56,892 nucleotides of DNA from an uncultured Peptostreptococcaceae bacterium (lineage in GTDB: Bacteria; Bacillota; Clostridia; Peptostreptococcales; BM714). Positions 1 through 56,892 of the stretch are shown here, in pieces; positions within the stretch are counted from its first letter, which is position 1; every line of letters begins with the position of its first letter. The position numbers and the translations under genes were made by a program. The stretch lies in the NCBI GenBank assembly GCA_964644525.1, contig CAZXWC010000003.1:1-56892 (forward strand). Direction: 5' to 3'. The notes beneath the pieces were generated by a model that saw only the letters and a program-made list of their open reading frames with translations, was not told the origin of the DNA and did not search any database.

Positions 1-186
1 GCCCTAAACGGAATATTCCTTCCTGTAATTGTAGTGTTCTTGGTTTATATAACTTGCTCTAAGAAAGTTCTTGGGGAATACGCAAACAGCATGTGGATAA
101 ACCTTGTTGGAATAGCAATCAGCATAATAACTATTGTTATAGGTGGAAGCAGCGTTATATCGGTATTCAAGTCTCTATTGGGTTAA
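1..186 (+). CDS. C-terminal fragment of a membrane transporter, probably NRAMP/divalent metal cation family (5' truncated by window)
   Basis: Frame 1 reads ALNGIFLPVIVVFLVYITCSKKVLGEYANSMWINLVGIAISIITIVIGGSSVISVFKSLLG* (TAA 184-186). The NG..LP...L....KK..GEY.N pattern is typical of NRAMP C-termini. Not in the ORF track because it lacks a start. Confidence 0.6.
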   Translation, partial: ALNGIFLPVIVVFLVYITCSKKVLGEYANSMWINLVGIAISIITIVIGGSSVISVFKSLLG

Positions 187-269
187 TCGGCAATCTGGAA
201 CATAAAGGAAAACATTTTTAATAGAGTCAAATTTATAATCCTTTCTTATTGCATATTTCCGAAAGGTAA

Positions 270-307
270 AAATGAAGGGGAATGGGTTTGTCCCATTCCC
301 TTCATTT
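270..307 (+). terminator. Stem-loop, likely terminator of the upstream gene
   Basis: AAATGAAGGGGAATGGG / CCCATTCCCTTCATTT near-perfect inverted repeat (one bulge) with only a short T tract. Confidence 0.5.
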
Positions 308-471
308 CCCAAAGTATAAATTATCGAAAAATGCGATGCTTAGTCTTTCGCTGCATGGCTTGAAATTTTAAATAATGAAAATTGAATGTGTAAGCAGAGT
401 AAAAGATGTATGAAAGGGTGGAAGAAAAATAATATAAGGCGGGTAGCAAATCCGTAAAGAGGAGAGTTGTC

Positions 472-1899
472 ATGTTTGAAAATATTGAGCAAATGATTGA
501 TTACTGCAAGAGGGAAGAGGTAAAGACAATTGATTTCAAAGTTGTGGACCTTTCGGGAAGGTGGCACAGATTGTCCATAACATCTACAAAGCTAAGCCCC
601 GACATAATGGAAAAGGGCATAGGTTTTGACGGTTCAAGCTACGGTTTTCTTACCGTGGAGAAGTCGGACATGGTGATGATGCCGGATGTATCGAGCGCTT
701 ATATCGACAGGTACAGAAGAAATAAGACTTTGACAGTGCTTGCCAATATTTATGAAATTAAAAATGGCAATATAGTCAGATTCGAGGATGACCCGCGATA
801 CGTTGCTGAAAAGACTGAAAAATTCATGGTGGAAAATGAAATAGCCGACGCTTGCCTCTTAGGTCCTGAATTTGAATTTTTCGTGCTTGACCATGCATCC
901 TTCAAGACGACCAATGCACATATGGAGGTAAGGCTTGATTCTGCCCAGGCAGAGTGGAACATGGGAAATTGTAAGGAACAAAACTTGGCCGTTTCGGTTC
1001 CCGCACACGGCGGATACCATTTGGATTCGCCCTACGACAGCAGTTATGAATTCAGAAATGAGGCATGCCTCCAAGCGGAAGAAATTGGGATACCCATAAA
1101 ATACCACCACTCAGAGAATGGTGGGCCTGGGCAGGTTGAAATTGAAGTCAACTTCGCGGGAATAAGGGAGATGGGGGACAGCTCCTTAAAGCTTAAAAAT
1201 CTGCTGAATAATTGCGGTATGGAATTTGGGAAGACGGTTACATTTATGCCCAAGCCTTTTGTTGACGAATGTGGAAGTTCAATGCATGTGCACATAATGC
1301 TGGGCAAGGACGGGAAAAACCTCATGTACGACAAGGATGGCTATTCAGGTTTGTCAAAACTTGCCCATCACGCGATTGCCGGCATATTGACCCACATAGA
1401 TGCCATAACGGCAATAGCCAACCCGTCGACCAATTCATACAAACGTCTGGTACCGGGATATGAAGCGCCAATAAGCGTTTGCTTTGGAACATCCAACAGG
1501 AGCGCATCTATAAGAATCCCGGGTTATGCAATAAGTTCCGATGAGAAGCGTTTCGAGCTCAGGTCTCCAGATGCTACAAGCAACACATACCTTGCCTATT
1601 CGGCAATAATGATGGCTGCTTTCGATGGGATAGCAAATGAAATTGACAGTTCGTCATTTGGACCTTACGACATAAATCTTTATAAATTGCCGGAAGAGGA
1701 GCAGAGCAAGATAAAATCGCTTCCCACATGCGCGCTAGATGCGGCAGACGCTCTTGAGAAAGACAACGAATTTCTTAAGAAGAGCGGCGTTTTTACAGAC
1801 AACATAATCAGGAATCACGTTGCCAAAATGAGAAGCGATTACTACAAGGTCAACAGGATGCCGCATCCCATAGAGTTCGAAATGTACTTTAACGCATAA
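472..1899 (+). CDS. glnA: Glutamine synthetase type I
   Basis: FDGSS, GPEFEF, HHSENGGPGQVEI, TFMPKP, MHVH, LVPGYEAP, NRSASIRIP, RFELRSPD motifs; RBS GAGGAG. Confidence 0.95.
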   Translation: MFENIEQMIDYCKREEVKTIDFKVVDLSGRWHRLSITSTKLSPDIMEKGIGFDGSSYGFLTVEKSDMVMMPDVSSAYIDRYRRNKTLTVLANIYEIKNGNIVRFEDDPRYVAEKTEKFMVENEIADACLLGPEFEFFVLDHASFKTTNAHMEVRLDSAQAEWNMGNCKEQNLAVSVPAHGGYHLDSPYDSSYEFRNEACLQAEEIGIPIKYHHSENGGPGQVEIEVNFAGIREMGDSSLKLKNLLNNCGMEFGKTVTFMPKPFVDECGSSMHVHIMLGKDGKNLMYDKDGYSGLSKLAHHAIAGILTHIDAITAIANPSTNSYKRLVPGYEAPISVCFGTSNRSASIRIPGYAISSDEKRFELRSPDATSNTYLAYSAIMMAAFDGIANEIDSSSFGPYDINLYKLPEEEQSKIKSLPTCALDAADALEKDNEFLKKSGVFTDNIIRNHVAKMRSDYYKVNRMPHPIEFEMYFNA

Positions 1900-1941
1900 A
1901 TAAAGTGCACATTTGTTAAATTTACTATAAAAAAACAGACC

Positions 1942-1988
1942 CCCTTGGCTTCCGGAGATTTCTTCTTCGGAAGCCAAGGGTTTTATTT
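1942..1988. terminator. Intrinsic terminator between convergent glnA and MFS genes
   Basis: CCCTTGGCTTCCG / CGGAAGCCAAGGG 13-bp stem followed by TTTTATTT; A-run on the left side. Confidence 0.8.
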
Positions 1989-2046
1989 GTCGGAGAAAAA
2001 CTTTTGTGAAGACTTTGTTTTCCTATTTGAATATTGGGGCTAAAGG

Positions 2047-3237
2047 TCAAGCCTGCATTTTTCTGGAGAAAAGAATTCCTGACATGCAAAGGGCTATAAT
2101 CAGCCAGAAAACCATCCTGTAGTCGTTTAATATGTCAAGAAGCGCGCCTGACGCAAGCACTCCTGTTATTGCGCCTATGCCGTAGGCCGTGAAAACGACT
2201 CCGTAATTTTGGCTGTAGTGGCTTGGACCGAAAAGCGAAATTGTAGCGCCCGGGGCTATTGCCAACCACCCGCCCAGATTGAGCCAGAAAATTGAAAATG
2301 AAACTGCGAAAGCGAGGGGGCTTCCACTGCTTGGGAAAAGCATAAGGACCGCAGCCAGCATTATGAGGGCGTACGAATAAGTCATAGCTTTTGCCACGGA
2401 TGTCTTGTCTGTAAGCCATCCGAAAAGGGGCCTTCCTATTCCGTTAAAGATTGCGAACAGGGGCAAGAGGGAGTATACGGTGCCAGGCGGCAGCTCTGAA
2501 AAGCCGATTCCAACACTGCTTGTCATGCCGATCATCATGAGGCCGATTGTGGCACCTATGAAAAAATTGACGTATAGGGTTTTGAATTCCTTGGAATTGA
2601 TCATTTCTTTTGTGTTCATGCCCTTATCGTCTATTTCTGAATGGCTTTTTGTTTCTTCCTTTGGATAGCGTAGAGGGAATGACAGAAGGGGCAGGAGAAT
2701 GCCGAAAGATAGACCCAAAACCATAAATGTTTTCATGGGGCCGATTGAAACAATCAACTGCCTTGCCGCTGGGGCGGTAACAAGCGGTGAAAGCCCGAAG
2801 CCTACAAGGACAAGTCCAACTGCAAGTCCCTTGTTTTTGGGGAACCATTTGGCAATTATGGCAAGGGGGACTCCGTAGGCGATTCCTACTCCTGTTCCGC
2901 TGACAACTCCGTAGAAAAAGGTGAAGATAAGGATATTTGGTGCCAAAGCTGCTGAAATCCAACCAAGAGCTATTAAGGCGCCGCCTGCAGAGATTACGAG
3001 TTTAGGGCTGTACCTGTCAAGGAATTTTCCGGAAATAAACATGAACAAAGCATAAAATGCCAGGGAAGTCATGTATGGAAGTCCGCTGAGGGTAGATCCT
3101 ATTCCATAAAGCTCTTCTATATGGAGCCTGAATACACTCCATGAATAAACAGTTCCCAGGCATATCATTATTAAAAAACCTAAAACGATATAGAGTTTTC
3201 CTTGTGAAGATATGGATGTTGCATTTTTTTCGGACAT
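2047..3237 (-). CDS. MFS transporter, OFA (oxalate/formate antiporter-like) family
   Basis: About 12 hydrophobic segments; GTVYSWSVF, G.F.DRYSPK, GVGIAY....A..KWFP..KGLAVG, FNGIGR..FGWLTD, YG..FTAYG. Start moved from 3306 to the ATG at 3237, which has RBS AAGGAG. Confidence 0.85.
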   Translation of the reverse strand: MSEKNATSISSQGKLYIVLGFLIMICLGTVYSWSVFRLHIEELYGIGSTLSGLPYMTSLAFYALFMFISGKFLDRYSPKLVISAGGALIALGWISAALAPNILIFTFFYGVVSGTGVGIAYGVPLAIIAKWFPKNKGLAVGLVLVGFGLSPLVTAPAARQLIVSIGPMKTFMVLGLSFGILLPLLSFPLRYPKEETKSHSEIDDKGMNTKEMINSKEFKTLYVNFFIGATIGLMMIGMTSSVGIGFSELPPGTVYSLLPLFAIFNGIGRPLFGWLTDKTSVAKAMTYSYALIMLAAVLMLFPSSGSPLAFAVSFSIFWLNLGGWLAIAPGATISLFGPSHYSQNYGVVFTAYGIGAITGVLASGALLDILNDYRMVFWLIIALCMSGILFSRKMQA

Positions 3238-3472
3238 TATATTTCTCCTTTTGCAAGCTCTTTGTATTTTTGCTGTTTTCATAATATATGGCGCAGTTTC
3301 AAACATGTATTTTTTTATTGATTTATAAGTCTATAAAAAAGTTTAGTGAAAAGCAAGCGCTTTTTTGGCTTTTTTTATTGGTATAAAATCCATTTTTGCT
3401 TTTGCACTGTTTTATAAGTTCAATATACCCATTCAAGTATGTTGTGTAACGGAATTAAACTTTTGGGATTGC

Positions 3473-3501
3473 TTGACCGACAAATCTATATTTATTACAA
3501 T
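3473..3501 (+). promoter_or_regulatory. sigma-A promoter of the two-component operon
   Basis: TTGACC-N17-TACAAT. Confidence 0.65.
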
Positions 3502-3530
3502 TAACGAATAATGATTTGGAAAGGGAACAT

Positions 3531-5534
3531 ATGAAAAGTAAAAAAAATATCGGGTTTATATTTGCGGGAATTCTTATGATTTTAGCAGTTGCTTTAATGC
3601 TCGACACAAGTATGCAGAACAAGCCTCAATCGACGAGAGAACTGTTGACAATGGAGGAGAAGGCTTGGCTTTATGAGCAAGGTTCTTTAATATATTCGGC
3701 GGATGACAATGCTCCTCCCCTGCGTTTTGTCGATGAAAGCGACAAGCAGTACAAAGGTGTTGTGGTGGACTATGTGAGTCTTCTATCCCTCGAGCTTGGA
3801 GTAAATATAGAAGTGCGTCCCAAGCTTTGGCAGGAGGCTCTCAGGAGTCTGTCCGAAGGGGAAACAGATATGTGCGATATGTTTAAAAGTCCTGAACGTT
3901 CAGAAGTTTTTCTTTTCAGCGACCCCATATACAATCTCAGGGCTGTTCTTGTAACAAGGGACAATCCTGGACATATTGACGAGATGACATTTGCAACGCA
4001 GAAGGGGGATTACTTGAATGAATGGCTTTTGGAAAATTATCCGGAAATAGAGATTGTATACACAGACAATGTCAGTGAAGCAGTAGACCTTCTCTTAGCC
4101 GGGGAAGTTGAAGCGGTTGCAGGTGATGAGCCGGTAGTTCTGTACCAGATTAAAGAAAAGAATGCTGAAGACAAATTGCAGATAATGGAAAGACCTCTGT
4201 ATGAGAACGAGGTGGTTTTTTCTATTCCAAAATCAAAACCTGAGCTTTTGCCAATTTTAAACAAGGGAATTGCGGCTCTTGCGGAAACTGACCAGCTTGA
4301 GAGAATTCAGCAAAAGTGGTTTGGAATATCTACACCAATAGTGCAAGAGCCCGACATGAGCAGAAAGATCAAATATATCTTTGCAGGGGTGGGCATGTTG
4401 ATTGTATTGATGACAGGAATGGCATATTGGAACTATTCTCTTCAAAGCGAAGTCGAGAGGCGAACAAAGGAAGTTATCAGCAGCAAGGAAAACCTGAGGT
4501 TGACACTCGACGGAATGAAGCAGTTTATTGTGCTGTTCAACATGCGATTGGAGACGGCCAACATAAACAAACCTTTTTTAGATTATCTTGGATTGACCCG
4601 TTCCGAGGCGAGGGGAGAGGTTTGCAGTGAAATATTCAAGGGATTCAAACCGATGGACATAACATCGATGATAAGGGATTGTGTTGAATCAGAAAGCGGA
4701 TTGGAAAAGGAAATTTCAGTAGGCAAGGATTATTATATGCTTCAAATTTATCCATTAAAGAATGACGAAGGCAAACTGAAAAACATACTTGTTGTCCTTT
4801 CAAATGTCACCAGGGAAAAGAACAATGAAAGACAATTGCTGCAGGCGGGTAAAATGGCTGCAATAGGACAGTTGGTTGCTGGCATGGGACATGAGATAAG
4901 AAATCCACTGGGAATAATAAGAAATCACAGTTTTATTCTAAGATCGTTGGAACCAAATGAAAAAACGGAAAAATCTCTTGATTATATAGATAACGCCGTT
5001 GAAAGAGCTAATCGAATAATTGGAAATTTACTTGAATTTTCAAGACTTACGGATGACTCAAAGCAAAATATCGGCCTGAAAAAGCTGATTTCCGGAATAT
5101 TCGACTTGGAGAGCAAGACATTGATGAAGAAAAATATACGCTACGAGATTAATTGTGACGGTGACTTGTATTTTAGATCAAACAGAGAGGCGCTCAAACA
5201 TATTTTTATAAATCTTATATCAAATGCCGTAGATGCCATAGGAGAAGACGGATTAATTAGGGTGTCGGCTGCGGAAGATGAAAATAATGTCAAAATGACA
5301 GTTGAGGATTCAGGTAATGGGATATCCGAAGATGAAATAGAAAATATTTTTAATCCATTTTATACGACCAAGGGTCCGGACAAGGGTACAGGGCTGGGCT
5401 TGTATATAGTATATAACGAGATAAAAAAACTAGGCGGGGCTGTTTATGTTGAGAGCTCTTGCGAAGATGGGACTGCATTTATGATAATATTTCCAAAAGG
5501 TGGAGAGGTGAAGAATAATGAACGATTCAGTTAA
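3531..5534 (+). CDS. Sensor histidine kinase with extracellular amino-acid-binding (family 3 SBP-like) domain, PAS-like region, HisKA and HATPase
   Basis: N-terminal TM; SADDNAPPLRF...G...DY and DAVAGDEPV-like SBP signatures; second TM; GHEIRNPLG H-box; NLISNAVDA, DSGNGI, FNPFYTTK, GTGLGL. The ATG at 3531 has an AAGGGA RBS (track start is TTG 3516). Confidence 0.9.
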   Translation: MKSKKNIGFIFAGILMILAVALMLDTSMQNKPQSTRELLTMEEKAWLYEQGSLIYSADDNAPPLRFVDESDKQYKGVVVDYVSLLSLELGVNIEVRPKLWQEALRSLSEGETDMCDMFKSPERSEVFLFSDPIYNLRAVLVTRDNPGHIDEMTFATQKGDYLNEWLLENYPEIEIVYTDNVSEAVDLLLAGEVEAVAGDEPVVLYQIKEKNAEDKLQIMERPLYENEVVFSIPKSKPELLPILNKGIAALAETDQLERIQQKWFGISTPIVQEPDMSRKIKYIFAGVGMLIVLMTGMAYWNYSLQSEVERRTKEVISSKENLRLTLDGMKQFIVLFNMRLETANINKPFLDYLGLTRSEARGEVCSEIFKGFKPMDITSMIRDCVESESGLEKEISVGKDYYMLQIYPLKNDEGKLKNILVVLSNVTREKNNERQLLQAGKMAAIGQLVAGMGHEIRNPLGIIRNHSFILRSLEPNEKTEKSLDYIDNAVERANRIIGNLLEFSRLTDDSKQNIGLKKLISGIFDLESKTLMKKNIRYEINCDGDLYFRSNREALKHIFINLISNAVDAIGEDGLIRVSAAEDENNVKMTVEDSGNGISEDEIENIFNPFYTTKGPDKGTGLGLYIVYNEIKKLGGAVYVESSCEDGTAFMIIFPKGGEVKNNERFS

Positions 5535-6882
5535 GTTGCTCATAGTAGACGATGAAATAGAATATAGAGAAACATACCGCATGCTTTTGGAAAACAGGGG
5601 TTTTATTGTCGGAGAGGCGGGCAGCGCCGATGAGGCTTTGGATATTTTGTCCAAGGAGTATTATCCTATAGTTATTTCGGATGTGATAATGCCAGGAAAA
5701 GACGGACTTTATCTGCTTGACAGAATTAAAAGCAAATATGGGGGAAGTGTTGAAGTAATAATTGTAACCGGATATGGAAGCATAGAAAATGCAGTTAAGG
5801 CCATAAGGGTCGGCGCTTTGGGATATTTCATAAAAAGCGGAAATCCGGATGAGCTTTTCAGGGAAATTGATAAGGCAAGAAGATTGGTTCAATTTGAAAA
5901 GAAGAAGGAACTCGAAGAACGCAGCAGCGGGTCGGGTTTATTTTTGCACCAATCTGAAAATCCGCGAATACGCAAGATACTTGAGGATATACAAACACTT
6001 TCCAAGTCATCGTGCAATGTTCTTATTACCGGAGAATCCGGAGTTGGGAAAGAAATTTTCGCAAAACACATACACGACAGCAGTGAAGTTGAAGACGGAA
6101 TTTTTATGGCTACGAATTGCCAGGCATTTTCGGAAAACCTGCTTGAGGCAGAATTGTTTGGGCATGAAAAGGGGGCTTTTACGGGAGCGGCTGCAAAAAG
6201 GATAGGACGTTTTGAAGAAGCTAATGGAGGAACAATGTTTCTTGATGAAATAGGTGAAATTTCTCAAAGCACCCAGGTGAAACTTTTGAGAGTCCTGGAT
6301 AATAGATATATAGAAAGGATTGGGTCAAACAAGAAAATACCTGTCAATTTCAGGTTGATAAGCGCTACAAACAGAAACTTGCAGGAGGAGATATCTGATG
6401 GAATTTTTCGTGAGGATCTTTACTACAGGATAAACACCGTGACGATTGAAATTCCGCCTCTGAGGGAACGGCGTGAGGATTTGGAAGGAATGATTGGTTT
6501 TTTTGTCAAACTTTTAAGCAGCGAAATAAAAAAGGACATAAAGGGTCCTACTGCAGATACTATGAATTACCTTCTTGAATATGATTATCCAGGGAATGTA
6601 AGGGAGCTAAAAAATATAATAGAAAGATTGATAGTTCTTTCGAAGGATGGATATTTGAGAATAGAAGAGGTTGAAGAGGGAAACGCCAAGAGGTGTGGTC
6701 AAAAGAAAGCGGCAACAAGCGAAATTCTCCCCTACAAGGAAGCTAAGCGTAGATTTGAAAAGGAGTATATTGCTCGGGTTTTGTCGGCAAATGAAAACAA
6801 TATAACAAAGGCGGCACAACTTATGAAAATAAGCAGACGCCAATTGTTCAATAAAATAAGAGAATACAAGCTGAAACAGTGA
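5518..6882 (+). CDS. Sigma-54-dependent response regulator (NtrC/AtoC family)
   Basis: Receiver LIVDDE...SDVIMP; AAA+ GESGVGKE, ELFGHEKGAFTGA, FLDEIGE, LYYRIN, YPGNVRELKN; C-terminal Fis-type HTH (NITKAAQLMKISRRQL). Confidence 0.95.
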   Translation: MNDSVKLLIVDDEIEYRETYRMLLENRGFIVGEAGSADEALDILSKEYYPIVISDVIMPGKDGLYLLDRIKSKYGGSVEVIIVTGYGSIENAVKAIRVGALGYFIKSGNPDELFREIDKARRLVQFEKKKELEERSSGSGLFLHQSENPRIRKILEDIQTLSKSSCNVLITGESGVGKEIFAKHIHDSSEVEDGIFMATNCQAFSENLLEAELFGHEKGAFTGAAAKRIGRFEEANGGTMFLDEIGEISQSTQVKLLRVLDNRYIERIGSNKKIPVNFRLISATNRNLQEEISDGIFREDLYYRINTVTIEIPPLRERREDLEGMIGFFVKLLSSEIKKDIKGPTADTMNYLLEYDYPGNVRELKNIIERLIVLSKDGYLRIEEVEEGNAKRCGQKKAATSEILPYKEAKRRFEKEYIARVLSANENNITKAAQLMKISRRQLFNKIREYKLKQ

Positions 6883-6907
6883 AAGCAAAAACAATGTCAA
6901 GAAAAAG

Positions 6908-6924
6908 TTGGCATTGTTTTTGCA
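6908..6924 (+). promoter_or_regulatory. sigma-54 (-24/-12) promoter of ortAB
   Basis: TTGGCATTGTTTTTGCA: GG(6910-11)-N10-GC(6922-23). Confidence 0.8.
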
Positions 6925-6962
6925 TTAATATAGAGTGATAATAAAATAAGGAGGCTGAGAAA

Positions 6963-7268
6963 ATGAATAAAGCAACAAAAGGCACTTGGGTTGAGATTGA
7001 GAATGTTGTTCTCGAGGTGGGACAGCGTGCCCCACAGGTGCCGAAAGATACTAAAAACACGCCTTTGATTATGTGGACAAAAGGTCTTTTGATTGACAAA
7101 GAGGCAGAAATAGGCCAAGAGGTTGAGGTGGAAACATTGTCAGGAAGGTTGGCCAAGGGCAAGATGACTGATGTGAATCCGCGTTTTGAACATGATTTCG
7201 GTAAACCTGTTGATGTTCTTGTTGAAACTGGAATATCATTAAAAAAAGAAATAGGAGGTATCCGATGA
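6963..7268 (+). CDS. ortA: 2-amino-4-ketopentanoate thiolase alpha subunit
   Basis: KGTWVEI...L..GQRAPQVP.DT...PL.MW.KG.L...G..V...T.SGR...G....NP...HDFG.P matches OrtA; adjacent to OrtB. Confidence 0.85.
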   Translation: MNKATKGTWVEIENVVLEVGQRAPQVPKDTKNTPLIMWTKGLLIDKEAEIGQEVEVETLSGRLAKGKMTDVNPRFEHDFGKPVDVLVETGISLKKEIGGIR

Positions 7269-8665
7269 GGGATTTGACATACGGAGCGGTAATGGGCCGA
7301 AAGAATGAAATAATGAAAAAAGCGGTAGGAATCGATTACAGTGAGTTTGAATTTGGAAAAATAGGTTTTGACTATGAAAAGATGATGAATAATGTTGCCT
7401 ATGAAATGGAGGACATGATAAAGATTCAGAAAGAGACAAAGGTTGGAAACACACCTCTTTTTGAACTGCACAACATAAATCGTTTGATCAATGCTAATTC
7501 TGCTGAAGGCAAAGGCGGACGTATTTTCATAAAGGATGAAGCGGCGAATGCATCTGGTTCCTTTAAAGCAAGAAGAGCAGCTATATCGGTTTATCATGCG
7601 CAAAAAATGGGCTACAAGGGGGTAATCGCTGCAACAAGCGGAAACTATGGCGCGGCAGTTGCGTCACAGGCCGCGCAGCGAGGGCTTAAGTGCATCATAG
7701 TTCAAGAGGTTTTTGATTCGCAGAAGAAGGGGCAGCCTGAAATTATAGAAAAGGCCAGAAAGTGCGAAGCTTTTGGGGCCGAGGTAATTCAGCTTACCGT
7801 AGGGCCCGAATTGTTTTACACATTCCTTAAACTTCTTGAAGAGACTGGCTTTTTCAATGCGTCTCTCTATACTCCATTTGGAATTGCAGGAGTTGAAACA
7901 TTGGGCTATGAAATAGCTGAGCAGATGAAATCGATGCAAGGGCACTATCCCGACTACGTAGTTGCAACCCATGCAGGAGGAGGAAATCTTACAGGGACAG
8001 CGAGAGGACTTATAAAGGGGGGAGCGAAAAGCTGCAAAGTATTCGGCGCATCAGTTGATCTTAAAGGTCTTCATATGGCATCGGACAGGGACTTCAATAG
8101 AAAATCATTCACAACAGGACATACGGGTTTTGGAATTCCCTTTGCCACTCAACCAGACCGAGCCGATGTTCCCAGAAATGCCGCCAGGGTTCTTAGATAC
8201 ATGGACAGATATCTTACGGTTACACAGGGAGAAGTTTTTTATGTTACAGAGATGCTTGCGCAAATCGAAGGCATAGAAAGAGGCCCGGCGGGAAATGTTT
8301 CTTTGGCAGCCGCCATATCGCTTGCGATGGAGGTGAATGAGGGTGAAATTATTGTCGTCCAGGAGACTGAATATACAGGAGCAGGCAAACATCCTATGCC
8401 TCAACTTACTTTCGCCAGAGAAAATGGAATAAAGATATACAGAGGTGAAATACAAGAAAATGTTCCGGGTGAAACAATAGTTCTTCCCAATCAATTCTCG
8501 CAGATAAATGCAAAAGAGCTTGATTTGAATAAAATGAAAGAAAGATATATTGATAATGTAACCAAAGGCTACAAGTATGAAGATTTGACTGAAGATGATG
8601 TTAAATATCTTGAAGAGGAAATTCGTGTTGACAGAATCGATATAGAAAAAGCAATGAACAAATAA
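7265..8665 (+). CDS. ortB: 2-amino-4-ketopentanoate thiolase beta subunit (PLP-dependent, fold type II)
   Basis: TYGAVMGRKNEIMK, GNTPL, KDEAANASGSFKARRA (PLP Lys), ATSGNYGAAVA, FTTGHTGFG, ETEYTGAGKHP. Confidence 0.9.
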   Translation: MRDLTYGAVMGRKNEIMKKAVGIDYSEFEFGKIGFDYEKMMNNVAYEMEDMIKIQKETKVGNTPLFELHNINRLINANSAEGKGGRIFIKDEAANASGSFKARRAAISVYHAQKMGYKGVIAATSGNYGAAVASQAAQRGLKCIIVQEVFDSQKKGQPEIIEKARKCEAFGAEVIQLTVGPELFYTFLKLLEETGFFNASLYTPFGIAGVETLGYEIAEQMKSMQGHYPDYVVATHAGGGNLTGTARGLIKGGAKSCKVFGASVDLKGLHMASDRDFNRKSFTTGHTGFGIPFATQPDRADVPRNAARVLRYMDRYLTVTQGEVFYVTEMLAQIEGIERGPAGNVSLAAAISLAMEVNEGEIIVVQETEYTGAGKHPMPQLTFARENGIKIYRGEIQENVPGETIVLPNQFSQINAKELDLNKMKERYIDNVTKGYKYEDLTEDDVKYLEEEIRVDRIDIEKAMNK

Positions 8666-8672
8666 ATCCATA

Positions 8673-8720
8673 GCCATGAAATATTTTTCCACCAGGAAAT
8701 TTATTTCATGGCATTTTTTT
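8673..8720 (+). terminator. Terminator after ortB
   Basis: GCCATGAAATA / TATTTCATGGC inverted repeat followed by a T run. Confidence 0.7.
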
Positions 8721-8781
8721 TCATGAAACGCAAAAATCACTTTAATTGTGTTGAAAAATACTGTTTTTATAGATGAATATC

Positions 8782-8798
8782 TTGGCACGACAATTGCG
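8782..8798 (+). promoter_or_regulatory. sigma-54 (-24/-12) promoter of the NhaC-family transporter
   Basis: TTGGCACGACAATTGCG, near-consensus TGGCAC-N5-TTGC. Confidence 0.85.
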
Positions 8799-8838
8799 AC
8801 TATTATATTTGCACTTAAAAATTTAGGAGGTATATAGC

Positions 8839-10287
8839 ATGAAAGACAAGAAACTCGAGTTTTACGGCGGCGAATGGATGTCCTTTATTCCATTTATTGT
8901 TTTCCTTGTACTCATCGTAATGACTACATTTGTTGCAGGTTCTATTTCCAACGGAGCTCTTTGGATTCCGGCCTTCATGGCCATGATTGTTGCATTTTTC
9001 TTTGCAAAGGACAAAAAAATCTTCAGCGAAACAATAATAAGCGGAATGGCAAGCAGAGAGGCTATAATTCCTGTGGTTTGTTGGATCTTTGCAGGAGTAT
9101 TCTCAAGAATACTTAGAGAATCGGGCCTTGCAGGAGGAATAGCCGGAATGGCTGCCAACATCGGTATAAGCGGGACCTTGTTTGTGGTGGTTTCATTTAT
9201 TGCATCTGCTGTATTTGCAACTGCATCAGGAACTGGATTTGGGACAATTGCAGCTGGAATGGGAGTTCTTTATCCTGCAGGAGTTGCGCTTGGGGCTCAC
9301 CCGGCACTGTTAGCAGGTTCAATTATATCCGGAGGAGCATTTGGAGACAATATGGCTCCTGTTTCGGATACTACAATTTGCTCGGCGACATCGCAGGGAG
9401 TTGATGTGCCCGGCGTTGTCAAGTCAAGGCTGAAATACGCATTAACTGCGGGGGCAATAACCATCGTGGGAATAATTATATTTGGAATGACTTCGAGTGG
9501 CACAGGCAACCCTGTGGGCCCAATAGAATATGAATCGATAGCCCTTTGGATGCTTGTTCCTGTAGCGCTTACGATTTATGTTGCAGTCAAGTCTGGTGAT
9601 ATAATAGTCGCCACTACTATCGGAAGTGTTATGGCAGGATTTACTGCTGTGCTTACAGGCATAATGGATTTCATACAAATAGATCCGGGTTCGGAAGTTA
9701 CAAAGAAAGCTTTGTTCAGGGTAGTAGGGGAAGGCCTTGACAGAACCGTTGATGGTGTAATTTATACCGGAATAAACAGCATGATCCAGGTTGTGCTATT
9801 AGCGATTCTTCTTTTTGGCTCTATTGCGATCATGAGAGCTGGTCATGGGGATGTAAAACTTTTGAAATCACTTGGAAAGGTTGCCAAGACTGCAAAAAGT
9901 GCTGAAATGTCAATAGCGGGAATGATTGTTACTCTTTCTGCACTTATGGGTCTGAATGCACCTGCCATATTGGCTATTGGATCTTCATTTGCCAAACCTC
10001 TTTCAAGAAAGCATGGAATCAGCCCATATAGGACAGCAAACTTGCTGGATGCAATTTCCTGTACATTGGTCTATTCCTTGCCATGGACACCTGCCATCAT
10101 ATACACCATAAGCTTTACAAGGGACAGCGCTTATCCTTTGACTGCTACACAGGTGACACCGTTTGTGTTCTATGCGGGAGCTATGCTTGTTGTAATGATT
10201 GCCAGCATATTCCTTGGTATAGGCAGGGATGACAACATGAATGGAAGAACCATAGCTGACTTTGAAAAAGAAGAAAAGGCAATGTAG
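8839..10287 (+). CDS. NhaC/Na+:H+ antiporter-family transporter, probably a Na+/amino acid transporter
   Basis: Polytopic membrane protein; SGTGFGTIAA, SGGAFGDNMAPVSDTTI signature of NhaC/MetT/ArcD-like carriers. Confidence 0.8.
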   Translation: MKDKKLEFYGGEWMSFIPFIVFLVLIVMTTFVAGSISNGALWIPAFMAMIVAFFFAKDKKIFSETIISGMASREAIIPVVCWIFAGVFSRILRESGLAGGIAGMAANIGISGTLFVVVSFIASAVFATASGTGFGTIAAGMGVLYPAGVALGAHPALLAGSIISGGAFGDNMAPVSDTTICSATSQGVDVPGVVKSRLKYALTAGAITIVGIIIFGMTSSGTGNPVGPIEYESIALWMLVPVALTIYVAVKSGDIIVATTIGSVMAGFTAVLTGIMDFIQIDPGSEVTKKALFRVVGEGLDRTVDGVIYTGINSMIQVVLLAILLFGSIAIMRAGHGDVKLLKSLGKVAKTAKSAEMSIAGMIVTLSALMGLNAPAILAIGSSFAKPLSRKHGISPYRTANLLDAISCTLVYSLPWTPAIIYTISFTRDSAYPLTATQVTPFVFYAGAMLVVMIASIFLGIGRDDNMNGRTIADFEKEEKAM

Positions 10288-10313
10288 ATTTTTAAAAGTA
10301 GTATTATATTCTT

Positions 10314-10365
10314 AAAAAGCACAGAATCCATTATTAGACAATAAATGGATTCTGTGCTTTTTTTT
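10314..10365. terminator. Bidirectional-type intrinsic terminator
   Basis: AAAAAGCACAGAATCCATT / AATGGATTCTGTGCTTTTT. Confidence 0.85.
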
Positions 10366-10385
10366 AAAAAACATATGTCAAAAAA

Positions 10386-10414
10386 TTTAGAAAATAAAGA
10401 AAAAATGATATAAT
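10386..10414 (+). promoter_or_regulatory. sigma-A promoter with extended -10 for the oxidoreductase operon
   Basis: TTTAGA-N17-TATAAT with TG at the extended position. Confidence 0.55.
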
Positions 10415-10451
10415 TCTATATAATACAACTTTCAAGCTGAGGAGGGATTAC

Positions 10452-10655
10452 ATGGACAGCGTGAAAATCATTTCTGGAAATTGCAAAGGTTGTGGATACT
10501 GTGTGGTGGTTTGTCCTAAAAAAGTTCTGGAAATAGGGGAATCTTCTAATAAAATGGGTTACAGGTATGCCACCGTAGCCAGGCCGGATGACTGCATAGC
10601 GTGCAAACTTTGCGCGGTTATGTGTCCGGATTCTGCCATAGAAATATTCGAATAG
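10452..10655 (+). CDS. 2x[4Fe-4S] ferredoxin, delta subunit of 2-oxoacid:ferredoxin oxidoreductase
   Basis: CKGCGYCVVVCP and CIACKLCAVMCP. Confidence 0.9.
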   Translation: MDSVKIISGNCKGCGYCVVVCPKKVLEIGESSNKMGYRYATVARPDDCIACKLCAVMCPDSAIEIFE

Positions 10656-10666
10656 GAGGTAAGCAG

Positions 10667-11740
10667 ATGAAAAAACATTTTATGAAAGGCTGCGAGGCGA
10701 TTGCGGAAGCGGCTCTAAGAGCCGGATGCACATTTTTTGCGGGCTATCCCATAACGCCTCAAAACGAGATTCCCGAGTACATGTCAAAAGAGCTGCCTCG
10801 ATATGGCGGAGTTTTTGTTCAAGGGGAAAGTGAAGTGGCTTCTGTCAATATGGTTCTTGGTGCGGCGGCTACAGGAGCGAGGGCTATGACATCTTCGTCG
10901 GGACCGGGAATAAGTTTGAAATCTGAAGGGATATCATACATAGCCGGATCAAGGTTGCCGGCTGTTATTGTCAGTGTTATGAGGGGTGGCCCAGGATTGG
11001 GTTCCATAATGCCGGCCCAGCAGGACTATCTGCAGGCTACCAAAGCTTCGGGTCATGGCGGATTCAGAATGATGGTTTTTGCGCCGTCCACCATACAGGA
11101 AGCTGTAGACTATACCCACAAGGCCTTCGACTATGCAGACAGGGACAGAAATCCTGTAATGATACTTGTAGACGGATGTTTGGGGGCCATGATGGAACCG
11201 GTTATTTTGCCCGAATACCACGACAACTGCAACAAGCAGGAGGACTGGGTTCTCGACGGATGCCGTCAAAGGGAGCCGAGGACTGTTTTGTCAGTATCCC
11301 TTACGGGGGAGCCCCAGGAGCAATTCAATATTGAGATGGCAAAACTTTATGAGTCATGGGCAGGGAAAGACACAGAAGTGGAGCTTTACGAAATGGATGA
11401 CGCGGAAATCGTTTTGGCCGCATACGGCACGAGCGCCAGAATAGCCAAAACTGCAATAGACACGCTCAGGGATGAAGGAGTAAAGGTTGGGCTGGTCAGG
11501 CCAATCACCTTGTATCCCTTCCCTTACGAGGTTTTTGAAAATCTTGACTACAAAAGGGTCAAGCATGTGCTTGATGTGGAAATGTCCATACCGGCGCAGA
11601 TGGTTGACGATGTAAGGCTGGGAGTTTTAAGGCGGGCTGAAATATCAACTTTTGGAAGGTCCGGAGGTGTCATCATAGGAGTGGATGAAATCGTTTGTGA
11701 AGTAAGAAGAATTGCTGAAGGGGGGGCTTTTAATGGATAA
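10667..11740 (+). CDS. 2-oxoacid:ferredoxin oxidoreductase alpha subunit (VorB/KorA-like)
   Basis: MKGCEAIAE...FAGYPITPQ, ESEVAS, TSSSGPG, RGGPGLG; start at ATG 10667 with RBS GGAGGT. Confidence 0.9.
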   Translation: MKKHFMKGCEAIAEAALRAGCTFFAGYPITPQNEIPEYMSKELPRYGGVFVQGESEVASVNMVLGAAATGARAMTSSSGPGISLKSEGISYIAGSRLPAVIVSVMRGGPGLGSIMPAQQDYLQATKASGHGGFRMMVFAPSTIQEAVDYTHKAFDYADRDRNPVMILVDGCLGAMMEPVILPEYHDNCNKQEDWVLDGCRQREPRTVLSVSLTGEPQEQFNIEMAKLYESWAGKDTEVELYEMDDAEIVLAAYGTSARIAKTAIDTLRDEGVKVGLVRPITLYPFPYEVFENLDYKRVKHVLDVEMSIPAQMVDDVRLGVLRRAEISTFGRSGGVIIGVDEIVCEVRRIAEGGAFNG

Positions 11741-12470
11741 AATCTATGGAAGGCCGGAGTCTATAAAGAACAGGGTAAGCACGTACTGCCCGGGCTGTCT
11801 ACATGGAGTTGCAAACAAAATAGTGGCTGAGGTTCTGGATGAGTTGGAACTCAGAGAAAAAACGATATGCGTTTTGCCTGTCGGGTGCGGGACACTAGGA
11901 CTCTTTTATTGGAATGTAGACATGATAAGCTCCGCCCATGGAAGGGCTCCTGCGGTTGCAACGGGCATAAAGAGATGCACGCCCGATAAATTCGTGTTTT
12001 GCTATCAGGGAGACGGGGACCTTGCCGCAATAGGCCTTTCGGAAATAATGCATGCCGCCAACCGTGGAGAGAACATATCCATTATTTTTGTAAACAACAG
12101 CATTTACGGAATGACCGGGGGACAGATGGCTCCCACGACTCTCGAGGACCAGTATTCTACAACCACGCAGAAGGGCAGAAACCCCATTACCGAAGGCTAT
12201 CCTATGAAGATGTGCGAAATAATATCCGGCCTTGAGGCGCCCAAATATGTTGCCAGGTTTTCCATGGATTGCCCAAAGAACATAATAAAGGCAAAGGCGG
12301 GCATCAAGAAAGCCTTTGAGCTGCAGATAGAGAAGAAAGGGTTTTCCTTTGTCGAGCTCATGTCCAACTGCCCGACCAACTGGGGTGTGACCCCGCTTGA
12401 GAGTCTTGAATGGATGCGCCAAAACACACTCAAGGTCTTTCCTCTCGGAGTTTACAAGGAGGTGGAGTGA
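11733..12470 (+). CDS. 2-oxoacid:ferredoxin oxidoreductase beta (TPP-binding) subunit
   Basis: YCPGCLHG, VGC, HGRAPAVATG, GDGD...NN..YGMTGGQ..PT, CPTNWG; start at ATG 11733. Confidence 0.9.
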   Translation: MDKIYGRPESIKNRVSTYCPGCLHGVANKIVAEVLDELELREKTICVLPVGCGTLGLFYWNVDMISSAHGRAPAVATGIKRCTPDKFVFCYQGDGDLAAIGLSEIMHAANRGENISIIFVNNSIYGMTGGQMAPTTLEDQYSTTTQKGRNPITEGYPMKMCEIISGLEAPKYVARFSMDCPKNIIKAKAGIKKAFELQIEKKGFSFVELMSNCPTNWGVTPLESLEWMRQNTLKVFPLGVYKEVE

Positions 12471-12471
12471 T

Positions 12472-12999
12472 ATGAAAAGCAGTCTCATCATAGGTGGTTT
12501 TGGCGGTCAGGGAATAATGCTGATGGGAAAACTCCTGGGCTATACGGCTTGCGAAGAAAGGCTTGAAGCTACATTTCTGCCTTCATATGGACCGGAACAG
12601 CGTGGGGGAACTGCAAATTGCCGGGTGGTTCTTTCGGATAAAAGGATAGGCTCACCCATAGAACCCAAAGTAGATGTTCTGATAGCAATGAACGAACCGT
12701 CGCTTGAAAGATTTGAGGAAGCGGTAAAAAACGACGGTGTGATTTTTGTCAACAGCAGCATAACTTCAAGAGAAACGTCATTCGGTGCGAAGGCTTTTTA
12801 TGTTCCTGCCGATGATATAGCATATAAAATTGGTTCCAAGAAGGTAGCCAACATAGTAATGCTAGGTGCATATATGGCAAAGGCTGGAATTTTGAGCGAA
12901 AGAGCTCTTGAGGCTGTGCTGAATGAAAAATTGGCCAAAAGGCCTGAACTGCTTGAAATGAACCGTTTGGCTTTATTAAGAGGGGCGGAAGTTGTTTGA
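12472..12999 (+). CDS. 2-oxoacid:ferredoxin oxidoreductase gamma subunit
   Basis: GGFGGQG, SYGPEQRGGTA, NIVMLGA; start at ATG 12472. Confidence 0.9.
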   Translation: MKSSLIIGGFGGQGIMLMGKLLGYTACEERLEATFLPSYGPEQRGGTANCRVVLSDKRIGSPIEPKVDVLIAMNEPSLERFEEAVKNDGVIFVNSSITSRETSFGAKAFYVPADDIAYKIGSKKVANIVMLGAYMAKAGILSERALEAVLNEKLAKRPELLEMNRLALLRGAEVV

Positions 13000-13010
13000 C
13001 CTATACGGAA

Positions 13011-13044
13011 AAATCCCCCGTTTGACCGGGGGATTTGTTTGTTT
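13011..13044 (+). terminator. Terminator after the oxidoreductase operon
   Basis: AAATCCCCCG / CGGGGGATTT followed by GTTTGTTT. Confidence 0.75.
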
Positions 13045-13120
13045 ATGATATGAAAAATGTTATTATGAGGCAAGATTAACTGCTTTGCAAATTGGATTTG
13101 ATTAAAGGAGGAAGCCAGCC

Positions 13121-14821
13121 ATGTATTTGCAAACAATAGCTCTTCATCTGTTCAGACAATTGGCTGTCTTTTTTATTTTCATATATCTTTTCAGCAGGTA
13201 CAAGGTTTTCAGAAAGATAATGACGAATGAGACGCCCCGTATTTCAGAGCGGATTTTTCTGATTGTTTTTTTTAGCGGCATATCCATTCTGGGAACGTAC
13301 ACTGGCGTTCCGGTAAAGAATGCCATAGCCAATACAAGGGCTGTAGGGATAATAGTATCCGGGTTGGTTGCGGGTCCGGTAGTTGGGACGATTGTTGGGA
13401 TGATAGTAGGAATACACAGGTATTTTATCGGGGGATTGACAATAATGGCCGCTTTGATATCCGCCGTCGGCCAAGGAATGCTTTCAGGATATCTTAGCAA
13501 GTGGATAAGCAAGCGTAGCCACTACTGGTTTGCGGGTTTCATGATAGGAGGAACGCTGGAAATTTTGCATATGCTGGTTGTAATTGCAATCACCCGCCCC
13601 ATAGAACCGGCTTTGGAACTAGTCCAGGTCATAGGGCCTCCTATGATTGTTGTAAATGCTTTTGGAGTAATGGCATTTTTGGCCATTCTTGAAAATGTGT
13701 ATAATGAACAGGAACGCATACAGGCAAACGCTGCGGAAAAGGCATTACAGATTGCCAACTTGACTTTGCCGGTGTTGAGAAAAGGGCTCAATTACAGTAC
13801 CGCGGAAGAGTTGGTAAGAATAATTTTTGACAGGGTAGAGGGGTTTGAGGCTATCTGCGTTGTTTCCAGAAAAAAAATCCTCGCTTCCATATTGGCTTCA
13901 GACAAAGGAATATTTCCTGAAAAGGGCCAAGAGCTTACTTCCGACAGTGTTCTGCGGGTTATAGAAACGGGCGAGGCTGGAATTGTTCCAAGGAGTTTTG
14001 AAGCTTCAAGCAGCAAAAAAATTACGGATTATACAAAAGTCATCGTTCCGCTAAAAGAGGAGACGGTAGTAGTCGGAGCCCTAATAATGTACAAGCCCGG
14101 ATTCGGAGGGGTTACCGTATTTGAATTGGAGCTTGCAAGGGGGCTTGCGCGTCTTATATCAACCCAATTGGAAATAAGTAAAATGCACCACAATGCTCAA
14201 CTTGTTTCCCAGGCAGAAGTCAAGGCCCTGCAGGCGCAGATAAATCCGCACTTTCTTTTCAATGCAATAAATACGATAGTTTACTACTGTATGACGGATG
14301 CCGAAAAAGCAAAGGATTTGATGATTTTTCTTGGAGAGTTCTATAGAAGCAATTTGACGGATTTCAAGCACAGGGTGGATATTGAAACGGAAATCCGCCA
14401 TGTGAATGCCTATGTCAGAATCGAAATGGCTCGTTTCGGAGAAAGGCTCAAGGTGAATTACCATATCAAGGAAGGAAAGGATTGCCTAATACCGCCTTTG
14501 ATTCTTCAGCCTCTTGTTGAAAATGCAATAAAGCACGGCGTTTTGCCTAAAAAAGAAGGCGGAAAAATAGACATATCGAGCCGAATTGAAGCCGGGCGGC
14601 TGATACTTGTTGTGGAGGATGACGGAGTCGGTACGGACATGGAAAAAATAAGAGGGATACTGAAGTATGATCCGCACCGAAAAAGCATAGGCCTATACAA
14701 TGTTTTCAGCAGAATGAAGAACATCTACAATGAAAATGTCATGCGGGTTGAAAGCGAGCCGGGAAAGGGAACTAAAGTCACAATATCAATACCGATTGAA
14801 GAAGGAGCTGTTCAAGAGTGA
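13121..14821 (+). CDS. LytS/YhcK-family sensor histidine kinase (5TM-LYT, GAF, HisK, HATPase)
   Basis: ANTRAVG...GL.AGP..G membrane domain; LQAQINPHFLFNAIN; LQPLVENAIKHG; DDGVG; GL.NV. Confidence 0.9.
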   Translation: MYLQTIALHLFRQLAVFFIFIYLFSRYKVFRKIMTNETPRISERIFLIVFFSGISILGTYTGVPVKNAIANTRAVGIIVSGLVAGPVVGTIVGMIVGIHRYFIGGLTIMAALISAVGQGMLSGYLSKWISKRSHYWFAGFMIGGTLEILHMLVVIAITRPIEPALELVQVIGPPMIVVNAFGVMAFLAILENVYNEQERIQANAAEKALQIANLTLPVLRKGLNYSTAEELVRIIFDRVEGFEAICVVSRKKILASILASDKGIFPEKGQELTSDSVLRVIETGEAGIVPRSFEASSSKKITDYTKVIVPLKEETVVVGALIMYKPGFGGVTVFELELARGLARLISTQLEISKMHHNAQLVSQAEVKALQAQINPHFLFNAINTIVYYCMTDAEKAKDLMIFLGEFYRSNLTDFKHRVDIETEIRHVNAYVRIEMARFGERLKVNYHIKEGKDCLIPPLILQPLVENAIKHGVLPKKEGGKIDISSRIEAGRLILVVEDDGVGTDMEKIRGILKYDPHRKSIGLYNVFSRMKNIYNENVMRVESEPGKGTKVTISIPIEEGAVQE

Positions 14822-15558
14822 GGATACTCATAGTTGACGATGAATTCCCTGCAAGGGAGATTCTGAAGATGTTTATAAACGAGATAACGGATATAGACGA
14901 AATACACGAGCGCGAGGACGGGCAGGAGGCGGTCGATTTTCTGAAAAAACACGAGGTTGATTTGGTCATGCTGGACATCCATATGAGCGTCAAGGATGGT
15001 TTGGCCGCCGCGGAAGAGATAAACAAGCTCAAGAATCCTCCACTTATAGTGTTTACGACCGGGTATGGAGAATATGCCCTGAAGGCATTCGAGAAAAAGG
15101 CTGTCGACTATATAATGAAGCCTTACTCGAAAGACCGTCTTAAGCAGACCTTCGAACGAATAGCGGAATTGGGAGTGGGGGCATGCTCGCGAGGGGATAT
15201 GGACAATTGGTATATGAAAATGGGAAAGATTCCTGTTTGGTCAAAAGACCGCCTGCTGGTGATAAGCGTGCATGACATACTCTTTGTCACTCCGCACAGC
15301 AAGGGCAAGGTGACGCTGTTTACACGGGATGGAGAGTTTGTCTACAAGGCGAATCTTGGAAGCCTCGAAAAATGTTTCGAGTCTGAATCTTTTCTCAGGG
15401 TCCACAAGAGCTATGTGGTGAATCTGGAGGAGATAGAGGAAATTATGCCGTGGTTCAACAGCACCTATATGCTTTCAATGAAAAACTACGGCGGGGACAA
15501 TATTCCTGTGAGCAGGCACTACATCAGGGAATTTAAAAAGGCAACCGGAATAGAATAG
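14818..15558 (+). CDS. LytTR-family response regulator
   Basis: IVDDE, LDIHM, FTTGY..YAL.AF...AVDY..KP; FLRVHKSYVVN, IPVSR; GTG start overlapping the kinase stop. Confidence 0.92.
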   Translation: MRILIVDDEFPAREILKMFINEITDIDEIHEREDGQEAVDFLKKHEVDLVMLDIHMSVKDGLAAAEEINKLKNPPLIVFTTGYGEYALKAFEKKAVDYIMKPYSKDRLKQTFERIAELGVGACSRGDMDNWYMKMGKIPVWSKDRLLVISVHDILFVTPHSKGKVTLFTRDGEFVYKANLGSLEKCFESESFLRVHKSYVVNLEEIEEIMPWFNSTYMLSMKNYGGDNIPVSRHYIREFKKATGIE

Positions 15559-15580
15559 AAGCCCTGCAACTTGGGGAATG

Positions 15581-15609
15581 AAAATGGACTCTTGGGTCCA
15601 TTTTTTTTT
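15581..15609 (+). terminator. Terminator after the LytTR regulator
   Basis: AAAATGGAC / GTCCATTTT plus a T run. Confidence 0.75.
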
Positions 15610-15753
15610 ATGTTGAAGAAACCGGGCATTGGCCACTAGAAAGTCGTGTTATTTTTATGACAGGCAAGCTTCATCGCCGTCGGAGAAGTGGCCAATCTTT
15701 GGCGGCAGGAATTTATCTATTCATTTGAAACATAATTTATGGGAGGTGCTGTA

Positions 15754-16146
15754 GTGGTAATTTTTGGTGGAATGATATTGTCGATTTGCATGTTTTTAGG
15801 TTTGTTTGTAGGTGATTTGCTTGGAAAAGCCATTGGAGTCAAGGGCAATGTCGGCGGTATCGGATTTGCGATGTTGCTGTTGGTTGTAGTGGTAGAATAT
15901 TTGCTTAAGAACGACATGATTTCTCAGAAGGCGCAGGACGGAATATACTACTGGCGGTATATGTACATACCACTCGTTGTAGCGATGGCATGCAGGCAAA
16001 ATGTTGTTGCAGCACTCAAGGGCGGACCTGTAGCAATAATATCCGGCGTTCTTGTTGTTATAGTACTCTTCTTGCTTGTTCCTTTGGTAACCAGACTTAT
16101 ACCGAAAAGCAAAATGGAATCTATAGATGAAGAGGAGGCGATCTAA
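15754..16146 (+). CDS. madL: Malonate transporter subunit MadL-like
   Basis: GDLLG..IGVKGNVGGIGFAM, YIP.VVAMA..QNVVAAL.GGPVA; start at GTG 15754 with GGAGG 7 nt upstream. Confidence 0.85.
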   Translation: MVIFGGMILSICMFLGLFVGDLLGKAIGVKGNVGGIGFAMLLLVVVVEYLLKNDMISQKAQDGIYYWRYMYIPLVVAMACRQNVVAALKGGPVAIISGVLVVIVLFLLVPLVTRLIPKSKMESIDEEEAI

Positions 16147-16913
16147 TGAATTTTATTGATATTGCTGTTGGCATATTTGTTAAATACGGATTGGTTATGT
16201 CCTTCATAACAATCGGAGCCATAATGGCTGTTTCAATCAAGCTTTCTGAAATGACAAACAAGCGGATTGCGGGATCGGCAATCGCCATAACAATCGGTCT
16301 GGTGCTTGCTTACTTCGGAGGTACATACGCCGGCGGATCTCACGGATTGGCGGACATTGCATTTTTCTCCGGAATTGGAGTAATGGGCGGCAAGATGCTT
16401 TTGAACTACGGGATCGTAGCAACAGCAATGGGCGTTCGTTTTGAAGAAATAAAAAAAGTCGGGTTCGCAGGCGTGCTGTCGCTCTTTGTGGGTGTATTCG
16501 CAGCTTATGGCGTTGGCGCACTTGTAGCATACGCTCTTGGATACCATGATCCTGTCGAGGTTTGCACGATAGCTTCAGGCACAACAGGATTCCTGATTGG
16601 TCCGGTAGTCGGGGAAGCCCTCGGAGGATCTTCGGCAGCGGTTACAATCGGCGTTGCATCGGGCGTGCTCAAGGCAGTTATAGTCATGATTGTCACTCCT
16701 TATGTAGCAAAAAGAATTGGACTTGACAACCCTCAAACAGCAATGGTGTTCGGAGGAATACTCGGTACTACAAGTGGAACTGTTGCCGGCTTGGCAGCGA
16801 CCGATGTCAGATTGGTGCCATACGGAGCAATGACTGCGACATTCTTCTCGGGTCTTGGAGTTCTTCTTTGCCCGTCGGTCATGTTCTTATTGACAAAAAT
16901 GATTCTGGGATAG
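16146..16913 (+). CDS. madM: Malonate transporter subunit MadM-like
   Basis: GSAIAI..GL.LAYFGG...GG..GLADI..F.G.G.MGG, P..AM.FGG..GTTSG...GLAATD..LVPYGAMTATF..GLG.L. Confidence 0.88.
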   Translation: MNFIDIAVGIFVKYGLVMSFITIGAIMAVSIKLSEMTNKRIAGSAIAITIGLVLAYFGGTYAGGSHGLADIAFFSGIGVMGGKMLLNYGIVATAMGVRFEEIKKVGFAGVLSLFVGVFAAYGVGALVAYALGYHDPVEVCTIASGTTGFLIGPVVGEALGGSSAAVTIGVASGVLKAVIVMIVTPYVAKRIGLDNPQTAMVFGGILGTTSGTVAGLAATDVRLVPYGAMTATFFSGLGVLLCPSVMFLLTKMILG

Positions 16914-16923
16914 CTGACTGCAT

Positions 16924-16963
16924 CTGCCGGAGGCTGAAGGTTCTAGCTTCCGGCAGCTTGTTT
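16924..16963 (+). terminator. Intra-operon stem-loop (weak terminator or mRNA stabiliser)
   Basis: CTGCCGGAGGCT / AGCTTCCGGCAG followed by CTTGTTT. Confidence 0.5.
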
Positions 16964-16992
16964 GATTGATTCGGCAATACGGGAGGGATGCT

Positions 16993-17766
16993 ATGAAAAT
17001 TTACGTGCTTACAGACAACCATGCGCTCAGAAATTTTGATGCGGAGTGGGGATTGTCATTCTTCATCGAGGTTGACGGCAAAACGATTCTTTTCGACTAT
17101 GGAAATACGGATCTTTATGTAAAGAACTCGATAAAACTTGGACTTGACATTTTCAATGCCGACTACTTTGTTTTAAGCCACGGACATTGGGACCATGGGA
17201 ACGGTTTGGTGCATTTGCCTAAAGGCAAACTGATTTGCCATCCGGGTTCATTCATAAAAAGATATCGCGGAAGCACATATCTGGGTTTGCCCTACACGTA
17301 CGAGCAAGCCGATGAGAAATTTCAACTCGACATGCACAGCGAAGCGTATGAATTTACCGAAAACATTTTTTTCATGGGGACTGTTCCTAGAGTTACATCG
17401 TTTGAGTCCAAAGGTACAGACCAGATTCTCGAGAGCGGGGAACTCGATCTTGTTGAGGACGACTCCGGGATTGCAATAAAAACGGAAAAAGGGCTCGTGG
17501 TAATTTCGGGATGCGCTCACGCAGGCATTTGTAATACAATCGAACACGCCAAAGAGATCACCGGAGAGGACAATGTCTATGCTGTCCTCGGAGGATTTCA
17601 TTTGAAGGGTGGAGATGAATTGACCGAATTGACCATCGAATATTTGAAGAAGCAGGATATTGAGTTTATCAGCACAAGTCATTGCACGAGATTTCCCGCA
17701 TTGGTCGAGTTTGCTAACGCTTTTGGAAGCAGTCCATTCGAAACTGGACAGATTTTGGAACTTTGA
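16993..17766 (+). CDS. MBL-fold metallo-hydrolase (COG1237-like)
   Basis: EWGLSF, LFDYG, LSHGHWDHGNGL, SGCAHAGICN, LGGFHL, SHCT; start at ATG 16993 with RBS GGAGG. Confidence 0.88.
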   Translation: MKIYVLTDNHALRNFDAEWGLSFFIEVDGKTILFDYGNTDLYVKNSIKLGLDIFNADYFVLSHGHWDHGNGLVHLPKGKLICHPGSFIKRYRGSTYLGLPYTYEQADEKFQLDMHSEAYEFTENIFFMGTVPRVTSFESKGTDQILESGELDLVEDDSGIAIKTEKGLVVISGCAHAGICNTIEHAKEITGEDNVYAVLGGFHLKGGDELTELTIEYLKKQDIEFISTSHCTRFPALVEFANAFGSSPFETGQILEL

Positions 17767-17786
17767 TAGAAAAGGCAGGTGGCGAT

Positions 17787-18998
17787 ATGCCAAGCGCATT
17801 GGAAGGAATAAAAATATTGGATTTGGGGCATGTGTTGGCGGCTCCGTTTTGCACTATGATTTTGGCTGATTTGGGAGCTCAAGTAATAAAACTGGAATCA
17901 CCCATTGGAGACGACTCCAGGCAGTTTGGCCCATTTATAGGGGAAGATAATGGAAAAGGGAAACAGAGTGGTTATTTTATAAGTATAAACAGAAACAAAA
18001 AAAGCATGTGCGTCAATTTGAAAAAGCCTGAAGGGAAAGCGCTGCTCAGGGACTTGATTAAGAAATGCGATGTGGTAGTGGAAAACTTCAGACCTACAAC
18101 AATGAAGAAATTGGGTTTTTCATACGAGGAAATGAAGGAAATCAATCCGGCAATAATATATTGTTCCATATGCGGATTTGGACATGACGCATTACCGGAA
18201 AATGCGGAAAAGCCGGCATACGACATGGTGGCACAAGCTTACAGCGGTCTGATGAGCATAACCGGACACGAAGGTTTTTCTCCTTGTAGGGTGGGTACAT
18301 CTGTTGGCGACATAGTGGCGGGACATCAGGCCGCGATAGGAATACTTGGAGCCCTCAATTACAGAGACCGCACCGGCAAAGGTCAGTATGTAGACATATC
18401 GATGGTGGACGGATTGGTATACATTATGGAAAATGCCATCGCCCGCTATACTATAAAAGGGGAGGTTCCTCAACCATTGGGATCGGCGCATCCAACAATA
18501 ACGCCTTTTCAGGCTTTTAAAACGAAGGACAGCTGGATAATTACTCCGATAGGTAACGATTCGCTGTGGAAGAATTTTTGCAAGGCTCTCAGCATTGAAG
18601 AACTCGCTGAGGATGATCGCTTTGCGACCAATCCTATGAGAACCGTTAACAAGGTTGAGCTTGAAAAAATAGTTTCAATTGTATTGGAAGCAAAGACTAC
18701 AGATGAGTGGGCGTCAATCTTCGATGAATATAAATTGCCTTATTCCAGAATTAACGATGTAGAACAGGTTGTAAACGACGAGCAGATAAACTATAGGAAA
18801 ATGATTGTCGAGATTGACCAGCCCAAGGTCGGCCCTATGAAAATCATAGGAACGCCTTTCCACATGACTGAAACTCCGGGAGAGGTTCGGAGTCCGGCGC
18901 CGCTTCTTGGAGAGCATACCGAAGAGATGCTTAGGGAGCTTCTGCAAATGGAACCGGAAGTGATTGAATTGCTTCGCCAATCGGAAACAATATTTTAA
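17787..18998 (+). CDS. Class III CoA-transferase (CaiB/BaiF/Frc family)
   Basis: ILDL..VLAAPF....LADLGAQVIKLE.P.GDDSR, NRNKKS, DVVVENFRP, AYDMVAQ (catalytic Asp), APLLGEHT; start at ATG 17787. Confidence 0.92.
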   Translation: MPSALEGIKILDLGHVLAAPFCTMILADLGAQVIKLESPIGDDSRQFGPFIGEDNGKGKQSGYFISINRNKKSMCVNLKKPEGKALLRDLIKKCDVVVENFRPTTMKKLGFSYEEMKEINPAIIYCSICGFGHDALPENAEKPAYDMVAQAYSGLMSITGHEGFSPCRVGTSVGDIVAGHQAAIGILGALNYRDRTGKGQYVDISMVDGLVYIMENAIARYTIKGEVPQPLGSAHPTITPFQAFKTKDSWIITPIGNDSLWKNFCKALSIEELAEDDRFATNPMRTVNKVELEKIVSIVLEAKTTDEWASIFDEYKLPYSRINDVEQVVNDEQINYRKMIVEIDQPKVGPMKIIGTPFHMTETPGEVRSPAPLLGEHTEEMLRELLQMEPEVIELLRQSETIF

Positions 18999-19035
18999 GA
19001 GGTGTATCAGAAACCACAATATATAAGATTACACG

Positions 19036-19071
19036 AAGAACTGTCGCTTCGCCTAGAGCGGCGGTTTCTTT
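19036..19071 (+). terminator. Terminator after the CoA-transferase
   Basis: AAGAACTGTCGCTT / GAGCGGCGGTTTCTT stem with G-U pairs. Confidence 0.55.
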
Positions 19072-19125
19072 GCGTCGAGGAGCTGGTTTTTTCTATTGTA
19101 GACAGGTATTTATTGCCGCTCTTCA

Positions 19126-19154
19126 TTGATATATGGGGGGCGGCATGATATACT
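19126..19154 (+). promoter_or_regulatory. sigma-A promoter of the cobalamin operon
   Basis: TTGATA-N17-TATACT with extended TG. Confidence 0.7.
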
Positions 19155-19164
19155 GTGCATGGAA

Positions 19165-19320
19165 TCAATCAAAAAAATGCTTTGTTTAAGGGAAAAGGGT
19201 GCAAAGCCCTTGCTGTAGTCGCAGCTGTAACCGGGGATGGAAACCGAAAATTGCCACTGTACTCGAATGTATGGGAAGGTTCGGCCAAACAGATGATCCG
19301 GAAGCCAGAAGACCTGACTG
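19165..19320 (+). ncRNA. Cobalamin (B12) riboswitch aptamer
   Basis: TAAGGGAA...GGGTGCAAAGCCC, GCAGCTGTAA, GCCACTG(19253)...TGGGAAGG(19272), B12-box AGCCAGAAGACCTG(19303-16); located upstream of an ECF/DUF4430 operon. The 5' arm is atypical. Confidence 0.8.
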
Positions 19321-19419
19321 AGTGTTTTTCAAATCTGCTCCGGCTCTGAGGGATTGAAAAAATACAGATCTTGATCTAAAGGCTGTTTTTCTATCCCAAA
19401 AGGCAAGAACTGTATGAAT

Positions 19420-19454
19420 CTCTCTCCAAATCGGAGGGAGTTTGTTGTTTTTTT
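19420..19454 (+). terminator. Riboswitch expression-platform terminator
   Basis: CTCTCTCC / GGAGGGAG hairpin plus TTTGTTGTTTTTTT immediately before the RBS of the first gene. Confidence 0.7.
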
Positions 19455-19467
19455 GGAGGAATACATA

Positions 19468-20391
19468 ATGAGAAAAAAAATGATTGCAGCGGCTTTGGCT
19501 GTTATGTTTCTTTTGTCGGGATGCGCCGAAAATGAAATGGCACAGCCGGAAAATCGGCAACTCACAATTCTTGTGACAAGGGACTACGGACGGGAAATTC
19601 TTGCGGAAAGGTCCGTTTATCCATCCGAAGGCGATACGGTCATGGACCTTATGCAGGACAATTTTACCGTTGAGACTGCATACGGAGGCGGCTTTGTAAA
19701 CGCAATAGACGGCTTGAAGTCGGGCTATACCGGAAAAGGAAGTAGCCAAAAGAAAGGAACAAAAAAAGACTGGTTTTATTATGTAAACGGAGTGATGGCG
19801 GAGATTGGTGCGGATCAATATATGTGCGATGAAGCCAATGCTGTTTCGTGGGACTTTCACGATTGGGGCGGAGACATGTACGTGAAGACTCGAATAAACG
19901 CCTGGCCGGAAAGGCTCAAGGGAAGAAGCGTCGAAATGGCATTCGGACAGACTTTTGAAAAAGATGCGGTCAGAATAAGGGAAGCCTTCGAAGAGGCGGG
20001 AGGAAGAGTAGCAGAATCAACTGTGGAATCTCTTGATATGGAAGACCTTGAAAAAGACGCTTTGTTTGTGGGGACATGGCAAGATGCAAATAAAAACGAA
20101 TTTATAAAGGGAGTTTTTGAAAACCGCGAAAAGGCGGGAATATATTCCTATTTCAATGAAAAAGGACTTATGCTTTTCGACAACAATGGAGAAATAACGG
20201 CAACAAGGCAAAAAGGCGCAATAGCCGCATCTGTGCAGAAGGCTTACGGGTCTGAGGCTTCGGTCCTTCTGTTAGTCGGAAACGAGGTATCAATGATAGA
20301 AAAAATTGTAGATGTATTTTTGGACAGAGAGTCAGCCAAGGGCGCTTTCGGAATTGCTGCTACTGAGGAAGGTGTTTGCTATGTGCCATAA
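19468..20391 (+). CDS. Lipoprotein with DUF4430 (transcobalamin C-terminal/beta-like) domain
   Basis: Signal peptide with lipobox LSGC; TVMDLM..., FVNAIDG, WFYYVNG....GA motif typical of DUF4430; start at ATG 19468 (RBS GGAGG). Confidence 0.8.
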   Translation: MRKKMIAAALAVMFLLSGCAENEMAQPENRQLTILVTRDYGREILAERSVYPSEGDTVMDLMQDNFTVETAYGGGFVNAIDGLKSGYTGKGSSQKKGTKKDWFYYVNGVMAEIGADQYMCDEANAVSWDFHDWGGDMYVKTRINAWPERLKGRSVEMAFGQTFEKDAVRIREAFEEAGGRVAESTVESLDMEDLEKDALFVGTWQDANKNEFIKGVFENREKAGIYSYFNEKGLMLFDNNGEITATRQKGAIAASVQKAYGSEASVLLLVGNEVSMIEKIVDVFLDRESAKGAFGIAATEEGVCYVP

Positions 20392-21265
20392 ACTTCATCC
20401 GGCAAATGCCATGCTTTTGCTGGCTGTTCTTATTTCTGCCACACTTTTGGTCAGTCATCCTGTCCATTCCGCCTTGCTTGTATCGGTTCTGTCTTTTTCT
20501 GTGGCAGCCTTTGGCGGGGCCGGGGAACTGAAGGGATTGCTGAAGTTTTGGATAGTTACCGGAATTATGATTCTAATAATTAATCCGCTCGTTTCAACAC
20601 AGGGCCACACCGTATTGTTTCGCACGGTTCTTCCCATTGCGGGCAGGATTAGGATAACGGTTGAATCGCTTGCTTTTGCAGGACTTATGGTCTTGAGGCT
20701 TTTTTCCATGGTTTTGGTGATAAAGCTTTTCGGACTTTCTATAGACAGGGACGATTTTTTCGGATACCTGTCGCGTTACATGAACAAGCTGGTGCTTACA
20801 ATGAGCATGACTGTAAACATGATCCACAGGCTGAGGGTGGAAATACAGAGAGTAAGTGAAGTGATGGCCATGAGGGGCCTGGATTTGAAATCCGGAGGTT
20901 TGGTAAAAAGGACAAGGGCCTATTACCCCATGATAAAGGTAGTGCTCATAAGTTCTTTGGAAGGGTCTGTAAACCGGGCCGAGGCGCTTTATTCCAGGGG
21001 CTACGGAAAGGGCAAGAGAAGTTTTTACAGAGAAATAGGAATGACCGGCAAAGACCGTTTGCATATGGTCGCGCTTTGCATATACACAATTGTGTTTTTT
21101 TGGGGAATATATAAGGGTTGGCTGGGATTCAGCTTTTTCCCTGCGATTTCACCGAAAAGCGATTTCAGTTTGATTTATTTTGTGGCACATGCAACAAGTC
21201 TGGCAGTATTGATTGAAGCGACAAGGAGGTGTTCGGCTTGGAAGTTTTCAACATGGAAAATTTAA
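20381..21265 (+). CDS. ECF transporter transmembrane T component
   Basis: LHP N-terminus, INPL...QG.T.L, coupling helices with MAMRG and ALYSRGY; start at ATG 20381. Confidence 0.85.
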   Translation: MCHKLHPANAMLLLAVLISATLLVSHPVHSALLVSVLSFSVAAFGGAGELKGLLKFWIVTGIMILIINPLVSTQGHTVLFRTVLPIAGRIRITVESLAFAGLMVLRLFSMVLVIKLFGLSIDRDDFFGYLSRYMNKLVLTMSMTVNMIHRLRVEIQRVSEVMAMRGLDLKSGGLVKRTRAYYPMIKVVLISSLEGSVNRAEALYSRGYGKGKRSFYREIGMTGKDRLHMVALCIYTIVFFWGIYKGWLGFSFFPAISPKSDFSLIYFVAHATSLAVLIEATRRCSAWKFSTWKI

Positions 21266-22806
21266 CATACCATTATCCCAATAAGGACAGGCCGGCGCTT
21301 TCGCGACTGGACCTTAAAATACATGATGGTGAATTTCTTGTGGTGGCAGGAGCTTCGGGCTCCGGAAAATCAACCCTTGCCAGGATAATATCGCGTTTGG
21401 CACCCGAATTTTACGGGGGAAAGATAGAAGGGCGGGTGAATGGCACAAGAGACATAGGAATGGTTTTTCAGGACCCCGAGAAGCAGCTTGTAATGGAGAC
21501 CGTAGAGAGGGAAGTCGCTTTTCCTTTGGAAAACAGAGGGGTTGAAAGAAAGCTCATGAAGAAGCAGGTTCTCGAGGTTTTGAGCCTTTTGGGAATCTGG
21601 CATCTCAAGGATAAAAAGACATACGAATTGTCTGGCGGCGAAAAACAGAAGGTTGCGATTGCGGCCGCTTTAGCCGTAAGAAACAGATTTCTCGTGCTTG
21701 ACGAGCCGGTCTCGCAGCTCGACCCCATGGCTGCCGACGAAATAATGCACATTCTAAAAAAACTCAACGATGACTTGGGTTTCACCATAGTTCTTGTGGA
21801 GCAAAGGACAGAAAAATGCCTCAGCTACGCTGACCGGGTAGTGTTTCTGGACAATGGGGAAATAGCTTTTATCGGAAAGCCGCCTGAATATGTAAAGTGG
21901 GCGGGCAGGCATGACTGCAATTTTTTGCCTCCTGTGACGGAGCTGTTTTGGAGACTGGAATCCAATAATTTGCCGCTGACGGTCAAGCAAGGCAGAGAAC
22001 TCATAAACAGCAATTATGATGTGGCTGCAAATGCCTTGGGAAAACCTTTTCTTACGGCCAAAAGCAAAGCGATGACCTTGAAAAAAGTCGGTTTTTCATT
22101 CGGCGATGGGACTATGGCGCTGAGCTCGGTGACGCTCGATGTTGGCAAGGGCGAGACTTTGGGGATAATAGGAGCCAACGGGGCCGGGAAATCCACAGCC
22201 TTGCGAATAATGGCGGGACTTCTCAAGCCAAGCAAGGGTAAGGCGGAAGCGTACGGAGCGGTAGGATATCTTTCGCAGGAGCCAAACGACTATCTTTTCA
22301 ATGACACGGTTTACGAAGAACTGCTCTTTACCCAGAAGAACTTCGAGAAGATCGATTGCGATTTGATTGAGGAAATTTTATGCGATCTGGATATGGAATC
22401 CAAAAGGAATATAAATCCCAGGGACTTGTCGGGAGGAGAAAGGCAAAGGGTGGCGCTCGCTTCCGTTTTGGCCATGAAGCCTCAAATACTTCTTTTGGAC
22501 GAGCCGACACGGGGTCTCAACAAGGGTTACAAAATGCGCCTGGCGGCATACCTCGGGAATCTGAAAAGAAAGGGAAAAACAATTGTTCTTGTTACCCACG
22601 ATATGGAATTCGTTGCCGAAGTTTGCGATAGGGCGGTAATAATGTTTGACGGCCAAGTTGCGCAGGAAGGACCGACAAGTGAAATTTTGTCGGGAGGTCT
22701 CCATTTTACGACGGATATAAATCGCATGTTCCATGGAATGGCAAGCCCCTTAAGGATAGAAGAGGCTGAGGGCATATGCGTTAAAAAGGGGAGTGGAGGA
22801 CCATGA
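21238..22806 (+). CDS. ECF transporter ATPase with two fused ABC domains
   Basis: GASGSGKST / LSGGEKQK / LDEP and GANGAGKST / LSGGERQR / LDEPT; FQDPE; probable TTG start at 21238 (AGGAGG upstream). Confidence 0.92.
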   Translation: MEVFNMENLTYHYPNKDRPALSRLDLKIHDGEFLVVAGASGSGKSTLARIISRLAPEFYGGKIEGRVNGTRDIGMVFQDPEKQLVMETVEREVAFPLENRGVERKLMKKQVLEVLSLLGIWHLKDKKTYELSGGEKQKVAIAAALAVRNRFLVLDEPVSQLDPMAADEIMHILKKLNDDLGFTIVLVEQRTEKCLSYADRVVFLDNGEIAFIGKPPEYVKWAGRHDCNFLPPVTELFWRLESNNLPLTVKQGRELINSNYDVAANALGKPFLTAKSKAMTLKKVGFSFGDGTMALSSVTLDVGKGETLGIIGANGAGKSTALRIMAGLLKPSKGKAEAYGAVGYLSQEPNDYLFNDTVYEELLFTQKNFEKIDCDLIEEILCDLDMESKRNINPRDLSGGERQRVALASVLAMKPQILLLDEPTRGLNKGYKMRLAAYLGNLKRKGKTIVLVTHDMEFVAEVCDRAVIMFDGQVAQEGPTSEILSGGLHFTTDINRMFHGMASPLRIEEAEGICVKKGSGGP

Positions 22807-23438
22807 ATTTGGGAATAGTTTTGGCGGCCCTGCTTCTTGGAATGATGGCCTTGATACTTTGGCTCTACGAAAGCAGAAAGACAAATGTAAGGGAAATAGC
22901 TTTGGTTTCAACCCTGGCGGCCTTGGCGGCCGTGTCGAGAATATTTTTTGCGGCGCTTCCAAACATACAGCCGACCACTTTCATAGTGGTGACATCGGGT
23001 TTTGTATTCGGACCCAGTTTCGGTTTCATGACAGGGGCGATAGCGGCCTTTCTTTCAAACAATTTTCTAGGCCACGGACCGTGGACTCCTTGGCAGATGC
23101 TTGCATGGGGATTGGCGGGATTAATATCAGGACTTATAAGGAAGAGCGGAATACACAAAAGCAGAATGCTTTTCACGGTTTACGCTTTCATGTGGGGCTT
23201 TCTGTTTGACTGGCTGATGAACCTCTGGCACTGGCTTTTTTTCATCTATCCATTGAACTTTCGGAGTTTTATTGCTGTTTATGCGGCATCGTTCTACTTC
23301 GACATGCTGCATGCAGCGGGAAACGGGGTTTTCGCATTTCTGTTCGGAAAGGACCTTGTGAATATTCTGGGAAGATATAAGGAAAAACTTAGCTACGACA
23401 GGATTGATCAATCTACATATAAGGATGTGGCGGAATGA
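22803..23438 (+). CDS. ECF S component, CbrT-like (cobalamin)
   Basis: LAA.SR.....PNIQP.T, SN.FLG.GPWTPWQM.AWG, D..HA.GN motifs seen in CbrT-like S components; B12 riboswitch context. Confidence 0.82.
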   Translation: MNLGIVLAALLLGMMALILWLYESRKTNVREIALVSTLAALAAVSRIFFAALPNIQPTTFIVVTSGFVFGPSFGFMTGAIAAFLSNNFLGHGPWTPWQMLAWGLAGLISGLIRKSGIHKSRMLFTVYAFMWGFLFDWLMNLWHWLFFIYPLNFRSFIAVYAASFYFDMLHAAGNGVFAFLFGKDLVNILGRYKEKLSYDRIDQSTYKDVAE

Positions 23439-24742
23439 GAAAAAGTATTGAAGTATCAATTTTTGTATTGATTGCATGTTTTTTTATAACCGGCGCGGCA
23501 TGGGCTCAGGGAGCGGCAGGCGGTCCGCTTATGGATTATGAGCTTGACGAGTGGGGCATGCTGGCCCTTCACGCTTCAGGGCAAGACATGGAAGGCTTGA
23601 GGCTTGAATCGGTTTTGGGCTCTGAAATAACAACCGACCATGAAGCCTACATAATTGGGGCTTTGGCATTGGGACTCGATGTTTCGGAAGAGGCTGAGCT
23701 TGTAGCGGAAAGCCAGACGGCAAACGGCAAGTTTGCAGACTATACGGACGCAAGAGGCCAAGAGCTCTTAAACTCACACATATGGGGGATAATTGCGCTA
23801 GAGAGTGCGGGATACGAATCGTACGACAAACAAAAGGCGCAGGAATGGCTTCTGAATCATCAGAACGATGACGGAGGATTTCCTGTTTTTGCAGGCATGA
23901 AGCCTTCTGACGGCGACTTGACGGCAATGGCCGTTGTGGCGCTCGACCTGATGGGAGTGGACGCCGCCGACACGTCAATGGAAAAGGCTTTCGAATTCAT
24001 AGAATCAAACAATGAAGAGCGGCAAACAGCGGAAGGACTGGCATGGGAAATAATTGCGAGAAAGCAGACCGGGCGCGAAATCGGAGAAGACTTGAAGAAG
24101 AGACTTGAAGCATACAGGCTTGACAGCGGCAAGTATCTTCATATCAGGACCCTGGACTCGGGCAATTACATGGCGACCTGGCATGGAGTCTGGGCAGAAG
24201 GCGAGATGGACAGGCGATTGAGCGTTTTTGACGGCTTCAAGGCCAAAAACAGCCTGTCGGACATTGGCCGGGAAAGTAATGGATACCAGTCCATAAGCAG
24301 GCTGGTTGAGGATGGAGTGCTTTCGGGATACCCCGACGGGACGTTCAGGTCGGACGCGCCGGTTACGCGGGGCGAGTTTGTCAAGATGCTCGCATACGCA
24401 ATGAAAAAGGAAAAGGAATCGGCAAATCCAAATGGATTCATCGACATGCAGGGCCACTGGGCATCGCCCTATGTGGCAATTGCGGTCGACAGCGGAATAT
24501 TCAACGGCGTTTCGGATACACTCTTTGATCCGGAAAGCGGAATAACCGGAGCCCAACTCGCGGCGGTGGCTGTAAGGGTAAAAGGCATGGAAACCGAGGC
24601 GAAAGCCTTTAACGGAGACACATGGTACGACGGGTACGTTTATTATTCCTGGCTGCATGATTTGCAGTACCAGGGTTTTGATACAGATAAAGAAGCTACA
24701 AGGGCGCAGTGCGCCGAGCTTATTGACAACTTATACTATTAG
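23435..24742 (+). CDS. Secreted SLH-anchored protein with prenyltransferase/squalene-cyclase-like alpha-helical repeats
   Basis: Signal peptide; SQTANGKF, WLLNHQNDDGGF, DLTAMAVVAL, YRLDSGKY repeats; C-terminal SLH motifs (GYPDGTF....TRGEF, HWA, TRAQ). Confidence 0.8.
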   Translation: MRKSIEVSIFVLIACFFITGAAWAQGAAGGPLMDYELDEWGMLALHASGQDMEGLRLESVLGSEITTDHEAYIIGALALGLDVSEEAELVAESQTANGKFADYTDARGQELLNSHIWGIIALESAGYESYDKQKAQEWLLNHQNDDGGFPVFAGMKPSDGDLTAMAVVALDLMGVDAADTSMEKAFEFIESNNEERQTAEGLAWEIIARKQTGREIGEDLKKRLEAYRLDSGKYLHIRTLDSGNYMATWHGVWAEGEMDRRLSVFDGFKAKNSLSDIGRESNGYQSISRLVEDGVLSGYPDGTFRSDAPVTRGEFVKMLAYAMKKEKESANPNGFIDMQGHWASPYVAIAVDSGIFNGVSDTLFDPESGITGAQLAAVAVRVKGMETEAKAFNGDTWYDGYVYYSWLHDLQYQGFDTDKEATRAQCAELIDNLYY

Positions 24743-24765
24743 ACTGGCAAACGGAGGAACAATCA

Positions 24766-27700
24766 ATGAAATCAAGATTTTTAAGCTTTTTAATCATCAT
24801 CGCAATGCTATTCGGCATGGTGCCCAATGTTGGAATGGTCACTGCATTCGGCCAGCCTGCGCCGGCACAAACAGTGGATGATTTGGCGCTCCAGGCGGTC
24901 AGGAACATATATGAAAAATATCAGGGCGGAGCCGCGGTTGACGGGGCAGGATACACAAGCTTCGATTCATATTATGGTACAGTCTTGATAGATGCGGGAA
25001 TAGACCTTTCCACATGGGAGAGAAACGGTACAAACCTTAAAGATGAATTTTTGGCTTTGATAGATGAAACGGTTTTAAACCTTGAGGGCAAGACCAGCAA
25101 GCGAATAGCCCAGGATTATTTTCTTGCCCAAAAGCTTGGACAAACAACGAGGTCGGAGGTATTGCTTGACGCTTTAGTAGATGCACAGACCAGCGCGGGT
25201 GCCTTGTCATCAAACTTTTATGGTGATGCGCCAGCCTATGATATTTTGGGAGAAGCCGGCGCAACAGACGGCTTCGACAAGGCGGTTGCAGTTTCATATA
25301 TAAACGGCCGGCAAGGAAGCGACGGATGCATAGCGTGGGATTTTACTGCCACAGCCCAGGCCGCAAGGGCTTTAAAATATCTTGATGAAACGCAGGCAAG
25401 CATAGCAAGTGCTTCGGCATGGCTTCAGACCAAGCAGCTTGGGGACGGGAGTTACAGTGTCCATCATGCAGGATATACATGGGATGGTGTTGACTATCCT
25501 TCATACTACGAAGATTTTTTGATTGATACTGCAGAGATGTTAAAGTTTATGACCCTTGCAGATTCCGATTGGGTGACAACAACATCAGAGGGGGCTGCGG
25601 CAGCAGACTATTTGGTCAATGAAGCTTTAAACGACGATGGAACATTTGGCACATCAAAAAACTTGATGGATGATGTATGGGCTCTTGAGGCTTATATCAA
25701 CCTGGGCGCAAATATCTCAATTGATGCAGAAGTGGATTTGACTATAAACGAGAGAAAAACAAGATTGGACAAAGGAGAGCAGTGCGTATTTACGCTTAAT
25801 GGCTTCATTATGAATGGAAATTCTGATGGCGTTTCAGCTTCAAATGCTTCGTGGTCAGTTAGCAACTCCTCAAAGGCTGCCATAGATTCAAATGGAGTCT
25901 TGACAGCTATAGATGTTGGTGAAGTTACGGTTACGGCAACATATGAGGGCATAAGCGACTCCGTGGTTGTTGAAGTATATTCTCTGAATGACCTTGCGCT
26001 CCAGGCGGTCAGGAACATATATGAAAAATACCAGGATGGACTTGCGGTAGGCGAGCCCGAGACGCAATGGGGGGCGTACATGTCTTCCTCAGATTGCAAG
26101 GCTATTATTGATGCGGGTATTGACATATCCACTTGGGAGAGAAACGGAACAAATTTAAAAGAAGAGATCGAGGCACACATTGAAGGTGCAAGCGGAAGGG
26201 ATGCAAAACAGCTTGCGCAGGATTATCTGTATCTTGATGCAGCAGGTGAAACAACATCGGCATCTGCCGTCTTGGATATGATCAAGGCCATGCAGACAAG
26301 CACAGGAGCACTTTCTGAAAGCATGTATGCTGATGCAACGGCATTCGACATGCTTGGAGAGGCCGGCGTTTTCAATTTTGCCGATGCCTTAAACAATGCC
26401 AGCGCTGAAAACTATCTGGAAGGCGCACAAGGTTCGGACGGATCGTGGGCATGGGGGGATTTTGCATCAACCGCACAGATTGCCAGAGCCTTGAAGCTTC
26501 TTGATCCGGACAGCGAATCTGTAACCTCGGCAGCCGCATGGCTTGGAAAAAAACAGCTTGAAAACGGAAGCTACAACAATTCATCCGTTTATGACGGTGT
26601 GACCTATTGGGACGATGCTTTGGTCGATACCGCGGAGATGCTCCTCGTGATGACGGCAATTGATTCGGATTGGGCATCGACTACTTCAGAGGGCGCTGCC
26701 GCGCTGGACTACCTTGGAACGGATGCATGGAATGATGATGGCACATTCGGAGGGTACAAAAATCTTGCGGATGATGTATATGCGCTCAAGTCTTTTATGA
26801 AAATGGGAGCAACAACAAGCGGCGCATCTGTTATCGGAATAACTATAGACGCTGACGATTCAAATATTTATGAGGACGGAGACACCAGCACCTTCACGGC
26901 GACAAAGCACCTGTTTGATGGAACGACCCAGAGCGCTTCGGCTTCGGATTTGGACTGGTCTGTGGATGAATCGTCAAAAGCCTCTGTTTCAGATGGTGTG
27001 CTTTCAGCAAGCTCGGCGGGAGATGTTGTTGTTACTGCAAACCTTGACGGGATGACAAACTCTGAGAGCATTACGATATACTCACTTGACGATTTGGCAA
27101 TGCAGGCGGTTCAGAATGCATATGACAGGTATCAAGATGGTGCTTTGGTTGATGGCGCATATGGTAATTTTGACTCTTACCACGGCGCTGTGCTTGTTGA
27201 TGCAGGCATAGACCTTTCAACATGGGAAAGGAATGATACCAACCTTAGAGCCGAAATGATAGACCTGATTGACGCATCGATTGCCAGCCCGAGCGATATG
27301 AGCAGCAAGCGGATCGCGCAGGATTATTTCCTTGCCCAAAAGATTGGGGATACGGCAAGAGCTGAGGCTCTTCTGAATGTATTGAAAGGGAATCAAACAA
27401 TCGAAGGGGCATTGTCTTCAAACTATCTTGGGGATGCCAATGCGTTTGACTTGCTCAGAGAAGCAGGGGATTTAAACAAAGTTTCAACGACAAGCGCCAT
27501 AGATTATATCAAGGCAAACCAAAATCAGGAAGAGTATACATGGGGTTATGCGTATTTGGGTTGGAATTCCGATTTCATGGGGACAGCGCAATCGGTGAGA
27601 AATCTGATAGAGCTTGAACCGGAATCAACAGCGGTTACATCGGGCGTGGCATGGCTTCAATCAAAACAAACAATAGAAGGATCATTTTTAAACGGAGCTT

Positions 27701-29835
27701 GGGATGATCCATTAATCGATACTGCCGAGATGCTAAAAACAATGACGCTTATGGATCCGGACTGGGAGAGTGCCACCACCGAGGGGACCATTGCGGTCGA
27801 ATATCTTTGTATGGATGCTTTGAACGAAGATGGAACCTTCGGGACGAGCGGCAACCTGGCGGACGATATATGGGCTATTGAAGCTTACTTAAGCCTTGGC
27901 GCCGAGCTTGACCTGGGACTTTCAGTTTCACCTGCAGACAGCTCGATTACCGAGAACAACACAAAGCAGTATTCAGCTTCTGTAATAGGACTTAGCGGCA
28001 CGGAGAATGTGACGGAGTCGGTCGAATGGTCCGTAAGCGACAATTCAAAGGCAAGCATTGATTCAAATGGTTTGTTGACGGCCAAAAACCCGGGAGTTGT
28101 TACTGTTCGCGCTTCATACAACGGGCTTGTAGGCCAAACAGAACTTACAATAAGCAATTACGAGGCTCCTATGGACAGGGCCTATGTAACGGTCAAGGGG
28201 TACGGGGAAACTATACTTCCGAGAACTTCGGTAACCATAGGACGCGGAGACAGCGTGCTTGATGTTACAAAGGATATTTTGGACTCAAGAAATATTTCAT
28301 ACACAGCTTCAGGCGGATATGTGAGCGAGATAGACGGAATAAAGGAAAAAGATTACGGCGCCCAAAGCGGATGGATGGTTTTGATAAACGGTGATGCGCC
28401 ACCAAGCAGTACGGACAATGTTTCCGCAGAAAATGGCGACAATATCTATTGGTTCTATACATCGGACTGGACTGAGGAAGAAGGCGCATTCGCGGGAGAA
28501 ATAGAAGAAACGGAAGTTTTGGCGGATGATCTGCTTGCCGACGAAGATTCCACCCTCGAGGAGATAGATGCCGCCTTCGACGCGCTCATGGAAGAAGAGG
28601 GCGAGGATGCTGCAGACACTCTGATTCTCCTTGCGGAATCGGCAATAAAAAAATCCGGCCAGGTTTCATTAGAAATGGATGGAAATGAGCCTGCGGACAT
28701 GGACGCATCCGACCTTGAGGTTTTGTCGGAGGCGGCTGTGGACAAGGCTTCGGATTTAAGCGACGAATTTGAGGAAGAAGGCATAGCTCTGGACAAAGCC
28801 CTCGAAAGCAGGGTTTTCATAAGGGCGGAAGAGGACGAGGATGCTGCCTCTGTTGAATTCGAAGCGGGAGCTTTGGCAAGAGCCTTTGATGCGAACCTTG
28901 ACCAGGTGGCTGTAGCTACACCGTGGGCGGAGATCGAACTCGGCGCTGACACTCTAAGCGACGAGGACGTGGACAAGGAGGTTTTGCTTGAGGTCAAGCC
29001 GGCTGACGATTCCGATTTGCCGGAAGGCGCGGATGTTCCCGATGGCTCTACTGTAATCGACATGAATCTGTTTGTTGGCGGAGAAAAGGTAAGCAATTTC
29101 AAGGGAAGCATGACGGTTTCGATTCCGGTCGAATACGATGGGGACAATGAGGCGGCGCTTACGGTATACTGGCTTCAGGACGACGGCAGCGTCGTACCTG
29201 TTGGAGGCGCATACAACGAGGAAAGCGGAATGATTGTTTTTGAGACAAATCACTTCAGCAAGTATTTTGCCGATGAATCCCATGTTTCATTTGATGATAT
29301 GGAACTTGCGGCATGGGCGGAAGAACAAGTGTCGGCAATGGCAGGAAAGGGCTTCGTAAATGGAAGGGGTCCTGGCCAATTCGATCCTTCAAACGATATA
29401 AGAAGAGCGGAATTCGTTGCGATAGTCACAAGGATGCTGAGCCTAGAGGCTTCATATGACTATACGGCGGAATTTGCAGATGTTTCTGATTCGGACTGGT
29501 TCGCCGCTTCTGTTGCCGCAGCAAGCGAGGCGGGACTGATGAACGGAAAGGGCGGGGGAATGTTCGACCCAAATGGAAAGATAACACGTCAGGAGCAGGC
29601 TGTTGTGCTTGCCAATATTTTGCAAAACTATGGGTATTTTGCAGGATCGACAGACTTGAAAAATGTGTTTGAGGATGCGACTGACATAGCCTATTGGGCT
29701 GAAGATGGAGCAATATGCGCAGTGCATCATGGCCTGATCAATGGAATGGACGGTCGGTTTGCCCCGAATGAAAAAGCTACTAGAGCCCAATCGGCTGTAA
29801 TGCTTTACAGGCTTTATGCAAAGATAATTAAGTAG
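24766..29835 (+). CDS. 1689-aa SLH-anchored surface protein: 3x(alpha-barrel + Ig-like BIG2), DUF4430, acidic linker, beta domain ending NHFSKY, 3 SLH
   Basis: Signal peptide; three ~370-aa repeats starting D/NDLA.QAV.N.Y..YQ; Ig-like WSV.....A.I...G.LTA...G.V.V.A; DUF4430 YVSEIDG...SGWM..ING; SLH motifs (WA...V...GF.NG, RAEF, TRQE, TRAQ). Confidence 0.85.
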   Translation: MKSRFLSFLIIIAMLFGMVPNVGMVTAFGQPAPAQTVDDLALQAVRNIYEKYQGGAAVDGAGYTSFDSYYGTVLIDAGIDLSTWERNGTNLKDEFLALIDETVLNLEGKTSKRIAQDYFLAQKLGQTTRSEVLLDALVDAQTSAGALSSNFYGDAPAYDILGEAGATDGFDKAVAVSYINGRQGSDGCIAWDFTATAQAARALKYLDETQASIASASAWLQTKQLGDGSYSVHHAGYTWDGVDYPSYYEDFLIDTAEMLKFMTLADSDWVTTTSEGAAAADYLVNEALNDDGTFGTSKNLMDDVWALEAYINLGANISIDAEVDLTINERKTRLDKGEQCVFTLNGFIMNGNSDGVSASNASWSVSNSSKAAIDSNGVLTAIDVGEVTVTATYEGISDSVVVEVYSLNDLALQAVRNIYEKYQDGLAVGEPETQWGAYMSSSDCKAIIDAGIDISTWERNGTNLKEEIEAHIEGASGRDAKQLAQDYLYLDAAGETTSASAVLDMIKAMQTSTGALSESMYADATAFDMLGEAGVFNFADALNNASAENYLEGAQGSDGSWAWGDFASTAQIARALKLLDPDSESVTSAAAWLGKKQLENGSYNNSSVYDGVTYWDDALVDTAEMLLVMTAIDSDWASTTSEGAAALDYLGTDAWNDDGTFGGYKNLADDVYALKSFMKMGATTSGASVIGITIDADDSNIYEDGDTSTFTATKHLFDGTTQSASASDLDWSVDESSKASVSDGVLSASSAGDVVVTANLDGMTNSESITIYSLDDLAMQAVQNAYDRYQDGALVDGAYGNFDSYHGAVLVDAGIDLSTWERNDTNLRAEMIDLIDASIASPSDMSSKRIAQDYFLAQKIGDTARAEALLNVLKGNQTIEGALSSNYLGDANAFDLLREAGDLNKVSTTSAIDYIKANQNQEEYTWGYAYLGWNSDFMGTAQSVRNLIELEPESTAVTSGVAWLQSKQTIEGSFLNGAWDDPLIDTAEMLKTMTLMDPDWESATTEGTIAVEYLCMDALNEDGTFGTSGNLADDIWAIEAYLSLGAELDLGLSVSPADSSITENNTKQYSASVIGLSGTENVTESVEWSVSDNSKASIDSNGLLTAKNPGVVTVRASYNGLVGQTELTISNYEAPMDRAYVTVKGYGETILPRTSVTIGRGDSVLDVTKDILDSRNISYTASGGYVSEIDGIKEKDYGAQSGWMVLINGDAPPSSTDNVSAENGDNIYWFYTSDWTEEEGAFAGEIEETEVLADDLLADEDSTLEEIDAAFDALMEEEGEDAADTLILLAESAIKKSGQVSLEMDGNEPADMDASDLEVLSEAAVDKASDLSDEFEEEGIALDKALESRVFIRAEEDEDAASVEFEAGALARAFDANLDQVAVATPWAEIELGADTLSDEDVDKEVLLEVKPADDSDLPEGADVPDGSTVIDMNLFVGGEKVSNFKGSMTVSIPVEYDGDNEAALTVYWLQDDGSVVPVGGAYNEESGMIVFETNHFSKYFADESHVSFDDMELAAWAEEQVSAMAGKGFVNGRGPGQFDPSNDIRRAEFVAIVTRMLSLEASYDYTAEFADVSDSDWFAASVAAASEAGLMNGKGGGMFDPNGKITRQEQAVVLANILQNYGYFAGSTDLKNVFEDATDIAYWAEDGAICAVHHGLINGMDGRFAPNEKATRAQSAVMLYRLYAKIIK
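24877..28160 (+). repeat. Intragenic triplication of a ~1.1 kb module
   Basis: Units start at 24877, 25987 and 27088 (periods 1110 and 1101 nt). The 35-nt string GCGCTCCAGGCGGTCAGGAACATATATGAAAAATA is identical at 24886-24920 and 25996-26030. Confidence 0.9.
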
Positions 29836-29887
29836 GAACAGTCAAAATGAATTAATGCAATTTGCTTATATTCAATAGTAAATGACT

Positions 29888-29926
29888 ATAATAACGGCCC
29901 TGGTTCTTCGGGGCCGTTATTATTAT
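29888..29926 (+). terminator. Terminator ending the cobalamin operon
   Basis: ATAATAACGGCCC / GGGCCGTTATTAT. Confidence 0.75.
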
Positions 29927-30051
29927 CAGTATTAATGTATAAATAAAGCAAAAAGTGGTATTATTAAAACATATACAGATTGGTACTTTCCGTTTGTCAA
30001 GGGGGACAAGAGGATTGGAAATATTATTTGCGGTGAAATTGAGGCCATCTG

Positions 30052-31080
30052 ATGAATGAAAAAAGATATGGAAGCAACAAGTTTACAAAAACTTTTTTTC
30101 TGCTGTCGCTATTTGTGGGAATTGCAAGTGTATTTCTTTTGGATTTCTATTTTGAGGAATCCATGCCGAATTATGTACAATTATCATACTACAAGTATTT
30201 TGTGATTGTTGTAATAATGTTATGCCTTGTAATCGGATGCAATAAAAAAAACCGAATTATTTTTAACAAGATTGCCATAGTAATAATTGAAACTCTTCTT
30301 GTCACTTTTATGTACATGACGGTAATCAACGACTTTGACGGCAAAATTTTTCTTGTATCCATAATTGCCTTAATTGTGGTGATTCCGTTTCTCACTATAA
30401 GGATGGTTTCTGTTGCAACCATTCTTTTTTGGACGGCGGCAACTGTTGTATTCTATTTGAGAACTTTAAACCCTGGAATTGAGTTGCCGGTATTTTTGTT
30501 TTTCACGATTTTCCCGCCGATTCTTATTCTGGTAATAAGTTTGGAAAAGACAAAAATGGCGATGGAAATGAAAAAAATGGCTATGTACGATCAGTTGACG
30601 GATATACCAAACAGAGAGTATACAAAACAACTGGTTGAGGAAAAAATACAAGGTGGGCATCCTTTTGGATTTTTGTTTATAGACTTGGACAACTTTAAGG
30701 AGATAAATGATAAATACGGACATACTGAAGGGGATCGTATATTGAAAAGTGTTGCATCTTCATTCAAAAGGGATGTGCGTGAAAATGACTTGGTGGGCAG
30801 ATTGTGCGGCGATGAATTTCTTATAATGCTTATGAATTGCGAGGACAGAAAAGGGGTTGAAAATGTTTTTGAAAGAATTTCCACTGGATTCGATGTAAAG
30901 ATAAGAAACGAGTATATTACTTATTCTGTTGGGGCTGTTATGTTTCCCGGTGATGCATCTGACTATAGGGAAATACTTAAAAAATCAGATATTGCCATGT
31001 ACAAGTCGAAGGCAAAGGGGAAAAACCAACTCTGTTTTTATGATGATGATTGTGATTATTATTTGTATGTGAAAGATTAG
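30052..31080 (+). CDS. Membrane-bound GGDEF-domain protein (diguanylate cyclase-like, CGDEF variant)
   Basis: About 5 TM segments; YDQLT.IPNR, FIDLDNFK.IND.YGH..GD, RENDLVGRLCGDEF, SVG, DIAMY.SK..GKN. Confidence 0.9.
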   Translation: MNEKRYGSNKFTKTFFLLSLFVGIASVFLLDFYFEESMPNYVQLSYYKYFVIVVIMLCLVIGCNKKNRIIFNKIAIVIIETLLVTFMYMTVINDFDGKIFLVSIIALIVVIPFLTIRMVSVATILFWTAATVVFYLRTLNPGIELPVFLFFTIFPPILILVISLEKTKMAMEMKKMAMYDQLTDIPNREYTKQLVEEKIQGGHPFGFLFIDLDNFKEINDKYGHTEGDRILKSVASSFKRDVRENDLVGRLCGDEFLIMLMNCEDRKGVENVFERISTGFDVKIRNEYITYSVGAVMFPGDASDYREILKKSDIAMYKSKAKGKNQLCFYDDDCDYYLYVKD

Positions 31081-31100
31081 GATGCCTAGGAGGGACATGT

Positions 31101-32051
31101 ATGGGAGACGGTTTGAAAGGTTATACCCTTGTGCTTTTTTCGGCTTTTCTTTGGGCGACTACGGGAGTGTTCGGAGGACTTCTTCTCGATGCCGGCCTTT
31201 CATCAAGACAGGTTGTATTTTTAAGGATGTTTGGGTCTTCATCGATTCTTTTTTTGATTTTTGTGTTCTTCAAGCCCTCCAATTTCAAGATAGACAGGAA
31301 AGGGATTTTATTAACTATGATTTTTGGCCTTCTTGGGCAGGCCACATTAAACTGGTTTTATTTTGAGACTCTCAGGTTGACATCGGTCTCCACAATTACC
31401 GTATTCCTCTACACTTCGCCAGCATTCATAGCCGTAATGGCATATTTCATTTTTGGAGAAATTTTTGATTGGGGGAAGGGAATCGCCTTGATTTTAAGTT
31501 TCGGGGGATGTCTTCTTGTAAGCACTGGAGGCGACTTGGGCAACCTTGCTTTGAATTTGCGGGGTATATTGAATGGATTGGGAGCAGGTGTAACTTTTGC
31601 TGTTTTTCAAATCTTGTGCAAATATTTGTCTGACGACTATAACGAATTTACAATTATATTTTACGCTATGGTTTTCGGTTGGGTGTTTTTTCTGCCATTT
31701 TCGCAAATCGGCGACATATTGACCATGGAATGGTCCGCTGGAATGATGGGTATCGCTATTATGCATTGGATTATTCCAACGGTCATTGGGTACAGCATAT
31801 ATATAAAGGCATATACATACGGCATAGAATCTTCCAAGGCGGGTATTCTGGCTTCAATGGAAGTGGTATTCGCAGCAGTTCTTTCTTTTGCTTTTTTCGG
31901 GGAAATTATGGGATTTGTAAAAGTTATCGGGATTTTGCTGGTGATGAGCGGGGTATCGGTCTTTGCCGTAAAAGCAAAAGTGGGAAAATCGGGAATAATC
32001 CAAGAACCTCCCGGTATAAGCGAAGCTAAAAATTCAAGGAGGGTAAAATGA
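31101..32051 (+). CDS. EamA/DMT-family transporter
   Basis: 10 TM in two repeats; LYTSPAF, AGILASMEVVFA..L.F..FGE. Confidence 0.85.
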   Translation: MGDGLKGYTLVLFSAFLWATTGVFGGLLLDAGLSSRQVVFLRMFGSSSILFLIFVFFKPSNFKIDRKGILLTMIFGLLGQATLNWFYFETLRLTSVSTITVFLYTSPAFIAVMAYFIFGEIFDWGKGIALILSFGGCLLVSTGGDLGNLALNLRGILNGLGAGVTFAVFQILCKYLSDDYNEFTIIFYAMVFGWVFFLPFSQIGDILTMEWSAGMMGIAIMHWIIPTVIGYSIYIKAYTYGIESSKAGILASMEVVFAAVLSFAFFGEIMGFVKVIGILLVMSGVSVFAVKAKVGKSGIIQEPPGISEAKNSRRVK

Positions 32052-32524
32052 ATACTTTGATTGTTTATGCAACAAAACACGGGGCTACCGAAAGGGCTGC
32101 TAAAAAGCTTTCGGAGAAACTGAACGGAAATGTCGACTGTTTTAATCTGAAAAAAAATATTCCGGAATCCATGGATGGATACGAAAGGGTCGTGTTGGGC
32201 ACCTCTGTATATGCGGGAAAGCTGCATAAGGAGTTTGTTGAATTTATCAAAAAAAACGAAGAAAAGCTCAAGAAAAAGGAATATGCATTTTTTGTATGCT
32301 GTGGATTTGAAACTAAAGCCGAGACTTATCTTAGGGAAAACTTTTCGGATGAAATTGTTGACGGAGCATTGTTTGTAAAATATTTCGGCCAGGAGATAGT
32401 TTGGAAAAAAATGAAGTTGTACGAGCGTGCCGCAATGATAATGGTTGCAAAGGTAAAGAAGGATGTTCACGATATAAGGGACAAAGAAATCGAAGAAGCC
32501 GCTGAAATCCTTGATGCGGTATAA
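32048..32524 (+). CDS. Flavodoxin-domain protein (HemG-like / Flavodoxin_5)
   Basis: LIVYATKHGAT, VVLGTSVYAGKL, AFFVCCG. Confidence 0.8.
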   Translation: MNTLIVYATKHGATERAAKKLSEKLNGNVDCFNLKKNIPESMDGYERVVLGTSVYAGKLHKEFVEFIKKNEEKLKKKEYAFFVCCGFETKAETYLRENFSDEIVDGALFVKYFGQEIVWKKMKLYERAAMIMVAKVKKDVHDIRDKEIEEAAEILDAV

Positions 32525-32693
32525 AAAGGTGAGCCGGATTAAAAAGATATGATGCCGGGCGTAATTTGAAAAAATCGAGTATTGATGATACAATCTGATG
32601 GTTGGTTGCAGGCTGATGAAGGGATATGGTTAAACATAAGATTGTCATCAAAATAGCCACTTCCCAATTCTTTGACCTTAACAATGCAACAGC

Positions 32694-32722
32694 TTGACTA
32701 TCGAGGCATACAAAAATATTAT
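32694..32722 (+). promoter_or_regulatory. sigma-A promoter of murI
   Basis: TTGACT-N17-TATTAT. Confidence 0.55.
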
Positions 32723-32751
32723 CCAGATTAATTAAGAGGGGAGTTGTACAG

Positions 32752-33549
32752 GTGAAACACGGAGATAAAATAGGGATTATAGATTCTGGAATCGGGGGAT
32801 TCACAGTAGTAAAGGAACTAAGGGACTTGTTGCCCAATGAGGGCATAGTTTATGTTGGAGATAATTTGAATTGTCCTTATGGAAATAGAAGCAAGGAAGA
32901 GATTTTGAAGCTAACGTTGGACATGCTTGACTTGTTGGAGGCAAAACAAGTAAAAGTAGCAGGTATTGCCTGCAATACTATTTCAACACTGATTGAAGAC
33001 TATAAAGACAGGTATGATTTTCCAATATTGGATATAATAACACCGACGACGGATTACGTTATTGACAGCAAAATAGATAATATAGGAATATTGGGAACTA
33101 CTTTTACCATAGAGAATGGAACGTATCAAAAAAAGCTTTTAAGTGAGAATGAAAGCATGAAAATTGTTGCTGAACCATCACCCAACTTAGCTGCTTTGAT
33201 TGATAGTTGTGACTTTGATTCGCCGGCTATCAGAAAAGACATTAAGCTTCACCTGGAGAATATGAAAAATGGAAACAAGATTGAACATTTGATATTGGCA
33301 TGTACTCATTATCCAATTGCGGCAGATGTTTTTAAAGATGAAGCGCCAAATTTGGAAATAATAAATCCGGCATATTATCTTGCTGAAAAAATCAAGAAGA
33401 AGTTGAATGACAACAATATGCTTGAAAAAGATAATAAATCAGATGTTGCTATTGAGATATTTACTACAGGGAATGCCGAGATATACAATAAAACAATAAA
33501 AAAACTTGGAATTGATGACAAGTTTTGCATTAACGAGATTAGTATATAA
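32752..33549 (+). CDS. murI: Glutamate racemase
   Basis: DSGIGG, D....PYG, ACNT and LACTHYP (two catalytic Cys); GTG start. Confidence 0.88.
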   Translation: MKHGDKIGIIDSGIGGFTVVKELRDLLPNEGIVYVGDNLNCPYGNRSKEEILKLTLDMLDLLEAKQVKVAGIACNTISTLIEDYKDRYDFPILDIITPTTDYVIDSKIDNIGILGTTFTIENGTYQKKLLSENESMKIVAEPSPNLAALIDSCDFDSPAIRKDIKLHLENMKNGNKIEHLILACTHYPIAADVFKDEAPNLEIINPAYYLAEKIKKKLNDNNMLEKDNKSDVAIEIFTTGNAEIYNKTIKKLGIDDKFCINEISI

Positions 33550-33622
33550 TTAATTGCAAAAGAAAGCAGACAAGAAAAGATAAAAATGATTGTAAAGCGA
33601 AGACAATATAAAAATATTAAAC

Positions 33623-33655
33623 ATATTAAACCCCGGCGACGCCGGGGTTTAATAT
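33623..33655. terminator. Stem-loop / terminator after murI
   Basis: ATATTAAACCCCGGC / GCCGGGGTTTAATAT perfect 15-bp arms. Confidence 0.75.
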
Positions 33656-33689
33656 ATGCGTCAAAACGAACAATATAGCACTGCATTTT

Positions 33690-33720
33690 ACAAATAGTTC
33701 GCGAAAATTGAACTATTTGT
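33690..33720. promoter_or_regulatory. Candidate operator palindrome upstream of the amt promoter
   Basis: ACAAATAGTTC-N9-GAACTATTTGT perfect 11-bp inverted repeat. Confidence 0.45.
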
Positions 33721-33760
33721 AAATAAATTAAAAAATAATAAAAAATATTTCGGAAAAGCA

Positions 33761-33789
33761 TTGACATATATCCTGAATGGTCATATAAT
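33761..33789 (+). promoter_or_regulatory. Consensus sigma-A promoter of the T-box/amt unit
   Basis: TTGACA-N17-TATAAT, perfect match. Confidence 0.9.
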
Positions 33790-33844
33790 TCTGAACTATA
33801 TTAAGTATACAAAATACAGAAAAACAAAAAACCAAAAAAACAAA

Positions 33845-34104
33845 AGACGATGAAGGGAAGAGTAATTTCAATCCGAATTCAAGCGAGCTGGTGATGGTGA
33901 AAGACCGGCGGGAGGATTGTTTTGAAGAACATCCCGGAGTCTCTGACCGAAATGAAAAGAGTAGGCTCAGACGGAAAGGGACCGTTACATCTCTAAAGTA
34001 CCAGTAATATTGATGTGTACTTGCGAGCAGGCTTAAAAGCAATTGGGGTGGCAACGCGGAAGATGACCTTTCGTCCTTATGACAGGGATGAAGGGTCTTT
34101 ATAT
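33845..34104 (+). ncRNA. T-box riboswitch, transcriptional, probable Asn specifier
   Basis: Stem I: GATGA/GGA K-turn, GGGA/TCCC helix, AGTA/GAA, AGCGAG-CTGGT-GATGGTGAAAG-ACCGG apex, specifier loop GAAGAACA. Stem II with GAA/AGTA; CCGTTA; T-box GGGG-TGGCAAC-GCGG (34045-59); terminator GACCTTTCGTCCTT/AGGGATGAAGGGTC plus TTTATAT. Confidence 0.92.
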
Positions 34105-34143
34105 ATTCAAATCAAACAAAGGACAATGAAAAGGAGTGATTTT

Positions 34144-35388
34144 ATGGAAGGATTGACTATGAAGGCAATTGACACAATGTGGGTTCTCATTGCGGCGGCA
34201 CTGGTGTTTTTCATGCAGGCGGGATTCGCTTTGGTGGAGGCGGGCTTTACAAGATCGAAAAATGCAGGAAACATTATTATGAAAAACCTCATGGACTTTT
34301 CCATAGGATCTATCATGTATTGGGTCATTGGATTCGGACTCATGTTCGGAATTACAAACTACGGTTTTTTCGGAACGATAATGCCTTTTTCAACTGGTGA
34401 TTTTTCACACCTGGGCCTTGGCATACCAACTGAGGCCTTCCTGATTTTTCAAACGGTATTTTGCGCCACGGCGGCGACCATAGTATCCGGAGCCATGGCG
34501 GAAAGGACAAAATTTCTCGGCTATTTGATATTCAGCTTTTTTATGACATCTCTGATATATCCCGTAGTTGGACACTGGGTGTGGGGAGGCGGATGGCTTG
34601 CGGGAATGGGCTTTCATGATTTCGCCGGATCGAGCGTAGTTCACGGACTTGGAGGCATGGCTGCTTTGGTTGGAGCTTACATCCTTAAGCCAAGAATTGG
34701 GAAATACGATTTGTCGGGCAAAGCCAATTCAATACCCGGCCACAATATGATAATGGGAGCATTGGGTGTATTCGTGCTCTGGCTAGGCTGGTTCGGCTTC
34801 AACCCCGGATCGACGCTTTCGGGAATGGCGTTTGAGGATATTTCGCACATATTCATGACGACAAACCTTTCGGCTGCTATGGCTGCGACAGCGGCAATGC
34901 TTTTCACATGGATCAAGTCGGGAAAGCCGGATGTGGGAATGACTCTCAATGGAGCTTTGGCTGGGCTTGTTGGAATAACTGCGGGAACAGATGCGGTAAG
35001 CCTGGTCGGCGCCGCGGCAATAGGACTTATTTCAGGGGTGTTGGTTGTATTGGGGGTAGAATTCATAGATAAAAAGTTAAAAATCGATGATCCGGTGGGA
35101 GCTTCGTCGGTTCACGGCATATGCGGATTTTCCGGAACGATTCTTGTAGGTATATTCGCAAGGGATGGAGGACTCCTTTACGGGGGAGGAACAGACCTTT
35201 TGGTCACGCAGACAATAGGCGTTTGGGCAATAGCTCTTTGGACGCTTGCTAGCAGCCTTGTGCTTTTCAAGGCAATAGAAGCGACGGTCGGATTGAGAGT
35301 TGGAGAGGAAGAGGAAAAAGTCGGATTGGATCTGAAAGAGCACGGCATAAGCAGCTATGGGGACTTCAAAATCAAAAGGGCAATTTGA
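34144..35388 (+). CDS. amtB: Ammonium transporter (Amt family)
   Basis: FFMQAGFALVEAG, FQTVF..TAATIVSGAMAER, DFAGSSVVH, GWFGFNPGS, NGALAGLVGIT, DDPVGA..VHG; twin His and Phe gate present; start at ATG 34144 (RBS AAGGAG). Confidence 0.95.
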   Translation: MEGLTMKAIDTMWVLIAAALVFFMQAGFALVEAGFTRSKNAGNIIMKNLMDFSIGSIMYWVIGFGLMFGITNYGFFGTIMPFSTGDFSHLGLGIPTEAFLIFQTVFCATAATIVSGAMAERTKFLGYLIFSFFMTSLIYPVVGHWVWGGGWLAGMGFHDFAGSSVVHGLGGMAALVGAYILKPRIGKYDLSGKANSIPGHNMIMGALGVFVLWLGWFGFNPGSTLSGMAFEDISHIFMTTNLSAAMAATAAMLFTWIKSGKPDVGMTLNGALAGLVGITAGTDAVSLVGAAAIGLISGVLVVLGVEFIDKKLKIDDPVGASSVHGICGFSGTILVGIFARDGGLLYGGGTDLLVTQTIGVWAIALWTLASSLVLFKAIEATVGLRVGEEEEKVGLDLKEHGISSYGDFKIKRAI

Positions 35389-35436
35389 TCAATTAAAATA
35401 AAGAGGTCCATTCGCAGAATGGGATTCTGAAATTCA

Positions 35437-35468
35437 AAAAAGTTCCGGCACCAGCCGGGACTTTTTAT
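35437..35468 (+). terminator. Terminator after amt
   Basis: AAAAAGTTCCGGC / GCCGGGACTTTTT. Confidence 0.8.
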
Positions 35469-35644
35469 GTTTGATTCTAATGGCTTGACGGATATGGTAA
35501 AATATAAATAGGACTAGGGGGTATTTTGCAACTCTCTTTTGTCGAACAGGCACTAATAGAAGCGTTTCGCTGTTTTGTGTGTGAAAAATTGAATAGTCAA
35601 TATACAATGAGAGCAAATACAGATTGCAACAAGGAGATGATTAT

Positions 35645-35941
35645 ATGTCTAAGCATGAAGAAAAAACCGGGTTCATACAATTCATGAAGGAATTTTTTGG
35701 AGCTGCGACGGATTTTAACAGAAAATCGAGGTCAATGCTCGACAAGGAAGCTGTTGACCAAATGGACAATTTCATGTTGATTTGTTTTGCCGATAATTTA
35801 GGAATACCAATCCCTACAAGCTATTACACATTGGAGCTTTTGCCCTATTTAGCCGAGGATTTGGAAAAGTGGCAGAGAAGGATGATGGGTAGAAAATCAA
35901 TATGGCAGGAAAAATGGGGAGACTGGGATCTTGACGCATAG
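35645..35941 (+). CDS. Small conserved hypothetical protein resembling the family found next to cstA/arsA genes
   Basis: D.FML.CF...LGIP.P.SYYTLELLPY motif; RBS AAGGAG; start at ATG 35645. Confidence 0.7.
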   Translation: MSKHEEKTGFIQFMKEFFGAATDFNRKSRSMLDKEAVDQMDNFMLICFADNLGIPIPTSYYTLELLPYLAEDLEKWQRRMMGRKSIWQEKWGDWDLDA

Positions 35942-35967
35942 AAATAATTTGAGCGAGGAGGACATTG

Positions 35968-36912
35968 ATGAATAAAATTGTGTTTTTTGGAGGAAAGGGC
36001 GGAGTAGGAAAAACAAGTTGTTCTGCTGCTTTTGCATCATACACTGCTAAAAAGGGGAAGAAGACGCTTATTGTGTCAACTGATCCAGCCCACTCAATTT
36101 CGGATATTTTCGAAATGCCTATAAAAATGGATACCACACACATAAAGGAAAATTTGGATGGAATTGAAATTGATGCTGAGCATGAGAGTGGAAAGTATAT
36201 TGATGGAGTCAAGAGAAGTCTTGGAAAGGTTATAAGCCCGGTGATAATGGAAGAGATAAACCGTCAGCTTGATGCGTCATCAATTTCACCTGGAACCCAT
36301 GAGGCGGCTGTATTCGATAAAATGATAGAAATAATAGTTGAGAAGTCAGGCGATTATGATCAAATAGTATTTGACACGGCGCCAACAGGCCACACAATTC
36401 GCTTGTTCTCGCTCCCTGAGCTTTTGGGGGTTTGGATAGATTCACTTTTGGCTAAGAGAGAGAGGGCGCTGGAAGTGTCGCAAATGACTAAGTCTGTCAA
36501 CAGGGGATCAAAAGATTATCTAGACCATGACCCGATTCTCAAAATTTTAAACAGAAGAAAGACAAATATGGAAAAGGCTCGAGAAATTATGATCGATGAC
36601 AAGAAATTGGATTTTATTTTTGTCTTGAACGCTGAAAAACTTGCCATAGAGGAAACGAAAAAAGCGATTGATATTTTGAAGAAATACGACATGCCGGTAA
36701 GGGATTTGGTTATTAACAGGATTTTGCCCGATAAAATGACGGATGACTTTTGGAAGGCGAAAAAAGAGGATGAAGTTAAATATGTTGCTGAAATAGAAGG
36801 TTTTTTCAACGACAAGAGCATAATAAAACTTCCTCTTTTACAAAAGGATATGAGAGCGCACAATATTGACGATATGGCAGTCTACTTTGAGCAAGCTCTT
36901 GAAGAAAAATAA
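35968..36912 (+). CDS. ArsA/GET3 (TRC40)-like ATPase, single domain
   Basis: GGKGGVGKTS (deviant Walker A), STDPAHS, DTAPTGHT, INR; no CxxC near the C-terminus. Confidence 0.9.
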   Translation: MNKIVFFGGKGGVGKTSCSAAFASYTAKKGKKTLIVSTDPAHSISDIFEMPIKMDTTHIKENLDGIEIDAEHESGKYIDGVKRSLGKVISPVIMEEINRQLDASSISPGTHEAAVFDKMIEIIVEKSGDYDQIVFDTAPTGHTIRLFSLPELLGVWIDSLLAKRERALEVSQMTKSVNRGSKDYLDHDPILKILNRRKTNMEKAREIMIDDKKLDFIFVLNAEKLAIEETKKAIDILKKYDMPVRDLVINRILPDKMTDDFWKAKKEDEVKYVAEIEGFFNDKSIIKLPLLQKDMRAHNIDDMAVYFEQALEEK

Positions 36913-36935
36913 ACAAATAACCCAGACAATAAATT

Positions 36936-36959
36936 AAAACCGCCCGAGGGCGGTTTTTT
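36936..36959. terminator. Terminator after the ArsA-like gene
   Basis: AAAACCGCCC / GGGCGGTTTT. Confidence 0.85.
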
Positions 36960-37078
36960 CATGTAAAAAAATGGGTATATTATCAAAGGCGTCGGGCAGT
37001 CAAATTTTGAGTTAGGGAAATTTATTGATTGTAGTTTTGACTAAAAGGTTTTTAGAATAATTATAAGGATGTGGGGCA

Positions 37079-38008
37079 ATGAGTATAATTGAAGAAAGAA
37101 GAATTTCGATAGGCATAAGCGCTTGTGTGTATGGATGCAAGACAAGATACAATGGCAAGGGAATAGACGTTATGAGATTTTTCGGGAGGGAAAAAGAGAG
37201 CTTTGTATTTACCCCTGTATGTCCCGAAGTCCAGTCTGGAATGGGGATTCCAAGGGATCCTATAAGCCTCCGCGGAGGAGGAGGAGACGATGTATGGCAA
37301 GGTGATGCAAAGATAAAGAACAGGGGGGGAGAGGATGTGACCGAGTCAGTCAAAGATGGCTGCATCTGTTGCATGAAAACACTCGAAAAAGCTAAAGTTG
37401 ACGCATTTGTTTTTATGGAAGGAAGCCCATCATGTGGAGTTTACAGGACTTCGCTTAAAGGCAGGAGACTTGGGCATCCGCCGGGCATTTTTGGTGCGCT
37501 TTTATTGGAGAAAAGGATATTTTTAATTCCTGCCACGGATTTGCAGAGCCCAATAAAGAGATGGGATTGGATACGCAGGCTTTTTGCATTTACATGGCTG
37601 AAATCGCTGTCTCTCGAAAACAAGAAGGATATTTATGCTATGTGGCATGCATTGAAATTCATATGTCAGGAGATTGACAACGAAAAAGCGCGGAAAATAG
37701 GCAGAAACATAGCTTCGATGAAGGAAGCTTTCGAAGCAGAATATGCGGAAGAATTGAGGGATAAAATACTTGAAATGCTTAGAAAACCGTCAACACCTGC
37801 TAAAATCAAGCAGATGCTGTGGAAAAATTACGCCTATTATAGAAAAAATTACAAGAGGGAAATTGAAAGCATAAATGAGCCTTTGACCTTGAGAAATATG
37901 ACCGAGGTGGTAAAAGAACTTTCTACAATGGAACTTGCGGCATTCAAGGAAGGCTTTATATTTGGAGCCTCGCCTGTAATATTCAGAGACGGCAGAGGGC
38001 GAAAGTGA
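37079..38008 (+). CDS. DUF523 (2-thiouracil desulfidase TudS-like, Fe-S) domain with a C-terminal DUF1722/YbgA-like extension
   Basis: GISAC..G...RYNG, P.CPEV..G.G.PR.P, SPSCG. Confidence 0.8.
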   Translation: MSIIEERRISIGISACVYGCKTRYNGKGIDVMRFFGREKESFVFTPVCPEVQSGMGIPRDPISLRGGGGDDVWQGDAKIKNRGGEDVTESVKDGCICCMKTLEKAKVDAFVFMEGSPSCGVYRTSLKGRRLGHPPGIFGALLLEKRIFLIPATDLQSPIKRWDWIRRLFAFTWLKSLSLENKKDIYAMWHALKFICQEIDNEKARKIGRNIASMKEAFEAEYAEELRDKILEMLRKPSTPAKIKQMLWKNYAYYRKNYKREIESINEPLTLRNMTEVVKELSTMELAAFKEGFIFGASPVIFRDGRGRK

Positions 38009-38047
38009 CCCTGCTGTGCGGCTTGACAGAAAATGGGGTGAATTTTA

Positions 38048-38818
38048 TTGAAGACGGCGATTGAAATAAATAATTTAAATGTATGCTACAAGGGCAATTG
38101 TGTGCTGAGGAATGTGAATATGAAAGTTGCCGAAGGAGAGTTCATGGGTATAATAGGGCCTAACGGAGGGGGTAAGACAACCCTAGCCAAGGTTATTTTG
38201 GGCATAAAGGAAGCCAGTGAAGGGTCCGTGCTTGTTTATGGGATGCAGCCTCGGAAGGTTCGCGGTATCGTTGGATATGTTCCCCAGTTTACGACATTTG
38301 AAAAAGATTTTCCAATAAGCGTGGGGGAAGTTGTTCTTACTGGACTTTTGGGAAAGGTGAAGCCTTTCAGGAGATTCGGAAAAGAAGAGTTGCTTAAAGC
38401 TGACTCAATAATGGAAAGAGTGGGGATAAGACATCTCAAAGAAAAAGGAGTAAAGACTCTTTCAGGAGGGGCAACACAGAAAATGCTGATTGCCAGGGCT
38501 TTGGCAATAGAACCGAAGATACTTATTTTGGATGAGCCGACTGCAAGCATAGACACAAAGTCAAAAGATTCAATTTACGATTTGCTAAAGGAACTCAACA
38601 GCGAAATGACAATCATTCTTATAACCCACGACTTGGGAGTGATATCGGCATATGTAGAAAGCATAGCATGCCTTAACGTAGAACTATTCTACCATGGGGA
38701 ATCCGAAATAAACGAAAATATAATTGAACATACATTCGGATGCCCGGTGGATCTTCTCGCTCATGGGGTGCCTCACAGGGTTTTGAAGCATCACAAAAAA
38801 GAGGGTGAGCCGAAATGA
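38048..38818 (+). CDS. Zn/Mn ABC transporter ATPase (ZnuC-like)
   Basis: GPNGGGKTT, GYVPQ......FP.SV.EVV..G, LSGG, LDEPTA..D, C-terminal His-rich tail; TTG start. Confidence 0.88.
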   Translation: MKTAIEINNLNVCYKGNCVLRNVNMKVAEGEFMGIIGPNGGGKTTLAKVILGIKEASEGSVLVYGMQPRKVRGIVGYVPQFTTFEKDFPISVGEVVLTGLLGKVKPFRRFGKEELLKADSIMERVGIRHLKEKGVKTLSGGATQKMLIARALAIEPKILILDEPTASIDTKSKDSIYDLLKELNSEMTIILITHDLGVISAYVESIACLNVELFYHGESEINENIIEHTFGCPVDLLAHGVPHRVLKHHKKEGEPK

Positions 38819-39612
38819 TAGAGGATGCACTGGGGATCGCATTGACTCAACGCGTTATTTTTAGCGCTTTTTTCGCCAGCGTGCTGTGCGGAATTGTAGG
38901 AACTATAATTGTGGAAAAGAATATTGTAATGATGAGCGGCGGAATAGCCCACATGGTTTTCGGAGGCGTAGGGCTTGGGTTTCTTATGGGTTTCGAACCT
39001 TTATTGGGGGCGCTTGCATTTGCATTGACAGGGGCAATAATAATTGCAGCAATGAAAAAAAAGGATTCCAGGCACTTTGACGGAACGATAGGGGTTTTGT
39101 GGGCGCTTGGGATGGCGCTCGGGAGCATATTCATTTATTTAAAACCCGGCGAGCCGCCTGATATACACGTCTATCTTTTTGGGGATATAGAAGCAGTAAG
39201 ACTAGCCGATCTTTATCCAATGGCTTTGCTTACTATTGTGACAATTGTACTTGCATTCGCATATATCAATCACCTTAAGTCGTATCTTTTCGACGAGTTG
39301 TTTGCAGATGCAACAGGAAGCGCAAGCGTGGCTTTTGATTATTTGTTATATGCGTTTGTGGGTGTTTCGGTTGTTGTACTTCTCAGATTGGTAGGCATTA
39401 TATTGGCAATAGCTCTATTGACGATTCCTCCAATGATAGCGGGTCGCTTTACAAAAAAAATAGAAACGACAATGGTGCTCGCATCAGTTTTGGGTTTTAT
39501 TTTTTCCTTGTCTGGAATGGTGCTTGCATATAAATATGCATTGCCATCGGGAGCTACAATCATTTTATTGGCTTCCATTGCATTTACTGCAACTTTGCCG
39601 GCGGCAAGATAG
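38815..39612 (+). CDS. Zn/Mn ABC transporter permease (ZnuB-like, ABC-3)
   Basis: IAH..FGGVGLG, YLFGDI, D..FA...G, LVGIIL..ALLTIP. Confidence 0.88.
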   Translation: MIEDALGIALTQRVIFSAFFASVLCGIVGTIIVEKNIVMMSGGIAHMVFGGVGLGFLMGFEPLLGALAFALTGAIIIAAMKKKDSRHFDGTIGVLWALGMALGSIFIYLKPGEPPDIHVYLFGDIEAVRLADLYPMALLTIVTIVLAFAYINHLKSYLFDELFADATGSASVAFDYLLYAFVGVSVVVLLRLVGIILAIALLTIPPMIAGRFTKKIETTMVLASVLGFIFSLSGMVLAYKYALPSGATIILLASIAFTATLPAAR

Positions 39613-39754
39613 CCTTTTCATATTATCTTGCCGGCATATTTATCTTGATTTTTTTTAATGGTCAATTTTATAACATAAAAAAGTTGAAAAGGCATTGAAA
39701 CTGAATGAAGGTCCTTGAAAAAACATGAAAGAGCCTCCAAATGGCAAAAAGGGG

Positions 39755-39845
39755 TTTACAAAGACTTGACGAGTGGTATAATTTACGGGGATATTCATAG
39801 AAGAGCGGTTTATATGTTACCTTGATACATCATCTATGGTATAAT
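39755..39845 (+). promoter_or_regulatory. Two candidate extended -10 promoters upstream of tig
   Basis: TTTACA-N16-TATAAT (TGG TATAAT at 39774-82) and a second TGGTATAAT at 39837-45. Confidence 0.5.
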
Positions 39846-39945
39846 GTGTTATTGTAACAGTATAAACTTTTTTTGATTAAATCTTCGGATTACAACCCTG
39901 GAAGCGGGGAAAAAGCTAACATATAATTAGAGGAGGCACACTATC

Positions 39946-41229
39946 ATGAGTTCAGAATTAGTAAAAAAAGAAAACAACAAGGTCAGTTTGAAGGTCACAG
40001 TTTCAGACGAGGCTTTCAAGAAGGCCATACAAAAGGCATACTTGAAAAACAGAGGCCGATTCAATATACCGGGTTTCCGAAAAGGCAAAGCGCCGCAAAA
40101 GGTAATAGAGTTGCAATACGGCGTTGGAGTTTTTTATGACGATGCTATAAATGAAGCCTTTCCGGTTGAATATGAAAAGGCTATTGAGGAACTTGGCTTG
40201 GATCCTGTTGACAGGCCGGATGTTGACATCGAGACCTTGGAAAAAGGCGAGCCCGTAGTGTTTACGGTAGATGTAACAGTCAAACCGGAAGTTGTTCTTG
40301 GTGACTACAATTCAATTGAAGTGGAGAATGTCTCCTCAGAGGTTAAGGACGAGGATGTAGAAGCCGAGATGGAAAAATCAAGAGAAAAGAATGCGCGTCT
40401 TGTAAGCGTTGAAGAAGAAGCCGAAGAGGGCGACACTGCAATGATCGATTATGAAGGTTTTGTGGGCGGTGAGGCTTTTGAAGGCGGAAAAGGCGAGAAT
40501 CATCCTTTGGAATTGGGTTCCAAGCAGTTCATACCGGGTTTTGAGGAACAATTGCTGGGATGCAAGGCAGGCGAAGAAAAAGAAGTCAAGCTTGTTTTCC
40601 CCGAAGAATATCATTCGGATGAGCTGGCTGGGGAAGAAGCCACTTTTAAGGTTTCTATAAAAGAAATCAAGCGTAAGGAACTGCCGGAGATGGATGACGA
40701 GTTTGCAAAAGATATAAGTGAATTCGACACATTGGAAGAGCTTAAGGCCGATATTAAGGCTAAATTGGAAGAGGAAGCTGAAAAACGTGCGGAATCTGAA
40801 ATAAGGAACAAGGTTGTAGAAAAAGCGGTTTCGATTTCTGAAATAGATCTTCCTGATGTTATGATTGAAAACGAGATAGATTCAATGATAAAGGATTTTG
40901 AATATCAATTGAGATATCAGGGCTTGGATTTGGACAAGTACTATGAAATTACACAGTCTGAAGAAAAAGATCTGAGAGAACAGATGAAAGAGGATGCTGA
41001 GAAAAAGGCCAGGGCAGCCCTGGTTATAGAAGCCGTCGCCACGAAGGAAGCTGTTGAAGCTTCTGAAGAGGACGTTGAAAAGGAAATGGAAAAAATCGCA
41101 GAGCAATATAAAATGGAACTGGACAAAGTCAAGATGACTTACGGTGGACAAAACGTAGAATACTTGAAGGATTCTATTGTATCCAGAAAAACAATAGATC
41201 TTTTGGTTGAAAAAGCAAAACTTGTTTAG
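39946..41229 (+). CDS. tig: Trigger factor
   Basis: IPGFRKGKAP signature; FKBP domain FEGG.......LGS..FIPGFE. Confidence 0.97.
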   Translation: MSSELVKKENNKVSLKVTVSDEAFKKAIQKAYLKNRGRFNIPGFRKGKAPQKVIELQYGVGVFYDDAINEAFPVEYEKAIEELGLDPVDRPDVDIETLEKGEPVVFTVDVTVKPEVVLGDYNSIEVENVSSEVKDEDVEAEMEKSREKNARLVSVEEEAEEGDTAMIDYEGFVGGEAFEGGKGENHPLELGSKQFIPGFEEQLLGCKAGEEKEVKLVFPEEYHSDELAGEEATFKVSIKEIKRKELPEMDDEFAKDISEFDTLEELKADIKAKLEEEAEKRAESEIRNKVVEKAVSISEIDLPDVMIENEIDSMIKDFEYQLRYQGLDLDKYYEITQSEEKDLREQMKEDAEKKARAALVIEAVATKEAVEASEEDVEKEMEKIAEQYKMELDKVKMTYGGQNVEYLKDSIVSRKTIDLLVEKAKLV

Positions 41230-41273
41230 AATGCGAAGAAGAAAAGGTATAATTGAAACAGGAGGTGTTTTTT

Positions 41274-41855
41274 ATGGCGCTGGTGCCAATAGTTGTAGAA
41301 CAAACTAACAGAGGCGAAAGATCTTATGACATTTTTTCCAGATTGCTTAAAGACCGAATAATTTTTTTGGGAGAAGAAGTGAATGATGCTACGGCGAGTC
41401 TAATTGTGGCACAAATGCTTTTTTTGGAATCTGAAGATCCTGATAAAGACATATCGCTTTATATAAACAGTCCCGGTGGTTCAATCACTTCGGGAATGGC
41501 GATTTATGATACAATGCAGTTTATTAAACCGGACGTTTCAACAATATGTGTGGGAATGGCCGCGTCAATGGGTGCATTTTTGTTGGCGGCAGGAGAAAAA
41601 GGGAAAAGATATGCGCTTCCTAATTCCGAGATAATGATTCATCAGCCTCTTGGAGGAACCCAGGGGCAGGCTGAGGATATACGTATCCATGCCGAGAGAA
41701 TTATAAAAATAAGAGAAAAACTGAATGAGATTTTAAGTGAGAGAACAGGACAAAGTCTAGAAAAAATATCCATTGACACGGACAGGGATAATTTTATGAG
41801 TTCCGAAGATTCCGTTGAGTATGGAATAATTGACAAAGTTATCAGCTCAAGATAA
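41274..41855 (+). CDS. clpP: ATP-dependent Clp protease proteolytic subunit
   Basis: [37 protein letters not shown]; start at ATG 41274. Confidence 0.98.
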
Positions 41856-41875
41856 CGTATGAAAGAGGTGTTTTA

Positions 41876-43144
41876 ATGGCAAAAAGCGATGAGAGAAAGC
41901 AACTCAGATGCTCATTTTGTGGAAAAACGCAAGATCAAGTAAGGCGTTTGATTGCCGGACCCAATGTTTATATATGTGATGAGTGTGTTGAACTCTGCAT
42001 GGAAATAATCAAAGAGGAATTGAATGAGACTTTTGATGTGGAAATGTCTGGCATACTAAAGCCTGCAAAGATAAAGGAAATTCTTGATCAATATGTTATT
42101 GGGCAGGAAAGCGCCAAAAGGACATTGGCGGTTGCAGTCTACAACCACTATAAGAGAATAAATAAAGAAAAAAATGAAGACGATGTCGAATTACAGAAAA
42201 GCAACATTTTGCTTATAGGGCCAACCGGTTGTGGAAAGACGCTTTTGGCTCAGACATTGGCAAAGTTGCTTAAGGTTCCCTTTGCAATTGCTGACGCCAC
42301 ATCCCTCACAGAAGCTGGTTATGTTGGAGAAGATGTTGAAAACATACTTCTAAGGCTGATACAGGCTGCTGATTATGATGTGGAAAGAGCCAAGAAGGGA
42401 ATAATATATATCGACGAAATCGATAAGATATCAAGGAAATCTGACAATCCTTCAATTACAAGGGATGTCAGTGGAGAGGGTGTGCAACAGGCCCTTTTGA
42501 AGATAATAGAAGGAACCGTCGCCAGTGTTCCACCTCAAGGTGGAAGAAAGCATCCACAGCAGGAATTTATACAGATTGACACAAGTGACATTTTGTTTAT
42601 ATGCGGGGGAGCATTTGACGGAATAGAAAAAATAATCCAGAAGAGAATCGGAGAAAAGAATATAGGTTTCGTTGCCGATGTGATAGGCAAAGAAGAGCTG
42701 GAAATAGGGGCACTTCTGGAAAAAATTCTTCCAATGGATTTGCTTAGATACGGTTTGATTCCGGAATTCATCGGCCGTGTGCCCGTTTATGCGGGTTTGC
42801 ATGAACTGAAGGAAGATGCTCTGAAAAGGATACTTCTTGAACCGAAAAATGCCTTGGTCAAGCAGTACAAAAAGCTTTTTGAACTCGACGGCGTTGAACT
42901 CGAGTTTGAAGATGAGGCAATTGATGAAATTGTAACTGAAGCTGTCAAGCGCAACACAGGTGCAAGGGGCTTGAGAGGCATAATAGAAAGCGTAATGAGG
43001 GATATAATGTTTGATATTCCTTCCAGGGACGACATCAAAAAATGTATCGTAACGAGGGAAACGATCAGCAAAGGGGTCCAACCCAAACTGGTTTATGGAG
43101 AAAGCAAACGCAAGCGTGGCAAGAAGGAAGAAAATGCGTCTTAG
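41876..43144 (+). CDS. clpX: ATP-dependent Clp protease ATP-binding subunit ClpX
   Basis: CSFCGK...ICDEC zinc finger, [37 protein letters not shown]. Confidence 0.98.
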
Positions 43145-43154
43145 AAATGACTGG

Positions 43155-43185
43155 ATAAGAAAGCGGGGTTCTCGCTTTCTTATTT
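43155..43185 (+). terminator. Stem-loop after clpX
   Basis: ATAAGAAAGCG / CGCTTTCTTAT. Confidence 0.65.
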
Positions 43186-43266
43186 AATTAAACGGTTTTC
43201 GTAAATGAAAGCTGATTTCAAGAAATATGGTCTAATATGCGGACCGGCGACAAGGAGGGTTAAAAT

Positions 43267-45606
43267 ATGGATGAAATAAAGAAGAATCTGATAGAGCTTC
43301 CGATGATACCCCTAAGAGGGCTTACAGTTTTTCCTAATATGGTACTTCATTTTGACATAGGCAGGGAAAAGTCCATCAAGGCCTTGGAAGAAGCCATGAT
43401 GATGGATCAAATGATATTTTTGTCATCGCAGAAGGAAGTAGAGGTTGATTTACCTACAGGTTCTGATTTTTATAAAGTGGGAACTGTTTCTAAAATAAAG
43501 CAAATGCTAAAGTTACCAGGTGATGCAATCCGTGTGCTTGTGGAAGGCGTTGATCGTGGTAAAATAGTTGAGATTGTTGAGGAAACACCTTTTTTCAGGG
43601 TCGAAATTGAAGAATACATTGATGAGGACAAAATGGAAGTGACCAAGGAATGCGAGGCGTTGATGCGTACCGTAATAAATGCTTTTGAAGAATACATCAG
43701 CGCGAGCACCAAGCTTTCTCCAGAAGTTCTTATAACCGTTTCTTCTATAGAGGAACCCGGGCGACTGGCGGATGCGGCGGCATCACATATGATTCTTAAA
43801 ACGAGTCAGAAACAAGAAATACTCGAGGCGCTCAATCCCAAGGAACGTTTGGAAGTGCTTTACCAGATACTCTTGAAGGAAATTGAAATACTGGAAATTG
43901 AAAATGAGATAGACAAGAAGGTTAGAAAACGCCTAAACAAGATTCAGAAAGACTATTATCTTAAAGAACAAATGAAGGCCATTCAGGACGAGTTGGGTGA
44001 AGGTCCAGGTCTTGACAACGATATAGAGGAGCTTTATCAGAAACTTGATAAAGCCAAAATACCTAAAAACGTAAGGGAAAAAGCCGAAAAGGAAATAAAA
44101 CGTTTGAAAATGATGTCGCCTGGTTCTGCGGAGGGAAACGTTATAAGGACTTATGTGACATGGCTTTTGGAATTGCCGTGGAACAAGCAGACCAAGGACA
44201 GTATTGATATTAAAAAGGCCAAGAAAATTCTTGAAGAGGACCACTATGGGTTAAAAGATGTAAAAGAACGAATATTGGAATACCTTGCCATACGCAAGCT
44301 TGTAAAAAGCATGAAAGGGCCAATAATATGTCTTGTAGGCCCTCCGGGGGTAGGCAAAACGTCAATAGCCAAATCAATTGCAAGGTCGCTTAATCGTAAA
44401 TTCGTCCGAATGTCTTTAGGCGGGGTAAGGGATGAAGCGGAAATTCGTGGCCACAGGAGAACTTATATAGGGGCTATACCTGGTAGAATAATAACGGCTG
44501 TAAAGGATGCAAACAGCAAGAACCCGGTTTTCCTTTTTGACGAGATAGACAAGATAAGCAGTAATTTCAGGGGGGATCCGGCTTCGGCTTTGCTTGAGGT
44601 TTTAGACCCTGAACAAAACAAGGAGTTCACAGACAACTATCTTGAGATGCCTTTTGACCTTTCTAAGGTTATGTTTTTAACCACTGCAAATTCATTGGGC
44701 GACATCCCCAGACCACTTATGGACAGGATGGAAATCATAAAGGTTTCAGGCTATACCGAACCGGAAAAAACTAAGATTGCCGTACGATATCTTTTGCCTA
44801 AACAATTGAAGGAACATGGATTAAAGCCTGAAAATCTTTCGATTTCGGACAAAACCATAAAGGATATAATTAATTTCTATACCAGAGAATCCGGGGTGAG
44901 GGAACTCGAAAGACAGGTTGCCAAGATTTGCAGGAAAGCGGCTGTAAAGATTGTCGAGGAAAAAATCGATACAGTCCGAATTACAAAGTCAAACCTTGAC
45001 AAATACTTGGGAAAAAAGAAGTACAAGTATGATGTATTGAGCCAGAAAAGCGAATTGGGGCTTGCCACTGGATTGGCGTGGACGACCGTAGGCGGGGAAA
45101 CATTGACTATAGAGGCGACTTTGATGAGCGGGAAAGGTGAAATAACACTGACCGGGCAATTGGGCGATGTAATGAAAGAGTCGGCACAGGCAGGAATAAG
45201 CTATATCAGAAGCAAGGCCGAATCGCTTGGAATCGATAAGGCTTTTCATAAGAAAACGGATGTGCACATTCATATACCGGAAGGAGCAATACCGAAAGAC
45301 GGTCCTTCAGCGGGCATTACAATGGCTACAGCCGTAATTTCCGCATTGACCGGCAGACCTGTAAACAGGGAGGTTGCCATGACGGGAGAAATCACTTTGA
45401 GGGGAAGGGTTCTTCCAATTGGAGGGCTCAAGGAAAAATCTCTTGCTGCTGAAAGAGCTGGGATCAAGAAGATTTTGATACCAAAGGAAAATGAAAAGGA
45501 CTTGGAAGAAATACCGGCTATAGTCAGGCGGAAGGTGAAATTTGTTCCGGTTGAAAGTATGGACGAGGTAATTAGCCATGCTCTTGTGGCAGGGGAACAG
45601 AAATGA
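43267..45606 (+). CDS. lon: Lon protease (endopeptidase La)
   Basis: [32 protein letters not shown] (Ser), IGGLKEK (Lys). Confidence 0.98.
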
Positions 45607-46208
45607 AAATTAAAAATGCCGATTTTGTAATAAGTGCTGTCAGTCCGGCACAGTATCCGGAGGACAATTTGCCTGAAATTGCTTTTGCCGGACGTTCCAA
45701 TGTTGGAAAATCCTCTCTCATAAATATGTTAGTAAACAGGAAAAAAATGGCCAGGACAAGCTCTACACCGGGAAAGACGCAGACTATAAATTTTTACAGA
45801 ATCAATGATCTGCTTTACTTTGTCGATCTTCAGGGTTATGGATATGCAAAGGTTTCCAAAAAAAGCAGGGAATCATGGGGCAAGAGTATAGAAAGATATC
45901 TGCATAACAGACAAATGCTGATGAGCGTATTTCTTTTGGTGGATATTCGACATGAGCCTTCTAAACTTGATAAAACAATGTATGATTGGATACGGGGTCA
46001 GGGATACAGGGGGATTGTTCTTGCAACCAAGACCGACAAGATTCCAAAGAGCAGGAAGGAAACCCATCTCAAGACTATAAGAAAAACACTTGAAATGGAT
46101 GAAGCAGATTTGCTTATTCCTGTTTCTCTTAAGACCAAAGCGGGTCGCGAAGAAATTTGGGAGACGATTGACGACAAGATGGCGGAGTATGGATTGTTTG
46201 AAGATTGA
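45603..46208 (+). CDS. engB: Ribosome biogenesis GTP-binding protein YihA/YsxC
   Basis: [22 protein letters not shown]; usual position after lon. Confidence 0.95.
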
Positions 46209-46279
46209 TTGATAAAAAAATATGTTCCACCTGGAGAGGTAATAGGAAAAAGATTGCCGCTTCAGTGGGAACATATTTT

Positions 46280-47170
46280 TTATGCGGAAATATGCCCGCT
46301 TCGTCTTTTTCTGAAAGGATTAAGCTCCGAGAGAATAACACCTGAAAGAATGAGTGATGCGCCCAAAAGGCTTTGATTTGAAAGAAGAGTACCGTAGACT
46401 AGAAATTCGCAAATTGAGGCAAAAACAGGTTCTCCGGAATAAATGAGTGCAGTATGCGATGCTGTAGTGTATTTTTGTGCTTTGTTTTGTGCTATGAAAG
46501 CCATAGCCGTGCAGGCTATGCTCAGGAAAAGCATTGAAGCCCAATCGGCAATTGTTGATGGAATAGCTGGTGGTTCAAAAATAAGCGCTGCAATTCCGCT
46601 GAAAAAACCGACACTGAAAATCTGGGTTATTGATAAAATTATGGCATTGCCTTTTTTTGCGAAGACGCCGACGGTAATTATATGCATTGCGAAACTGATT
46701 GCCGCAAAAAATGTGAGAAAGTCTCCGAAATTTATGTAGGAAAAGCCTCCTCCGTTTCCCAAAGTCAGTAAGGCAAGTCCGACAAGTGCCATTACAGCAC
46801 CTAAAATTGCGGAAAAGGAGAGTTTGCTTTTTAGAAAAACGGTACTGATTATGGGTACAAGAACCACTGAAAAACCTGTTATAAAAGCCGAGTTCGATAT
46901 GCTTGTGTACAGAAGCCCGATTGTCTGAAAAGCGTATCCCGCGAAAAGCACAAAACCGATGAACATTCCTGTGAAAAACATTTTGGGAGTTATATATTTC
47001 AATTGCTTTTTGAAGAAAAATGCAGCTATTAATGCCGCAATCAAAAATCTTTGTGAGAGAAAATTGAAAACCCCTATTTCTTCAATTAGCAATTTGGTCA
47101 ATATGAAAGAAACCCCCCATGTCATTGTTACGAAGACAAGAGCGGCGTCGGCTTTGTATTGTTTCTTCAT
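46280..47170 (-). CDS. DMT/EamA-family transporter
   Basis: WG.SF, FQT.GL..T..SNSAFIT, AQ......HTALIY..EPVFA; start at ATG 47170 (RBS AGGGG). Confidence 0.85.
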   Translation of the reverse strand: MKKQYKADAALVFVTMTWGVSFILTKLLIEEIGVFNFLSQRFLIAALIAAFFFKKQLKYITPKMFFTGMFIGFVLFAGYAFQTIGLLYTSISNSAFITGFSVVLVPIISTVFLKSKLSFSAILGAVMALVGLALLTLGNGGGFSYINFGDFLTFFAAISFAMHIITVGVFAKKGNAIILSITQIFSVGFFSGIAALIFEPPAIPSTIADWASMLFLSIACTAMAFIAQNKAQKYTTASHTALIYSGEPVFASICEFLVYGTLLSNQSLLGASLILSGVILSELNPFRKRRSGHISA

Positions 47171-47307
47171 TTCCGTATACCCCCTGATTTGACTATACAT
47201 GCATCAAAATCATTATATTGAAACTAATATAAATAGTCAAACAGGAAGGAAAGTGAAAAATCTTCTATTGCAAGGCAAAGCAGAAATTGATGTTTTTCTA
47301 CAGTCTG

Positions 47308-47334
47308 AAACCCCCTGTTTTTACAGGGGGTTTT
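47308..47334. terminator. Terminator downstream of rubredoxin
   Basis: AAACCCCCTGT / ACAGGGGGTTT. Confidence 0.75.
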
Positions 47335-47345
47335 GCTGTGAATTA

Positions 47346-47507
47346 TTATTCTACTGGCTCGAACATGTCTTTTGTTACTCCGCACATGGGGCAAGTCCAA
47401 TCATCGGGGATATCTTCAAAAGCTGTACCGGGTTCAATTCCACCGTCCGGGTCTCCGATTTCTGGGTCGTAAACATATCCGCATGGTATACATTTAAATT
47501 TTTTCAT
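47346..47507 (-). CDS. Rubredoxin, 53 aa (absent from the ORF track)
   Basis: Hand translation [53 protein letters not shown]; two CxxCG motifs; RBS AAGGAGG. Confidence 0.97.
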
Positions 47508-47653
47508 GTAAAGCCTCCTTAAATTAATTTAATTTATATAATTATATATACCAATTATAAAATATTATAAACATGAAGACAATGATTTCCTCGAATTGAA
47601 TGAAGGATAAATAATGGTATAATTATTTTAATAAATAATAGAGGAGAGATTAT

Positions 47654-48772
47654 ATGGATCCGAGAATCGAAAAACTTGCTGAAAATCTGATTGGATATTC
47701 TTGTAGATTGAAAAAGAACGAAAAAGTTTTGATTGAATACAAGGGAAATGAAACCAAGCTCTTGGTTCAGGCATTGGTGAGATCGGCCTACGATGTTGGG
47801 GGGATTCCTTTTTTATGGCAAAGGGACGACACTTTGCTTAGGGAAATATTAAAAAATTCTGAAGACGGGCAAATAGATTTAATGGCAGATGTCGACCTTT
47901 CCCTTATGAAAAAGATGGATGCATACATAGGAATAAGAGGATCTGAAAATGTAAGTGAGCTTGGCGATTTGGATACAGAAAAAATAAAAAAATATGTTGA
48001 TAGATATCAAAATCCCGTACATGGTGATGAGAGAGTCAACAATACCAAATGGGTCATACTGAGATATCCAAATTATTCTATGGCGCAATTGGCAGACATG
48101 AGTCTTGAAGCTTTTGAGGATTTCTATTTCAAGGTCTGCAATCTCGACTATGGAAAGATGTCTCAGGCCATGGACAGCCTTGTGGAGATTATGGAGAATA
48201 CGGACAGAGTTAGCATAAAAGGGCCGGGTACGGACATAAGCTTTTCAATAAAGGGAATTCCGGCCATAAAATGCGCGGGAGAAATGAATATACCTGACGG
48301 CGAGGTTTTTACGGCACCCGTGAAGGATTCTGTAAATGGAAGAATTTCATACAATTGCCCGGCTGTGTACCAAGGGGTAACATATGAGGGTATTGTGCTC
48401 GATTTTAAAGATGGCAAAATAGTTGATGCCAAAGCCAATGATACAAAACGCATAAATGATGTGTTCGATACTGACGAGGGGGCAAGATTTGTAGGTGAAT
48501 TTGCAATAGGCGTCAATCCTTATATAGAGAAGGCGATGAAGGACACATTGTTTGATGAAAAAATAAAAGGAAGTTTTCATTTCACGCCAGGCAGATGTTA
48601 TGAAGAAGCTTCAAACGGTAATGATTCGTCTATACATTGGGATTTGGTTTGTATACAGAGACCGGAATATGGGGGAGGAGAAATTTATTTTGACGATGTT
48701 CTTGTAAGAAAGGACGGGGTTTTTGTTATAGAGGAGCTTTATCCTTTAAATCCCGAAAATCTTATAGATTGA
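47654..48772 (+). CDS. Aminopeptidase, M29 (AmpS/AmpT) family
   Basis: NIPDGEVFTAP, GEFAIG.NP, LFDEKI.GSFH..PG..Y, S.IHWDLV. Confidence 0.9.
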   Translation: MDPRIEKLAENLIGYSCRLKKNEKVLIEYKGNETKLLVQALVRSAYDVGGIPFLWQRDDTLLREILKNSEDGQIDLMADVDLSLMKKMDAYIGIRGSENVSELGDLDTEKIKKYVDRYQNPVHGDERVNNTKWVILRYPNYSMAQLADMSLEAFEDFYFKVCNLDYGKMSQAMDSLVEIMENTDRVSIKGPGTDISFSIKGIPAIKCAGEMNIPDGEVFTAPVKDSVNGRISYNCPAVYQGVTYEGIVLDFKDGKIVDAKANDTKRINDVFDTDEGARFVGEFAIGVNPYIEKAMKDTLFDEKIKGSFHFTPGRCYEEASNGNDSSIHWDLVCIQRPEYGGGEIYFDDVLVRKDGVFVIEELYPLNPENLID

Positions 48773-48939
48773 AAAATCTTTTGGCTTTTAAGTTTTAAAT
48801 TGTTTGTTTGGCATACAGTTGTATATTGAATCGGATTGAATACGCCTTTTCATATTTGTTTATAGACGCTAATTTATATATGATAATAATATAAACAACA
48901 ATGAGGTTGTTTTTTAAAGGAACCGAATGGAGGGATACT

Positions 48940-49566
48940 ATGGAATCAAGAGATGACGAAGCACCGATTTATAGTAGTAAAAAAATCGATGTAGAAAAAA
49001 TCAGCGTAAAGAAGGCTGAGAAGAAAGATGTTGCTGGTATTTTTGGGGTTGCAGAGAGTGTTGGAACGAGCAAGAACGATTCATACAGCGGATTTTTGAT
49101 GGACGACTATAAATCCGATCCGGAGTATTATATGGGAGTTTTCACTAAAATGGTGGAAAAGCTTGATTATTTTTATGTTGCTAAGGACCGTGAAGTTGTC
49201 GGTTTTTTAATGGCTTACACAAAGGAACAATGGCTTTCGGAAAACCCCGAATGGGTTTCAAAGGTTCATTGGTCGCCTGAATTCGATTTGGGCAAAATAA
49301 AGAGTTTTGTATTGGTGGACAAGATTGCAATAATGAAAAATTGCAGCGGAAAAGGAGTCGGAAGCGCTTTGTATAGACGTTTTATTAAGGATTTGAAGAC
49401 GGCTGGTGTGGAAGGCATATTTTCGGAGACGATAATATATCCAACTCCGAATTTTGCATCGCTTTCATTTCGTAAAAAGCAGAAACATATGCTTGCGGGG
49501 ATTCGTTATGAAGAATTTGAAGGAAAAATTCTGGCAGATGGGATATATTACAAACCCGTGAAATAA
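48940..49566 (+). CDS. GNAT-family N-acetyltransferase-like protein
   Basis: VDKIAI....SGKGVGSALY acetyl-CoA motif, N..S..F; start at ATG 48940 (RBS GGAGG). Confidence 0.7.
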   Translation: MESRDDEAPIYSSKKIDVEKISVKKAEKKDVAGIFGVAESVGTSKNDSYSGFLMDDYKSDPEYYMGVFTKMVEKLDYFYVAKDREVVGFLMAYTKEQWLSENPEWVSKVHWSPEFDLGKIKSFVLVDKIAIMKNCSGKGVGSALYRRFIKDLKTAGVEGIFSETIIYPTPNFASLSFRKKQKHMLAGIRYEEFEGKILADGIYYKPVK

Positions 49567-49687
49567 TAGCGAAATCAAATAAAGAGTCAGGATTTAAAAT
49601 AAATTTTCTTGTTATGGGTAGATATATAAGGGCACATTCCGACAGACGAATGTGTCCTTATGGAACATGAAAAGGGAGAGCAGCCAC

Positions 49688-50401
49688 ATGACGGGCAAAA
49701 CAACATTGATGATAGTTGAAAAAATAAGCAAATGTTATCAGATGGGAGAAGTCGAGGTCAGAGCTCTGGAAGACGCTTCCTTTGAAATTTACGATGGTGA
49801 GTTTGTGGTTATACTCGGCCCCAGTGGTTCAGGGAAAAGCACACTGCTTAATATTATCGGAGGCATGGATGTGCCTTCGGGTGGAAACGTGCTTTTTAAG
49901 GATGAAGAGATAACATTGTATGGCGACAAAAAGTTGACGATGTACAGAAGAAATAGTGTTGGTTTTGTATTCCAGTTCTATAATCTTATGGCGAATTTGA
50001 CTGCAAGAGAAAACGTTGAACTTGCTTCGGAAATATGCGAAAATCCATTGGAAGTCGATTTGGTGATGGAAGAAGTCAATCTCACAGAAAGGATGGATCA
50101 TTTTCCTTCTCAAATGAGTGGAGGAGAGCAACAAAGGGTAGCTATAGCAAGGGCTGTTGCAAAAAACCCTGATATATTGCTCTGTGACGAGCCCACGGGC
50201 GCATTGGACTTCAAAACAGGTCTTTCTATTTTATCCCTTCTTAATAAGGTTAACAAAAACCATGGCAAGACGGTTATGATAATAACCCATAATGCAGCAA
50301 TAGCAGACATGGCCGACCGTGTAATAAAGATGAGGAGTGGCCGGATAATTTCCGACAAGTACAATAAAGAGCCTATACCCCCTGAAAGGATTGTATGGTG
50401 A
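49688..50401 (+). CDS. ABC transporter ATPase (LolD/MacB type)
   Basis: GPSGSGKST, GFVFQFYNL, SGGEQQRVAIARA, DEPTGALD, ITH. Confidence 0.92.
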   Translation: MTGKTTLMIVEKISKCYQMGEVEVRALEDASFEIYDGEFVVILGPSGSGKSTLLNIIGGMDVPSGGNVLFKDEEITLYGDKKLTMYRRNSVGFVFQFYNLMANLTARENVELASEICENPLEVDLVMEEVNLTERMDHFPSQMSGGEQQRVAIARAVAKNPDILLCDEPTGALDFKTGLSILSLLNKVNKNHGKTVMIITHNAAIADMADRVIKMRSGRIISDKYNKEPIPPERIVW

Positions 50402-52752
50402 TGAAAAAATTCAATCTGCGCCTATACCGTCATATCAGGCAAGCAAAAGGTCAATTTGTCGCAGTTTCGCTGGTAGTTGCTGTTGGAATAATGAGTTATG
50501 TAGCCATTTCCCTTTCTGTAATAGATTTGGAAGTGGGTGCGCAAAGGTATTATGAACTTAACAATTTTCAAGACGTAAGCGTAGAGCTTATGAAAATAAA
50601 TGAATCGGGCATTGAAGGCATAAGACGAATGCCGAGAGTTGAATCCGCCCAGGGAAGAATTTTTTTTAAGGCTCCTCTGGAGGTTGAGGACAAGGACGAA
50701 AAAGTGAACGTAGGCATATCGTCCATACCTGATGCAAAAAACAGAATTAATGATCTGTACATATTAAAAGGGGGATGGATTCAGGACAAGCGAAGAGATG
50801 TGCTGGTTCTGGAGCAGTTTGCTGAGGCGAGGGGAATAGAAGTAGGAGATATGGTCCATCCTCAAATAGGAGGAAAGGATTACGAACTTGAAGTCAAGGG
50901 CATAGCAGGCAGTCCGGAATACATATATTTGATGGAAGACGAACAAAATCTTTTGCCTCAACCTACGAAATACGGAATATTATTTGTTTCAGAAGAATTT
51001 GCTCAACAGGTTTTCGGATATTCAAAGGCATACAACGAAGTTCTTATAAAACTGAAAAATCCAAATGAGGATGGCATATTCAAGGATGAACTTGAAAAAG
51101 AGATTGAAAGATATGGCGTGCAGCGCATAATAAGAAGGGAAGACCACGTCAGCGACCGCATAGTGTCTGAGGAAATAAGGGGAGCAAAACAAATGGCTAA
51201 TGTAATACCACTGCTTTTTCTTGGTGTAGCGGCGGCCATAATAGCCATAATGATTTCGCGCATGGTCAAAAACGACCGAACCTCGATAGGCGTACTCAAG
51301 GCAATAGGCTATAGAAACAGGGATATACTGACACATTATGCAAAACACGCATTTATAATAGGTGCGCTAGGATCTGTAATAGGGGTATTTACGGGCTATC
51401 TGTTTTCAGGGCCTATGGCAAACATGTATCAAGAATTTTACAGGATACCTTTCAAAGTCAGGATATTTTCATGGCAATATCTTGGCATTGGTTTTGCACT
51501 CAGCGCAATATATTGCATAGGAGCGGGGCTTTGGGGAGCCAGAAGCATACTTGGTATTGTGCCGGCAGAATCAATGAGACCGGAGCCTCCTAAGAAAATT
51601 GGAAAGACCTATATTCAAAACATTACTTTCATATGGAAACACATCGGTTTTAGCTGGAAGGTCGTATGGAGGAATGTTTTCAGAAGCAGAAAGAGGTTTA
51701 TCTTCCTTTCGGTCGGCATTGCTGTAACATTTGCTACAGCGCTCATGCCTGCACATATGCTTAATGTTTTTGAGACAATGTTCTATGATCAATATGGAGA
51801 ATTCATGAGAATGGATTATGAAATAGCCTACAATAAGCCGCTATCAGAGCGTTCTGCGATGGAAATAAGTCAGTTGGTGGATGTTACAGACATAGAAGGA
51901 AAGTTGGAGTTTCCATTTGAAATTGAAAATGGATGGAAAAGCAAGGTCGTAAGCGTAGTAGGCCTCAATCCGGACACGGAGTTTTATAATTTGACTGCTT
52001 CTGACGGAGGTGTTCTCAGGCTTTCTCATGATGGAATGCTTATAAGCGAACCAATGGCTTACACGCTGGATGTTGAAAAGGGTGACATTGTAAATTTAAA
52101 GAATTTCATTCCTTTCAAGGACGACATGAGAATCAAGGTTGACGGGGTGGTAAATCAGAGCCTGGGTCTTAATGCATACATGGACATAGCTTTCATGCAA
52201 GAGAGGCTTCTCGACGAAGGCATGATAACAGGAGTGATGATTGATTCTACAGACAGGGTCAAAGAAAAAATGGAAGATGTGAAAAATGTATCGTCAGTCA
52301 ATTCAATAGCAGACTTGAAAAATATCTTCAAGGAGTTCACCAAGCTTACATATGCAGGCCTTTCTGTTTATGCATTGTTTGCAGGAATAATCGGTTTTGC
52401 AATAGTTTATAATTCGACTATGATGAGCATAAATGAGAGAAGGCTCGAATTTTCTTCGCTGCGAATCATGGGATTATCAAAAGAAGAAATCAACAGAATC
52501 GTTTTGAAGGAAAATCTCATTATGACAGCATTCGGTATTGTGCTTGGAATCCCATTGGGAAGGTGGCTCATTGAACTCTTGCAGACTTCTTTTCAAACGG
52601 AGTTTTATACAATGACCGCGCCTATAGAAACGAATTCGTATATATATGCGGCTGCATTGACGGTTTTTTATGTATTGATTGCACAGTATTTCAGTTCGCT
52701 TAAGATTAAGAGATTGGACTTCATCGAAGCGCTTAAGAACAGAATAAGCTAA
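50395..52752 (+). CDS. FtsX-like ABC permease with duplicated MacB/FtsX domains
   Basis: Two extracellular plus TM units with R.SIGVLKAIG and ER..EFSSLR..G motifs. Confidence 0.88.
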   Translation: MVMKKFNLRLYRHIRQAKGQFVAVSLVVAVGIMSYVAISLSVIDLEVGAQRYYELNNFQDVSVELMKINESGIEGIRRMPRVESAQGRIFFKAPLEVEDKDEKVNVGISSIPDAKNRINDLYILKGGWIQDKRRDVLVLEQFAEARGIEVGDMVHPQIGGKDYELEVKGIAGSPEYIYLMEDEQNLLPQPTKYGILFVSEEFAQQVFGYSKAYNEVLIKLKNPNEDGIFKDELEKEIERYGVQRIIRREDHVSDRIVSEEIRGAKQMANVIPLLFLGVAAAIIAIMISRMVKNDRTSIGVLKAIGYRNRDILTHYAKHAFIIGALGSVIGVFTGYLFSGPMANMYQEFYRIPFKVRIFSWQYLGIGFALSAIYCIGAGLWGARSILGIVPAESMRPEPPKKIGKTYIQNITFIWKHIGFSWKVVWRNVFRSRKRFIFLSVGIAVTFATALMPAHMLNVFETMFYDQYGEFMRMDYEIAYNKPLSERSAMEISQLVDVTDIEGKLEFPFEIENGWKSKVVSVVGLNPDTEFYNLTASDGGVLRLSHDGMLISEPMAYTLDVEKGDIVNLKNFIPFKDDMRIKVDGVVNQSLGLNAYMDIAFMQERLLDEGMITGVMIDSTDRVKEKMEDVKNVSSVNSIADLKNIFKEFTKLTYAGLSVYALFAGIIGFAIVYNSTMMSINERRLEFSSLRIMGLSKEEINRIVLKENLIMTAFGIVLGIPLGRWLIELLQTSFQTEFYTMTAPIETNSYIYAAALTVFYVLIAQYFSSLKIKRLDFIEALKNRIS

Positions 52753-52762
52753 AGGGGGCAGC

Positions 52763-53992
52763 ATGAGAATTGTAAATAAATTTACGGAAATGTTTAAAAA
52801 CAAAAATAACAAAAAAAAGAATAGAACAAAGAAATGGACGACTTTCGCCATAGCTGTTGCCTTAGTTTCGGCAGGCGGATTTTATTACATGGAGACGCAG
52901 AACAAAGGCCTTCCAGTGGAGGTCACTTCAGTTGAAAAAGGGCAGGTGCTCGAATATGTAGAAGAGATTGCTTACGCTAAATCCGACAATGAGCACATAA
53001 TTTATTCGGACATAAACGGAGTATTGAATGAAGTAAACATAAAGGAAGGGGATACAATAAAAAAAGGGGATATACTTGCAACGATTGAGGGAAAAGATAT
53101 CGATCTCCAGATAAAGAGCTTGACAGCCCAATTAAGCGGCGCGGATGCTTCGGCTTCTTATTCATATGTAGAATCGGCACGGCTGGCAAGGGATGAAGCT
53201 TCTCGGACATTGAGCAACATGGAAAAACTTTACCAAGAGGGCGCGGTAAGCAAGGATGACTTTCTAAAGGCCCGGACAGCTTATGAAGTTGCCCAGCAAG
53301 CCTACGGACAGGCTCTAAGCCAATACAAGAGCGCAAAGGCGCAAAGCCGTACTATAGGCTATGAGATAGACCTTTTGAAGAACAACCGAGACAAATTGAC
53401 AATTACATCGAACGAGGATACACAGGTAACGCTGCTGCACATTAAGGAGGGAGAGTATATAAGTCCGGGAGTGCCGCTTTTCGAGTTGGGAAGCCTTGAA
53501 GAATTACGTTTTGAGGCGGATATACTAGTTAGCGACGTAGGTGATGTAAAAAAGGGACAGACTGTCTTGATTGAAAATGAGGACATAGGCATGCCGGAAA
53601 TAGAAGGACTTGTCGAAAGCATATCGCCAAAAGCCTTCAGCAAGATTTCCGAATTGGGAATAGAACAGAAGAGGGTAAAGGTGGATATGATTTCGGAAAC
53701 ATTTTCGGATAAAATTCGTTTGGGTTATGAAGTTGAAGTAAAGATTATAACCAGGGAAATGAATGACGTGCTGAGAGTTCCGGACAATGCTGTCTTTGAA
53801 ATTAAGGGACAGTTCCATGTGTTTGTTGTTAAAGGAGGTGAAACGGTATTAAATCCAATAGATGTAATTTTTGAAGGTAATGATTATTTTGCCATAGAAA
53901 ACGGAATATCGGAAGGCGACATTGTGGTTCTTTCACCGGGAAACAAATTGGAGCAAGGAATGAAGATATCAATTCTGAACAATAAGGATTAG
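52763..53992 (+). CDS. Efflux periplasmic adaptor (MacA/HlyD/YknX-like)
   Basis: N-terminal TM, lipoyl-like V.EGD..KKG..LA, alpha hairpin, L..G...V.I, VP..AV. Confidence 0.85.
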   Translation: MRIVNKFTEMFKNKNNKKKNRTKKWTTFAIAVALVSAGGFYYMETQNKGLPVEVTSVEKGQVLEYVEEIAYAKSDNEHIIYSDINGVLNEVNIKEGDTIKKGDILATIEGKDIDLQIKSLTAQLSGADASASYSYVESARLARDEASRTLSNMEKLYQEGAVSKDDFLKARTAYEVAQQAYGQALSQYKSAKAQSRTIGYEIDLLKNNRDKLTITSNEDTQVTLLHIKEGEYISPGVPLFELGSLEELRFEADILVSDVGDVKKGQTVLIENEDIGMPEIEGLVESISPKAFSKISELGIEQKRVKVDMISETFSDKIRLGYEVEVKIITREMNDVLRVPDNAVFEIKGQFHVFVVKGGETVLNPIDVIFEGNDYFAIENGISEGDIVVLSPGNKLEQGMKISILNNKD

Positions 53993-54049
53993 AATAGATT
54001 GGGAGCAAAAAAATCATAAAAATGAAGTATTAATTCGAGGAGGAAAATT

Positions 54050-54859
54050 ATGACGTATGAAACTTGGTTGATTGTCAAAACTTTTATAATGACGGCCTCA
54101 TTGAAAATTCTAGGGGCGCTTGTCGTATGGTTTGTAGGAGTCTATGCAATCAAATGGTTGATGAAAATAATAAACAGGATTTTGAAAAGAAGCGATTCAG
54201 ACATAACTTTGGTTAAATTTATAAATTCATTCGTAAAAATAGCGCTTAAAATACTGCTAGTAGTTACGATTGTGATTATTTTGGGAGTTCCCAGCACGAG
54301 TTTCATAGCTATTTTGGGAGCAGCAGGACTGGCTATAGGTTTGGCTTTGCAGGGGAGTCTTTCAAATTTTGCCGGCGGAGTACTTATACTTGTTTTCAGA
54401 CCTTTCAATATTGGGGATTATATAGAAGCAGGAGAATTATCAGGTACGGTACAAGCAATACAGATACTTTACACGGTTCTTATAACGCCTGACAATAAAA
54501 GGATAGTAGTACCAAATGGAAATCTTTCAAACAACAGCGTAATGAATTATTCATCTGAAGAAACACGAAGGGTTGATCTGAAATTCGGTGTTTCGTATGA
54601 TGCTGACATAAGTAAGGTTAAGGAGATAGTAACTAAAATATGCGACAGTCACGACCTCATTTTGAAGGAACCGGAACCATTTGTCAGAGTTTTTTCTCAT
54701 GGTGAAAGTTCTGTAGATTTTGTTGTAAGGCCATGGGTTGAAAAAGAAGATTACTGGACTGTTTATTACGATATGCAGGAACTGGTAAAAGAAGCCTTCG
54801 ACAAAAATGGAATCGAAATCCCATATCCGCATATGGATGTGACTATGCTTGGCAAATAA
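54050..54859 (+). CDS. mscS: Small-conductance mechanosensitive channel
   Basis: LGAAGLAIGLALQGSLSNFAGG, PF.IGD.I, VPNG, GI.IPYP. Confidence 0.92.
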   Translation: MTYETWLIVKTFIMTASLKILGALVVWFVGVYAIKWLMKIINRILKRSDSDITLVKFINSFVKIALKILLVVTIVIILGVPSTSFIAILGAAGLAIGLALQGSLSNFAGGVLILVFRPFNIGDYIEAGELSGTVQAIQILYTVLITPDNKRIVVPNGNLSNNSVMNYSSEETRRVDLKFGVSYDADISKVKEIVTKICDSHDLILKEPEPFVRVFSHGESSVDFVVRPWVEKEDYWTVYYDMQELVKEAFDKNGIEIPYPHMDVTMLGK

Positions 54860-54867
54860 GGGCATAC

Positions 54868-54896
54868 TTGATAATTTGCTTGTTTTGTGTTAAAAT
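54868..54896 (+). promoter_or_regulatory. sigma-A promoter of the pantothenate operon leader
   Basis: TTGATA-N17-TAAAAT with extended TG. Confidence 0.65.
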
Positions 54897-54904
54897 GACC
54901 GCAG

Positions 54905-55100
54905 GCGGTATCGAATTCGAGCCGCACTGAAACGGTTTTATTCTACAATTGAATAATAATGAAATTCTGCTCTGAGCCAATGGACCGAGACAGAGGTGAC
55001 AAGATTAATTTGATAAATTCGCCTTTCTATGCAACTGCTTAGGAAGGCTTTTATTGTTTTGTTTTGTATGCCCGCCGGTTTAAACCGGCGGGCATTTATT
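54905..55100 (+). ncRNA. Structured 5' leader / attenuator of the pan operon (pan-motif-like)
   Basis: Two hairpins with bulged A (54905-25, 54970-95), terminator GCCTTTCT/AGGAAGGC plus T tract (55021-60), and a perfect 28-bp palindrome (55068-95). Confidence 0.5.
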
Positions 55101-55119
55101 ATAAAAAGGGGATGTTGAA

Positions 55120-55998
55120 ATGAAAATAGGATTTGTAGGCGGTGGAAGAGTCGGTAAAGCTTATGGCAAGTTCTTGAAAAGCCGCGGATATGATGTTTGT
55201 GGATATTTCAGCAGAACGCAGTCTTCTGCAATGGCAGCAGCTTCCTTTGCGGCTACATCCTGGTATGGCAGCATGGAAAAATTGGCGGAAGCCGCCGACA
55301 TTATATTCCTTACTGTAAATGACGACCAGATTCGCTTGGCTGCAGAAAAACTGTCCAATATTGATCCTTCATTGGATGGAAAGATTGTTATACATATGAG
55401 TGGAGCTTTGGCATCCTGCGAACTGGATATTCTTAAAAAGAGAGGTTGCCACATATATTCCCTGCATCCTCTTTTGTCCTTTGCTGAACCCGAAAAAGCA
55501 TGGGAGAGAGTTGAAGACGCTGTATTTTCTGTAGAAGGCGACAGCTCAAAAATGGATACAATGATTCGCTTGCTTAAAGACACGGGATGTTCGTATTTTG
55601 AAATAGAAACAGACAAGAAGGCTCTATACCATGCTGCGGCATGTGTGGCATCGAACTATGTGACGGTCCTTTTGGATTATGCATATTCTTTATATCTGGA
55701 TATGGGGCTTTCAAGAGAAGATGCCGGCAAAGCCCTGTTGCCGCTTGTCAAAGGAACGGTTCAAAACGCTGAGGACGGAGGGCCTGAAAAGACACTTACC
55801 GGACCCATTTCCAGAGGCGATGTAGGTGTAATAAGGCGCCATATGGAAGCATTTGAAAAATCGGCAAAAGATAAAGAGGATTTTTACCGGTTCATGGGGT
55901 TGCAAACGGTTGCTTATGCAAAGCGTTACGGACTCCAACCGGAGGAAAAAATAAATGAAATGACAAAAATATTAAACAGGGGTGAGCTGGATGGCTAA
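55120..55998 (+). CDS. Rossmann-like + DUF2520 oxidoreductase, probable PanG-type ketopantoate reductase
   Basis: [37 protein letters not shown]; first gene of the panBC operon. Confidence 0.8.
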
Positions 55999-56824
55999 AA
56001 GGTTTACGGTTAATGATTTTATTGAATCAAAGAAGAATGGAAGAAAGATATCAATGCTTACGGCATATGATTATTCCATGGCAAAATTGCTTGATGAGTC
56101 CGGTGTTGACAGTCTTTTGGTAGGAGACTCTTTGGGTATGGTTGTGCTCGGATATGAAGATACGCTCCAAGTCACAATGGAGGACATGATTCATCATTGC
56201 CGTGCGGTTTCGAGAGGCGTTAAAGGGGCAATGGTCATAGGGGACATGCCTTTTATGAGCTATCATGTAAGCGTAGAGGAAACTGTCAGAAACGCAGGAA
56301 GATTGATAAAAGAAGGCCGGGTCCAATCAGTTAAACTTGAAGGAGGAAGAGAGATAGCCGACAAGATTCGCGCCGTCATTGGAGCCCAAATTCCGGTAGT
56401 TGGCCATTTGGGACTAACCCCACAATCAGTCAACATGTTTGGCGGATTCAAGGTTCAAGGGAAATCTGAGGATGCTGCAAAAAAAATCATAGAAGACGCA
56501 TTGCTTTTGGAAGAAATAGGCGTATTCGCAATAGTTCTTGAATGTGTGCCGGCTGACCTTGCCAAGATAATTTCTGAAAAACTGACAATCCCGACAATTG
56601 GAATCGGAGCAGGTGCGGATTGCGACGGTCAGGTTTTAGTTACCCAGGATATGCTTGGAATGTACAGCGATTTTGTGCCCAAGTTTGCAAAGCAATATGC
56701 ACAGGTAGGCTTGACAATAAAAGAAGCTGTGGCTTCATATGGCGATGAAATAAGGGAAGGCGTCTTCCCGGAGAAAAAGCATACATTCAAGATTGATGCT
56801 TCAATATTGGAAAAGCTTTATTAA
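55991..56824 (+). CDS. panB: 3-methyl-2-oxobutanoate hydroxymethyltransferase
   Basis: [51 protein letters not shown]; start at ATG 55991. Confidence 0.97.
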
Positions 56825-56836
56825 GGAGGATTTTCA

Positions 56837-56892
56837 GTGGATACAGTAAAAAAGATAGATGTGCTTCGAAGCCGCTTGAAAGAAGCGATAAA
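56837..56892 (+). CDS. panC: Probable pantoate--beta-alanine ligase N-terminus (3' truncated)
   Basis: RBS AAGGAGG, GTG start, MDTVKKIDVLRSRLKEAI...; position after panB. Only 18 codons are visible. Confidence 0.6.
   Translation, partial: MDTVKKIDVLRSRLKEAI

What the first reader, a model, noticed from the sequence alone, without database searches (positions are those of the whole stretch)
3531..10287. Stand-alone ortAB module under a dedicated amino-acid-sensing sigma-54 system
Seen: a kinase with an extracellular amino-acid-binding domain, then an NtrC-type activator with intact GAFTGA, a -24/-12 promoter, ortA-ortB, a terminator, a second -24/-12 promoter and an NhaC-family carrier. Known: in oxidative ornithine degradation (Acetoanaerobium sticklandii, C. 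difficile), ortAB normally sits in one operon with ord (DAP dehydrogenase), oraSE (B12-dependent ornithine aminomutase) and orr. None of these is in this 57 kb. Inference: either the pathway is split, or this is a paralogous PLP/CoA thiolase unit that senses, imports and cleaves a different amino-keto acid, such as AKP scavenged from other cells.
Basis: partly seen in the sequence, partly recalled or inferred. Interest (0 to 1): 0.65.

Follow-up and report, generated by a model that had tools for sequence, protein, structure and literature searches.

The report
Sensor-controlled second AKP thiolase cassette
This is a conserved five-gene unit (outside-facing amino-acid sensor kinase, sigma-54 activator, a second copy of the ornithine-pathway thiolase OrtAB, and a carrier) that in related bacteria sits beside a complete ornithine pathway. 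It probably lets the cell take up and split the pathway intermediate AKP directly.

Summary
HK (3531-5534; SBP_bac_3 domain between two TM helices), an NtrC-type RR with GAFTGA, two -24/-12 promoters, ortA-ortB (both above the NCBIfam equivalog cut-offs), a strong hairpin and an NhaC-family carrier are all present. No ord, oraS, oraE, oraF or orr lies in the 57 kb.

New here:
- **Conserved cassette.** The five genes travel together, in varying order and with unrelated flanks, in at least 10 genera.
- **Separate clade.** Their OrtB forms its own clade (SH-aLRT 96), apart from the ord-ortAB-oraSEF-orr copies.
- **Second copy.** Five sequenced relatives carry both the cassette and a full canonical cluster, so there it is a second ortAB and not a split pathway.
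- **Same enzyme.** In Wukongibacter the cassette's OrtB is 94% identical to that genome's own canonical OrtB. No fixed active-site changes separate the clades. This argues for AKP as substrate.
- **Hairpin is also a regulator site.** The "terminator" is built from two conserved 14-bp dyads that recur upstream of sigma-54 promoters in other cassettes. It is probably the regulator's enhancer site.

Best reading (0.45): sense, import and cleave external AKP or 2,4-diaminopentanoate.

The parts
3473..3501 (+). sigma-70-like promoter candidate for the kinase-regulator pair (TTGACC-17-TACAAT)
   Evidence: Consensus scan only, 10 of 12 matches. Weak evidence.
3531..5534 (+). sensor histidine kinase: TM helix, extracytoplasmic SBP_bac_3 (Venus-flytrap) domain, TM helix, PAS, HisKA, HATPase_c
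   Evidence: Pfam hits and translation. The sensor motifs CDMFxSxxR, GDY, GDEPV and IQQKWFG are invariant in 12 cassette kinases. The best PDB sequence matches are sensor flytrap domains 7ejg_C, BvgS and EvgS.
5518..6882 (+). NtrC-type sigma-54 activator: receiver domain, AAA+ with GAFTGA, HTH_8
   Evidence: Orthologues are 64-67% identical in Paramaledivibacter, Maledivibacter and Geosporobacter.
6909..6923 (+). -24/-12 sigma-54 promoter of ortAB (TGGCATTGTTTTTGC)
   Evidence: Conserved before ortA in L007, L011, L013, L015, L017, L018, L065, L194 and L195.
6963..7268 (+). ortA, small subunit of 2-amino-4-oxopentanoate (AKP) thiolase
   Evidence: NF040739 118.5 bits (cut-off 70); PF22010.
7265..8665 (+). 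ortB, PLP-dependent subunit of AKP thiolase; member of the cassette-linked paralogous clade
   Evidence: NF040741 811.6 bits (cut-off 550). PLP lysine K101 in GSFKARR, by alignment to threonine synthase 2zsj. Clade support SH-aLRT 96 and FastTree 97.
8673..8721 (+). hairpin plus U8 run (terminator-like), built from two 14-bp dyads, TGAAATATTTTTCC at 8677-8690 and GGAAATTTATTTCA at 8695-8708; candidate enhancer (UAS) of the regulator
   Evidence: Fold -22.9 kcal/mol, z -6.8. It is the only perfect dyad pair in the 57 kb. The same paired dyads lie about 75-110 bp upstream of sigma-54 promoters in L011, L013, L014, L016, L048, L065 and L194.
8783..8797 (+). -24/-12 sigma-54 promoter of the carrier gene (TGGCACGACAATTGC)
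   Evidence: Conserved before the carrier gene, whatever its strand, in L007, L009, L011, L014, L015, L016, L017, L018, L048 and L195.
8839..10287 (+). NhaC-family secondary carrier; proposed importer (possibly exchanger) of the thiolase substrate
   Evidence: PF03553 at 65 bits. TIGR00931 at only 55 bits against a cut-off of 370. 81-84% identical in the three closest cassettes. No close homologue lies beside 101 canonical oraE loci.

Best explanation
The region is a self-contained sigma-54 regulon.

Proposed mechanism:
1. A membrane kinase binds an amino acid outside the cell through its flytrap (SBP_bac_3) domain.
2. It phosphorylates the NtrC-type activator.
3. The activator binds the paired dyads at 8677-8708 and opens the two -24/-12 promoters.
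4. These drive a second, paralogous AKP thiolase (OrtAB) and an NhaC-family carrier.

The substrate enters the pathway at its last step. External 2-amino-4-oxopentanoate (AKP), or its direct precursor 2,4-diaminopentanoate, is imported and split with CoA into acetyl-CoA and alanine. The carrier may work in exchange for alanine.

Shown: gene identities, conservation of the cassette, the separate clade, co-occurrence with the canonical cluster in relatives, and conserved promoters and dyads.

Inferred: the ligand, the transported substrate, binding of the regulator to the dyads, and the direction of flux.
For: - The five genes stay together in shuffled order and orientation, with unrelated flanks. 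This holds in this MAG, Paramaledivibacter, Maledivibacter, Geosporobacter, Caloramator, a Lutispora-like contig, Terrisporobacter, Thermosediminibacteraceae, Wukongibacter and several MAGs.
- No other enzyme is conserved with them.
- The cassette OrtB is one clade, containing 109 of 203 sequences.
- The full canonical cluster is present in the same genome in M. halophilus, P. caminithermalis, Wukongibacter, C. quimbayensis and A. gelatinilytica.
- The thiolase is interchangeable with the canonical one. The Wukongibacter cassette OrtB is 94% identical to that genome's own operon copy. There are no strict clade-specific residues, and 176 columns are more than 95% conserved with the same residue in both clades.
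- Variants enter at the same metabolic level. L013 puts ord and an alanine-type symporter under the same dyads and sigma-54 promoter. L019 adds two aminotransferases, an FAH-family hydrolase and the same symporter type. None has oraSE.
- The Thermotogota sister group has ord-ortAB only.
Against: - There is no direct evidence that AKP or 2,4-diaminopentanoate occurs outside cells.
- Every named cassette genome that could be checked also has the canonical ornithine cluster. That also fits a role as an accessory to ornithine fermentation.
- The sensor ligand is unknown. Several invariant acidic residues in the sensor could suit a basic ligand such as ornithine (inference only).
- The ortA promoter has no dyad pair close upstream in this window. 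It would have to use the pair 1.76 kb downstream.
- This MAG's own genome was not searchable.
Confidence: 0.45

Rival explanations
1. Accessory arm of a precursor pathway. The kinase senses external ornithine or arginine (or a hydroxyproline isomer) and the carrier imports it. The upstream enzymes (Orr, OraSE and Ord, or an epimerase plus HplG) are encoded elsewhere. The extra thiolase is switched on early to keep the reactive intermediate AKP low.
For: - All checkable cassette genomes also carry ord-ortAB-oraSEF-orr. For G. ferrireducens this rests on PMC6615313.
- In C. difficile the canonical operon itself ends with an nhaC predicted to carry arginine or ornithine (PMC6615313). The Caminicellaceae canonical clusters lack a carrier.
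- SBP_bac_3 domains commonly bind polar or basic amino acids (family knowledge).
- HplG gives a second route to AKP (PMC13450708).
Against: - It gives no reason for a long-lived separate thiolase clade.
- The cassette carrier is not close to anything next to 101 canonical oraE loci.
- Variants add ord or aminotransferases but never oraSE or orr.
- No glycyl radical enzyme lies in the window or next to any cassette.
- The cassette dyads are absent from the canonical clusters of the same genomes.
Confidence: 0.27
2. A thiolase with changed specificity. The cassette OrtAB cleaves a different 2-amino-4-oxo acid (another acyl group or the other enantiomer), imported by the carrier.
For: - It is a separate, well-supported clade, 68-71% identical to canonical copies.
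- A few positions discriminate the clades well: K59 next to the GNTPL motif, A96 (P in canonical) five residues before the PLP lysine, K154, Y228 and V309.
Against: - No position is fixed differently in both clades at 85% or more.
- All recognisable fold-type-II PLP motifs are shared.
- It scores well above the OrtB equivalog cut-off.
- Wukongibacter uses a 94% copy of its canonical enzyme in the same kind of cassette.
- In L013 a cassette-clade OrtB is paired with a canonical-type Ord, 78% identical.
Confidence: 0.1
3. Simple split in this MAG. This is its only ortAB, ord/oraSE/orr lie elsewhere, and all respond to ornithine.
For: - The MAG's genome could not be searched.
- The metagenomes that hold the window hold several oraE-like contigs. 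One has a depth like the window's in two runs: 19.6 and 14.1, against about 21 and about 14.
Against: - In all five relatives checked by sequence, the canonical cluster carries its own ortAB between ord and oraS.
- The window's OrtB sits deep inside the cassette clade.
- The oraE-like contig of matching depth has about 1.35 kb upstream of oraE. By arithmetic on the coordinates (inference), that is room for oraS and part of an ortB.
Confidence: 0.06
4. Alanine-centred or reverse function. The kinase senses alanine, the carrier moves alanine, and OrtAB condenses alanine with acetyl-CoA towards AKP and 2,4-diaminopentanoate.
For: In two variants the NhaC carrier is replaced by sodium:alanine-symporter-family carriers. 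A D-aminopeptidase-type S58 peptidase sits in the Wukongibacter cassette.
Against: A Claisen-type condensation that spends acetyl-CoA is energetically unattractive for a fermenter (general knowledge). There is no biosynthetic context. Sigma-54 two-component control together with a carrier is typical of catabolic uptake.
Confidence: 0.07

Closest known systems
Oxidative L-ornithine degradation operon ord-ortA-ortB-oraS-oraE-oraF-orr(-nhaC) under the one-component sigma-54 activator OrdR (Acetoanaerobium sticklandii, C. difficile; PMC6615313)
   Same: - The same enzyme family for the last step; OrtA and OrtB both score above the equivalog cut-offs.
- Overlapping ortA/ortB reading frames.
- Sigma-54 dependence.
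- A carrier of the NhaC superfamily in some versions.
   Different: - No ord, oraSE, oraF or orr.
- The activator is a response regulator paired with an extracytoplasmic sensor kinase, where OrdR is a cytoplasmic PAS-type one-component activator.
- Different enhancer motif.
- The OrtB belongs to a separate clade.
- The carrier is not orthologous.
- In relatives the cassette exists in addition to this operon.
HplG pathway of anaerobic hydroxyproline degradation (trans-4-hydroxy-D-proline to AKP by a glycyl radical enzyme, then OrtAB; PMC13450708)
   Same: It uses OrtAB outside the ornithine operon, with AKP supplied by a route that needs no B12 aminomutase.
   Different: No glycyl radical enzyme, activase or epimerase lies in the window or beside any cassette examined.
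NtrB/NtrC- and AtoS/AtoC-type sigma-54 two-component systems; flytrap-domain sensor kinases such as BvgS and EvgS
   Same: - Domain order of both proteins.
- GAFTGA.
- -24/-12 promoters with paired dyad sites about 100 bp upstream.
- A periplasmic SBP-like sensor.
   Different: It scores far below every named equivalog (AtoS 202 against 646; AtoC 379 against 714). It has a single flytrap domain. The ligand is unknown. RR-type activators are the minority, about 10%, among Clostridiales sigma-54 activators (PMC6615313).
NhaC family (TC 2.A.35) carriers, including the malate/lactate exchanger MleN (own knowledge)
   Same: Pfam Na_H_antiporter fold. A precedent in the family for substrate/product exchange.
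   Different: It is not an NhaC equivalog (55 bits against 370). The proposed substrate is an amino acid. No transport data exist.

Membership tests
AKP thiolase OrtAB (EC 2.3.1.263) | OrtA and OrtB each match the curated equivalog models above cut-off | tested here: met
   NF040739 118.5 against 70; NF040741 811.6 against 550.
AKP thiolase OrtAB (EC 2.3.1.263) | Fold-type-II PLP enzyme with the Schiff-base lysine, the TSGN loop and the glycine-rich phosphate loop | tested here: met
   K101 in GSFKARR aligns to GSFKDRG of threonine synthase 2zsj. ATSGNYG and AGGGN are invariant in 20 OrtB sequences.
AKP thiolase OrtAB (EC 2.3.1.263) | CoA-dependent cleavage of AKP to acetyl-CoA and alanine | not testable with these tools
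   Enzyme assay needed. The indirect argument rests on the 94% Wukongibacter copy.
Canonical oxidative ornithine operon | ortAB flanked by ord upstream and oraS-oraE-oraF-orr downstream | tested here: not met
   No homologue in the 57 kb. The window's OrtB lies outside the clade of operon copies.
Canonical oxidative ornithine operon | ord, oraSE and orr present elsewhere in the same genome | tested here: inconclusive
Metagenome and run searches gave only a weak depth match.
HplG hydroxyproline pathway | Glycyl radical enzyme HplG with its activase near ortAB | tested here: not met
   No PFL-like or Gly_radical protein in the window or in cassette loci. The rest of the genome was not searchable.
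Sigma-54-dependent two-component system (NtrC class) | Receiver domain, AAA+ domain with GAFTGA, and HTH_8 in the regulator; HisKA and HATPase_c in the kinase | tested here: met
Sigma-54-dependent two-component system (NtrC class) | Target genes preceded by -24/-12 promoters and upstream activator sites | tested here: met
   Promoters at 6909 and 8783, conserved in relatives. Paired dyads at 8677-8708, conserved. Binding itself was not tested.
Na+/H+ antiporter NhaC (TIGR00931 equivalog) | Score above the equivalog cut-off | tested here: not met
   55.4 bits against 370. It is a family-level member only (PF03553, 65 bits).

The most novel reading that the evidence does not exclude
AKP and/or 2,4-diaminopentanoate are shared extracellular metabolites in amino-acid-fermenting communities. 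This cassette is a dedicated device for them. A flytrap kinase detects the leaked intermediate outside the cell. An NhaC-type carrier takes it up, perhaps in exchange for alanine. A private thiolase turns it into acetyl-CoA without the B12-dependent steps. The same logic would explain the aminomutase-less ord-ortAB sets in Thermotogota and other phyla.
Probability: 0.35. Interest if true: 0.7.

Novelty: new variant of a known kind. Interest (0 to 1): 0.55.

Why it matters
OrtAB is annotated everywhere as the last step of ornithine fermentation. About 97 of the 120 best database matches to this OrtB fall in the cassette clade, so many of these annotations belong to a differently wired unit with its own outside-facing sensor and carrier.

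If the unit works on external AKP or 2,4-diaminopentanoate, three things follow:
- It would show cross-feeding on a Stickland-pathway intermediate.
- It would give a first ligand for a clostridial RR-type sigma-54 activator.
- It would assign a substrate to an NhaC-family amino-acid carrier.

All of this is directly testable in cultured Geosporobacter ferrireducens, Maledivibacter halophilus or Caloramator quimbayensis.

Tried and rejected

**Attempts to find the MAG's own oraE:**
- A metagenome scan with M. halophilus OraE returned 80 loci, none from the four JGI samples that hold the window.
- Four OraE clusters were looked up by identity. None lay in the window's samples.
- Laying four runs that hold the window on the M. 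halophilus cluster showed at least four different oraE-like populations. Presence in the sample therefore says nothing about this genome. One contig matches the window's depth in two runs only.
- Fingerprinting contigs by mismatch counts did not discriminate between candidates.

**Other checks that gave nothing:**
- Strict specificity-determining positions between the OrtB clades: none.
- A glycyl radical enzyme next to cassettes: none. The only one found lies beside a canonical cluster, in L074.
- A riboswitch or T-box at the cassette that would name the ligand: none.
- An OrtAB structure in the PDB: none.
- Fonknechten 2009: not held.
- Earlier scan notes: nothing on a canonical cluster in this genome or on look-alike cassettes.

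**Rejected.** The third -24/-12-like site at 51483 lies inside an FtsX-type permease gene, so I treat it as chance.
Full report
**What is in the sequence**

- The kinase ORF runs 3516-5534, with its likely ATG at 3531. It has an SBP_bac_3 domain (E 6e-26), then PAS, HisKA and HATPase_c. Hydrophobic helices lie before and after the SBP domain, so the domain faces outward.
- The regulator (5518-6882) has a receiver domain, a sigma-54 interaction domain (E 2e-67) and HTH_8. Its GAFTGA is intact.
- TGGCATTGTTTTTGC (6909-6923) lies 40 nt before ortA. TGGCACGACAATTGC (8783-8797) lies 42 nt before the carrier.
- OrtA scores 118.5 bits (cut-off 70) and OrtB 811.6 bits (cut-off 550) on the NCBIfam equivalog models. 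The two frames overlap by 4 nt.
- The carrier (8839-10287) belongs to the Pfam Na_H_antiporter family. It scores only 55 bits on the NhaC equivalog, whose cut-off is 370.
- tblastn with Ord, OraS, OraE, OraF and Orr from Maledivibacter halophilus found nothing in the 57 kb. Family scans of nearly all other ORFs agree.

**A conserved cassette**

The identical OrtB occurs on metagenome contigs from two ENA and four JGI samples, always in the same context. The closest named OrtB proteins are from Paramaledivibacter caminithermalis, Maledivibacter halophilus and Geosporobacter ferrireducens, at 78-82% identity. Each sits in the same five-gene row, kinase-regulator-ortA-ortB-carrier, with entirely different neighbours.

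More distant members keep the same five genes but reshuffle them:
- The carrier lies on the opposite strand in Caloramator quimbayensis and in a contig carrying the OrtB of the Lutispora thermophila cluster (P0083).
- The carrier lies before ortA in Terrisporobacter petrolearius, a Bacillota MAG and a Thermosediminibacteraceae MAG.
- The order is ortA-ortB-carrier-S58 peptidase-kinase-regulator in Wukongibacter.

No other enzyme is conserved with them.

**A separate clade, and a second copy**

I built an IQ-TREE tree of 84 OrtB proteins. These came from species-representative genomes, from contigs fetched by exact-protein look-up and from the window. All but one of the kinase- or carrier-linked copies fall on one side of a branch with SH-aLRT 96. 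The ord-ortAB-oraSEF-orr copies fall elsewhere.

With the 120 best database matches added, the cassette clade holds 109 of 203 sequences, with FastTree support 97.

Five genomes carry both the cassette and a complete canonical cluster:
- M. halophilus: L009 and L022. All six scored canonical proteins pass the equivalog cut-offs (OraS was recognised by tblastn).
- P. caminithermalis: L007 and L185.
- Wukongibacter sp. M2B1: L065 and L186.
- C. quimbayensis: L194 and L066.
- Anaeromonas gelatinilytica D2Q-14: P0075 and L026.

Anaerosolibacter has both protein types. For G. ferrireducens the canonical operon is reported in PMC6615313. The two M. halophilus OrtB paralogues are 71% identical. In relatives, then, the cassette is an extra ortAB and not the displaced half of one pathway.

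**What the thiolase acts on**

Three observations point to AKP itself.

1. Wukongibacter is the tree's exception. The OrtB in its cassette is 94% identical to the OrtB of its own canonical operon. Its kinase and regulator have the usual domains, and its carrier is NhaC-family but only 49% identical to the window's. The same dyads and a -24/-12 promoter precede its ortA. A canonical AKP thiolase has therefore been recruited recently into this kind of cassette.
2. No alignment column is fixed differently in the two clades, and 176 columns of about 466 are more than 95% conserved with the same residue in both. Some positions do discriminate well: K59, A96 (P in canonical), K154, Y228 and V309. 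Without a solved or exportable structure I could not place them, and the PDB holds no OrtAB.
3. The variants enter at the same metabolic level.
   - In a Tissierellales MAG (L013), the kinase and regulator are followed by ord and a sodium:alanine-symporter-family carrier. These sit behind their own -24/-12 promoter and three dyads, with ortAB divergent.
   - In a Sedimentibacter MAG (L019), a one-component sigma-54 activator precedes a class I/II aminotransferase, an FAH-family hydrolase, ortAB, a class-III aminotransferase and the same symporter type.
   - Neither variant has oraSE. The sister group in Thermotogota is ord-ortAB only.

**Regulation**

The -24/-12 elements before ortA and before the carrier recur at the orthologous places in ten or more loci, whatever the strand of the carrier.

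The hairpin after ortB is a convincing terminator shape: -22.9 kcal/mol, z -6.8, followed by U8. Its arms are two 14-bp dyads of the form [T/G]GAAA-N4-TTTC[C/A], at 8677-8690 and 8695-8708. They are the only perfect pair in the window. The same paired dyads, 18-22 bp apart, lie about 75-110 bp upstream of a sigma-54 promoter in L011, L013, L014, L016, L048, L065 and L194.

I take them to be the regulator's enhancer site. This is an inference. In this window the ortA promoter has no such pair close upstream. It would have to use the pair 1.76 kb downstream.

The dyads are absent from the canonical clusters of the same genomes, so the two regulons look separate. The sensor domain keeps CDMFxSxxR, GDY, GDEPV and IQQKWFG invariant across 12 kinases that are otherwise 35-62% identical. 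That suggests one common ligand.

**Literature**

Nie et al. (PMC6615313) list ord-ortBA-oraSEF-orr-nhaC under the one-component activator OrdR. They catalogue a single RR-type activator in G. ferrireducens, Gferi_16135, with GSFTGA. The cassette regulator in L011 has GSFTGA, so it is probably that protein. I found no description of its targets there.

A recent review records that the glycyl radical enzyme HplG opens trans-4-hydroxy-D-proline to AKP (PMC13450708). No such enzyme is in the window or beside any cassette.

**What could not be settled**

The indirect routes failed or were weak. The soil metagenomes that hold the window contain several oraE-like populations. One such contig has a depth like the window's in two runs.

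**Verdict**

- Best explanation (0.45): the cassette detects an external amino acid, imports it and cleaves it directly, with AKP or 2,4-diaminopentanoate as substrate.
- Main rival (0.27): it senses and imports a precursor such as ornithine, and the extra thiolase only backs up the canonical pathway.

It is a new variant of a known kind and of moderate interest. All open points are testable in cultured relatives.

Noticed in passing
window 33841-34081 (+), gene 34015-35388: A T-box leader (98.4 bits, gathering score 93) lies directly upstream of, and overlaps the called start of, an Ammonium_transp family gene. A T-box on an Amt-type transporter is an unusual pairing. The specifier codon was not read.
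   Followed up: no
window 19166-19335 (+), genes 19414-29835: A cobalamin riboswitch (96.9 bits) precedes an operon with a duplicated ECF-type ATPase and a 1689-aa protein carrying SLH, Big_2 and DUF4430 domains. It is not conserved next to the cassette in relatives.
   Followed up: partly
window 54902-54997 (+): A pan motif RNA (55.4 bits) lies upstream of a Rossmann/DUF2520 gene (55120-55998).
   Followed up: no
L013 4787-9459 (-) and 9659-11407 (+): A cassette variant in a Tissierellales MAG. Kinase, regulator, ord (78% identical to M. halophilus Ord) and a sodium:alanine-symporter-family gene lie on one strand, behind a -24/-12 promoter and three dyads. ortAB is divergent.
   Followed up: partly
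L019 4246-14349: An ortAB of the cassette clade under a one-component PAS sigma-54 activator. It sits with a class I/II aminotransferase, an FAH-family hydrolase (a possible acetylpyruvate hydrolase), a class-III aminotransferase and an alanine-type symporter. This suggests a CoA-independent side route from AKP.
   Followed up: no
L065 9980-17631 and L186 6187-7596: In Wukongibacter sp. M2B1 the cassette OrtB is 94% identical to the canonical-operon OrtB of the same chromosome. An S58 (DmpA-type) peptidase gene sits between the carrier and the kinase.
   Followed up: partly
L074 3504-5897 (-): A glycyl radical enzyme (PFL-like plus Gly_radical) lies about 2.6 kb upstream of a canonical ord-ortAB-oraSE cluster in a Syntrophomonadaceae MAG. 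It may join a hydroxyproline-type route to the ornithine cluster.
   Followed up: no
L061 and L088 (Thermotogota), ord-ortA-ortB: ord-ortAB sets with no aminomutase or racemase within 10 kb. In L061 they lie next to proC and a LIV-type binding protein. They are sister to the cassette clade.
   Followed up: partly
L001 1-2922 (same contig, upstream of the window): On the 128-kb ENA contig that contains the window, an arginase-family gene, an Amdase-family gene and an Nramp gene lie just upstream of glnA. An arginase would yield ornithine. This is not conserved in relatives.
   Followed up: no
window 10601-18998: Downstream of the carrier lie a ferredoxin, a VorB-type 2-oxoacid:ferredoxin oxidoreductase (alpha, beta and gamma subunits), a LytS/LytTR pair, MadL/MadM, a metallo-beta-lactamase-fold gene and a family-III CoA-transferase. 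This is a second sensor-plus-transporter-plus-enzyme unit, for an organic acid. It is specific to this organism's contigs.
   Followed up: no

Follow-up and report, generated by a model that had tools for sequence, protein, structure and literature searches.

A LytS/LytTR, MadLM and family III CoA-transferase gene module that most likely encodes the first half of a small-dicarboxylate decarboxylation pathway

Gene content of the locus

The locus described here, from an uncultured Peptostreptococcaceae bacterium, raises the question of what a MadLM-type carrier does next to a sensor kinase, a metallo-hydrolase and a CoA-transferase when no malonate decarboxylase gene lies nearby. Throughout, the window denotes the whole stretch of DNA analysed (56,892 nucleotides), and L numbers denote related loci. 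The ORF list together with Pfam and NCBIfam searches places all six genes on the + strand at 13121-18998, in the order lytS, lytTR regulator, terminator, madL-madM, hairpin, MBL hydrolase, CaiB and terminator (Table 1); the initial annotation had read the same layout from the sequence, and the ORF, Pfam, NCBIfam and hairpin calls confirm it. The regulator gene start overlaps the lytS stop codon, madL has an alternative ATG at 15739, and the MBL and transferase genes are very probably co-transcribed because only a 20-nt gap with a ribosome-binding site separates them.

Table 1. Features of the module and its immediate surroundings
Feature	Coordinates	Strand	Basis
LytS-family sensor histidine kinase	13121-14821	+	Pfam: 5TM-5TMR_LYT, GAF-like, His_kinase, HATPase_c
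LytTR-type response regulator	14818-15558	+	Pfam: Response_reg, LytTR
Intrinsic terminator 3' of lytR	15580-15614	+	11-bp stem (hairpin 15580-15605), then T9
madL promoter/leader region	15615-15753	+	Sequence reading
madL, MadLM-type carrier small subunit	15754-16146	+	PF03817, 143.5 bits; TIGR00807, 134.7 bits (cut-off 113)
madM, MadLM-type carrier large subunit	16146-16913	+	PF03818, 314.9 bits; TIGR00808, 285.3 bits (cut-off 236)
Stem-loop between madM and MBL gene	16924-16956	+	13-bp stem, weak U tract
MBL-fold metallo-hydrolase	16993 (true start)-17766	+	Weak Pfam match; PDB and Foldseek hits
Family III (CaiB/BaiF) CoA-transferase, clade A	17787 (true start)-18998	+	PF02515, 434.6 bits, full length
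Terminator-like hairpins closing the unit, 3' of transferase gene	~19036-19095	+	Hairpin search
Cobalamin riboswitch of downstream ECF-transporter operon	19166-19335		Next feature after the closing hairpins

The LytS protein passes no NCBIfam equivalog. The regulator scores 178.8 bits against LytR (cut-off 375) and 151.5 bits against BtsR (cut-off 246), far below both cut-offs, so that it is rejected as an orthologue of either while still being a member of the family. The terminator hairpin that follows it is conserved in L002 and L084. The madL leader contains an inverted repeat, ATTGGCCACT (15628-15637) and AGTGGCCAAT (15687-15696), and a TGGCCAA box common to the window, L002 and L084; the repeat or the box might represent a LytTR site or a promoter element. 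A hairpin of differing sequence occupies the madM/MBL position in L002, L084, L173 and L180, with U runs following it in the latter two, and the stem-loop of the window is a candidate partial terminator or mRNA-stabilising hairpin.

A Pfam scan of the ORFs of at least 200 aa in the 56.9-kb window detects no decarboxylase, ACP, biotin-carrier or mutase gene, and a tblastn search of the window with the relatives' MmdA, OAD_gamma, BCCP, OAD_beta, mutase, MeaB and epimerase yields no match. The original observation that mdc/mad decarboxylase, ACP and biotin genes are missing from the window holds on this basis; for the Mdc/Mad subunits (MdcA, CitG, MdcG, ACP) it refers to the Pfam scan, with ACP-sized genes below 200 aa lying outside its range. 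The sole Biotin_lipoyl_2 match in the window belongs to an HlyD-type membrane-fusion protein (52763-53992). No decarboxylase was found in the syntenic relative L084 either.

Conservation of the module and the adjacent decarboxylase

L084 (~74% nucleotide identity), L173 and L180 repeat this gene order, as does L004 in part, with no transferase found within 4 kb, so that the arrangement is more than chance and represents a conserved six-gene module. L173 and L180 match the window at 85-86% in MadM and at 72-73% in the MBL protein. On a broader scale, MadLM is combined with a family III CoA-transferase, in differing gene orders, in at least eight independent lineages of Bacillota and Synergistota (the window lineage, L173, L180, Peptococcaceae L016/L018, Fusibacter L047, Halanaerobium L086, Synergistota L168/L169/L076, and L170), and the neighbourhood association of madLM with CaiB, for which the initial annotation had proposed a search, is thus recurrent. 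LytS homologues with 48-52% identity lie beside CaiB and/or MadLM in L016, L085, L171, L173 and L180, and the proposed pairing of LytS/LytTR with MadLM and the CoA-transferase accordingly accompanies several of these lineages. In L085, an SSF symporter stands in place of MadLM; proteins of the SSF family transport proline, pantothenate and monocarboxylates.

In five of the at least eight lineages, the module directly adjoins genes of a Na+-pumping Mmd-type acyl-CoA decarboxylase, the enzyme that had been suggested as worth looking for elsewhere in the genome. In L173, the genes form the run LytS-LytTR-MadL-MadM-MBL-CaiB-MmdA-like carboxyltransferase-OAD_gamma-biotin carrier-OAD_beta. In Fusibacter ferrireducens (L047), CaiB-MadL-MadM is joined to Carboxyl_trans (MmdA-like)-OAD_gamma-BCCP-OAD_beta, with scores of 930 bits for MmdA and 507 bits for Na_pump_decarbB; CaiB-MadL-MadM is likewise joined to these decarboxylase genes in L170, a 2.2-Mb genome, and in the Synergistota MAGs L168/L169, where OAD_beta lies 30 nt upstream of CaiB. 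In L180/L181, the module is located directly upstream of genes for a mutase (N and C domains), MeaB, an epimerase (equivalog passed), MmdA, gamma, BCCP and beta. The decarboxylase operons of L047, L170, L168/L169 and L173 contain no mutase or epimerase gene, which, in L047, L170 and L168/L169, fits a three-step malonate route. The description of the carrier as lacking a malonate decarboxylase is therefore accurate locally but does not extend to a decarboxylase-free route.

Substrate of the carrier and the CoA-transferase

Both MadL and MadM score above the NCBIfam equivalog cut-offs for the malonate carrier, and MadL retains the residues conserved across the family. A neighbor-joining tree and a residue census of the sampled MadM proteins, in contrast, assign the window protein to a divergent clade with the lowest TIGR00808 scores (285-304 bits vs 308-382 for the other MadM tested) and with the changes R86L, D87N, T148G, V151I, T155V, A167T, S169G, T235S and C239V, all at positions that the other sampled MadM proteins conserve throughout. 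Judging from these changes, the substrate or the coupling ion may differ from those of the malonate carrier, and, because otherwise invariant residues are replaced, malonate would not be a secure assignment, with succinate as a serious rival. Thus, the assignment to the MadLM family stands, whereas malonate, taken from the family name, is weakened by the replacements in MadM and by the link of one relative to succinate-to-propionate genes. Among ~75 MadLM loci in GTDB species representatives, ~40 adjoin malonate-related genes, namely Mdc/Mad decarboxylase genes (~17) or an acyl-CoA ligase (~23) whose best NCBIfam matches, both below cut-off, are acyl-CoA synthetase and malonyl-CoA synthase models.

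The transferase passes no NCBIfam equivalog; the best matches are succinyl-CoA:mesaconate (350 bits, cut-off 700) and succinate--glutarate (335 bits, cut-off 750). Its identification as an Frc/YfdE equivalog is rejected (262-290 bits vs cut-offs of 442-522). The nearest solved structures, SUGCT (9br6) and YfdE (4hl6, the third-best solved homologue), are both dicarboxylate enzymes, and D175 occupies the position of the Asp in their common motif. CaiB clades A and B occur with both window-type and canonical MadM, in all four combinations, which argues that the parts are functionally interchangeable.

Proposed pathway and alternatives

Taken together, the module most likely supplies the opening half of a pathway that decarboxylates a small dicarboxylate (malonate or succinate), and we consider it somewhat more probable than not that the region as a whole provides sensing, uptake and activation in such a pathway. 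The LytS/LytTR pair would sense a small carboxylate and switch on the madL promoter; the acid would be imported by the MadLM-type carrier and would receive CoA, via the family III CoA-transferase, from the end product of the pathway itself, with acetyl-CoA as the donor for malonate and propionyl-CoA for succinate or methylmalonate. No ATP would be spent on activation because the CoA comes from the ester of the end product. Provided that flux runs in this direction, malonyl-CoA or methylmalonyl-CoA would then be the substrate of a biotin-dependent MmdA-type decarboxylase that sits in the membrane and pumps Na+. This enzyme, which in this organism would have to be encoded outside the window, would regenerate the donor CoA ester and conserve energy. 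The original proposal of sensing, import and CoA activation with the decarboxylase elsewhere is largely borne out by the adjacent decarboxylase of the relatives. As to the substrate, the chance of malonate, used by an acetyl-CoA:malonate CoA-transferase (EC 2.8.3.3) followed by malonyl-CoA decarboxylation of the Sporomusa malonica type, falls just short of even; succinate appears possible at lower probability, and another acid is rather unlikely. Several observations sit uneasily with the scheme: neither the window nor L084 contains a decarboxylase gene, the MBL protein has no place in it, L004 has no nearby transferase and L085 no MadLM, and the transferase passes no equivalog; for malonate in particular, the MadM replacements count against it and L180 ties the module to succinate-to-propionate genes.

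The strongest alternative, unlikely but deserving attention, places the module at the start of a succinate-to-propionate pathway. Succinate would enter through the divergent MadLM, the family III enzyme would act as a propionyl-CoA:succinate CoA-transferase, and a B12-dependent methylmalonyl-CoA mutase and an epimerase would convert succinyl-CoA into the substrate of the Na+-pumping methylmalonyl-CoA decarboxylase. Propionigenium and Veillonella follow such a route, with another carrier and another transferase family. The L180/L181 transferase, the most similar one outside the window's lineage (72%), belongs to the module upstream of mutase-MeaB-epimerase-Mmd, and the readable stretch of this operon contains no second CoA-transferase; the L180 mutase operon, however, lies 780 bp from the module beyond a terminator-like hairpin and forms its own transcription unit, the window contains no mutase or epimerase gene, and the operons of L173, L047 and L170 combine the decarboxylase with neither. 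The alteration of invariant polar and charged positions in MadM has the form expected of a change of substrate, and clade A transferases show 60-70% conservation over a wide range of anaerobic phyla, as an enzyme of a central pathway might, but they are also paired with canonical MadM (L170, L086, L168). A cobalamin-riboswitch ECF transporter directly follows the module in the window and in L084, and the mutase needs B12; since B12 riboswitches before transporters are common, this adjacency may be coincidence. Growth of S. malonica on malonate and succinate, as worded in the title of a cited paper, speaks for this alternative.

Less probable still is a reading in which the remodelled carrier imports a different substrate that the MBL hydrolase processes before CoA activation, with carrier and hydrolase as the core pair and the transferase as an add-on; esters, lactones, phosphodiesters and substituted dicarboxylates (e.g., methylmalonate) are examples of such a substrate. 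The MBL gene lies 3' of madM in all five members of the window MadM clade, including the transferase-less L004, and is found at none of the canonical MadLM loci examined; T148G, S169G and T155V would be expected to widen the site or make it more hydrophobic. The protein is of the TM1679/tw9814 type with the metal motif HGHWDH, and is probably an active enzyme because the aligned metal ligands (H63, H65, D67, H68, H176, H203) are invariant. Sequence searches of the PDB identify 3h3e, 7dck and 2p4z, and the AF2 model (pLDDT 94.8) retrieves, with Foldseek, TM1679, 2p4z and the phosphodiesterase tw9814, followed by PhnP, Apyc1 and RNase Z. Judging from the model, the protein resembles phosphodiesterases rather than thioesterases, and tw9814, its only characterised near neighbour, offers no path towards a dicarboxylate; the Foldseek hits give no sign of a thioester or dicarboxylate enzyme and no support for a place of this hydrolase in the route first proposed. 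Close homologues (56-65% identity) occur in unrelated gene contexts and the family is widespread, so the fold by itself says little; none of the neighbourhoods examined points to a candidate compound.

That transferase, MBL protein and carrier are mere neighbours, with the carrier serving an mdc/mad decarboxylase elsewhere, would agree with the missing decarboxylase, the hairpin after madM and the transferase-less L004 but is very improbable given the operon-like spacing, the adjacency of transferase and MadLM in varied gene orders across the Bacillota and Synergistota lineages, and the absence of MdcA, CitG and MdcG at all CaiB-linked MadLM loci examined.

Comparison with known systems

The dicarboxylate-decarboxylation pathway favoured here has a physiological precedent. 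Sporomusa malonica reportedly degrades malonate via malonyl-CoA, using a malonate CoA-transferase (EC 2.8.3.3) and a malonyl-CoA decarboxylase, as Dehning and Schink are said to have described in 1994. According to one review, EC 2.8.3.3 has no function number in KEGG. As in the proposed pathway, the dicarboxylate is activated by CoA transfer from the ester of the product and the acyl-CoA is decarboxylated, with no ACP-based Mdc/Mad enzyme; the S. malonica route is described as enzyme activities only. The route is therefore not undescribed, as first suggested, in its physiology, given that both malonate degradation via malonyl-CoA and succinate decarboxylation have long been known; what looks new is the gene assignment alone, and no paper tying the malonate CoA-transferase route to MadLM, a family III transferase or LytS/LytTR was found in the searchable literature.

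The mad cluster of Malonomonas rubra and the mdc clusters of Pseudomonas, Acinetobacter and Klebsiella share the two-subunit MadL/MadM carrier family with the module, and Malonomonas shares with the module's relatives a biotin decarboxylase of the OAD_beta family that pumps Na+. These clusters, unlike the module, activate malonate on a dedicated ACP (MdcA/MadA, CitG, MdcG), and their MadM proteins keep the invariant residues that the window MadM has lost. The succinate-to-propionate systems (Propionigenium modestum, Veillonella MmdABCDE, E. coli Sbm-YgfG-YgfH) resemble the module and its relatives in the Mmd-type Na+-translocating decarboxylase and the CoA-transferase cycle, and L180 has mutase, MeaB and epimerase next door; to our knowledge, however, the known YgfH/ScpC-type enzymes that transfer CoA from propionyl-CoA to succinate are members of CoA-transferase family I rather than III. 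A link of MadLM-type carriers or LytS/LytTR control to this pathway was not found in the searchable literature.

The oxalate system of Oxalobacter formigenes, comprising the OxlT antiporter, the family III formyl-CoA transferase Frc and oxalyl-CoA decarboxylase (compare E. coli YfdE/YfdW), combines a dicarboxylate carrier with a family III CoA-transferase and an acyl-CoA decarboxylase in the same way, the CoA ester of the product again serving as donor, but employs an MFS carrier and a soluble TPP decarboxylase and gains energy from electrogenic exchange rather than from a Na+ pump. Finally, carboxylate sensors of the LytS/LytTR type include E. coli BtsS/BtsR-BtsT and YpdA/YpdB-YhjX and B. subtilis LytS/LytT-PftAB, all of which, as far as we know, respond to pyruvate and regulate only carriers of monocarboxylates. 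The module has the same kinase and regulator architecture beside a presumably induced carrier gene, and differs from these systems in that the putative regulon includes a CoA-transferase and, in its relatives, a decarboxylase.

Gene order and boundaries of the module

The gene order proposed in the initial annotation, lytS-lytTR-madL-madM-MBL-CaiB, is confirmed by ORF calling, Pfam and NCBIfam, with all six genes on the plus strand, and the hairpins that it placed after lytR, between madM and the MBL gene, and after the transferase gene are present, those 3' of the transferase gene being terminator-like. The madL gene is directly followed by madM, whose start overlaps the madL stop at 16146, and the MBL and transferase genes are separated by 20 nt. 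The hairpin 3' of madM retains its position but not its sequence in four related loci (L002, L084, L173 and L180) and would probably make the enzymes less strongly expressed than the carrier.

Features of the window
Feature	Position	Strand	Evidence
Ornithine-fermentation thiolase module: solute-binding-domain histidine kinase, sigma-54 regulator, OrtA-like small ORF (~6960-7262), OrtB, NhaC-type carrier	3516-10287		OrtB (2-amino-4-oxopentanoate thiolase beta), NCBIfam 811.6 bits vs 550
VorDABC-like 2-oxoacid:ferredoxin oxidoreductase operon	10452-12999
LytS-type histidine kinase	13121-14821	+	5TM-5TMR_LYT, His_kinase, HATPase_c (Pfam)
Receiver + LytTR regulator	14818-15558	+	Pfam
Terminator after lytR, clean	15580-15605 plus T9	+	Hairpin reading
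madL	15754-16146	+	ORF call, Pfam, NCBIfam
madM	16146-16913	+	ORF call, Pfam, NCBIfam
13-bp stem between madM and MBL gene, weak U tract	16924-16956	+	Hairpin reading
MBL-fold protein gene	16993-17766	+	ORF call, Pfam
Family III (CaiB/BaiF) CoA-transferase gene	17787-18998	+	ORF call, Pfam
Cobalamin riboswitch	19166-19335		Rfam 96.9 bits
Riboswitch and the genes after it, probably a B12-regulated surface and uptake operon	19166-29835
T-box leader	33841-34081		Rfam 98.4 bits vs gathering score 93
Ammonium-transporter gene	34015-35388		Pfam Ammonium_transp 414 bits
pan motif RNA	54902-54997		Rfam 55.4 bits
Two ORFs after the pan motif	55120-55998, 55982-56824

The flanks on both sides are separate units. 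Upstream lies the VorDABC-like operon, with its own promoter and terminator; it was excluded from the module because its synteny is confined to the close lineage (L084 and L002), the operon being absent from L173, L180 and L004. Downstream, the cobalamin riboswitch precedes a DUF4430/CbiQ/ABC/ECF-S operon. A partial match to a sigma-54 promoter 5' of madL was rejected because it is not conserved in L002 or L084.

The genes after the riboswitch encode DUF4430, CbiQ, a double ABC ATPase, an ECF S component, an SLH/prenyltransferase-like protein and a 1689-aa protein, an identical copy of which, in L001, bears Big_2, DUF4430 and SLH domains. The transferase gene of L084 is likewise trailed by a riboswitch/DUF4430/CbiQ-type arrangement.

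The exact transferase sequence was found only on metagenome contigs. The module is carried by the contigs ENA ERZ27257087 k141_50656, ERZ18242372 NODE_10 and JGI 3300026156. DNA runs containing the region bear the labels soil and marine sediment, and a search for RNA runs containing it found none. Compared with window positions 7787-19432, L002 (a JGI 3300026156 contig) shows ~80-88% nucleotide identity up to ~17.4 kb, beyond which identity jumps to 100%, through the transferase gene to the end of the contig; the jump is due either to related strains having recombined or to a chimera in the assembly.

Transferase, sensor pair and MBL-fold protein

The transferase matches PF02515 over the entire profile (434.6 bits, positions 1-366 of 366) and passes no curated NCBIfam equivalog; the best score is to succinyl-CoA:mesaconate (350 bits, cut-off 700), and those to succinate--glutarate (335, cut-off 750), CoA:oxalate (290, cut-off 522) and Frc (262, cut-off 504) are also below threshold. 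Its nearest solved relatives, human SUGCT (303 bits) and E. coli YfdE (261 bits), are both dicarboxylate enzymes. Residue D175 (motif svgDivag) is nearly invariant in the transferase clade and corresponds, in an alignment, to the Asp that SUGCT, YfdE and a formyl-CoA transferase have within this motif; in Frc and YfdE this Asp is the catalytic one and carries the acyl/CoA intermediate. The related transferases fall into clade A (window, L084, L085, L086, L168, L170, L171 and L076; mutual identity 64-87%) and clade B (L173, L047, L016 and L093; 52-61%), with ~50% identity between the two.

The sensor kinase, with its 5TM-LYT, His_kinase and HATPase_c domains, and the adjacent receiver and LytTR regulator make up a complete two-component architecture. 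Assignment of the regulator as an orthologue of LytR (178.8 bits vs 375) or BtsR (151.5 bits vs 246) was rejected. In a Dialister MAG (L051, ~7000-11000), a LytS/LytTR pair 30-35% identical to that of the window is divergent from MadLM-MdcA, which connects sensors of this family with a malonate decarboxylase cluster of the ACP type.

The MBL protein contains the HxHxDH motif, and H63, H65, D67, H68, H176 and H203 are invariant. Its AF2 model (pLDDT 94.8) adopts the MBL fold, with a TM-score of 0.89 to 3h3e, and the structural neighbours are TM1679, 2p4z and phosphodiesterase tw9814, then PhnP-family, Apyc1 and RNase Z proteins; the nearest characterised ones are accordingly phosphodiesterases (tw9814, PhnP family, Apyc1) and RNase Z. 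A thioesterase assignment was rejected, with no glyoxalase II-type structure among the best 50 fold matches. Homologues of 56-65% identity occur in unrelated contexts.

Related loci and the missing decarboxylase

Related loci were collected from the neighbourhoods of transferase and MBL homologues.

Loci with related modules
Locus	Identity to window	Gene order
L084	Transferase 85%	Order and flanks same as window
L173	MadM 86%, MBL 72%	LytS-LytTR-MadL-MadM-MBL-CaiB-Carboxyl_trans-OAD_gamma-biotin carrier-OAD_beta-hotdog thioesterase
L180/L181	MadM 85%, MBL 73%, transferase 72%	Same six genes as window
Fusibacter ferrireducens L047		dCache kinase, sigma-54 regulator, CaiB-MadL-MadM-MmdA-like (930 bits)-gamma-BCCP-OAD_beta
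L170 (2.2-Mb genome)		CaiB-MadL-MadM-Carboxyl_trans-gamma-BCCP-OAD_beta
Synergistota MAGs L168/L169		OAD_beta, 30 nt, CaiB-MadL-MadM
Halanaerobium L086		CaiB-MadL-MadM alone
Peptococcaceae L016		LytS-LytTR-CaiB-MadL-MadM
Peptococcaceae L085 (MAG GCA_029907655.1), 8366-11212	Transferase (clade A) 71%	LytS-LytTR-SSF symporter-CaiB
L171		CaiB-LytS-LytTR

In this neighbourhood comparison, the CaiB-MadLM pairing recurs in Bacillota and Synergistota, at some loci together with LytS-LytTR. These loci further indicate that the association of CaiB-MadLM with an Mmd-type, Na+-pumping biotin decarboxylase spans both phyla in several gene orders: Mmd genes adjoin the homologous module in L173, L180, L047 and L170, and OAD_beta does so in L168/L169. 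The initial annotation had called for a search for an Na+-pumping acyl-CoA decarboxylase; such an enzyme is indeed encoded next to the module in these relatives, but not in the lineage of the window (window and L084). In L180, a 780-bp gap with a terminator-like hairpin separates the six-gene module from genes for the N and C domains of methylmalonyl-CoA mutase, MeaB and methylmalonyl-CoA epimerase (equivalogs passed), followed by MmdA-gamma-BCCP-beta. None of the listed transferase-linked loci of relatives contains Mdc/Mad ACP-system genes. The matches listed in a metagenome scan with the transferase alignment are mostly distant family III members (37-58% identity); among them, L102 and L118 add distant transferases beside Mmd genes.

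Several neighbourhoods show other arrangements. In L085, an unrelated SSF sodium:solute symporter takes the place of MadLM. The stretch just upstream of the L180 module (1-4034) encodes a second transferase of family III, with 51% identity to that of the window, along with AllG, cyclase, CN_hydrolase and nucleotidyltransferase genes, and looks like part of another unassigned pathway. The genes 3' of CaiB-MadLM in L168/L169/L076, encoding a PaaK-like phenylacetate-CoA ligase, IclR, a QRPTase-like protein, a MoCF_biosynth-domain protein, an FAA-hydrolase-fold protein, acetaldehyde dehydrogenase and an HMG-lyase-like aldolase, are a meta-cleavage-like set.

For the window itself, the original statement that mdc/mad decarboxylase, ACP and biotin genes are missing holds. 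A Pfam scan of all ORFs of at least 200 aa in the 56.9 kb identifies no decarboxylase, ACP, biotin carrier or mutase, and tblastn with the relatives' sequences yields no match to MmdA, OAD_gamma, BCCP, OAD_beta, mutase, MeaB or epimerase. MdcA/MadA, the malonate-decarboxylase ACP, CitG/MdcB, MdcG and the carboxyltransferase subunits are likewise absent from the ORFs of at least 200 aa, a result of the Pfam scan alone, whose size limit is above that of ACP-sized ORFs. Decarboxylase remnants are not detectable 3' of the transferase gene, where intergenic DNA leads into the cobalamin riboswitch. Enzymes specific to malonate, whether an Mdc/Mad decarboxylase or a malonyl-CoA synthetase, are found neither in the window, by the Pfam scan, nor in any CaiB-linked locus.

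The MadLM carrier

Both carrier subunits belong to the MadLM/MdcLM family (NCBIfam TIGR00807 and TIGR00808; Pfam PF03817 and PF03818), passing the equivalog cut-offs with 134.7 bits against 113.45 for MadL and 285.3 bits against 236.3 for MadM. The company of this family was surveyed at 80 MadM loci from GTDB species representatives, ~75 of them usable, by clustering the neighbours and annotating the main clusters. An acyl-CoA ligase, with best NCBIfam matches to acyl-CoA synthetase and malonyl-CoA synthase models, both below cut-off, adjoins MadLM at ~23 of ~75 loci; Mdc or Malonomonas-type Mad genes (MdcA, CitG, MdcG, ACP, MdcD/E, MdcH, OAD_beta) are present at ~17, and a LysR regulator is the sole neighbour at many Clostridia MAG loci. 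This census ties MadLM as a family to malonate enzymes; the transferase context, with a family III enzyme at four of the ~75 loci, is a minority one.

The MadM proteins of the window, L084, L173, L180 and L004 form their own long branch, every member of which is accompanied by LytS and the MBL gene, and the other transferase-linked MadM (L016, L018, L047, L076, L086, L168 and L170) form a second clade; the neighbour-joining tree lacks bootstrap support and is relied on only jointly with a residue census. The branch extends to an Aminobacteriaceae MAG of Synergistota (L004), with 79% identity to the MadM of the window. Its TIGR00808 scores are the lowest among those tested (285-304 bits vs 308-382 for other MadM), still above the cut-off. 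Carriers with a link to Mdc genes or the ligase share 76 positions of 93% conservation or more, of which 62 are fully kept in the window clade. The replacements R86 to L or M, D87N, T148G, V151I, T155V, A167T, S169G, T235S and C239V occur in all five members, at positions that are 89-100% conserved in all other groups, the second transferase-linked clade among them; in addition, the usual acidic residue at 164 is missing, and E157 and, mostly, K83 are gained. The window MadM therefore departs from the invariant residues of malonate-linked carriers. A residue comparison finds the conserved residues of MadL unchanged in this clade.

Apart from the choice of L or M at position 86, the replacement residues are identical in the five proteins, so the changed MadM site is under selection. 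Loss of an Arg-Asp pair and of Thr/Ser residues from an Na+-coupled carboxylate carrier suggests that its substrate or its coupling ion has changed. We know of no solved structure in the MadLM family, and the altered residues indicate where its carriers bind the substrate or the ion. They also sound a warning for annotation, because the equivalog model assigns the name "malonate transporter MadM" to proteins that possibly do something else.

Predicted pathway and substrate

In the proposed mechanism, the LytS/LytTR pair would sense a small carboxylate and induce the carrier and the enzymes; the acid, imported by the MadLM-type carrier, would be given CoA by the CoA ester of the pathway's own product; an Mmd-type Na+ pump, with its genes elsewhere in the genome, would then decarboxylate the resulting malonyl- or methylmalonyl-CoA. 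This general scheme of sensing, import, CoA transfer and Mmd-type decarboxylation is reasonably probable.

For the substrate, malonate is tentatively favoured, on the strength of the family assignment of the carrier, the census of ~75 loci, the existence of mutase-free CaiB-MadLM-Mmd operons and the interchangeability of the parts. Succinate, a less likely candidate, would fit the position of the L180 module beside mutase-MeaB-epimerase-Mmd genes, the remodelled MadM of the window clade and, weakly, the B12 transporter adjoining the module. Some other acid as the substrate is slightly less likely again. A change of substrate is argued against by the free pairing of transferase clades A and B with the two MadM types: each of the four possible combinations occurs, which would suit interchangeable parts. 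The carboxyltransferase specificity residue, presumably the position of Asp422 in Streptomyces PccB, was rejected as a discriminator between malonyl- and methylmalonyl-CoA: it is Ile alike in L047, L173 and the mutase-linked L180.

Window-type MadLM lacks the Arg-Asp pair that is invariant elsewhere and several Thr/Ser residues, and has a TM1679-type MBL enzyme beside it in every case; it is nevertheless rather unlikely to constitute a new functional subfamily that is not an Na+/malonate symporter. Jointly with this proposal, the cargo might be succinate or a substituted dicarboxylate, or the coupling might be, e.g., dicarboxylate/monocarboxylate exchange; the transferase gene would be the first one assigned to the orphan malonate CoA-transferase (EC 2.8.3.3) or would encode a non-canonical succinate:propionyl-CoA transferase; and the MBL protein would act as a required third component of a kind not yet envisaged.

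Other features of the window

The T-box leader is located directly 5' of the ammonium-transporter gene, which is an unusual T-box target. The pan motif RNA precedes two ORFs near the end of the window.

Relation to known pathways

Organisms that grow solely by decarboxylating malonate or succinate are a classic example of life at the thermodynamic limit. For the malonate decarboxylases that work with an ACP, the genes are understood. In Sporomusa malonica, malonate was reportedly shown in 1994 to be degraded via malonyl-CoA with a malonate CoA-transferase. In the literature searched, which covered few subscription journals, no assigned genes were found for this CoA-transferase route, described physiologically thirty years ago, and no paper that connects MadLM with both a family III transferase and an Mmd-type decarboxylase. 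EC 2.8.3.3 is listed in one review and, according to another, carries no function number in KEGG; S. malonica is reported to grow on malonate or succinate.

The conserved CaiB-MadLM-Mmd cluster of the cultured F. ferrireducens offers a direct handle for assigning the orphan EC 2.8.3.3 activity or, alternatively, for finding a family III succinate CoA-transferase, and the module would define a substrate other than pyruvate for a LytS-type sensor. The route was initially considered apparently undescribed; judging by the literature search, its logic is already known from S. malonica, whereas the set of genes appears to be new, as does the divergent carrier/MBL pair.

What the first reader, a model, noticed from the sequence alone, without database searches (positions are those of the whole stretch)
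19126..29926. Candidate bacterial transcobalamin-like B12 capture relay under a cobalamin riboswitch
Seen: one apparent operon (overlapping or closely spaced genes, one promoter, riboswitch plus attenuator, one final terminator) encoding a DUF4430 lipoprotein, ECF T, a double ATPase, a CbrT-like S component, an alpha-repeat SLH protein and a 1689-aa SLH protein. Known: human transcobalamin and intrinsic factor clamp B12 between an alpha6/alpha6 barrel (squalene-cyclase/prenyltransferase-like) and a beta domain related to DUF4430; ECF-CbrT imports cobalamin. Inference: a multi-stage system in which a long cell-wall-anchored scavenger hands corrinoids across the wall to a membrane lipoprotein and then to the ECF. 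I do not know of a biochemical description of this full architecture. It is the best candidate for a new system in this window.
Basis: partly seen in the sequence, partly recalled or inferred. Interest (0 to 1): 0.85.

Follow-up and report, generated by a model that had tools for sequence, protein, structure and literature searches.

The report
Riboswitch-controlled B12 capture and import operon
This is a vitamin-B12-repressed operon of a Gram-positive anaerobe that joins a B12 importer to three surface proteins built from the same two modules as human B12 carriers. The gene set is conserved in at least 70 species and was predicted by computation in 2007, but its biochemistry has never been tested.

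Summary
One promoter-like site, a strong cobalamin riboswitch with a terminator hairpin, six overlapping or closely spaced genes and a final terminator lie at 19126-29926.

The genes encode:
- a DUF4430 lipoprotein;
- EcfT;
- a fused double ATPase;
- an S component whose best solved relative is CbrT, the B12 S component of PDB entry 6FNP;
- a signal-peptide, alpha/alpha-toroid, SLH protein;
- a 1689-aa protein with three toroid+Big_2 repeats, one DUF4430, an acidic spacer and three SLH domains.

The beta (DUF4430) modules resemble the beta domains of transcobalamin, intrinsic factor and haptocorrin. The toroids are real alpha/alpha toroids, but their nearest relatives are squalene cyclase and prenyltransferase beta subunits. 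No specific match to the transcobalamin alpha domain was found.

The gene set recurs in 71 species of Bacillota. Every locus whose 5' end is present (51) carries the riboswitch.

The best explanation is corrinoid capture at the cell surface feeding an ECF-CbrT importer. The outside-to-inside hand-off is inferred, not shown.

It is not a new kind of system. Burroughs et al. (2007) predicted such operons, and a smaller Lactobacillus sakei version was reported to take up heme. No biochemical description was found.

The parts
19126..19154 (+). sigma-70-type promoter-like site, TTGATA-17-TATACT with TG extension
   Evidence: 10 of 12 matches; a consensus match only
19166..19335 (+). cobalamin riboswitch aptamer (RF00174)
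   Evidence: 96.9 bits, gathering score 31.5, E 5.8e-23, full model 1-189. My own covariance model R1 gives 152.9 bits.
19420..19453 (+). expression-platform terminator: 8-bp G+C-rich hairpin followed by a U-run
19468..20391 (+). g1: 307-aa lipoprotein (lipobox LLSGC, Cys19). DUF4430 beta-grasp at residues 55-131 (19630-19860). Unnamed alpha/beta C-terminal domain at residues 141-307.
   Evidence: PF14478, 54.3 bits; start codon, lipobox; AF2 pLDDT 90.9; Foldseek: BcsB, 3u7z, haptocorrin 4kki, IF 2pmv/3kq4; C-domain has no family
20381..21265 (+). g2: ECF T component (CbiQ family). The ORF opens at 20312; the likely start is ATG 20381.
   Evidence: PF02361, 45.8 bits; start codon, 294-aa gene call
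21229..22806 (+). g3: fused EcfA-EcfA' double ABC ATPase
   Evidence: two ABC_tran stretches, 179.5 bits; TIGR04520 342 bits and TIGR04521 334 bits, both above their cut-offs
22803..23438 (+). g4: ECF S component, a CbrT homolog
   Evidence: PF07155 55.3 bits, PF12822 39.3 bits; 6fnp_A, E 7.5e-15, residues 28-198 against 8-178; 6FNP is ECF-CbrT
23435..24742 (+). g5: signal peptide (cleavage near AWA/Q, residue 24), small-type alpha/alpha toroid (residues ~30-272, 23522-24250), SLH triplet (residues 273-435)
   Evidence: AF2 pLDDT 93.4; Foldseek: SLH 3pyw, GGTase beta, C3d, SHC; profile to SHC, E 1e-20
24766..29835 (+). g6: 1689-aa secreted, SLH-anchored protein
24871..25980 (+). g6 repeat 1 (residues 36-405): big-type toroid + Big_2
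   Evidence: repeat alignment; toroid profile to SHC, E 7e-12; hhalign to the g5 toroid, 95%
25981..27081 (+). g6 repeat 2 (residues 406-772): toroid + Big_2
   Evidence: 50.8% identical to repeat 1
27082..28200 (+). g6 repeat 3 (residues 773-1145): toroid + Big_2
   Evidence: (Big_2 at 1053-1123)
28246..28461 (+). g6 DUF4430 (transcobalamin-like beta-grasp), residues 1161-1232
   Evidence: PF14478, 49.1 bits; 5no0, E 1.7; hhalign to the human TC beta domain: 84%, E 7.6e-6; 98% to the g1 type
28498..29280 (+). g6 acidic spacer (residues 1245-1400; 33% D+E, 18% A) and beta-rich pre-SLH domain (residues 1401-1505)
   Evidence: this region recurs in related loci as the 'MID' segment
29287..29832 (+). 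g6 SLH x3 cell-wall anchor
   Evidence: PF00395, 92.3 bits, 3 stretches; Sap SLH 6bt4, E 2.9e-17
29890..29926 (+). operon terminator hairpin with T-rich tail

Best explanation
This is a corrinoid (vitamin B12 family) acquisition operon of a monoderm Clostridia bacterium, probably a relative of Peptostreptococcaceae.

Regulation (inferred from the elements present): when intracellular adenosylcobalamin is high, the leader riboswitch lets the terminator hairpin form and the operon stays off. When B12 is scarce, all six genes are transcribed.

The importer: g2 (EcfT), g3 (fused A-A' ATPase) and g4 (CbrT-type S component) form a dedicated ECF importer for cobalamin and cobinamide.

The accessory proteins: three extracytoplasmic proteins are built from the two modules that clamp B12 in mammalian carriers, an alpha/alpha toroid and a DUF4430 beta-grasp.
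- g6 is held in the wall by C-terminal SLH domains. An acidic spacer holds three toroid-Ig units and one DUF4430 outward as a capture antenna.
- g5 is a single toroid fixed directly to the wall by SLH.
- g1 is a lipid-anchored DUF4430 protein at the outer face of the membrane.

Proposed mechanism: corrinoids are bound at the surface and passed inward to CbrT, possibly by toroid and beta modules of different proteins closing around the ligand in trans.

Shown: domain identities, sorting signals, riboswitch control and conserved co-occurrence.
Inferred: corrinoid binding by these proteins, and the order and directness of the hand-off.
For: - Riboswitch at 96.9 bits plus a terminator.
- g4 is closest to the experimentally characterised CbrT of 6FNP, E 7.5e-15. 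The ECF T and A components score above curated cut-offs.
- DUF4430 scores above the Pfam cut-off in both g1 and g6. DUF4430 is the C-terminal domain of TCN proteins, and UniRef names g1 homologs 'Transcobalamin-like C-terminal domain' proteins.
- The g1 model (pLDDT 90.9) matches a bacterial DUF4430 structure (3u7z), haptocorrin and intrinsic factor. The g6 DUF4430 profile aligns to the TC beta domain at 84%.
- The g5 model (pLDDT 93.4) is an alpha/alpha toroid plus an SLH trimer. The g6 repeats are homologous toroids.
- Of 71 loci from different species, 47 hold all six components. Another 5 have the small toroid fused to DUF4430 in the TC domain order. All 51 loci with an intact 5' end carry a same-strand cobalamin riboswitch.
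- The g1 family has 764 representative clusters at E <= 1e-30.
- An independent bioinformatic prediction reached the same function.
Against: - There are no binding or transport data for any of these proteins.
- The toroids show no specific similarity to the TC/IF/HC alpha domain.
- The operon has four toroids but only two beta domains, so a simple 1:1 clamp does not explain the stoichiometry.
- ECF S components normally need no binding protein.
- A homologous, smaller L. sakei cluster was reported to take up heme.
- In L006 and L013 the T-A-S genes lie upstream of the riboswitch.
Confidence: 0.65

Rival explanations
1. Surface hoarding without a relay. The three accessory proteins bind corrinoids independently. 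They concentrate or sequester them at the cell surface, for competition, storage or selection among cobamide types. CbrT then picks up ligand that dissociates freely, with no protein-to-protein transfer.
For: - Four loci (L022, L059, L067, L070) keep the riboswitch and the three binder genes with no ECF genes nearby. In L006 and L013 the riboswitch covers only the binders.
- CbrT alone binds B12 tightly and transports it without helpers.
- The number of toroids varies from 1 to 3 between species, as expected for an avidity or capacity device.
Against: - The strict co-occurrence of a membrane-anchored, a wall-anchored and a far-projecting binder in 47 loci suggests ordered stations.
- Fusions of the small toroid to DUF4430 suggest that the modules cooperate.
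Confidence: 0.2
2. A different ligand. The system imports heme or another tetrapyrrole, or only incomplete corrinoids such as cobyrinate diamide or cobinamide, rather than complete cobalamin.
For: - Deleting the L. sakei lsa1836-1840 cluster (ECF plus separate TC-alpha-like and beta-like secreted proteins) impaired heme uptake.
- cbrUVT has been annotated as a cobyrinate diamide uptake system.
- ECF-CbrT also transports cobinamide.
Against: - A cobalamin riboswitch precedes the cluster in all 51 loci with an intact 5' end, which ties expression to the cobalamin pool.
- Hemin did not compete with B12 in ECF-CbrT.
- The beta modules belong to the B12-carrier family.
Confidence: 0.1
3. The toroids are not ligand binders. 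They would be enzymatic or adhesive modules (terpenoid-cyclase/prenyltransferase-like, or complement-TED-like) that act on the wall, on host carrier proteins or on polysaccharide. Only the DUF4430 domains would touch B12.
For: - The nearest relatives of both toroid types are squalene-hopene cyclase, prenyltransferase beta and C3d/TED, not B12 carriers.
- Toroids outnumber beta domains four to two.
Against: - The conserved residues (QNxDGGF, SDxDxTA) are the generic structural repeat motif of this fold and not an intact DxDD catalytic motif (read, with motif knowledge from memory).
- The proteins are extracytoplasmic, away from isoprenoid diphosphate substrates.
- Toroid-DUF4430 fusions in the TC domain order are common in the related loci, and the TC toroid does bind B12.
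Confidence: 0.05

Closest known systems
Bacterial transcobalamin-like SLBB/toroid surface proteins in CbiO/CbiQ operons (Burroughs, Balaji, Iyer and Aravind 2007, PMC1796856)
   Same: It has the same components: secreted or surface SLBB (DUF4430) proteins, fusion to an alpha/alpha toroid, a second paralogous SLBB protein in the operon, ABC ATPase and CbiQ-like genes, and predicted B12 scavenging. This operon is a member of that predicted class.
   Different: That work is a prediction only. The passages read do not mention riboswitch control, the CbrT-type S component, SLH anchoring, a stand-alone toroid gene, the g1 C-terminal domain or toroid arrays.
ECF-CbrT of Lactobacillus delbrueckii (PDB 6FNP; Santos et al. 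2018, PMC5997447)
   Same: g4 is homologous to CbrT over its full length, E 7.5e-15. ECF-CbrT is an ATP-driven ECF importer of cobalamin and cobinamide.
   Different: The characterised system transports B12 without any extracytoplasmic binding protein. As I recall, it uses a shared ECF module. Here T, a fused A-A' and S are dedicated and co-transcribed with three accessory surface proteins.
Mammalian transcobalamin, intrinsic factor and haptocorrin
   Same: They use the same two modules in the same order, toroid then DUF4430 beta-grasp, in an extracellular B12 carrier. Beta-domain similarity is shown by structure and by profile.
   Different: - The alpha domain is not detectably related beyond fold class.
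- The modules are split across proteins and multiplied.
- The proteins are anchored to wall or membrane.
- Delivery is to an ECF transporter, not to an endocytic receptor.
Lactobacillus sakei Lsa1836-1840 (Verplaetse et al., bioRxiv 10.1101/864751)
   Same: An ECF S/A/T set plus separately encoded TC-alpha-like and TC-beta-like secreted proteins in one cluster.
   Different: It was reported as a heme importer on genetic evidence. That paper reports neither an SLH giant nor a riboswitch.
Bacteroides BtuG/BtuH/BtuJ-BtuB extracellular cobamide relay
   Same: It works alike: several surface-exposed B12 binders under B12 control feed a transporter.
   Different: The protein families are different, and it uses outer-membrane lipoproteins with a TonB-dependent transporter. 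A 2026 review calls the Gram-positive situation 'entirely uncharacterized'.
Isd/NEAT heme relay of Gram-positive bacteria (from memory, not tested here)
   Same: It has the same layered logic: wall-anchored receptors at different depths pass a tetrapyrrole to a membrane lipoprotein and an ABC importer. As I recall, Bacillus anthracis also uses an SLH-anchored NEAT protein.
   Different: The binding fold (NEAT) is unrelated, anchoring is mostly by sortase, the ligand is heme and regulation is by Fur.

Membership tests
Cobalamin riboswitch (Rfam RF00174) | Covariance-model score above the gathering threshold over the full aptamer | tested here: met
   96.9 bits against 31.5, model positions 1-189 of 189
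Cobalamin riboswitch (Rfam RF00174) | Ligand-dependent control of downstream expression | not testable with these tools
   A terminator hairpin plus U-run is present. Switching itself needs in-line probing or a reporter assay.
ECF transporter with a dedicated module | T component, two ABC ATPase domains and an S component encoded together | tested here: met
   PF02361, two PF00005 stretches, PF07155/PF12822, all above cut-off; TIGR04520 and TIGR04521 above cut-off
CbrT (B12-specific S component) | Sequence homology to the characterised CbrT | tested here: met
   6fnp_A is the best PDB match, E 7.5e-15, residues 28-198 against 8-178. The next match has E 0.044.
CbrT (B12-specific S component) | Binds and transports cobalamin or cobinamide | not testable with these tools
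   needs a transport or ITC assay as in PMC5997447
DUF4430 / transcobalamin-like SLBB beta-grasp | Pfam PF14478 above the gathering score | tested here: met
   g1 54.3 bits and g6 49.1 bits, cut-off 23.8
DUF4430 / transcobalamin-like SLBB beta-grasp | Structural or profile similarity to the beta domain of TC/IF/HC | tested here: met
   - g1 model: 3u7z TMt 0.67; 4kki E 9e-3 with probability 0.99; 2pmv and 3kq4 E ~1e-2.
- g6 profile against the TC beta domain: hhalign 84%.
- g1 type against g6 type: 98%.
- The g1 profile alone against TC reaches only 7.8%.
Eukaryotic cobalamin carriers (TC/IF/HC), alpha domain | Sequence or profile match to the Cobalamin_bind alpha domain | tested here: not met
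   - No PF01122 hit in any of 44 toroid sequences at E <= 10.
- No TC/IF/HC chain at E <= 10 in profile searches of the PDB.
Eukaryotic cobalamin carriers (TC/IF/HC), alpha domain | Alpha/alpha toroid fold, with TC among the nearest structural neighbours | tested here: inconclusive
   The toroid fold is confirmed (GGTase beta, FTase beta, SHC, C3d). No TC/IF/HC appears among the 50 matches shown, out of 437 with E <= 10; lower ranks could not be seen. The g6 toroids were not modelled.
Eukaryotic cobalamin carriers (TC/IF/HC) | Toroid N-terminal to the beta-grasp in one chain, clamping one B12 | tested here: inconclusive
   The domain order is met in g6, with a Big_2 domain in between, and directly in many homologs such as L011, L023 and L056. 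The clamp geometry and the ligand were not tested.
SLH cell-wall anchor | Three SLH motifs forming the SLH fold | tested here: met
   PF00395; Sap SLH; 3pyw, TMt 0.74 for g5
Bacterial lipoprotein | Signal peptide ending in a lipobox with Cys | tested here: met
   MRKKMIAAALAVMFLLSGC, read directly. A GC at this position is in the majority consensus of 63 homologs.

The most novel reading that the evidence does not exclude
The operon encodes a true multi-tier corrinoid relay across the Gram-positive wall. It would be the monoderm counterpart of the Bacteroides BtuG/H/J relay and of the Isd heme relay. Toroid and DUF4430 modules belonging to different proteins (g6, g5, g1) would close transiently around B12 as a 'split transcobalamin'. 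The ligand would pass stepwise from a three-toroid antenna beyond the wall, to a wall-embedded toroid, to a membrane lipoprotein, and then into CbrT. This would make it an ECF transporter that, against the textbook rule, works with dedicated extracytoplasmic binding proteins.
Probability: 0.3. Interest if true: 0.75.

Novelty: new member of a known kind. Interest (0 to 1): 0.55.

Why it matters
- How Gram-positive bacteria capture cobamides outside the cell is an open question. A 2026 review calls it entirely uncharacterised.
- This gene set is widespread: 71 species were found with one peptide pattern, and the lipoprotein family has 764 representative clusters at E <= 1e-30. It is under B12 control in every locus where that could be checked.
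- It contains the bacterial relatives of the human B12-carrier beta domain.
- It offers a concrete, testable system for three questions: competition for B12 in anaerobic communities, ECF transporters that use accessory binding proteins, and the proposed bacterial origin of animal B12 carriers.
- Several cultured relatives carry the cluster: Brassicibacter mesophilus, Marinisporobacter balticus, Defluviitalea phaphyphila and Dethiosulfatibacter aminovorans.

Tried and rejected
- Single-sequence searches of g1, g5 and g6 against PDB sequences gave SLH, Big_2 and SHC hits only, and nothing at all for g1.
- Profile searches with both toroid families found SHC, prenyltransferase and TED chains but never TC, IF or HC. 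Pfam Cobalamin_bind was never hit. I therefore dropped the claim that the alpha domains are specifically TC-like.
- The g1-type DUF4430 profile against the PDB gave only chance hits, and against the TC beta fragment only 7.8%. The link for g1 rests on structure and on its 98% match to the g6 type.
- The g1 C-terminal domain gave no significant PDB or Pfam match. It has only weak BcsB signals, and its role stays open.
- I considered that the giant SLH protein is an unrelated neighbour. I rejected this because it sits in the same riboswitch-headed cluster in dozens of species, in varying gene order.
- I considered a catalytic terpene cyclase or prenyltransferase role and judged it unlikely (see the rival explanations).
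- I could not compare the toroids with a TC alpha-domain profile, because no TC alpha sequence was obtainable through the tools.
- Literature searches for a biochemical description found none.


Full report
**1.

Rfam places a full-length cobalamin riboswitch at 19166-19335 on the + strand, at 96.9 bits against a gathering score of 31.5. A promoter-like TTGATA-17-TATACT site lies just upstream at 19126-19154. Downstream, an 8-bp G+C-rich hairpin at 19420-19440 is followed by a U-run. After it come a GGAGG ribosome-binding site and ATG 19468, which opens a protein beginning MRKKMIAAALAVMFLLSGC, a lipoprotein signal. The ORF start at 19414 quoted by the ORF list lies upstream of the terminator and is not the real start.

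Six same-strand genes follow, with spacings of -11, -37, -4, -4 and +23 nt. A hairpin with a T-rich tail ends the unit at 29890-29926. Gene callers on identical metagenome contigs predicted the same six genes, with g2 at 294 aa and g3 at 517 aa. The flanking genes are unrelated to B12: a LytS/LytTR two-component pair, MadM, a CoA-transferase, a GGDEF protein, an EamA transporter and a flavodoxin.

**2. What the parts are.**

- g2 is a CbiQ-family ECF T component.
- g3 is a fused double ABC ATPase that passes the curated cut-offs of both ECF ATPase models.
- g4 is an ECF S component. Its best solved relative by a wide margin is chain A of 6FNP (E 7.5e-15, nearly full length; the next hit has E 0.044). 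6FNP is ECF-CbrT, the characterised cobalamin/cobinamide importer of Lactobacillus delbrueckii, in which hemin does not compete.
- g1 carries a DUF4430 domain (54.3 bits) and a 167-aa C-terminal domain with no family. Its AlphaFold model, built on 63 homologs, has pLDDT 90.9. Foldseek matches the DUF4430 part to a Ruminococcus gnavus DUF4430 structure (3u7z, TMt 0.67), to haptocorrin (4kki, probability 0.99) and to intrinsic factor (2pmv, 3kq4). The top-ranked matches are BcsB chains, aligned over about 180-200 columns. Because 3 of 23 homologs of the C-terminal domain also give weak Pfam BcsB hits, I attribute these matches to the alpha/beta C-terminal half. The aligned residues were not shown, so this attribution is an inference.
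- g5 has a signal peptide, an alpha/alpha toroid of about 240 aa, and a complete SLH triplet. Its model has pLDDT 93.4.
- g6 has a signal peptide and three tandem repeats of about 368 aa, each a toroid plus a Big_2 domain, 44-51% identical to each other. These are followed by one DUF4430 (49.1 bits), a 156-aa spacer with 33% Asp+Glu, a beta-rich domain and three SLH motifs.

**3. How transcobalamin-like is it?**

The beta module is. DUF4430 is the C-terminal domain of TCN proteins, and public databases name g1 homologs 'Transcobalamin-like C-terminal domain' proteins. The g1 model matches HC and IF. The g6-type DUF4430 profile aligns over 71 columns to the human TC beta domain at 84% hhalign probability. 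The two DUF4430 types of the operon match each other at 98%.

The alpha module is a genuine alpha/alpha toroid, but nothing ties it specifically to TC. Foldseek's toroid matches for g5 are geranylgeranyl- and farnesyltransferase beta subunits, C3d and squalene-hopene cyclase. Profiles of both toroid types reach SHC (E 1e-20 and 7e-12), with no TC, IF or HC chain even at E <= 10. None of 44 toroid sequences touches Pfam Cobalamin_bind. The two toroid types are related to each other at 95%.

**4. Comparative genomics.**

A scan of species-representative genomes with the g5 alignment returned 71 loci. They come from Peptostreptococcaceae-like MAGs, Brassicibacter, Marinisporobacter, Defluviitalea, Wukongibacter, Syntrophomonas, Dethiobacter, Desulfotruncus, Caloramator, Clostridium and Brevibacillus. 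Domain mapping gives this breakdown:

| Loci | Content |
|---|---|
| 47 | all six components: DUF4430 lipoprotein, T, A, S, small toroid with or without SLH, and a large protein with 1-3 toroids + DUF4430 + SLH |
| 5 | no SLH-anchored giant; the small-type toroid is fused to a DUF4430 in the TC domain order |
| 4 | riboswitch and binder genes only, with no ECF genes nearby |
| 15 | incomplete: mostly contigs cut short |

Gene order varies. The giant protein is more often the first gene than the last.

A covariance model built from seven Rfam-verified riboswitches found a same-strand cobalamin riboswitch directly ahead of the cluster in 51 loci. In the other 20 loci the first cluster ORF abuts the 5' edge of the available DNA. 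So every locus that could show the riboswitch does show it.

The lipoprotein family is large: 764 representative clusters at E <= 1e-30 in a library of 1.84 billion proteins.

**5. Most likely mechanism.**

Shown: a B12-sensing leader; a dedicated ECF importer with a CbrT-type S component; and three exported proteins carrying the two module types of B12 carriers, with sorting signals that place them at the membrane (g1, lipid anchor), in the wall (g5, toroid directly on SLH) and projecting outward (g6, about 1250 residues of binding modules plus a spacer N-terminal to its SLH anchor).

Inferred: these proteins bind corrinoids, and they pass them inward to CbrT.

The toroid-DUF4430 fusions in Caloramator and Clostridium argue that the stand-alone toroid works together with a DUF4430 domain. 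A clamp formed in trans between proteins is one attractive way to hand the ligand on. The excess of toroids over beta domains (four to two) is unexplained.

**6. Relation to what is known.**

Burroughs et al. (2007) described this class by sequence analysis. They reported bacterial SLBB domains of the transcobalamin clade fused to toroids, often alongside a second SLBB protein, in operons with CbiO- and CbiQ-like genes, in organisms that usually lack B12 synthesis, and they predicted B12 scavenging. cbrUVT is a standard genomic signature for B12-related uptake. Verplaetse et al. studied a five-gene L. sakei version and reported heme uptake.

I found no biochemical work on the accessory proteins, and a 2026 review states that extracellular cobamide capture in Gram-positives is uncharacterised. 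The window therefore holds a new member of a kind that is known only from prediction. Its features here are SLH anchoring and a triple toroid-Ig array.

**7. Rivals.**

- The binders may hoard B12 rather than relay it. The binder-only operons and the known self-sufficiency of CbrT speak for this.
- The ligand may differ, for example heme or corrinoid precursors. The universal riboswitch and the lack of hemin competition in CbrT speak against heme.
- The toroids may have a non-binding role. Their nearest relatives speak for this; the TC-order fusions speak against it.

**8. Limits.**

- The g6 modules were not modelled in 3D.
- TC alpha-domain similarity could be judged only from the top 50 Foldseek matches and from sequence profiles.
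- The B12 biosynthetic capacity of the host genome is unknown.
- All functional statements about g1, g5 and g6 are inference.

Noticed in passing
window 33841-34081 (+) and 34145-35388: A full-length T-box leader (98.4 bits), with what looks by eye like its own terminator, sits directly upstream of an ammonium transporter gene (PF00909). That is an unusual T-box target. By eye the specifier may be AAC (Asn) in GAAGAACA; this was not verified.
   Followed up: partly
L012:288-693 and L029:1202-1738: Two cobalamin riboswitches in tandem precede the homologous cluster in a Thermosediminibacterales MAG and in a Dethiobacter alkaliphilus MAG.
   Followed up: no
L056, L061, L062, L063, L069 (Caloramator, Clostridium aestuarii and relatives): The small-type toroid is fused to a DUF4430 domain in one ORF, in the same domain order as transcobalamin. 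These clusters lack the SLH giant. L061 has two such units in one protein.
   Followed up: partly
L022, L059, L067, L070: A riboswitch is followed by the large toroid-DUF4430-SLH protein, the DUF4430 lipoprotein and the small toroid, with no ECF genes within the fetched flanks. The binder set looks separable from the transporter.
   Followed up: no
L006:8607 and L013:8620: The riboswitch lies between the S-component gene and the lipoprotein gene, so the T-A-S genes sit upstream of it and only the binder genes follow it.
   Followed up: no
window 19888-20388 (g1 residues 141-307): This conserved alpha/beta domain has no Pfam or NCBIfam family. Foldseek's best matches are BcsB chains of cellulose synthase, and 3 of 23 homologs give weak Pfam BcsB hits. 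It is a candidate docking domain.
   Followed up: partly
P0356: A 2038-aa protein in the representative library carries ten matched stretches of the g1-type DUF4430 profile, an extreme beta-domain array.
   Followed up: no
window 19126-29926: The operon has 47.7% G+C against 42.6% for the whole window. This may only reflect the Ala/Asp/Glu/Gly-rich g6.
   Followed up: no
window 54902-54997 (+): A pan motif RNA (RF01749, 55.4 bits) lies upstream of the ORF at 55120-55998. That ORF was not scanned.
   Followed up: no

Follow-up and report, generated by a model that had tools for sequence, protein, structure and literature searches.

The ammonium transporter gene (amt) in a 56,892-nucleotide stretch of DNA from an uncultured Peptostreptococcaceae bacterium (hereafter, the window) is a solitary gene that is probably controlled by a tRNA-Asn(GUU)-specific T-box attenuator in front of it, of the canonical transcriptional class I. 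T-boxes are seen as stocking the supply of their own amino acid through its synthetase, its biosynthetic enzymes or its transporter; the leader described here may be the first known case in which a T-box controls uptake of an inorganic nutrient. Searching the window against Rfam reveals a full-length match to the T-box model RF00230 (98.4 bits, gathering score 93; E = 1.8e-20), which bears out the complete T-box upstream of amt that a preliminary description had read from the letters alone. The other elements that it read in this leader were confirmed as well, save one. The promoter, described as a perfect sigma-A promoter, agrees with the consensus at 12/12 positions; the specifier AAC (Asn) occupies the canonical position and the bulge UGGC, from which a G73 discriminator had been predicted, is where it was placed. 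The exception is an overlapping Glu specifier, GAA, which is discussed below. The features are collected in Table 1.

Table 1. Features of the T-box–amt unit in the window
Feature	Position	Strand	Details
Sigma-A promoter	33761-33789	+	-35 TTGACA 33761-66, 17-nt spacer, -10 TATAAT 33784-89; 12/12 consensus
Start site	~33796	+	Predicted
Invariant promoter-proximal block	about 33782-33819	+	Alignment; candidate operator
A/C-rich spacer	33820-33846	+	Start site to Stem I, variable length; alignment
T-box leader RF00230, full length	33841-34081	+	98.4 bits, model positions 1-219
Stem I	33847-33940	+	Rfam alignment; K-turn, specifier loop, middle helix, AG bulge, distal helix
Specifier codon AAC (Asn)	33928-33930	+	Three bases before last loop base
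Overlapping GAA (Glu), -1 frame	33927-33929	+	In window, not conserved
Stem II	33942-33971	+	Rfam alignment
Stem IIA/B	CGG 33972-74 / CCG 33982-84	+	Rfam alignment
F-box CCGUUA	33982-87	+	Rfam alignment
Linker hairpin	33996-34001/34017-22	+	Helix 8: 82.5% paired, 2 double changes
Short Stem III	34031-33/34038-40	+	Helix 9: 95% paired
Antiterminator	34044-34079	+	Minimum-free-energy fold -8.6 kcal/mol
Intrinsic terminator	Hairpin 34065-34097, U-rich tail 34098-34107	+	14 bp, -19.7 kcal/mol
Ribosome-binding site AAAGGAG	34130-34136	+	Upstream of ATG 34144
amt, Amt-family ammonium transporter	34144-35388	+	414 aa; PF00909, TIGR00836
Terminator-like hairpin 3' of amt	35437-35466	+	Suggests that amt is transcribed alone

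Stem I possesses a K-turn at its base (GAUGAA / GGAG) and a specifier loop whose strands, AGAGUA... and ...GAAGAACA, contain the AGUA/GAA S-turn, the codon and the 3' purine; the loop is closed by the helix GGGA (33855-58) / UCCC (33932-35). Further up are a middle helix (33869-74/33914-19) and a distal helix (33887-92/33904-09) with the loop GAUGGUGAAAG. The AG bulge (AGCGAG) and this distal loop align to the consensus AGAGA / UUGGUGaaA and are the predicted tRNA-elbow platform. Downstream of the short Stem III, the conserved T-box sequence AAUUGGGGUGGCAACGCGG is found at 34041-34059, where the window deviates in the core at A34054 (C in the family consensus and in the other lineages). The antiterminator bulge is of seven nucleotides, UGGCAAC (34049-55), the first four of which (34049-52) would pair with a tRNA 3' end NCCA, implying the discriminator G73. 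The terminator hairpin is followed by TTTATATATT, and the amt start codon lies 47 nt downstream of the hairpin. Since 34065-34079 is common to both structures, terminator and antiterminator are mutually exclusive. Their energies fall within those of the Asn class in TBDB (terminator -20.0 +/- 6.3, antiterminator -7.2 +/- 2.2).

The same leader is found directly in front of amt in nine metagenome lineages, the window included, with Amt proteins 83-98% identical, while the genes upstream of the T-box–amt unit differ between lineages. The orthologous leaders score 76.7-111.4 bits against RF00230. Across their alignment 92.8% of the cells of the canonical structure pair and 12 of 54 pairs are changed on both sides, a value that was matched by 0/500 shuffles; slid controls pair at 35-49%. 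The five helices of Stem I (helices 1-5) are 80-100% paired, with double-sided changes in seven pairs, the distal helix being paired at 97.6%. Pairing is complete (100%) in Stem II and the Stem IIA/B segment (helices 6 and 7; seven sequences), 95% in the antiterminator cells (seven sequences) and 91.8% in the terminator (helix 10). That eight other lineages have this leader in front of amt, with base changes that compensate one another, places it far beyond chance. RNAalifold also proposed a long-range helix in which the T-box sequence pairs with the 3' strand of the specifier-loop stem (columns 91-97/208-214); it was rejected because it is incompatible with the canonical Stem I, which covaries, and because one lineage (L173, with UCCC and GAGG) breaks the apparent covariation.

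The amt product matches PF00909 over positions 1-399 of the 399 in the profile (E = 4e-124; 414.7 bits, cut-off 23.2) and scores 433.6 bits against TIGR00836 (cut-off 343.3); the best match among solved structures is the ammonium transporter 6eu6 (E = 3e-87). An alignment of 21 sequences reveals that H167, H324, D159, W145/W147, F217/F219 and S223 are invariant, which presumably correspond to H168/H318/D160/W148/F215/S219 of E. coli AmtB. By these comparisons the protein is a genuine Amt, and the terminator-like hairpin downstream suggests that its gene is transcribed alone.

The specificity of the leader hinges on the 3' side of the specifier loop, which consists of GAA (33924-26), G33927, the codon and the purine A33931. 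The closing helix covaries between lineages (GGGA/UCCC versus GAGA/UCUC), so that the position of the codon is fixed, and AAC with its 3' A is invariant in 9/9 lineages; AAC is also the specifier in 740 of the 754 Asn T-boxes in TBDB. The preliminary description had raised the possibility that the leader reads not only tRNA-Asn through AAC but also tRNA-Glu through the overlapping GAA. With two codons, amt would sense a shortage of either amino acid, a broader nitrogen signal. The window does read GAAC at this point, UGGC would also suit a tRNA-Glu carrying G73 (general knowledge), and a two-codon Asn/Glu T-box has been reported for the aspS-gatCAB operon of Clostridium acetobutylicum (Saad et al. 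2013, as summarised in PMC4052509). The GAA frame, however, is kept in seven of the nine lineages; in the remaining two (L165 and L168) G33927 is replaced by A, giving AAA, and AAC is unchanged. An AAA frame would require tRNA-Lys, the A73 of which (general knowledge) mismatches UGGC. Furthermore, in the family consensus the base that separates the S-turn GAA from the codon, here 33927, is ordinarily variable, so that GAAGAACA is most simply read as S-turn, N, AAC and purine, and GAA specifiers are rare (45/23,535 in TBDB). With the GAA frame not kept and AAC invariant, the two-codon idea is unsupported and we consider it unlikely. Dual specificity is evidently risky to read from a single sequence, the comparison of orthologues having removed the Glu codon here. 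Even less probable is that another frame, for example ACA (Thr, +1), is the specifier, or that this Amt-family protein carries an asparagine-related substrate rather than ammonium; we give these very little credence. TBDB does consider the -1 and +1 frames as well, and ACA is also invariant, since the post-codon purine is always A. The +1 frame, however, always ends in this universally conserved purine and its invariance is therefore uninformative, while UGGC needs G73, which fits tRNA-Asn but not the usual tRNA-Thr (general knowledge). A change of substrate is at odds with a protein that passes the equivalog-level cut-off for Amt and retains the family-invariant His, Asp, Trp, Phe and Ser residues.

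There is also the question of whether the leader still senses tRNA at all, or is a relic, with amt set mainly at the promoter, for instance by a repressor acting on the invariant palindrome described below. Two leaders show damage to the T-box core or missing domains: in L081, the lowest-scoring at 76.7 bits and the one lineage in nine without UGGC, the motif is replaced by CGCU, and in L177 everything from Stem IIA/B through Stem III, including the linker hairpin segment, is missing. This damage may mean that constraint has been relaxed in places, or that the assemblies are poor. In addition, no part of the T-box is as conserved as the block at 33784-33819. By comparison, the leaders of the other seven lineages are complete: they show compensatory substitutions, both their terminator and their antiterminator are intact, and their specifier does not vary; the window copy exceeds the Rfam gathering score, and an operator at the promoter can coexist with a working T-box. 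A relic is thus improbable, and slightly more so than a two-codon leader. A functional attenuator reading tRNA-Asn remains the reading that we favour.

Such an attenuator would operate as follows. The very strong sigma-A promoter would fire, and by default the leader would fold into the terminator, ending transcription before amt. When tRNA-Asn is uncharged, its anticodon would pair with AAC in the specifier loop of Stem I and its free 3' end, G73-C-C-A, with UGGC, stabilising the antiterminator so that amt would be transcribed. The host tRNA-Asn would be expected, as is general for this tRNA, to have the anticodon GUU and the discriminator G73. What the sequence itself supports is only that read-through into amt should depend on uncharged tRNA-Asn; that uncharged tRNA-Asn switches on ammonium uptake, in order to supply amide nitrogen, is probable, and its role as a general nitrogen-starvation signal is a further step that we infer.

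Physiologically, asparagine is an amide amino acid, formed from ammonium directly (AsnA) or from glutamine (AsnB). In most Firmicutes Gln-tRNA is made by transamidation, so the charging of tRNA-Gln cannot report amide nitrogen, from which we surmise that tRNA-Asn charging would be the best nitrogen read-out available to a T-box. This reasoning requires that tRNA-Asn be charged by AsnRS, and not only by way of Asp-tRNA-Asn and GatCAB; were Asn-tRNA formed by transamidation only, its charging would not report amide nitrogen. Neither asnS, asnA, asnB nor gatCAB was found in the window or in the 10 kb further along the contig, and the fetched loci likewise contain no asnA, asnB, asnS, gatCAB or tRNA-Asn gene. 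The window contains no tRNA genes, and none for Asn, Glu or Lys occurs in the 173 fetched loci.

The distribution of the arrangement was examined in a further 162 amt loci (47-71% identity), drawn from genomes and metagenomes as the best-scoring 80 loci per collection, by means of a regular expression for the T-box core, a clade-specific nhmmer profile, and Rfam scans of 25 loci. The survey of amt leaders that the preliminary description had called for thus yields nine lineages with a T-box upstream of amt and 0/162 other loci. Within the sampled loci, the T-box–amt arrangement is confined to one clade of uncultured Clostridia, which apparently belongs to the order Peptostreptococcales. The assertion that amt is not a textbook T-box target agrees with the searchable literature, in which no report of such a target was found; the main regulon catalogues lay outside the scope of this search and an earlier listing is possible. 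Neither Wels et al. 2008 (PMC2494555, including its supplements) nor the TBDB paper yielded an amt target.

A point absent from the preliminary description concerns the gene for P-II (glnK). The amt of the window has lost the linked glnK that is present in its relatives: a P-II gene lies near amt in 0/11 T-box loci versus 135/162 other loci, the count covering the fetched DNA, up to 3 kb on each side of amt and less on short contigs. A linked glnK is typical of the Amt family but not defining. The nearest named homologues (~70% identity), from Natronincola, Serpentinicella and Clostridium aceticum, are all glnK-amt pairs. The T-box wiring is tied to loss of the glnK partner, which suggests an RNA-based replacement of, or supplement to, P-II control; in this clade the tRNA-Asn read-out seems to stand in for, or to act alongside, the GlnK control of related amt genes. 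A wider scheme, which we offer tentatively as possible rather than probable, would have tRNA-Asn charging as the nitrogen read-out of the cell and the T-box as having taken over ammonium uptake from a GlnK/P-II-linked arrangement, the first T-box placed on inorganic-nutrient uptake, perhaps acting together with a repressor at the palindrome.

Among known systems, the Asn class-I T-boxes (RF00230; asnS/asnA-type targets in Firmicutes, 754 Asn entries in TBDB) resemble the leader in domain order, in AAC plus purine and in fold energies. The target differs, amt encoding a channel for inorganic nitrogen rather than an aminoacyl-tRNA synthetase, an enzyme of Asn biosynthesis or a transporter of amino acids. 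The T-box of C. acetobutylicum aspS-gatCAB is likewise a clostridial Asn T-box with overlapping GAA/AAC, whereas the GAA frame of the window is not kept in orthologues and the target is amt, not a transamidation operon. Amino-acid transporters under T-box control are known (Wels et al. 2008, PMC2494555), and there too the T-box turns on uptake of a nutrient for recharging the cognate tRNA; they import the cognate amino acid itself, whereas the window gene would import ammonium, from which asparagine is one or two steps away. The glnK(P-II)-amt operons, and the amt genes under TnrA/GlnR- or NtcA-type transcriptional control, encode the same transporter family; by contrast, the T-box loci are without P-II within 3 kb and their control would lie in an RNA leader reading tRNA charging. 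The glutamine riboswitches (glnA and Downstream-peptide motifs, RF01739/RF01704), located in environmental sequences in front of amt, glnA and P-II genes (PMC6316151), also link a nitrogen-status signal to an ammonium-transporter gene through an RNA leader. These belong to another RNA family, their ligand is glutamine rather than uncharged tRNA, and they occur in cyanobacteria and marine bacteria rather than Clostridia; neither motif is among the window matches with E up to 0.01 when all Rfam families are searched. The leader would wire a T-box to the entry point of inorganic nitrogen, so that the state of translation, in the form of tRNA-Asn charging, would act directly on nitrogen assimilation. 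Nitrogen regulation in these organisms has received hardly any study, and the leader is a simple and testable example of a T-box regulon acquiring a new kind of target.

In the seven aligned leaders the -35 and -10 hexamers are unchanged and the spacer between them is variable. The A/C-rich spacer preceding Stem I is present in the window and in L081, L173 and L168, and absent from L164, L165 and L166. A second promoter-like site, internal to the leader (34079-34107, 10/12), is not kept in orthologues and was discarded. Around the -10 and the start site, and overlapping both, is an imperfect 17-nt palindrome, TATAaTTCtGAAcTATA, at 33784-33800, which is a possible operator. No TnrA/GlnR box (TGTNA-N7-TNACA) was seen at the promoter by eye, and a scan allowing up to three mismatches revealed no CodY-like site there; the palindrome has only the TTCWGAA core in common with the CodY consensus (9/15 positions) and was not accepted as such a site. 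With neither type of site at the promoter, no known regulator is assigned to it. That the conserved 5' block might pair with either Stem I or the tail of the terminator was also considered and set aside, the orthologues, inspected by eye, lending no covariation support. A separate observation, likewise absent from the preliminary description, is that the promoter-proximal block is more strongly conserved than the T-box: it forms the top-conserved 20-nt bin of the leader, with 0.9 identical columns, versus 0.25-0.7 for the T-box bins and 0.0 for one linker bin in the same alignment. The block occurs a single time in the window and, among the 173 loci, in the T-box–amt loci only.

The leader preceding amt in the window, approximately 350 nt between the promoter region and the gene, carries a canonical T-box. 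The observation made in the preliminary description is real, and every element it had listed at this locus, from a perfect sigma-A promoter through a complete T-box to amt, was confirmed. The Rfam match exceeds its gathering score and spans model positions 1-219, that is, the full length. The terminator folds at -19.7 kcal/mol, and both this value and that of the antiterminator fall inside the ranges for TBDB Asn T-boxes (-20.0 +/- 6.3 and -7.2 +/- 2.2, respectively). Transcription start and Stem I are separated by an A/C-rich low-complexity spacer (33820-33846), the length of which varies across lineages: L164-L166 lack it, and in L081 it is expanded (L-numbers denote amt loci from the genomes and metagenomes compared with the window).

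Features of the amt locus
Feature	Position	Details
Glutamate-racemase-like gene	32752-33549	5′ neighbour of the amt leader
Bidirectional terminator hairpin	33621-33657	Between the glutamate-racemase-like gene and amt
Sigma-A promoter TTGACA-17-TATAAT	33761-33789	12/12 consensus matches
T-box RF00230	33841-34081	98.4 bits (gathering score 93), E = 1.8e-20
Antiterminator	34044-34079	7-nt bulge UGGCAAC; fold -8.6 kcal/mol
Intrinsic terminator	34065-34097, then TTTATATATT	Consensus scan
Ribosome-binding site AAAGGAG	34130-34136	Upstream of the amt ATG
amt ORF	34144 (ATG) to 35388	414-aa product
Terminator-like hairpin	35437-35466	3′ of amt

The product of the ORF matches PF00909 over the whole profile (E = 4e-124) and TIGR00836 at 433.6 bits (cut-off 343.3), has ammonium transporters as its top solved-structure matches, and retains the His, Asp, Trp, Phe, and Ser residues that do not vary in the family; by these sequence criteria it is a genuine Amt. 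Because a terminator-like hairpin follows the gene, amt looks monocistronic. Past this hairpin lie genes for a small DUF7990 ("cory-CC-star"-like) protein (35645-35941) and an ArsA/GET3/TRC40-family ATPase (35965-36912), a pair found 3′ of amt in every lineage with a long enough contig, although the genes 5′ of the T-box and amt vary (some lineages have a racemase there, others a 5-oxoprolinase cluster that includes a GLUCM-like gene).

Homologues sharing 83-98% identity with this Amt were found in metagenomes only. Eight further lineages were compared (L178, L081, L173, L177, L168/169, L166/167, L165, and L164), and each of the eight has this same promoter, with a T-box immediately 5′ of amt. 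With the canonical T-box structure imposed on a seven-sequence leader alignment, standard pairs formed in 92.8% of cells and 12 of 54 pairs showed both-sided changes, values matched by none of 500 shuffles; in slid controls pairing was just 35-49%. The antiterminator is 95% paired in the orthologues, its conservation being too high for covariation. The helix closing the specifier loop covaries (GGGA/UCCC vs GAGA/UCUC), which fixes the position of the codon. The L081 leader (2700-2962; 76.7 bits) is damaged, with CGCU replacing UGGC, a K-turn deletion, other core changes, and a weakened terminator, while that of L177 (115-311) lacks the segment from Stem IIA/B through the linker hairpin to Stem III and has several G-to-A changes; these could be decaying switches, shortened functional variants, or assembly errors. 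Sequence and comparison together show that the parts of a class-I transcriptional T-box with an Asn specifier are all present, and under selection, immediately 5′ of amt. L164 also contains a c-di-GMP-II riboswitch match (5994-6076; 46.8 bits, below the gathering score of 53.5) 5′ of a GDSL-lipase-like gene.

Rfam aligns eight unpaired bases, GAAGAACA (33924-33931), to the 3′ side of the specifier loop, where they are closed by GGGA (33855-58) and UCCC (33932-35). As the family consensus here is GAA-N-NNN-A, they are read as the S-turn GAA, variable G33927, codon AAC (33928-30), and conserved purine A33931. The TBDB rule, under which the codon comprises bases 2-4 counted inward from the 3′ end of the specifier bulge, yields the same codon, and 740 of the 754 Asn T-boxes in TBDB use AAC as their specifier. 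The T-box bulge starts UGGC (34049-34052), so the discriminator base of the cognate tRNA should be G, which presumably fits tRNA-Asn; no tRNA genes occur in the window or any fetched locus. The preliminary description had placed a Glu codon, GAA, overlapping this AAC. All nine lineages (the window included) share AAC and the A after it; immediately before the codon, seven have G and two have A (L165, GAAAAACA; L168, AAAAAACA), and in these two the overlapping frame reads AAA. The Glu frame is therefore not maintained, and the tRNA for AAA (Lys), with A73, would not match UGGC. The Asn assignment is solid, whereas the proposed Glu overlap is not supported. The two-codon T-box of Clostridium acetobutylicum aspS-gatCAB (Saad 2013, as summarised in PMC4052509) is resembled only superficially; the codon overlap that defines it fails the conservation test.

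The region from the -10 hexamer to about +25 (33782-33819; CATATAATTCTGAACTATATTAAGTATACAAAATACA) is almost invariant across all leaders, more conserved than the T-box core, and occurs once in the window. Within it lies an imperfect palindrome (TATAaTTCtGAAcTATA, 33784-33800), the likeness of which to the CodY consensus is limited to the TTCWGAA core; this block may be an operator for some repressor. The palindrome has no copy upstream of glnA (type I glutamine synthetase; 472-1899) at the start of the window, where a strong hairpin (262-305; GAAGGGGAATGGG...CCCATTCCCTTC) has no Rfam match.

The window comes from a 101-kb metagenome contig (ENA ERZ27257087 k141_50656). Among named organisms, Caminicella sporogenes has the ClpX closest to that of the window, with no more than 78% identity, and Crassaminicella and Anaerosolibacter come next; by this measure the host is an uncultured clostridial lineage, apparently in or near the Peptostreptococcales. 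A survey of amt leaders covered 162 other loci (L001-L160 without L081, and L170-L172) at 47-71% identity, the best-scoring 80 per collection: 80 loci from species-representative genomes, 79 from metagenomes, and three from named relatives. A core-motif regex, a clade-specific nhmmer profile, and Rfam scans of 25 loci revealed no T-box 5′ of amt in any of the 162. The nearest named homologues (ca. 70%; Natronincola, Serpentinicella, and Clostridium aceticum) are all classical glnK-amt pairs, and 135 of the 162 loci have a P-II gene next to amt, versus none of the 11 T-box loci (L081, L161-L169, and L173), which therefore represent a clade of solitary amt genes. Here the P-II gene once linked to amt has been lost and an RNA leader acquired, an arrangement confined, among the sampled loci, to one uncultured clade. 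The interest lies in this regulatory wiring and the apparent exchange for P-II linkage rather than in the RNA itself, an ordinary T-box.

T-box-controlled transporters are known for cognate amino acids (PMC2494555), whereas here the target is an ammonium transporter. The glutamine riboswitches that control amt in environmental sequences (PMC6316151) are a different RNA with a different ligand, and neither motif is among the window's matches in a search against all Rfam. Full-text literature searches for a link between T-boxes and ammonium or its transporter (amtB) returned nothing relevant, and amt is not mentioned in Wels 2008 (PMC2494555) or in the TBDB paper and its supplements. The suggestion that amt is not a textbook target is congruent with the literature searched, though it may be listed elsewhere; a glnK-less ammonium transporter is an unusual T-box target.

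By the established T-box mechanism, uncharged tRNA-Asn would pair through its anticodon with the specifier and through its free 3′ end with UGGC, a double contact that would stabilise the antiterminator and let transcription enter amt; charged tRNA-Asn could not do so, and transcription would end at 34098-34107. Ammonium is consumed in asparagine synthesis directly (AsnA) or via glutamine (AsnB). In Firmicutes without GlnRS, Glu is the amino acid first loaded onto tRNA-Gln, so that charging of this tRNA cannot report amide nitrogen; this would leave tRNA-Asn as the only tRNA to reflect the supply of amide nitrogen through its charging, if the organism uses an AsnRS. The narrower claim of amt membership in the Asn T-box regulon is well supported; that tRNA-Asn acts as a general nitrogen-starvation signal is a hypothesis. 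The window and the next 10 kb of the contig contain no asn, gat, or tRNA genes. The ornithine-fermentation gene ortB (7265-8665) and a sigma-54-dependent two-component pair (3516-6882) fit an anaerobe that ferments amino acids; organisms living in this way usually have plentiful ammonium.

Elsewhere in the window, a cobalamin riboswitch (RF00174; 19166-19335, 96.9 bits) heads clustered ORFs without annotation, an ECF-type duplicated ATPase (21229-22806), and a protein of 1689 aa (24766-29835) with a NEAT/LRR-like C-terminus; together these probably form a corrinoid uptake locus. A pan motif RNA (RF01749; 54902-54997, 55.4 bits) lies 5′ of a DUF2520/Rossmann reductase-like gene, after which come panB, panC, and panD (contig extension L174).
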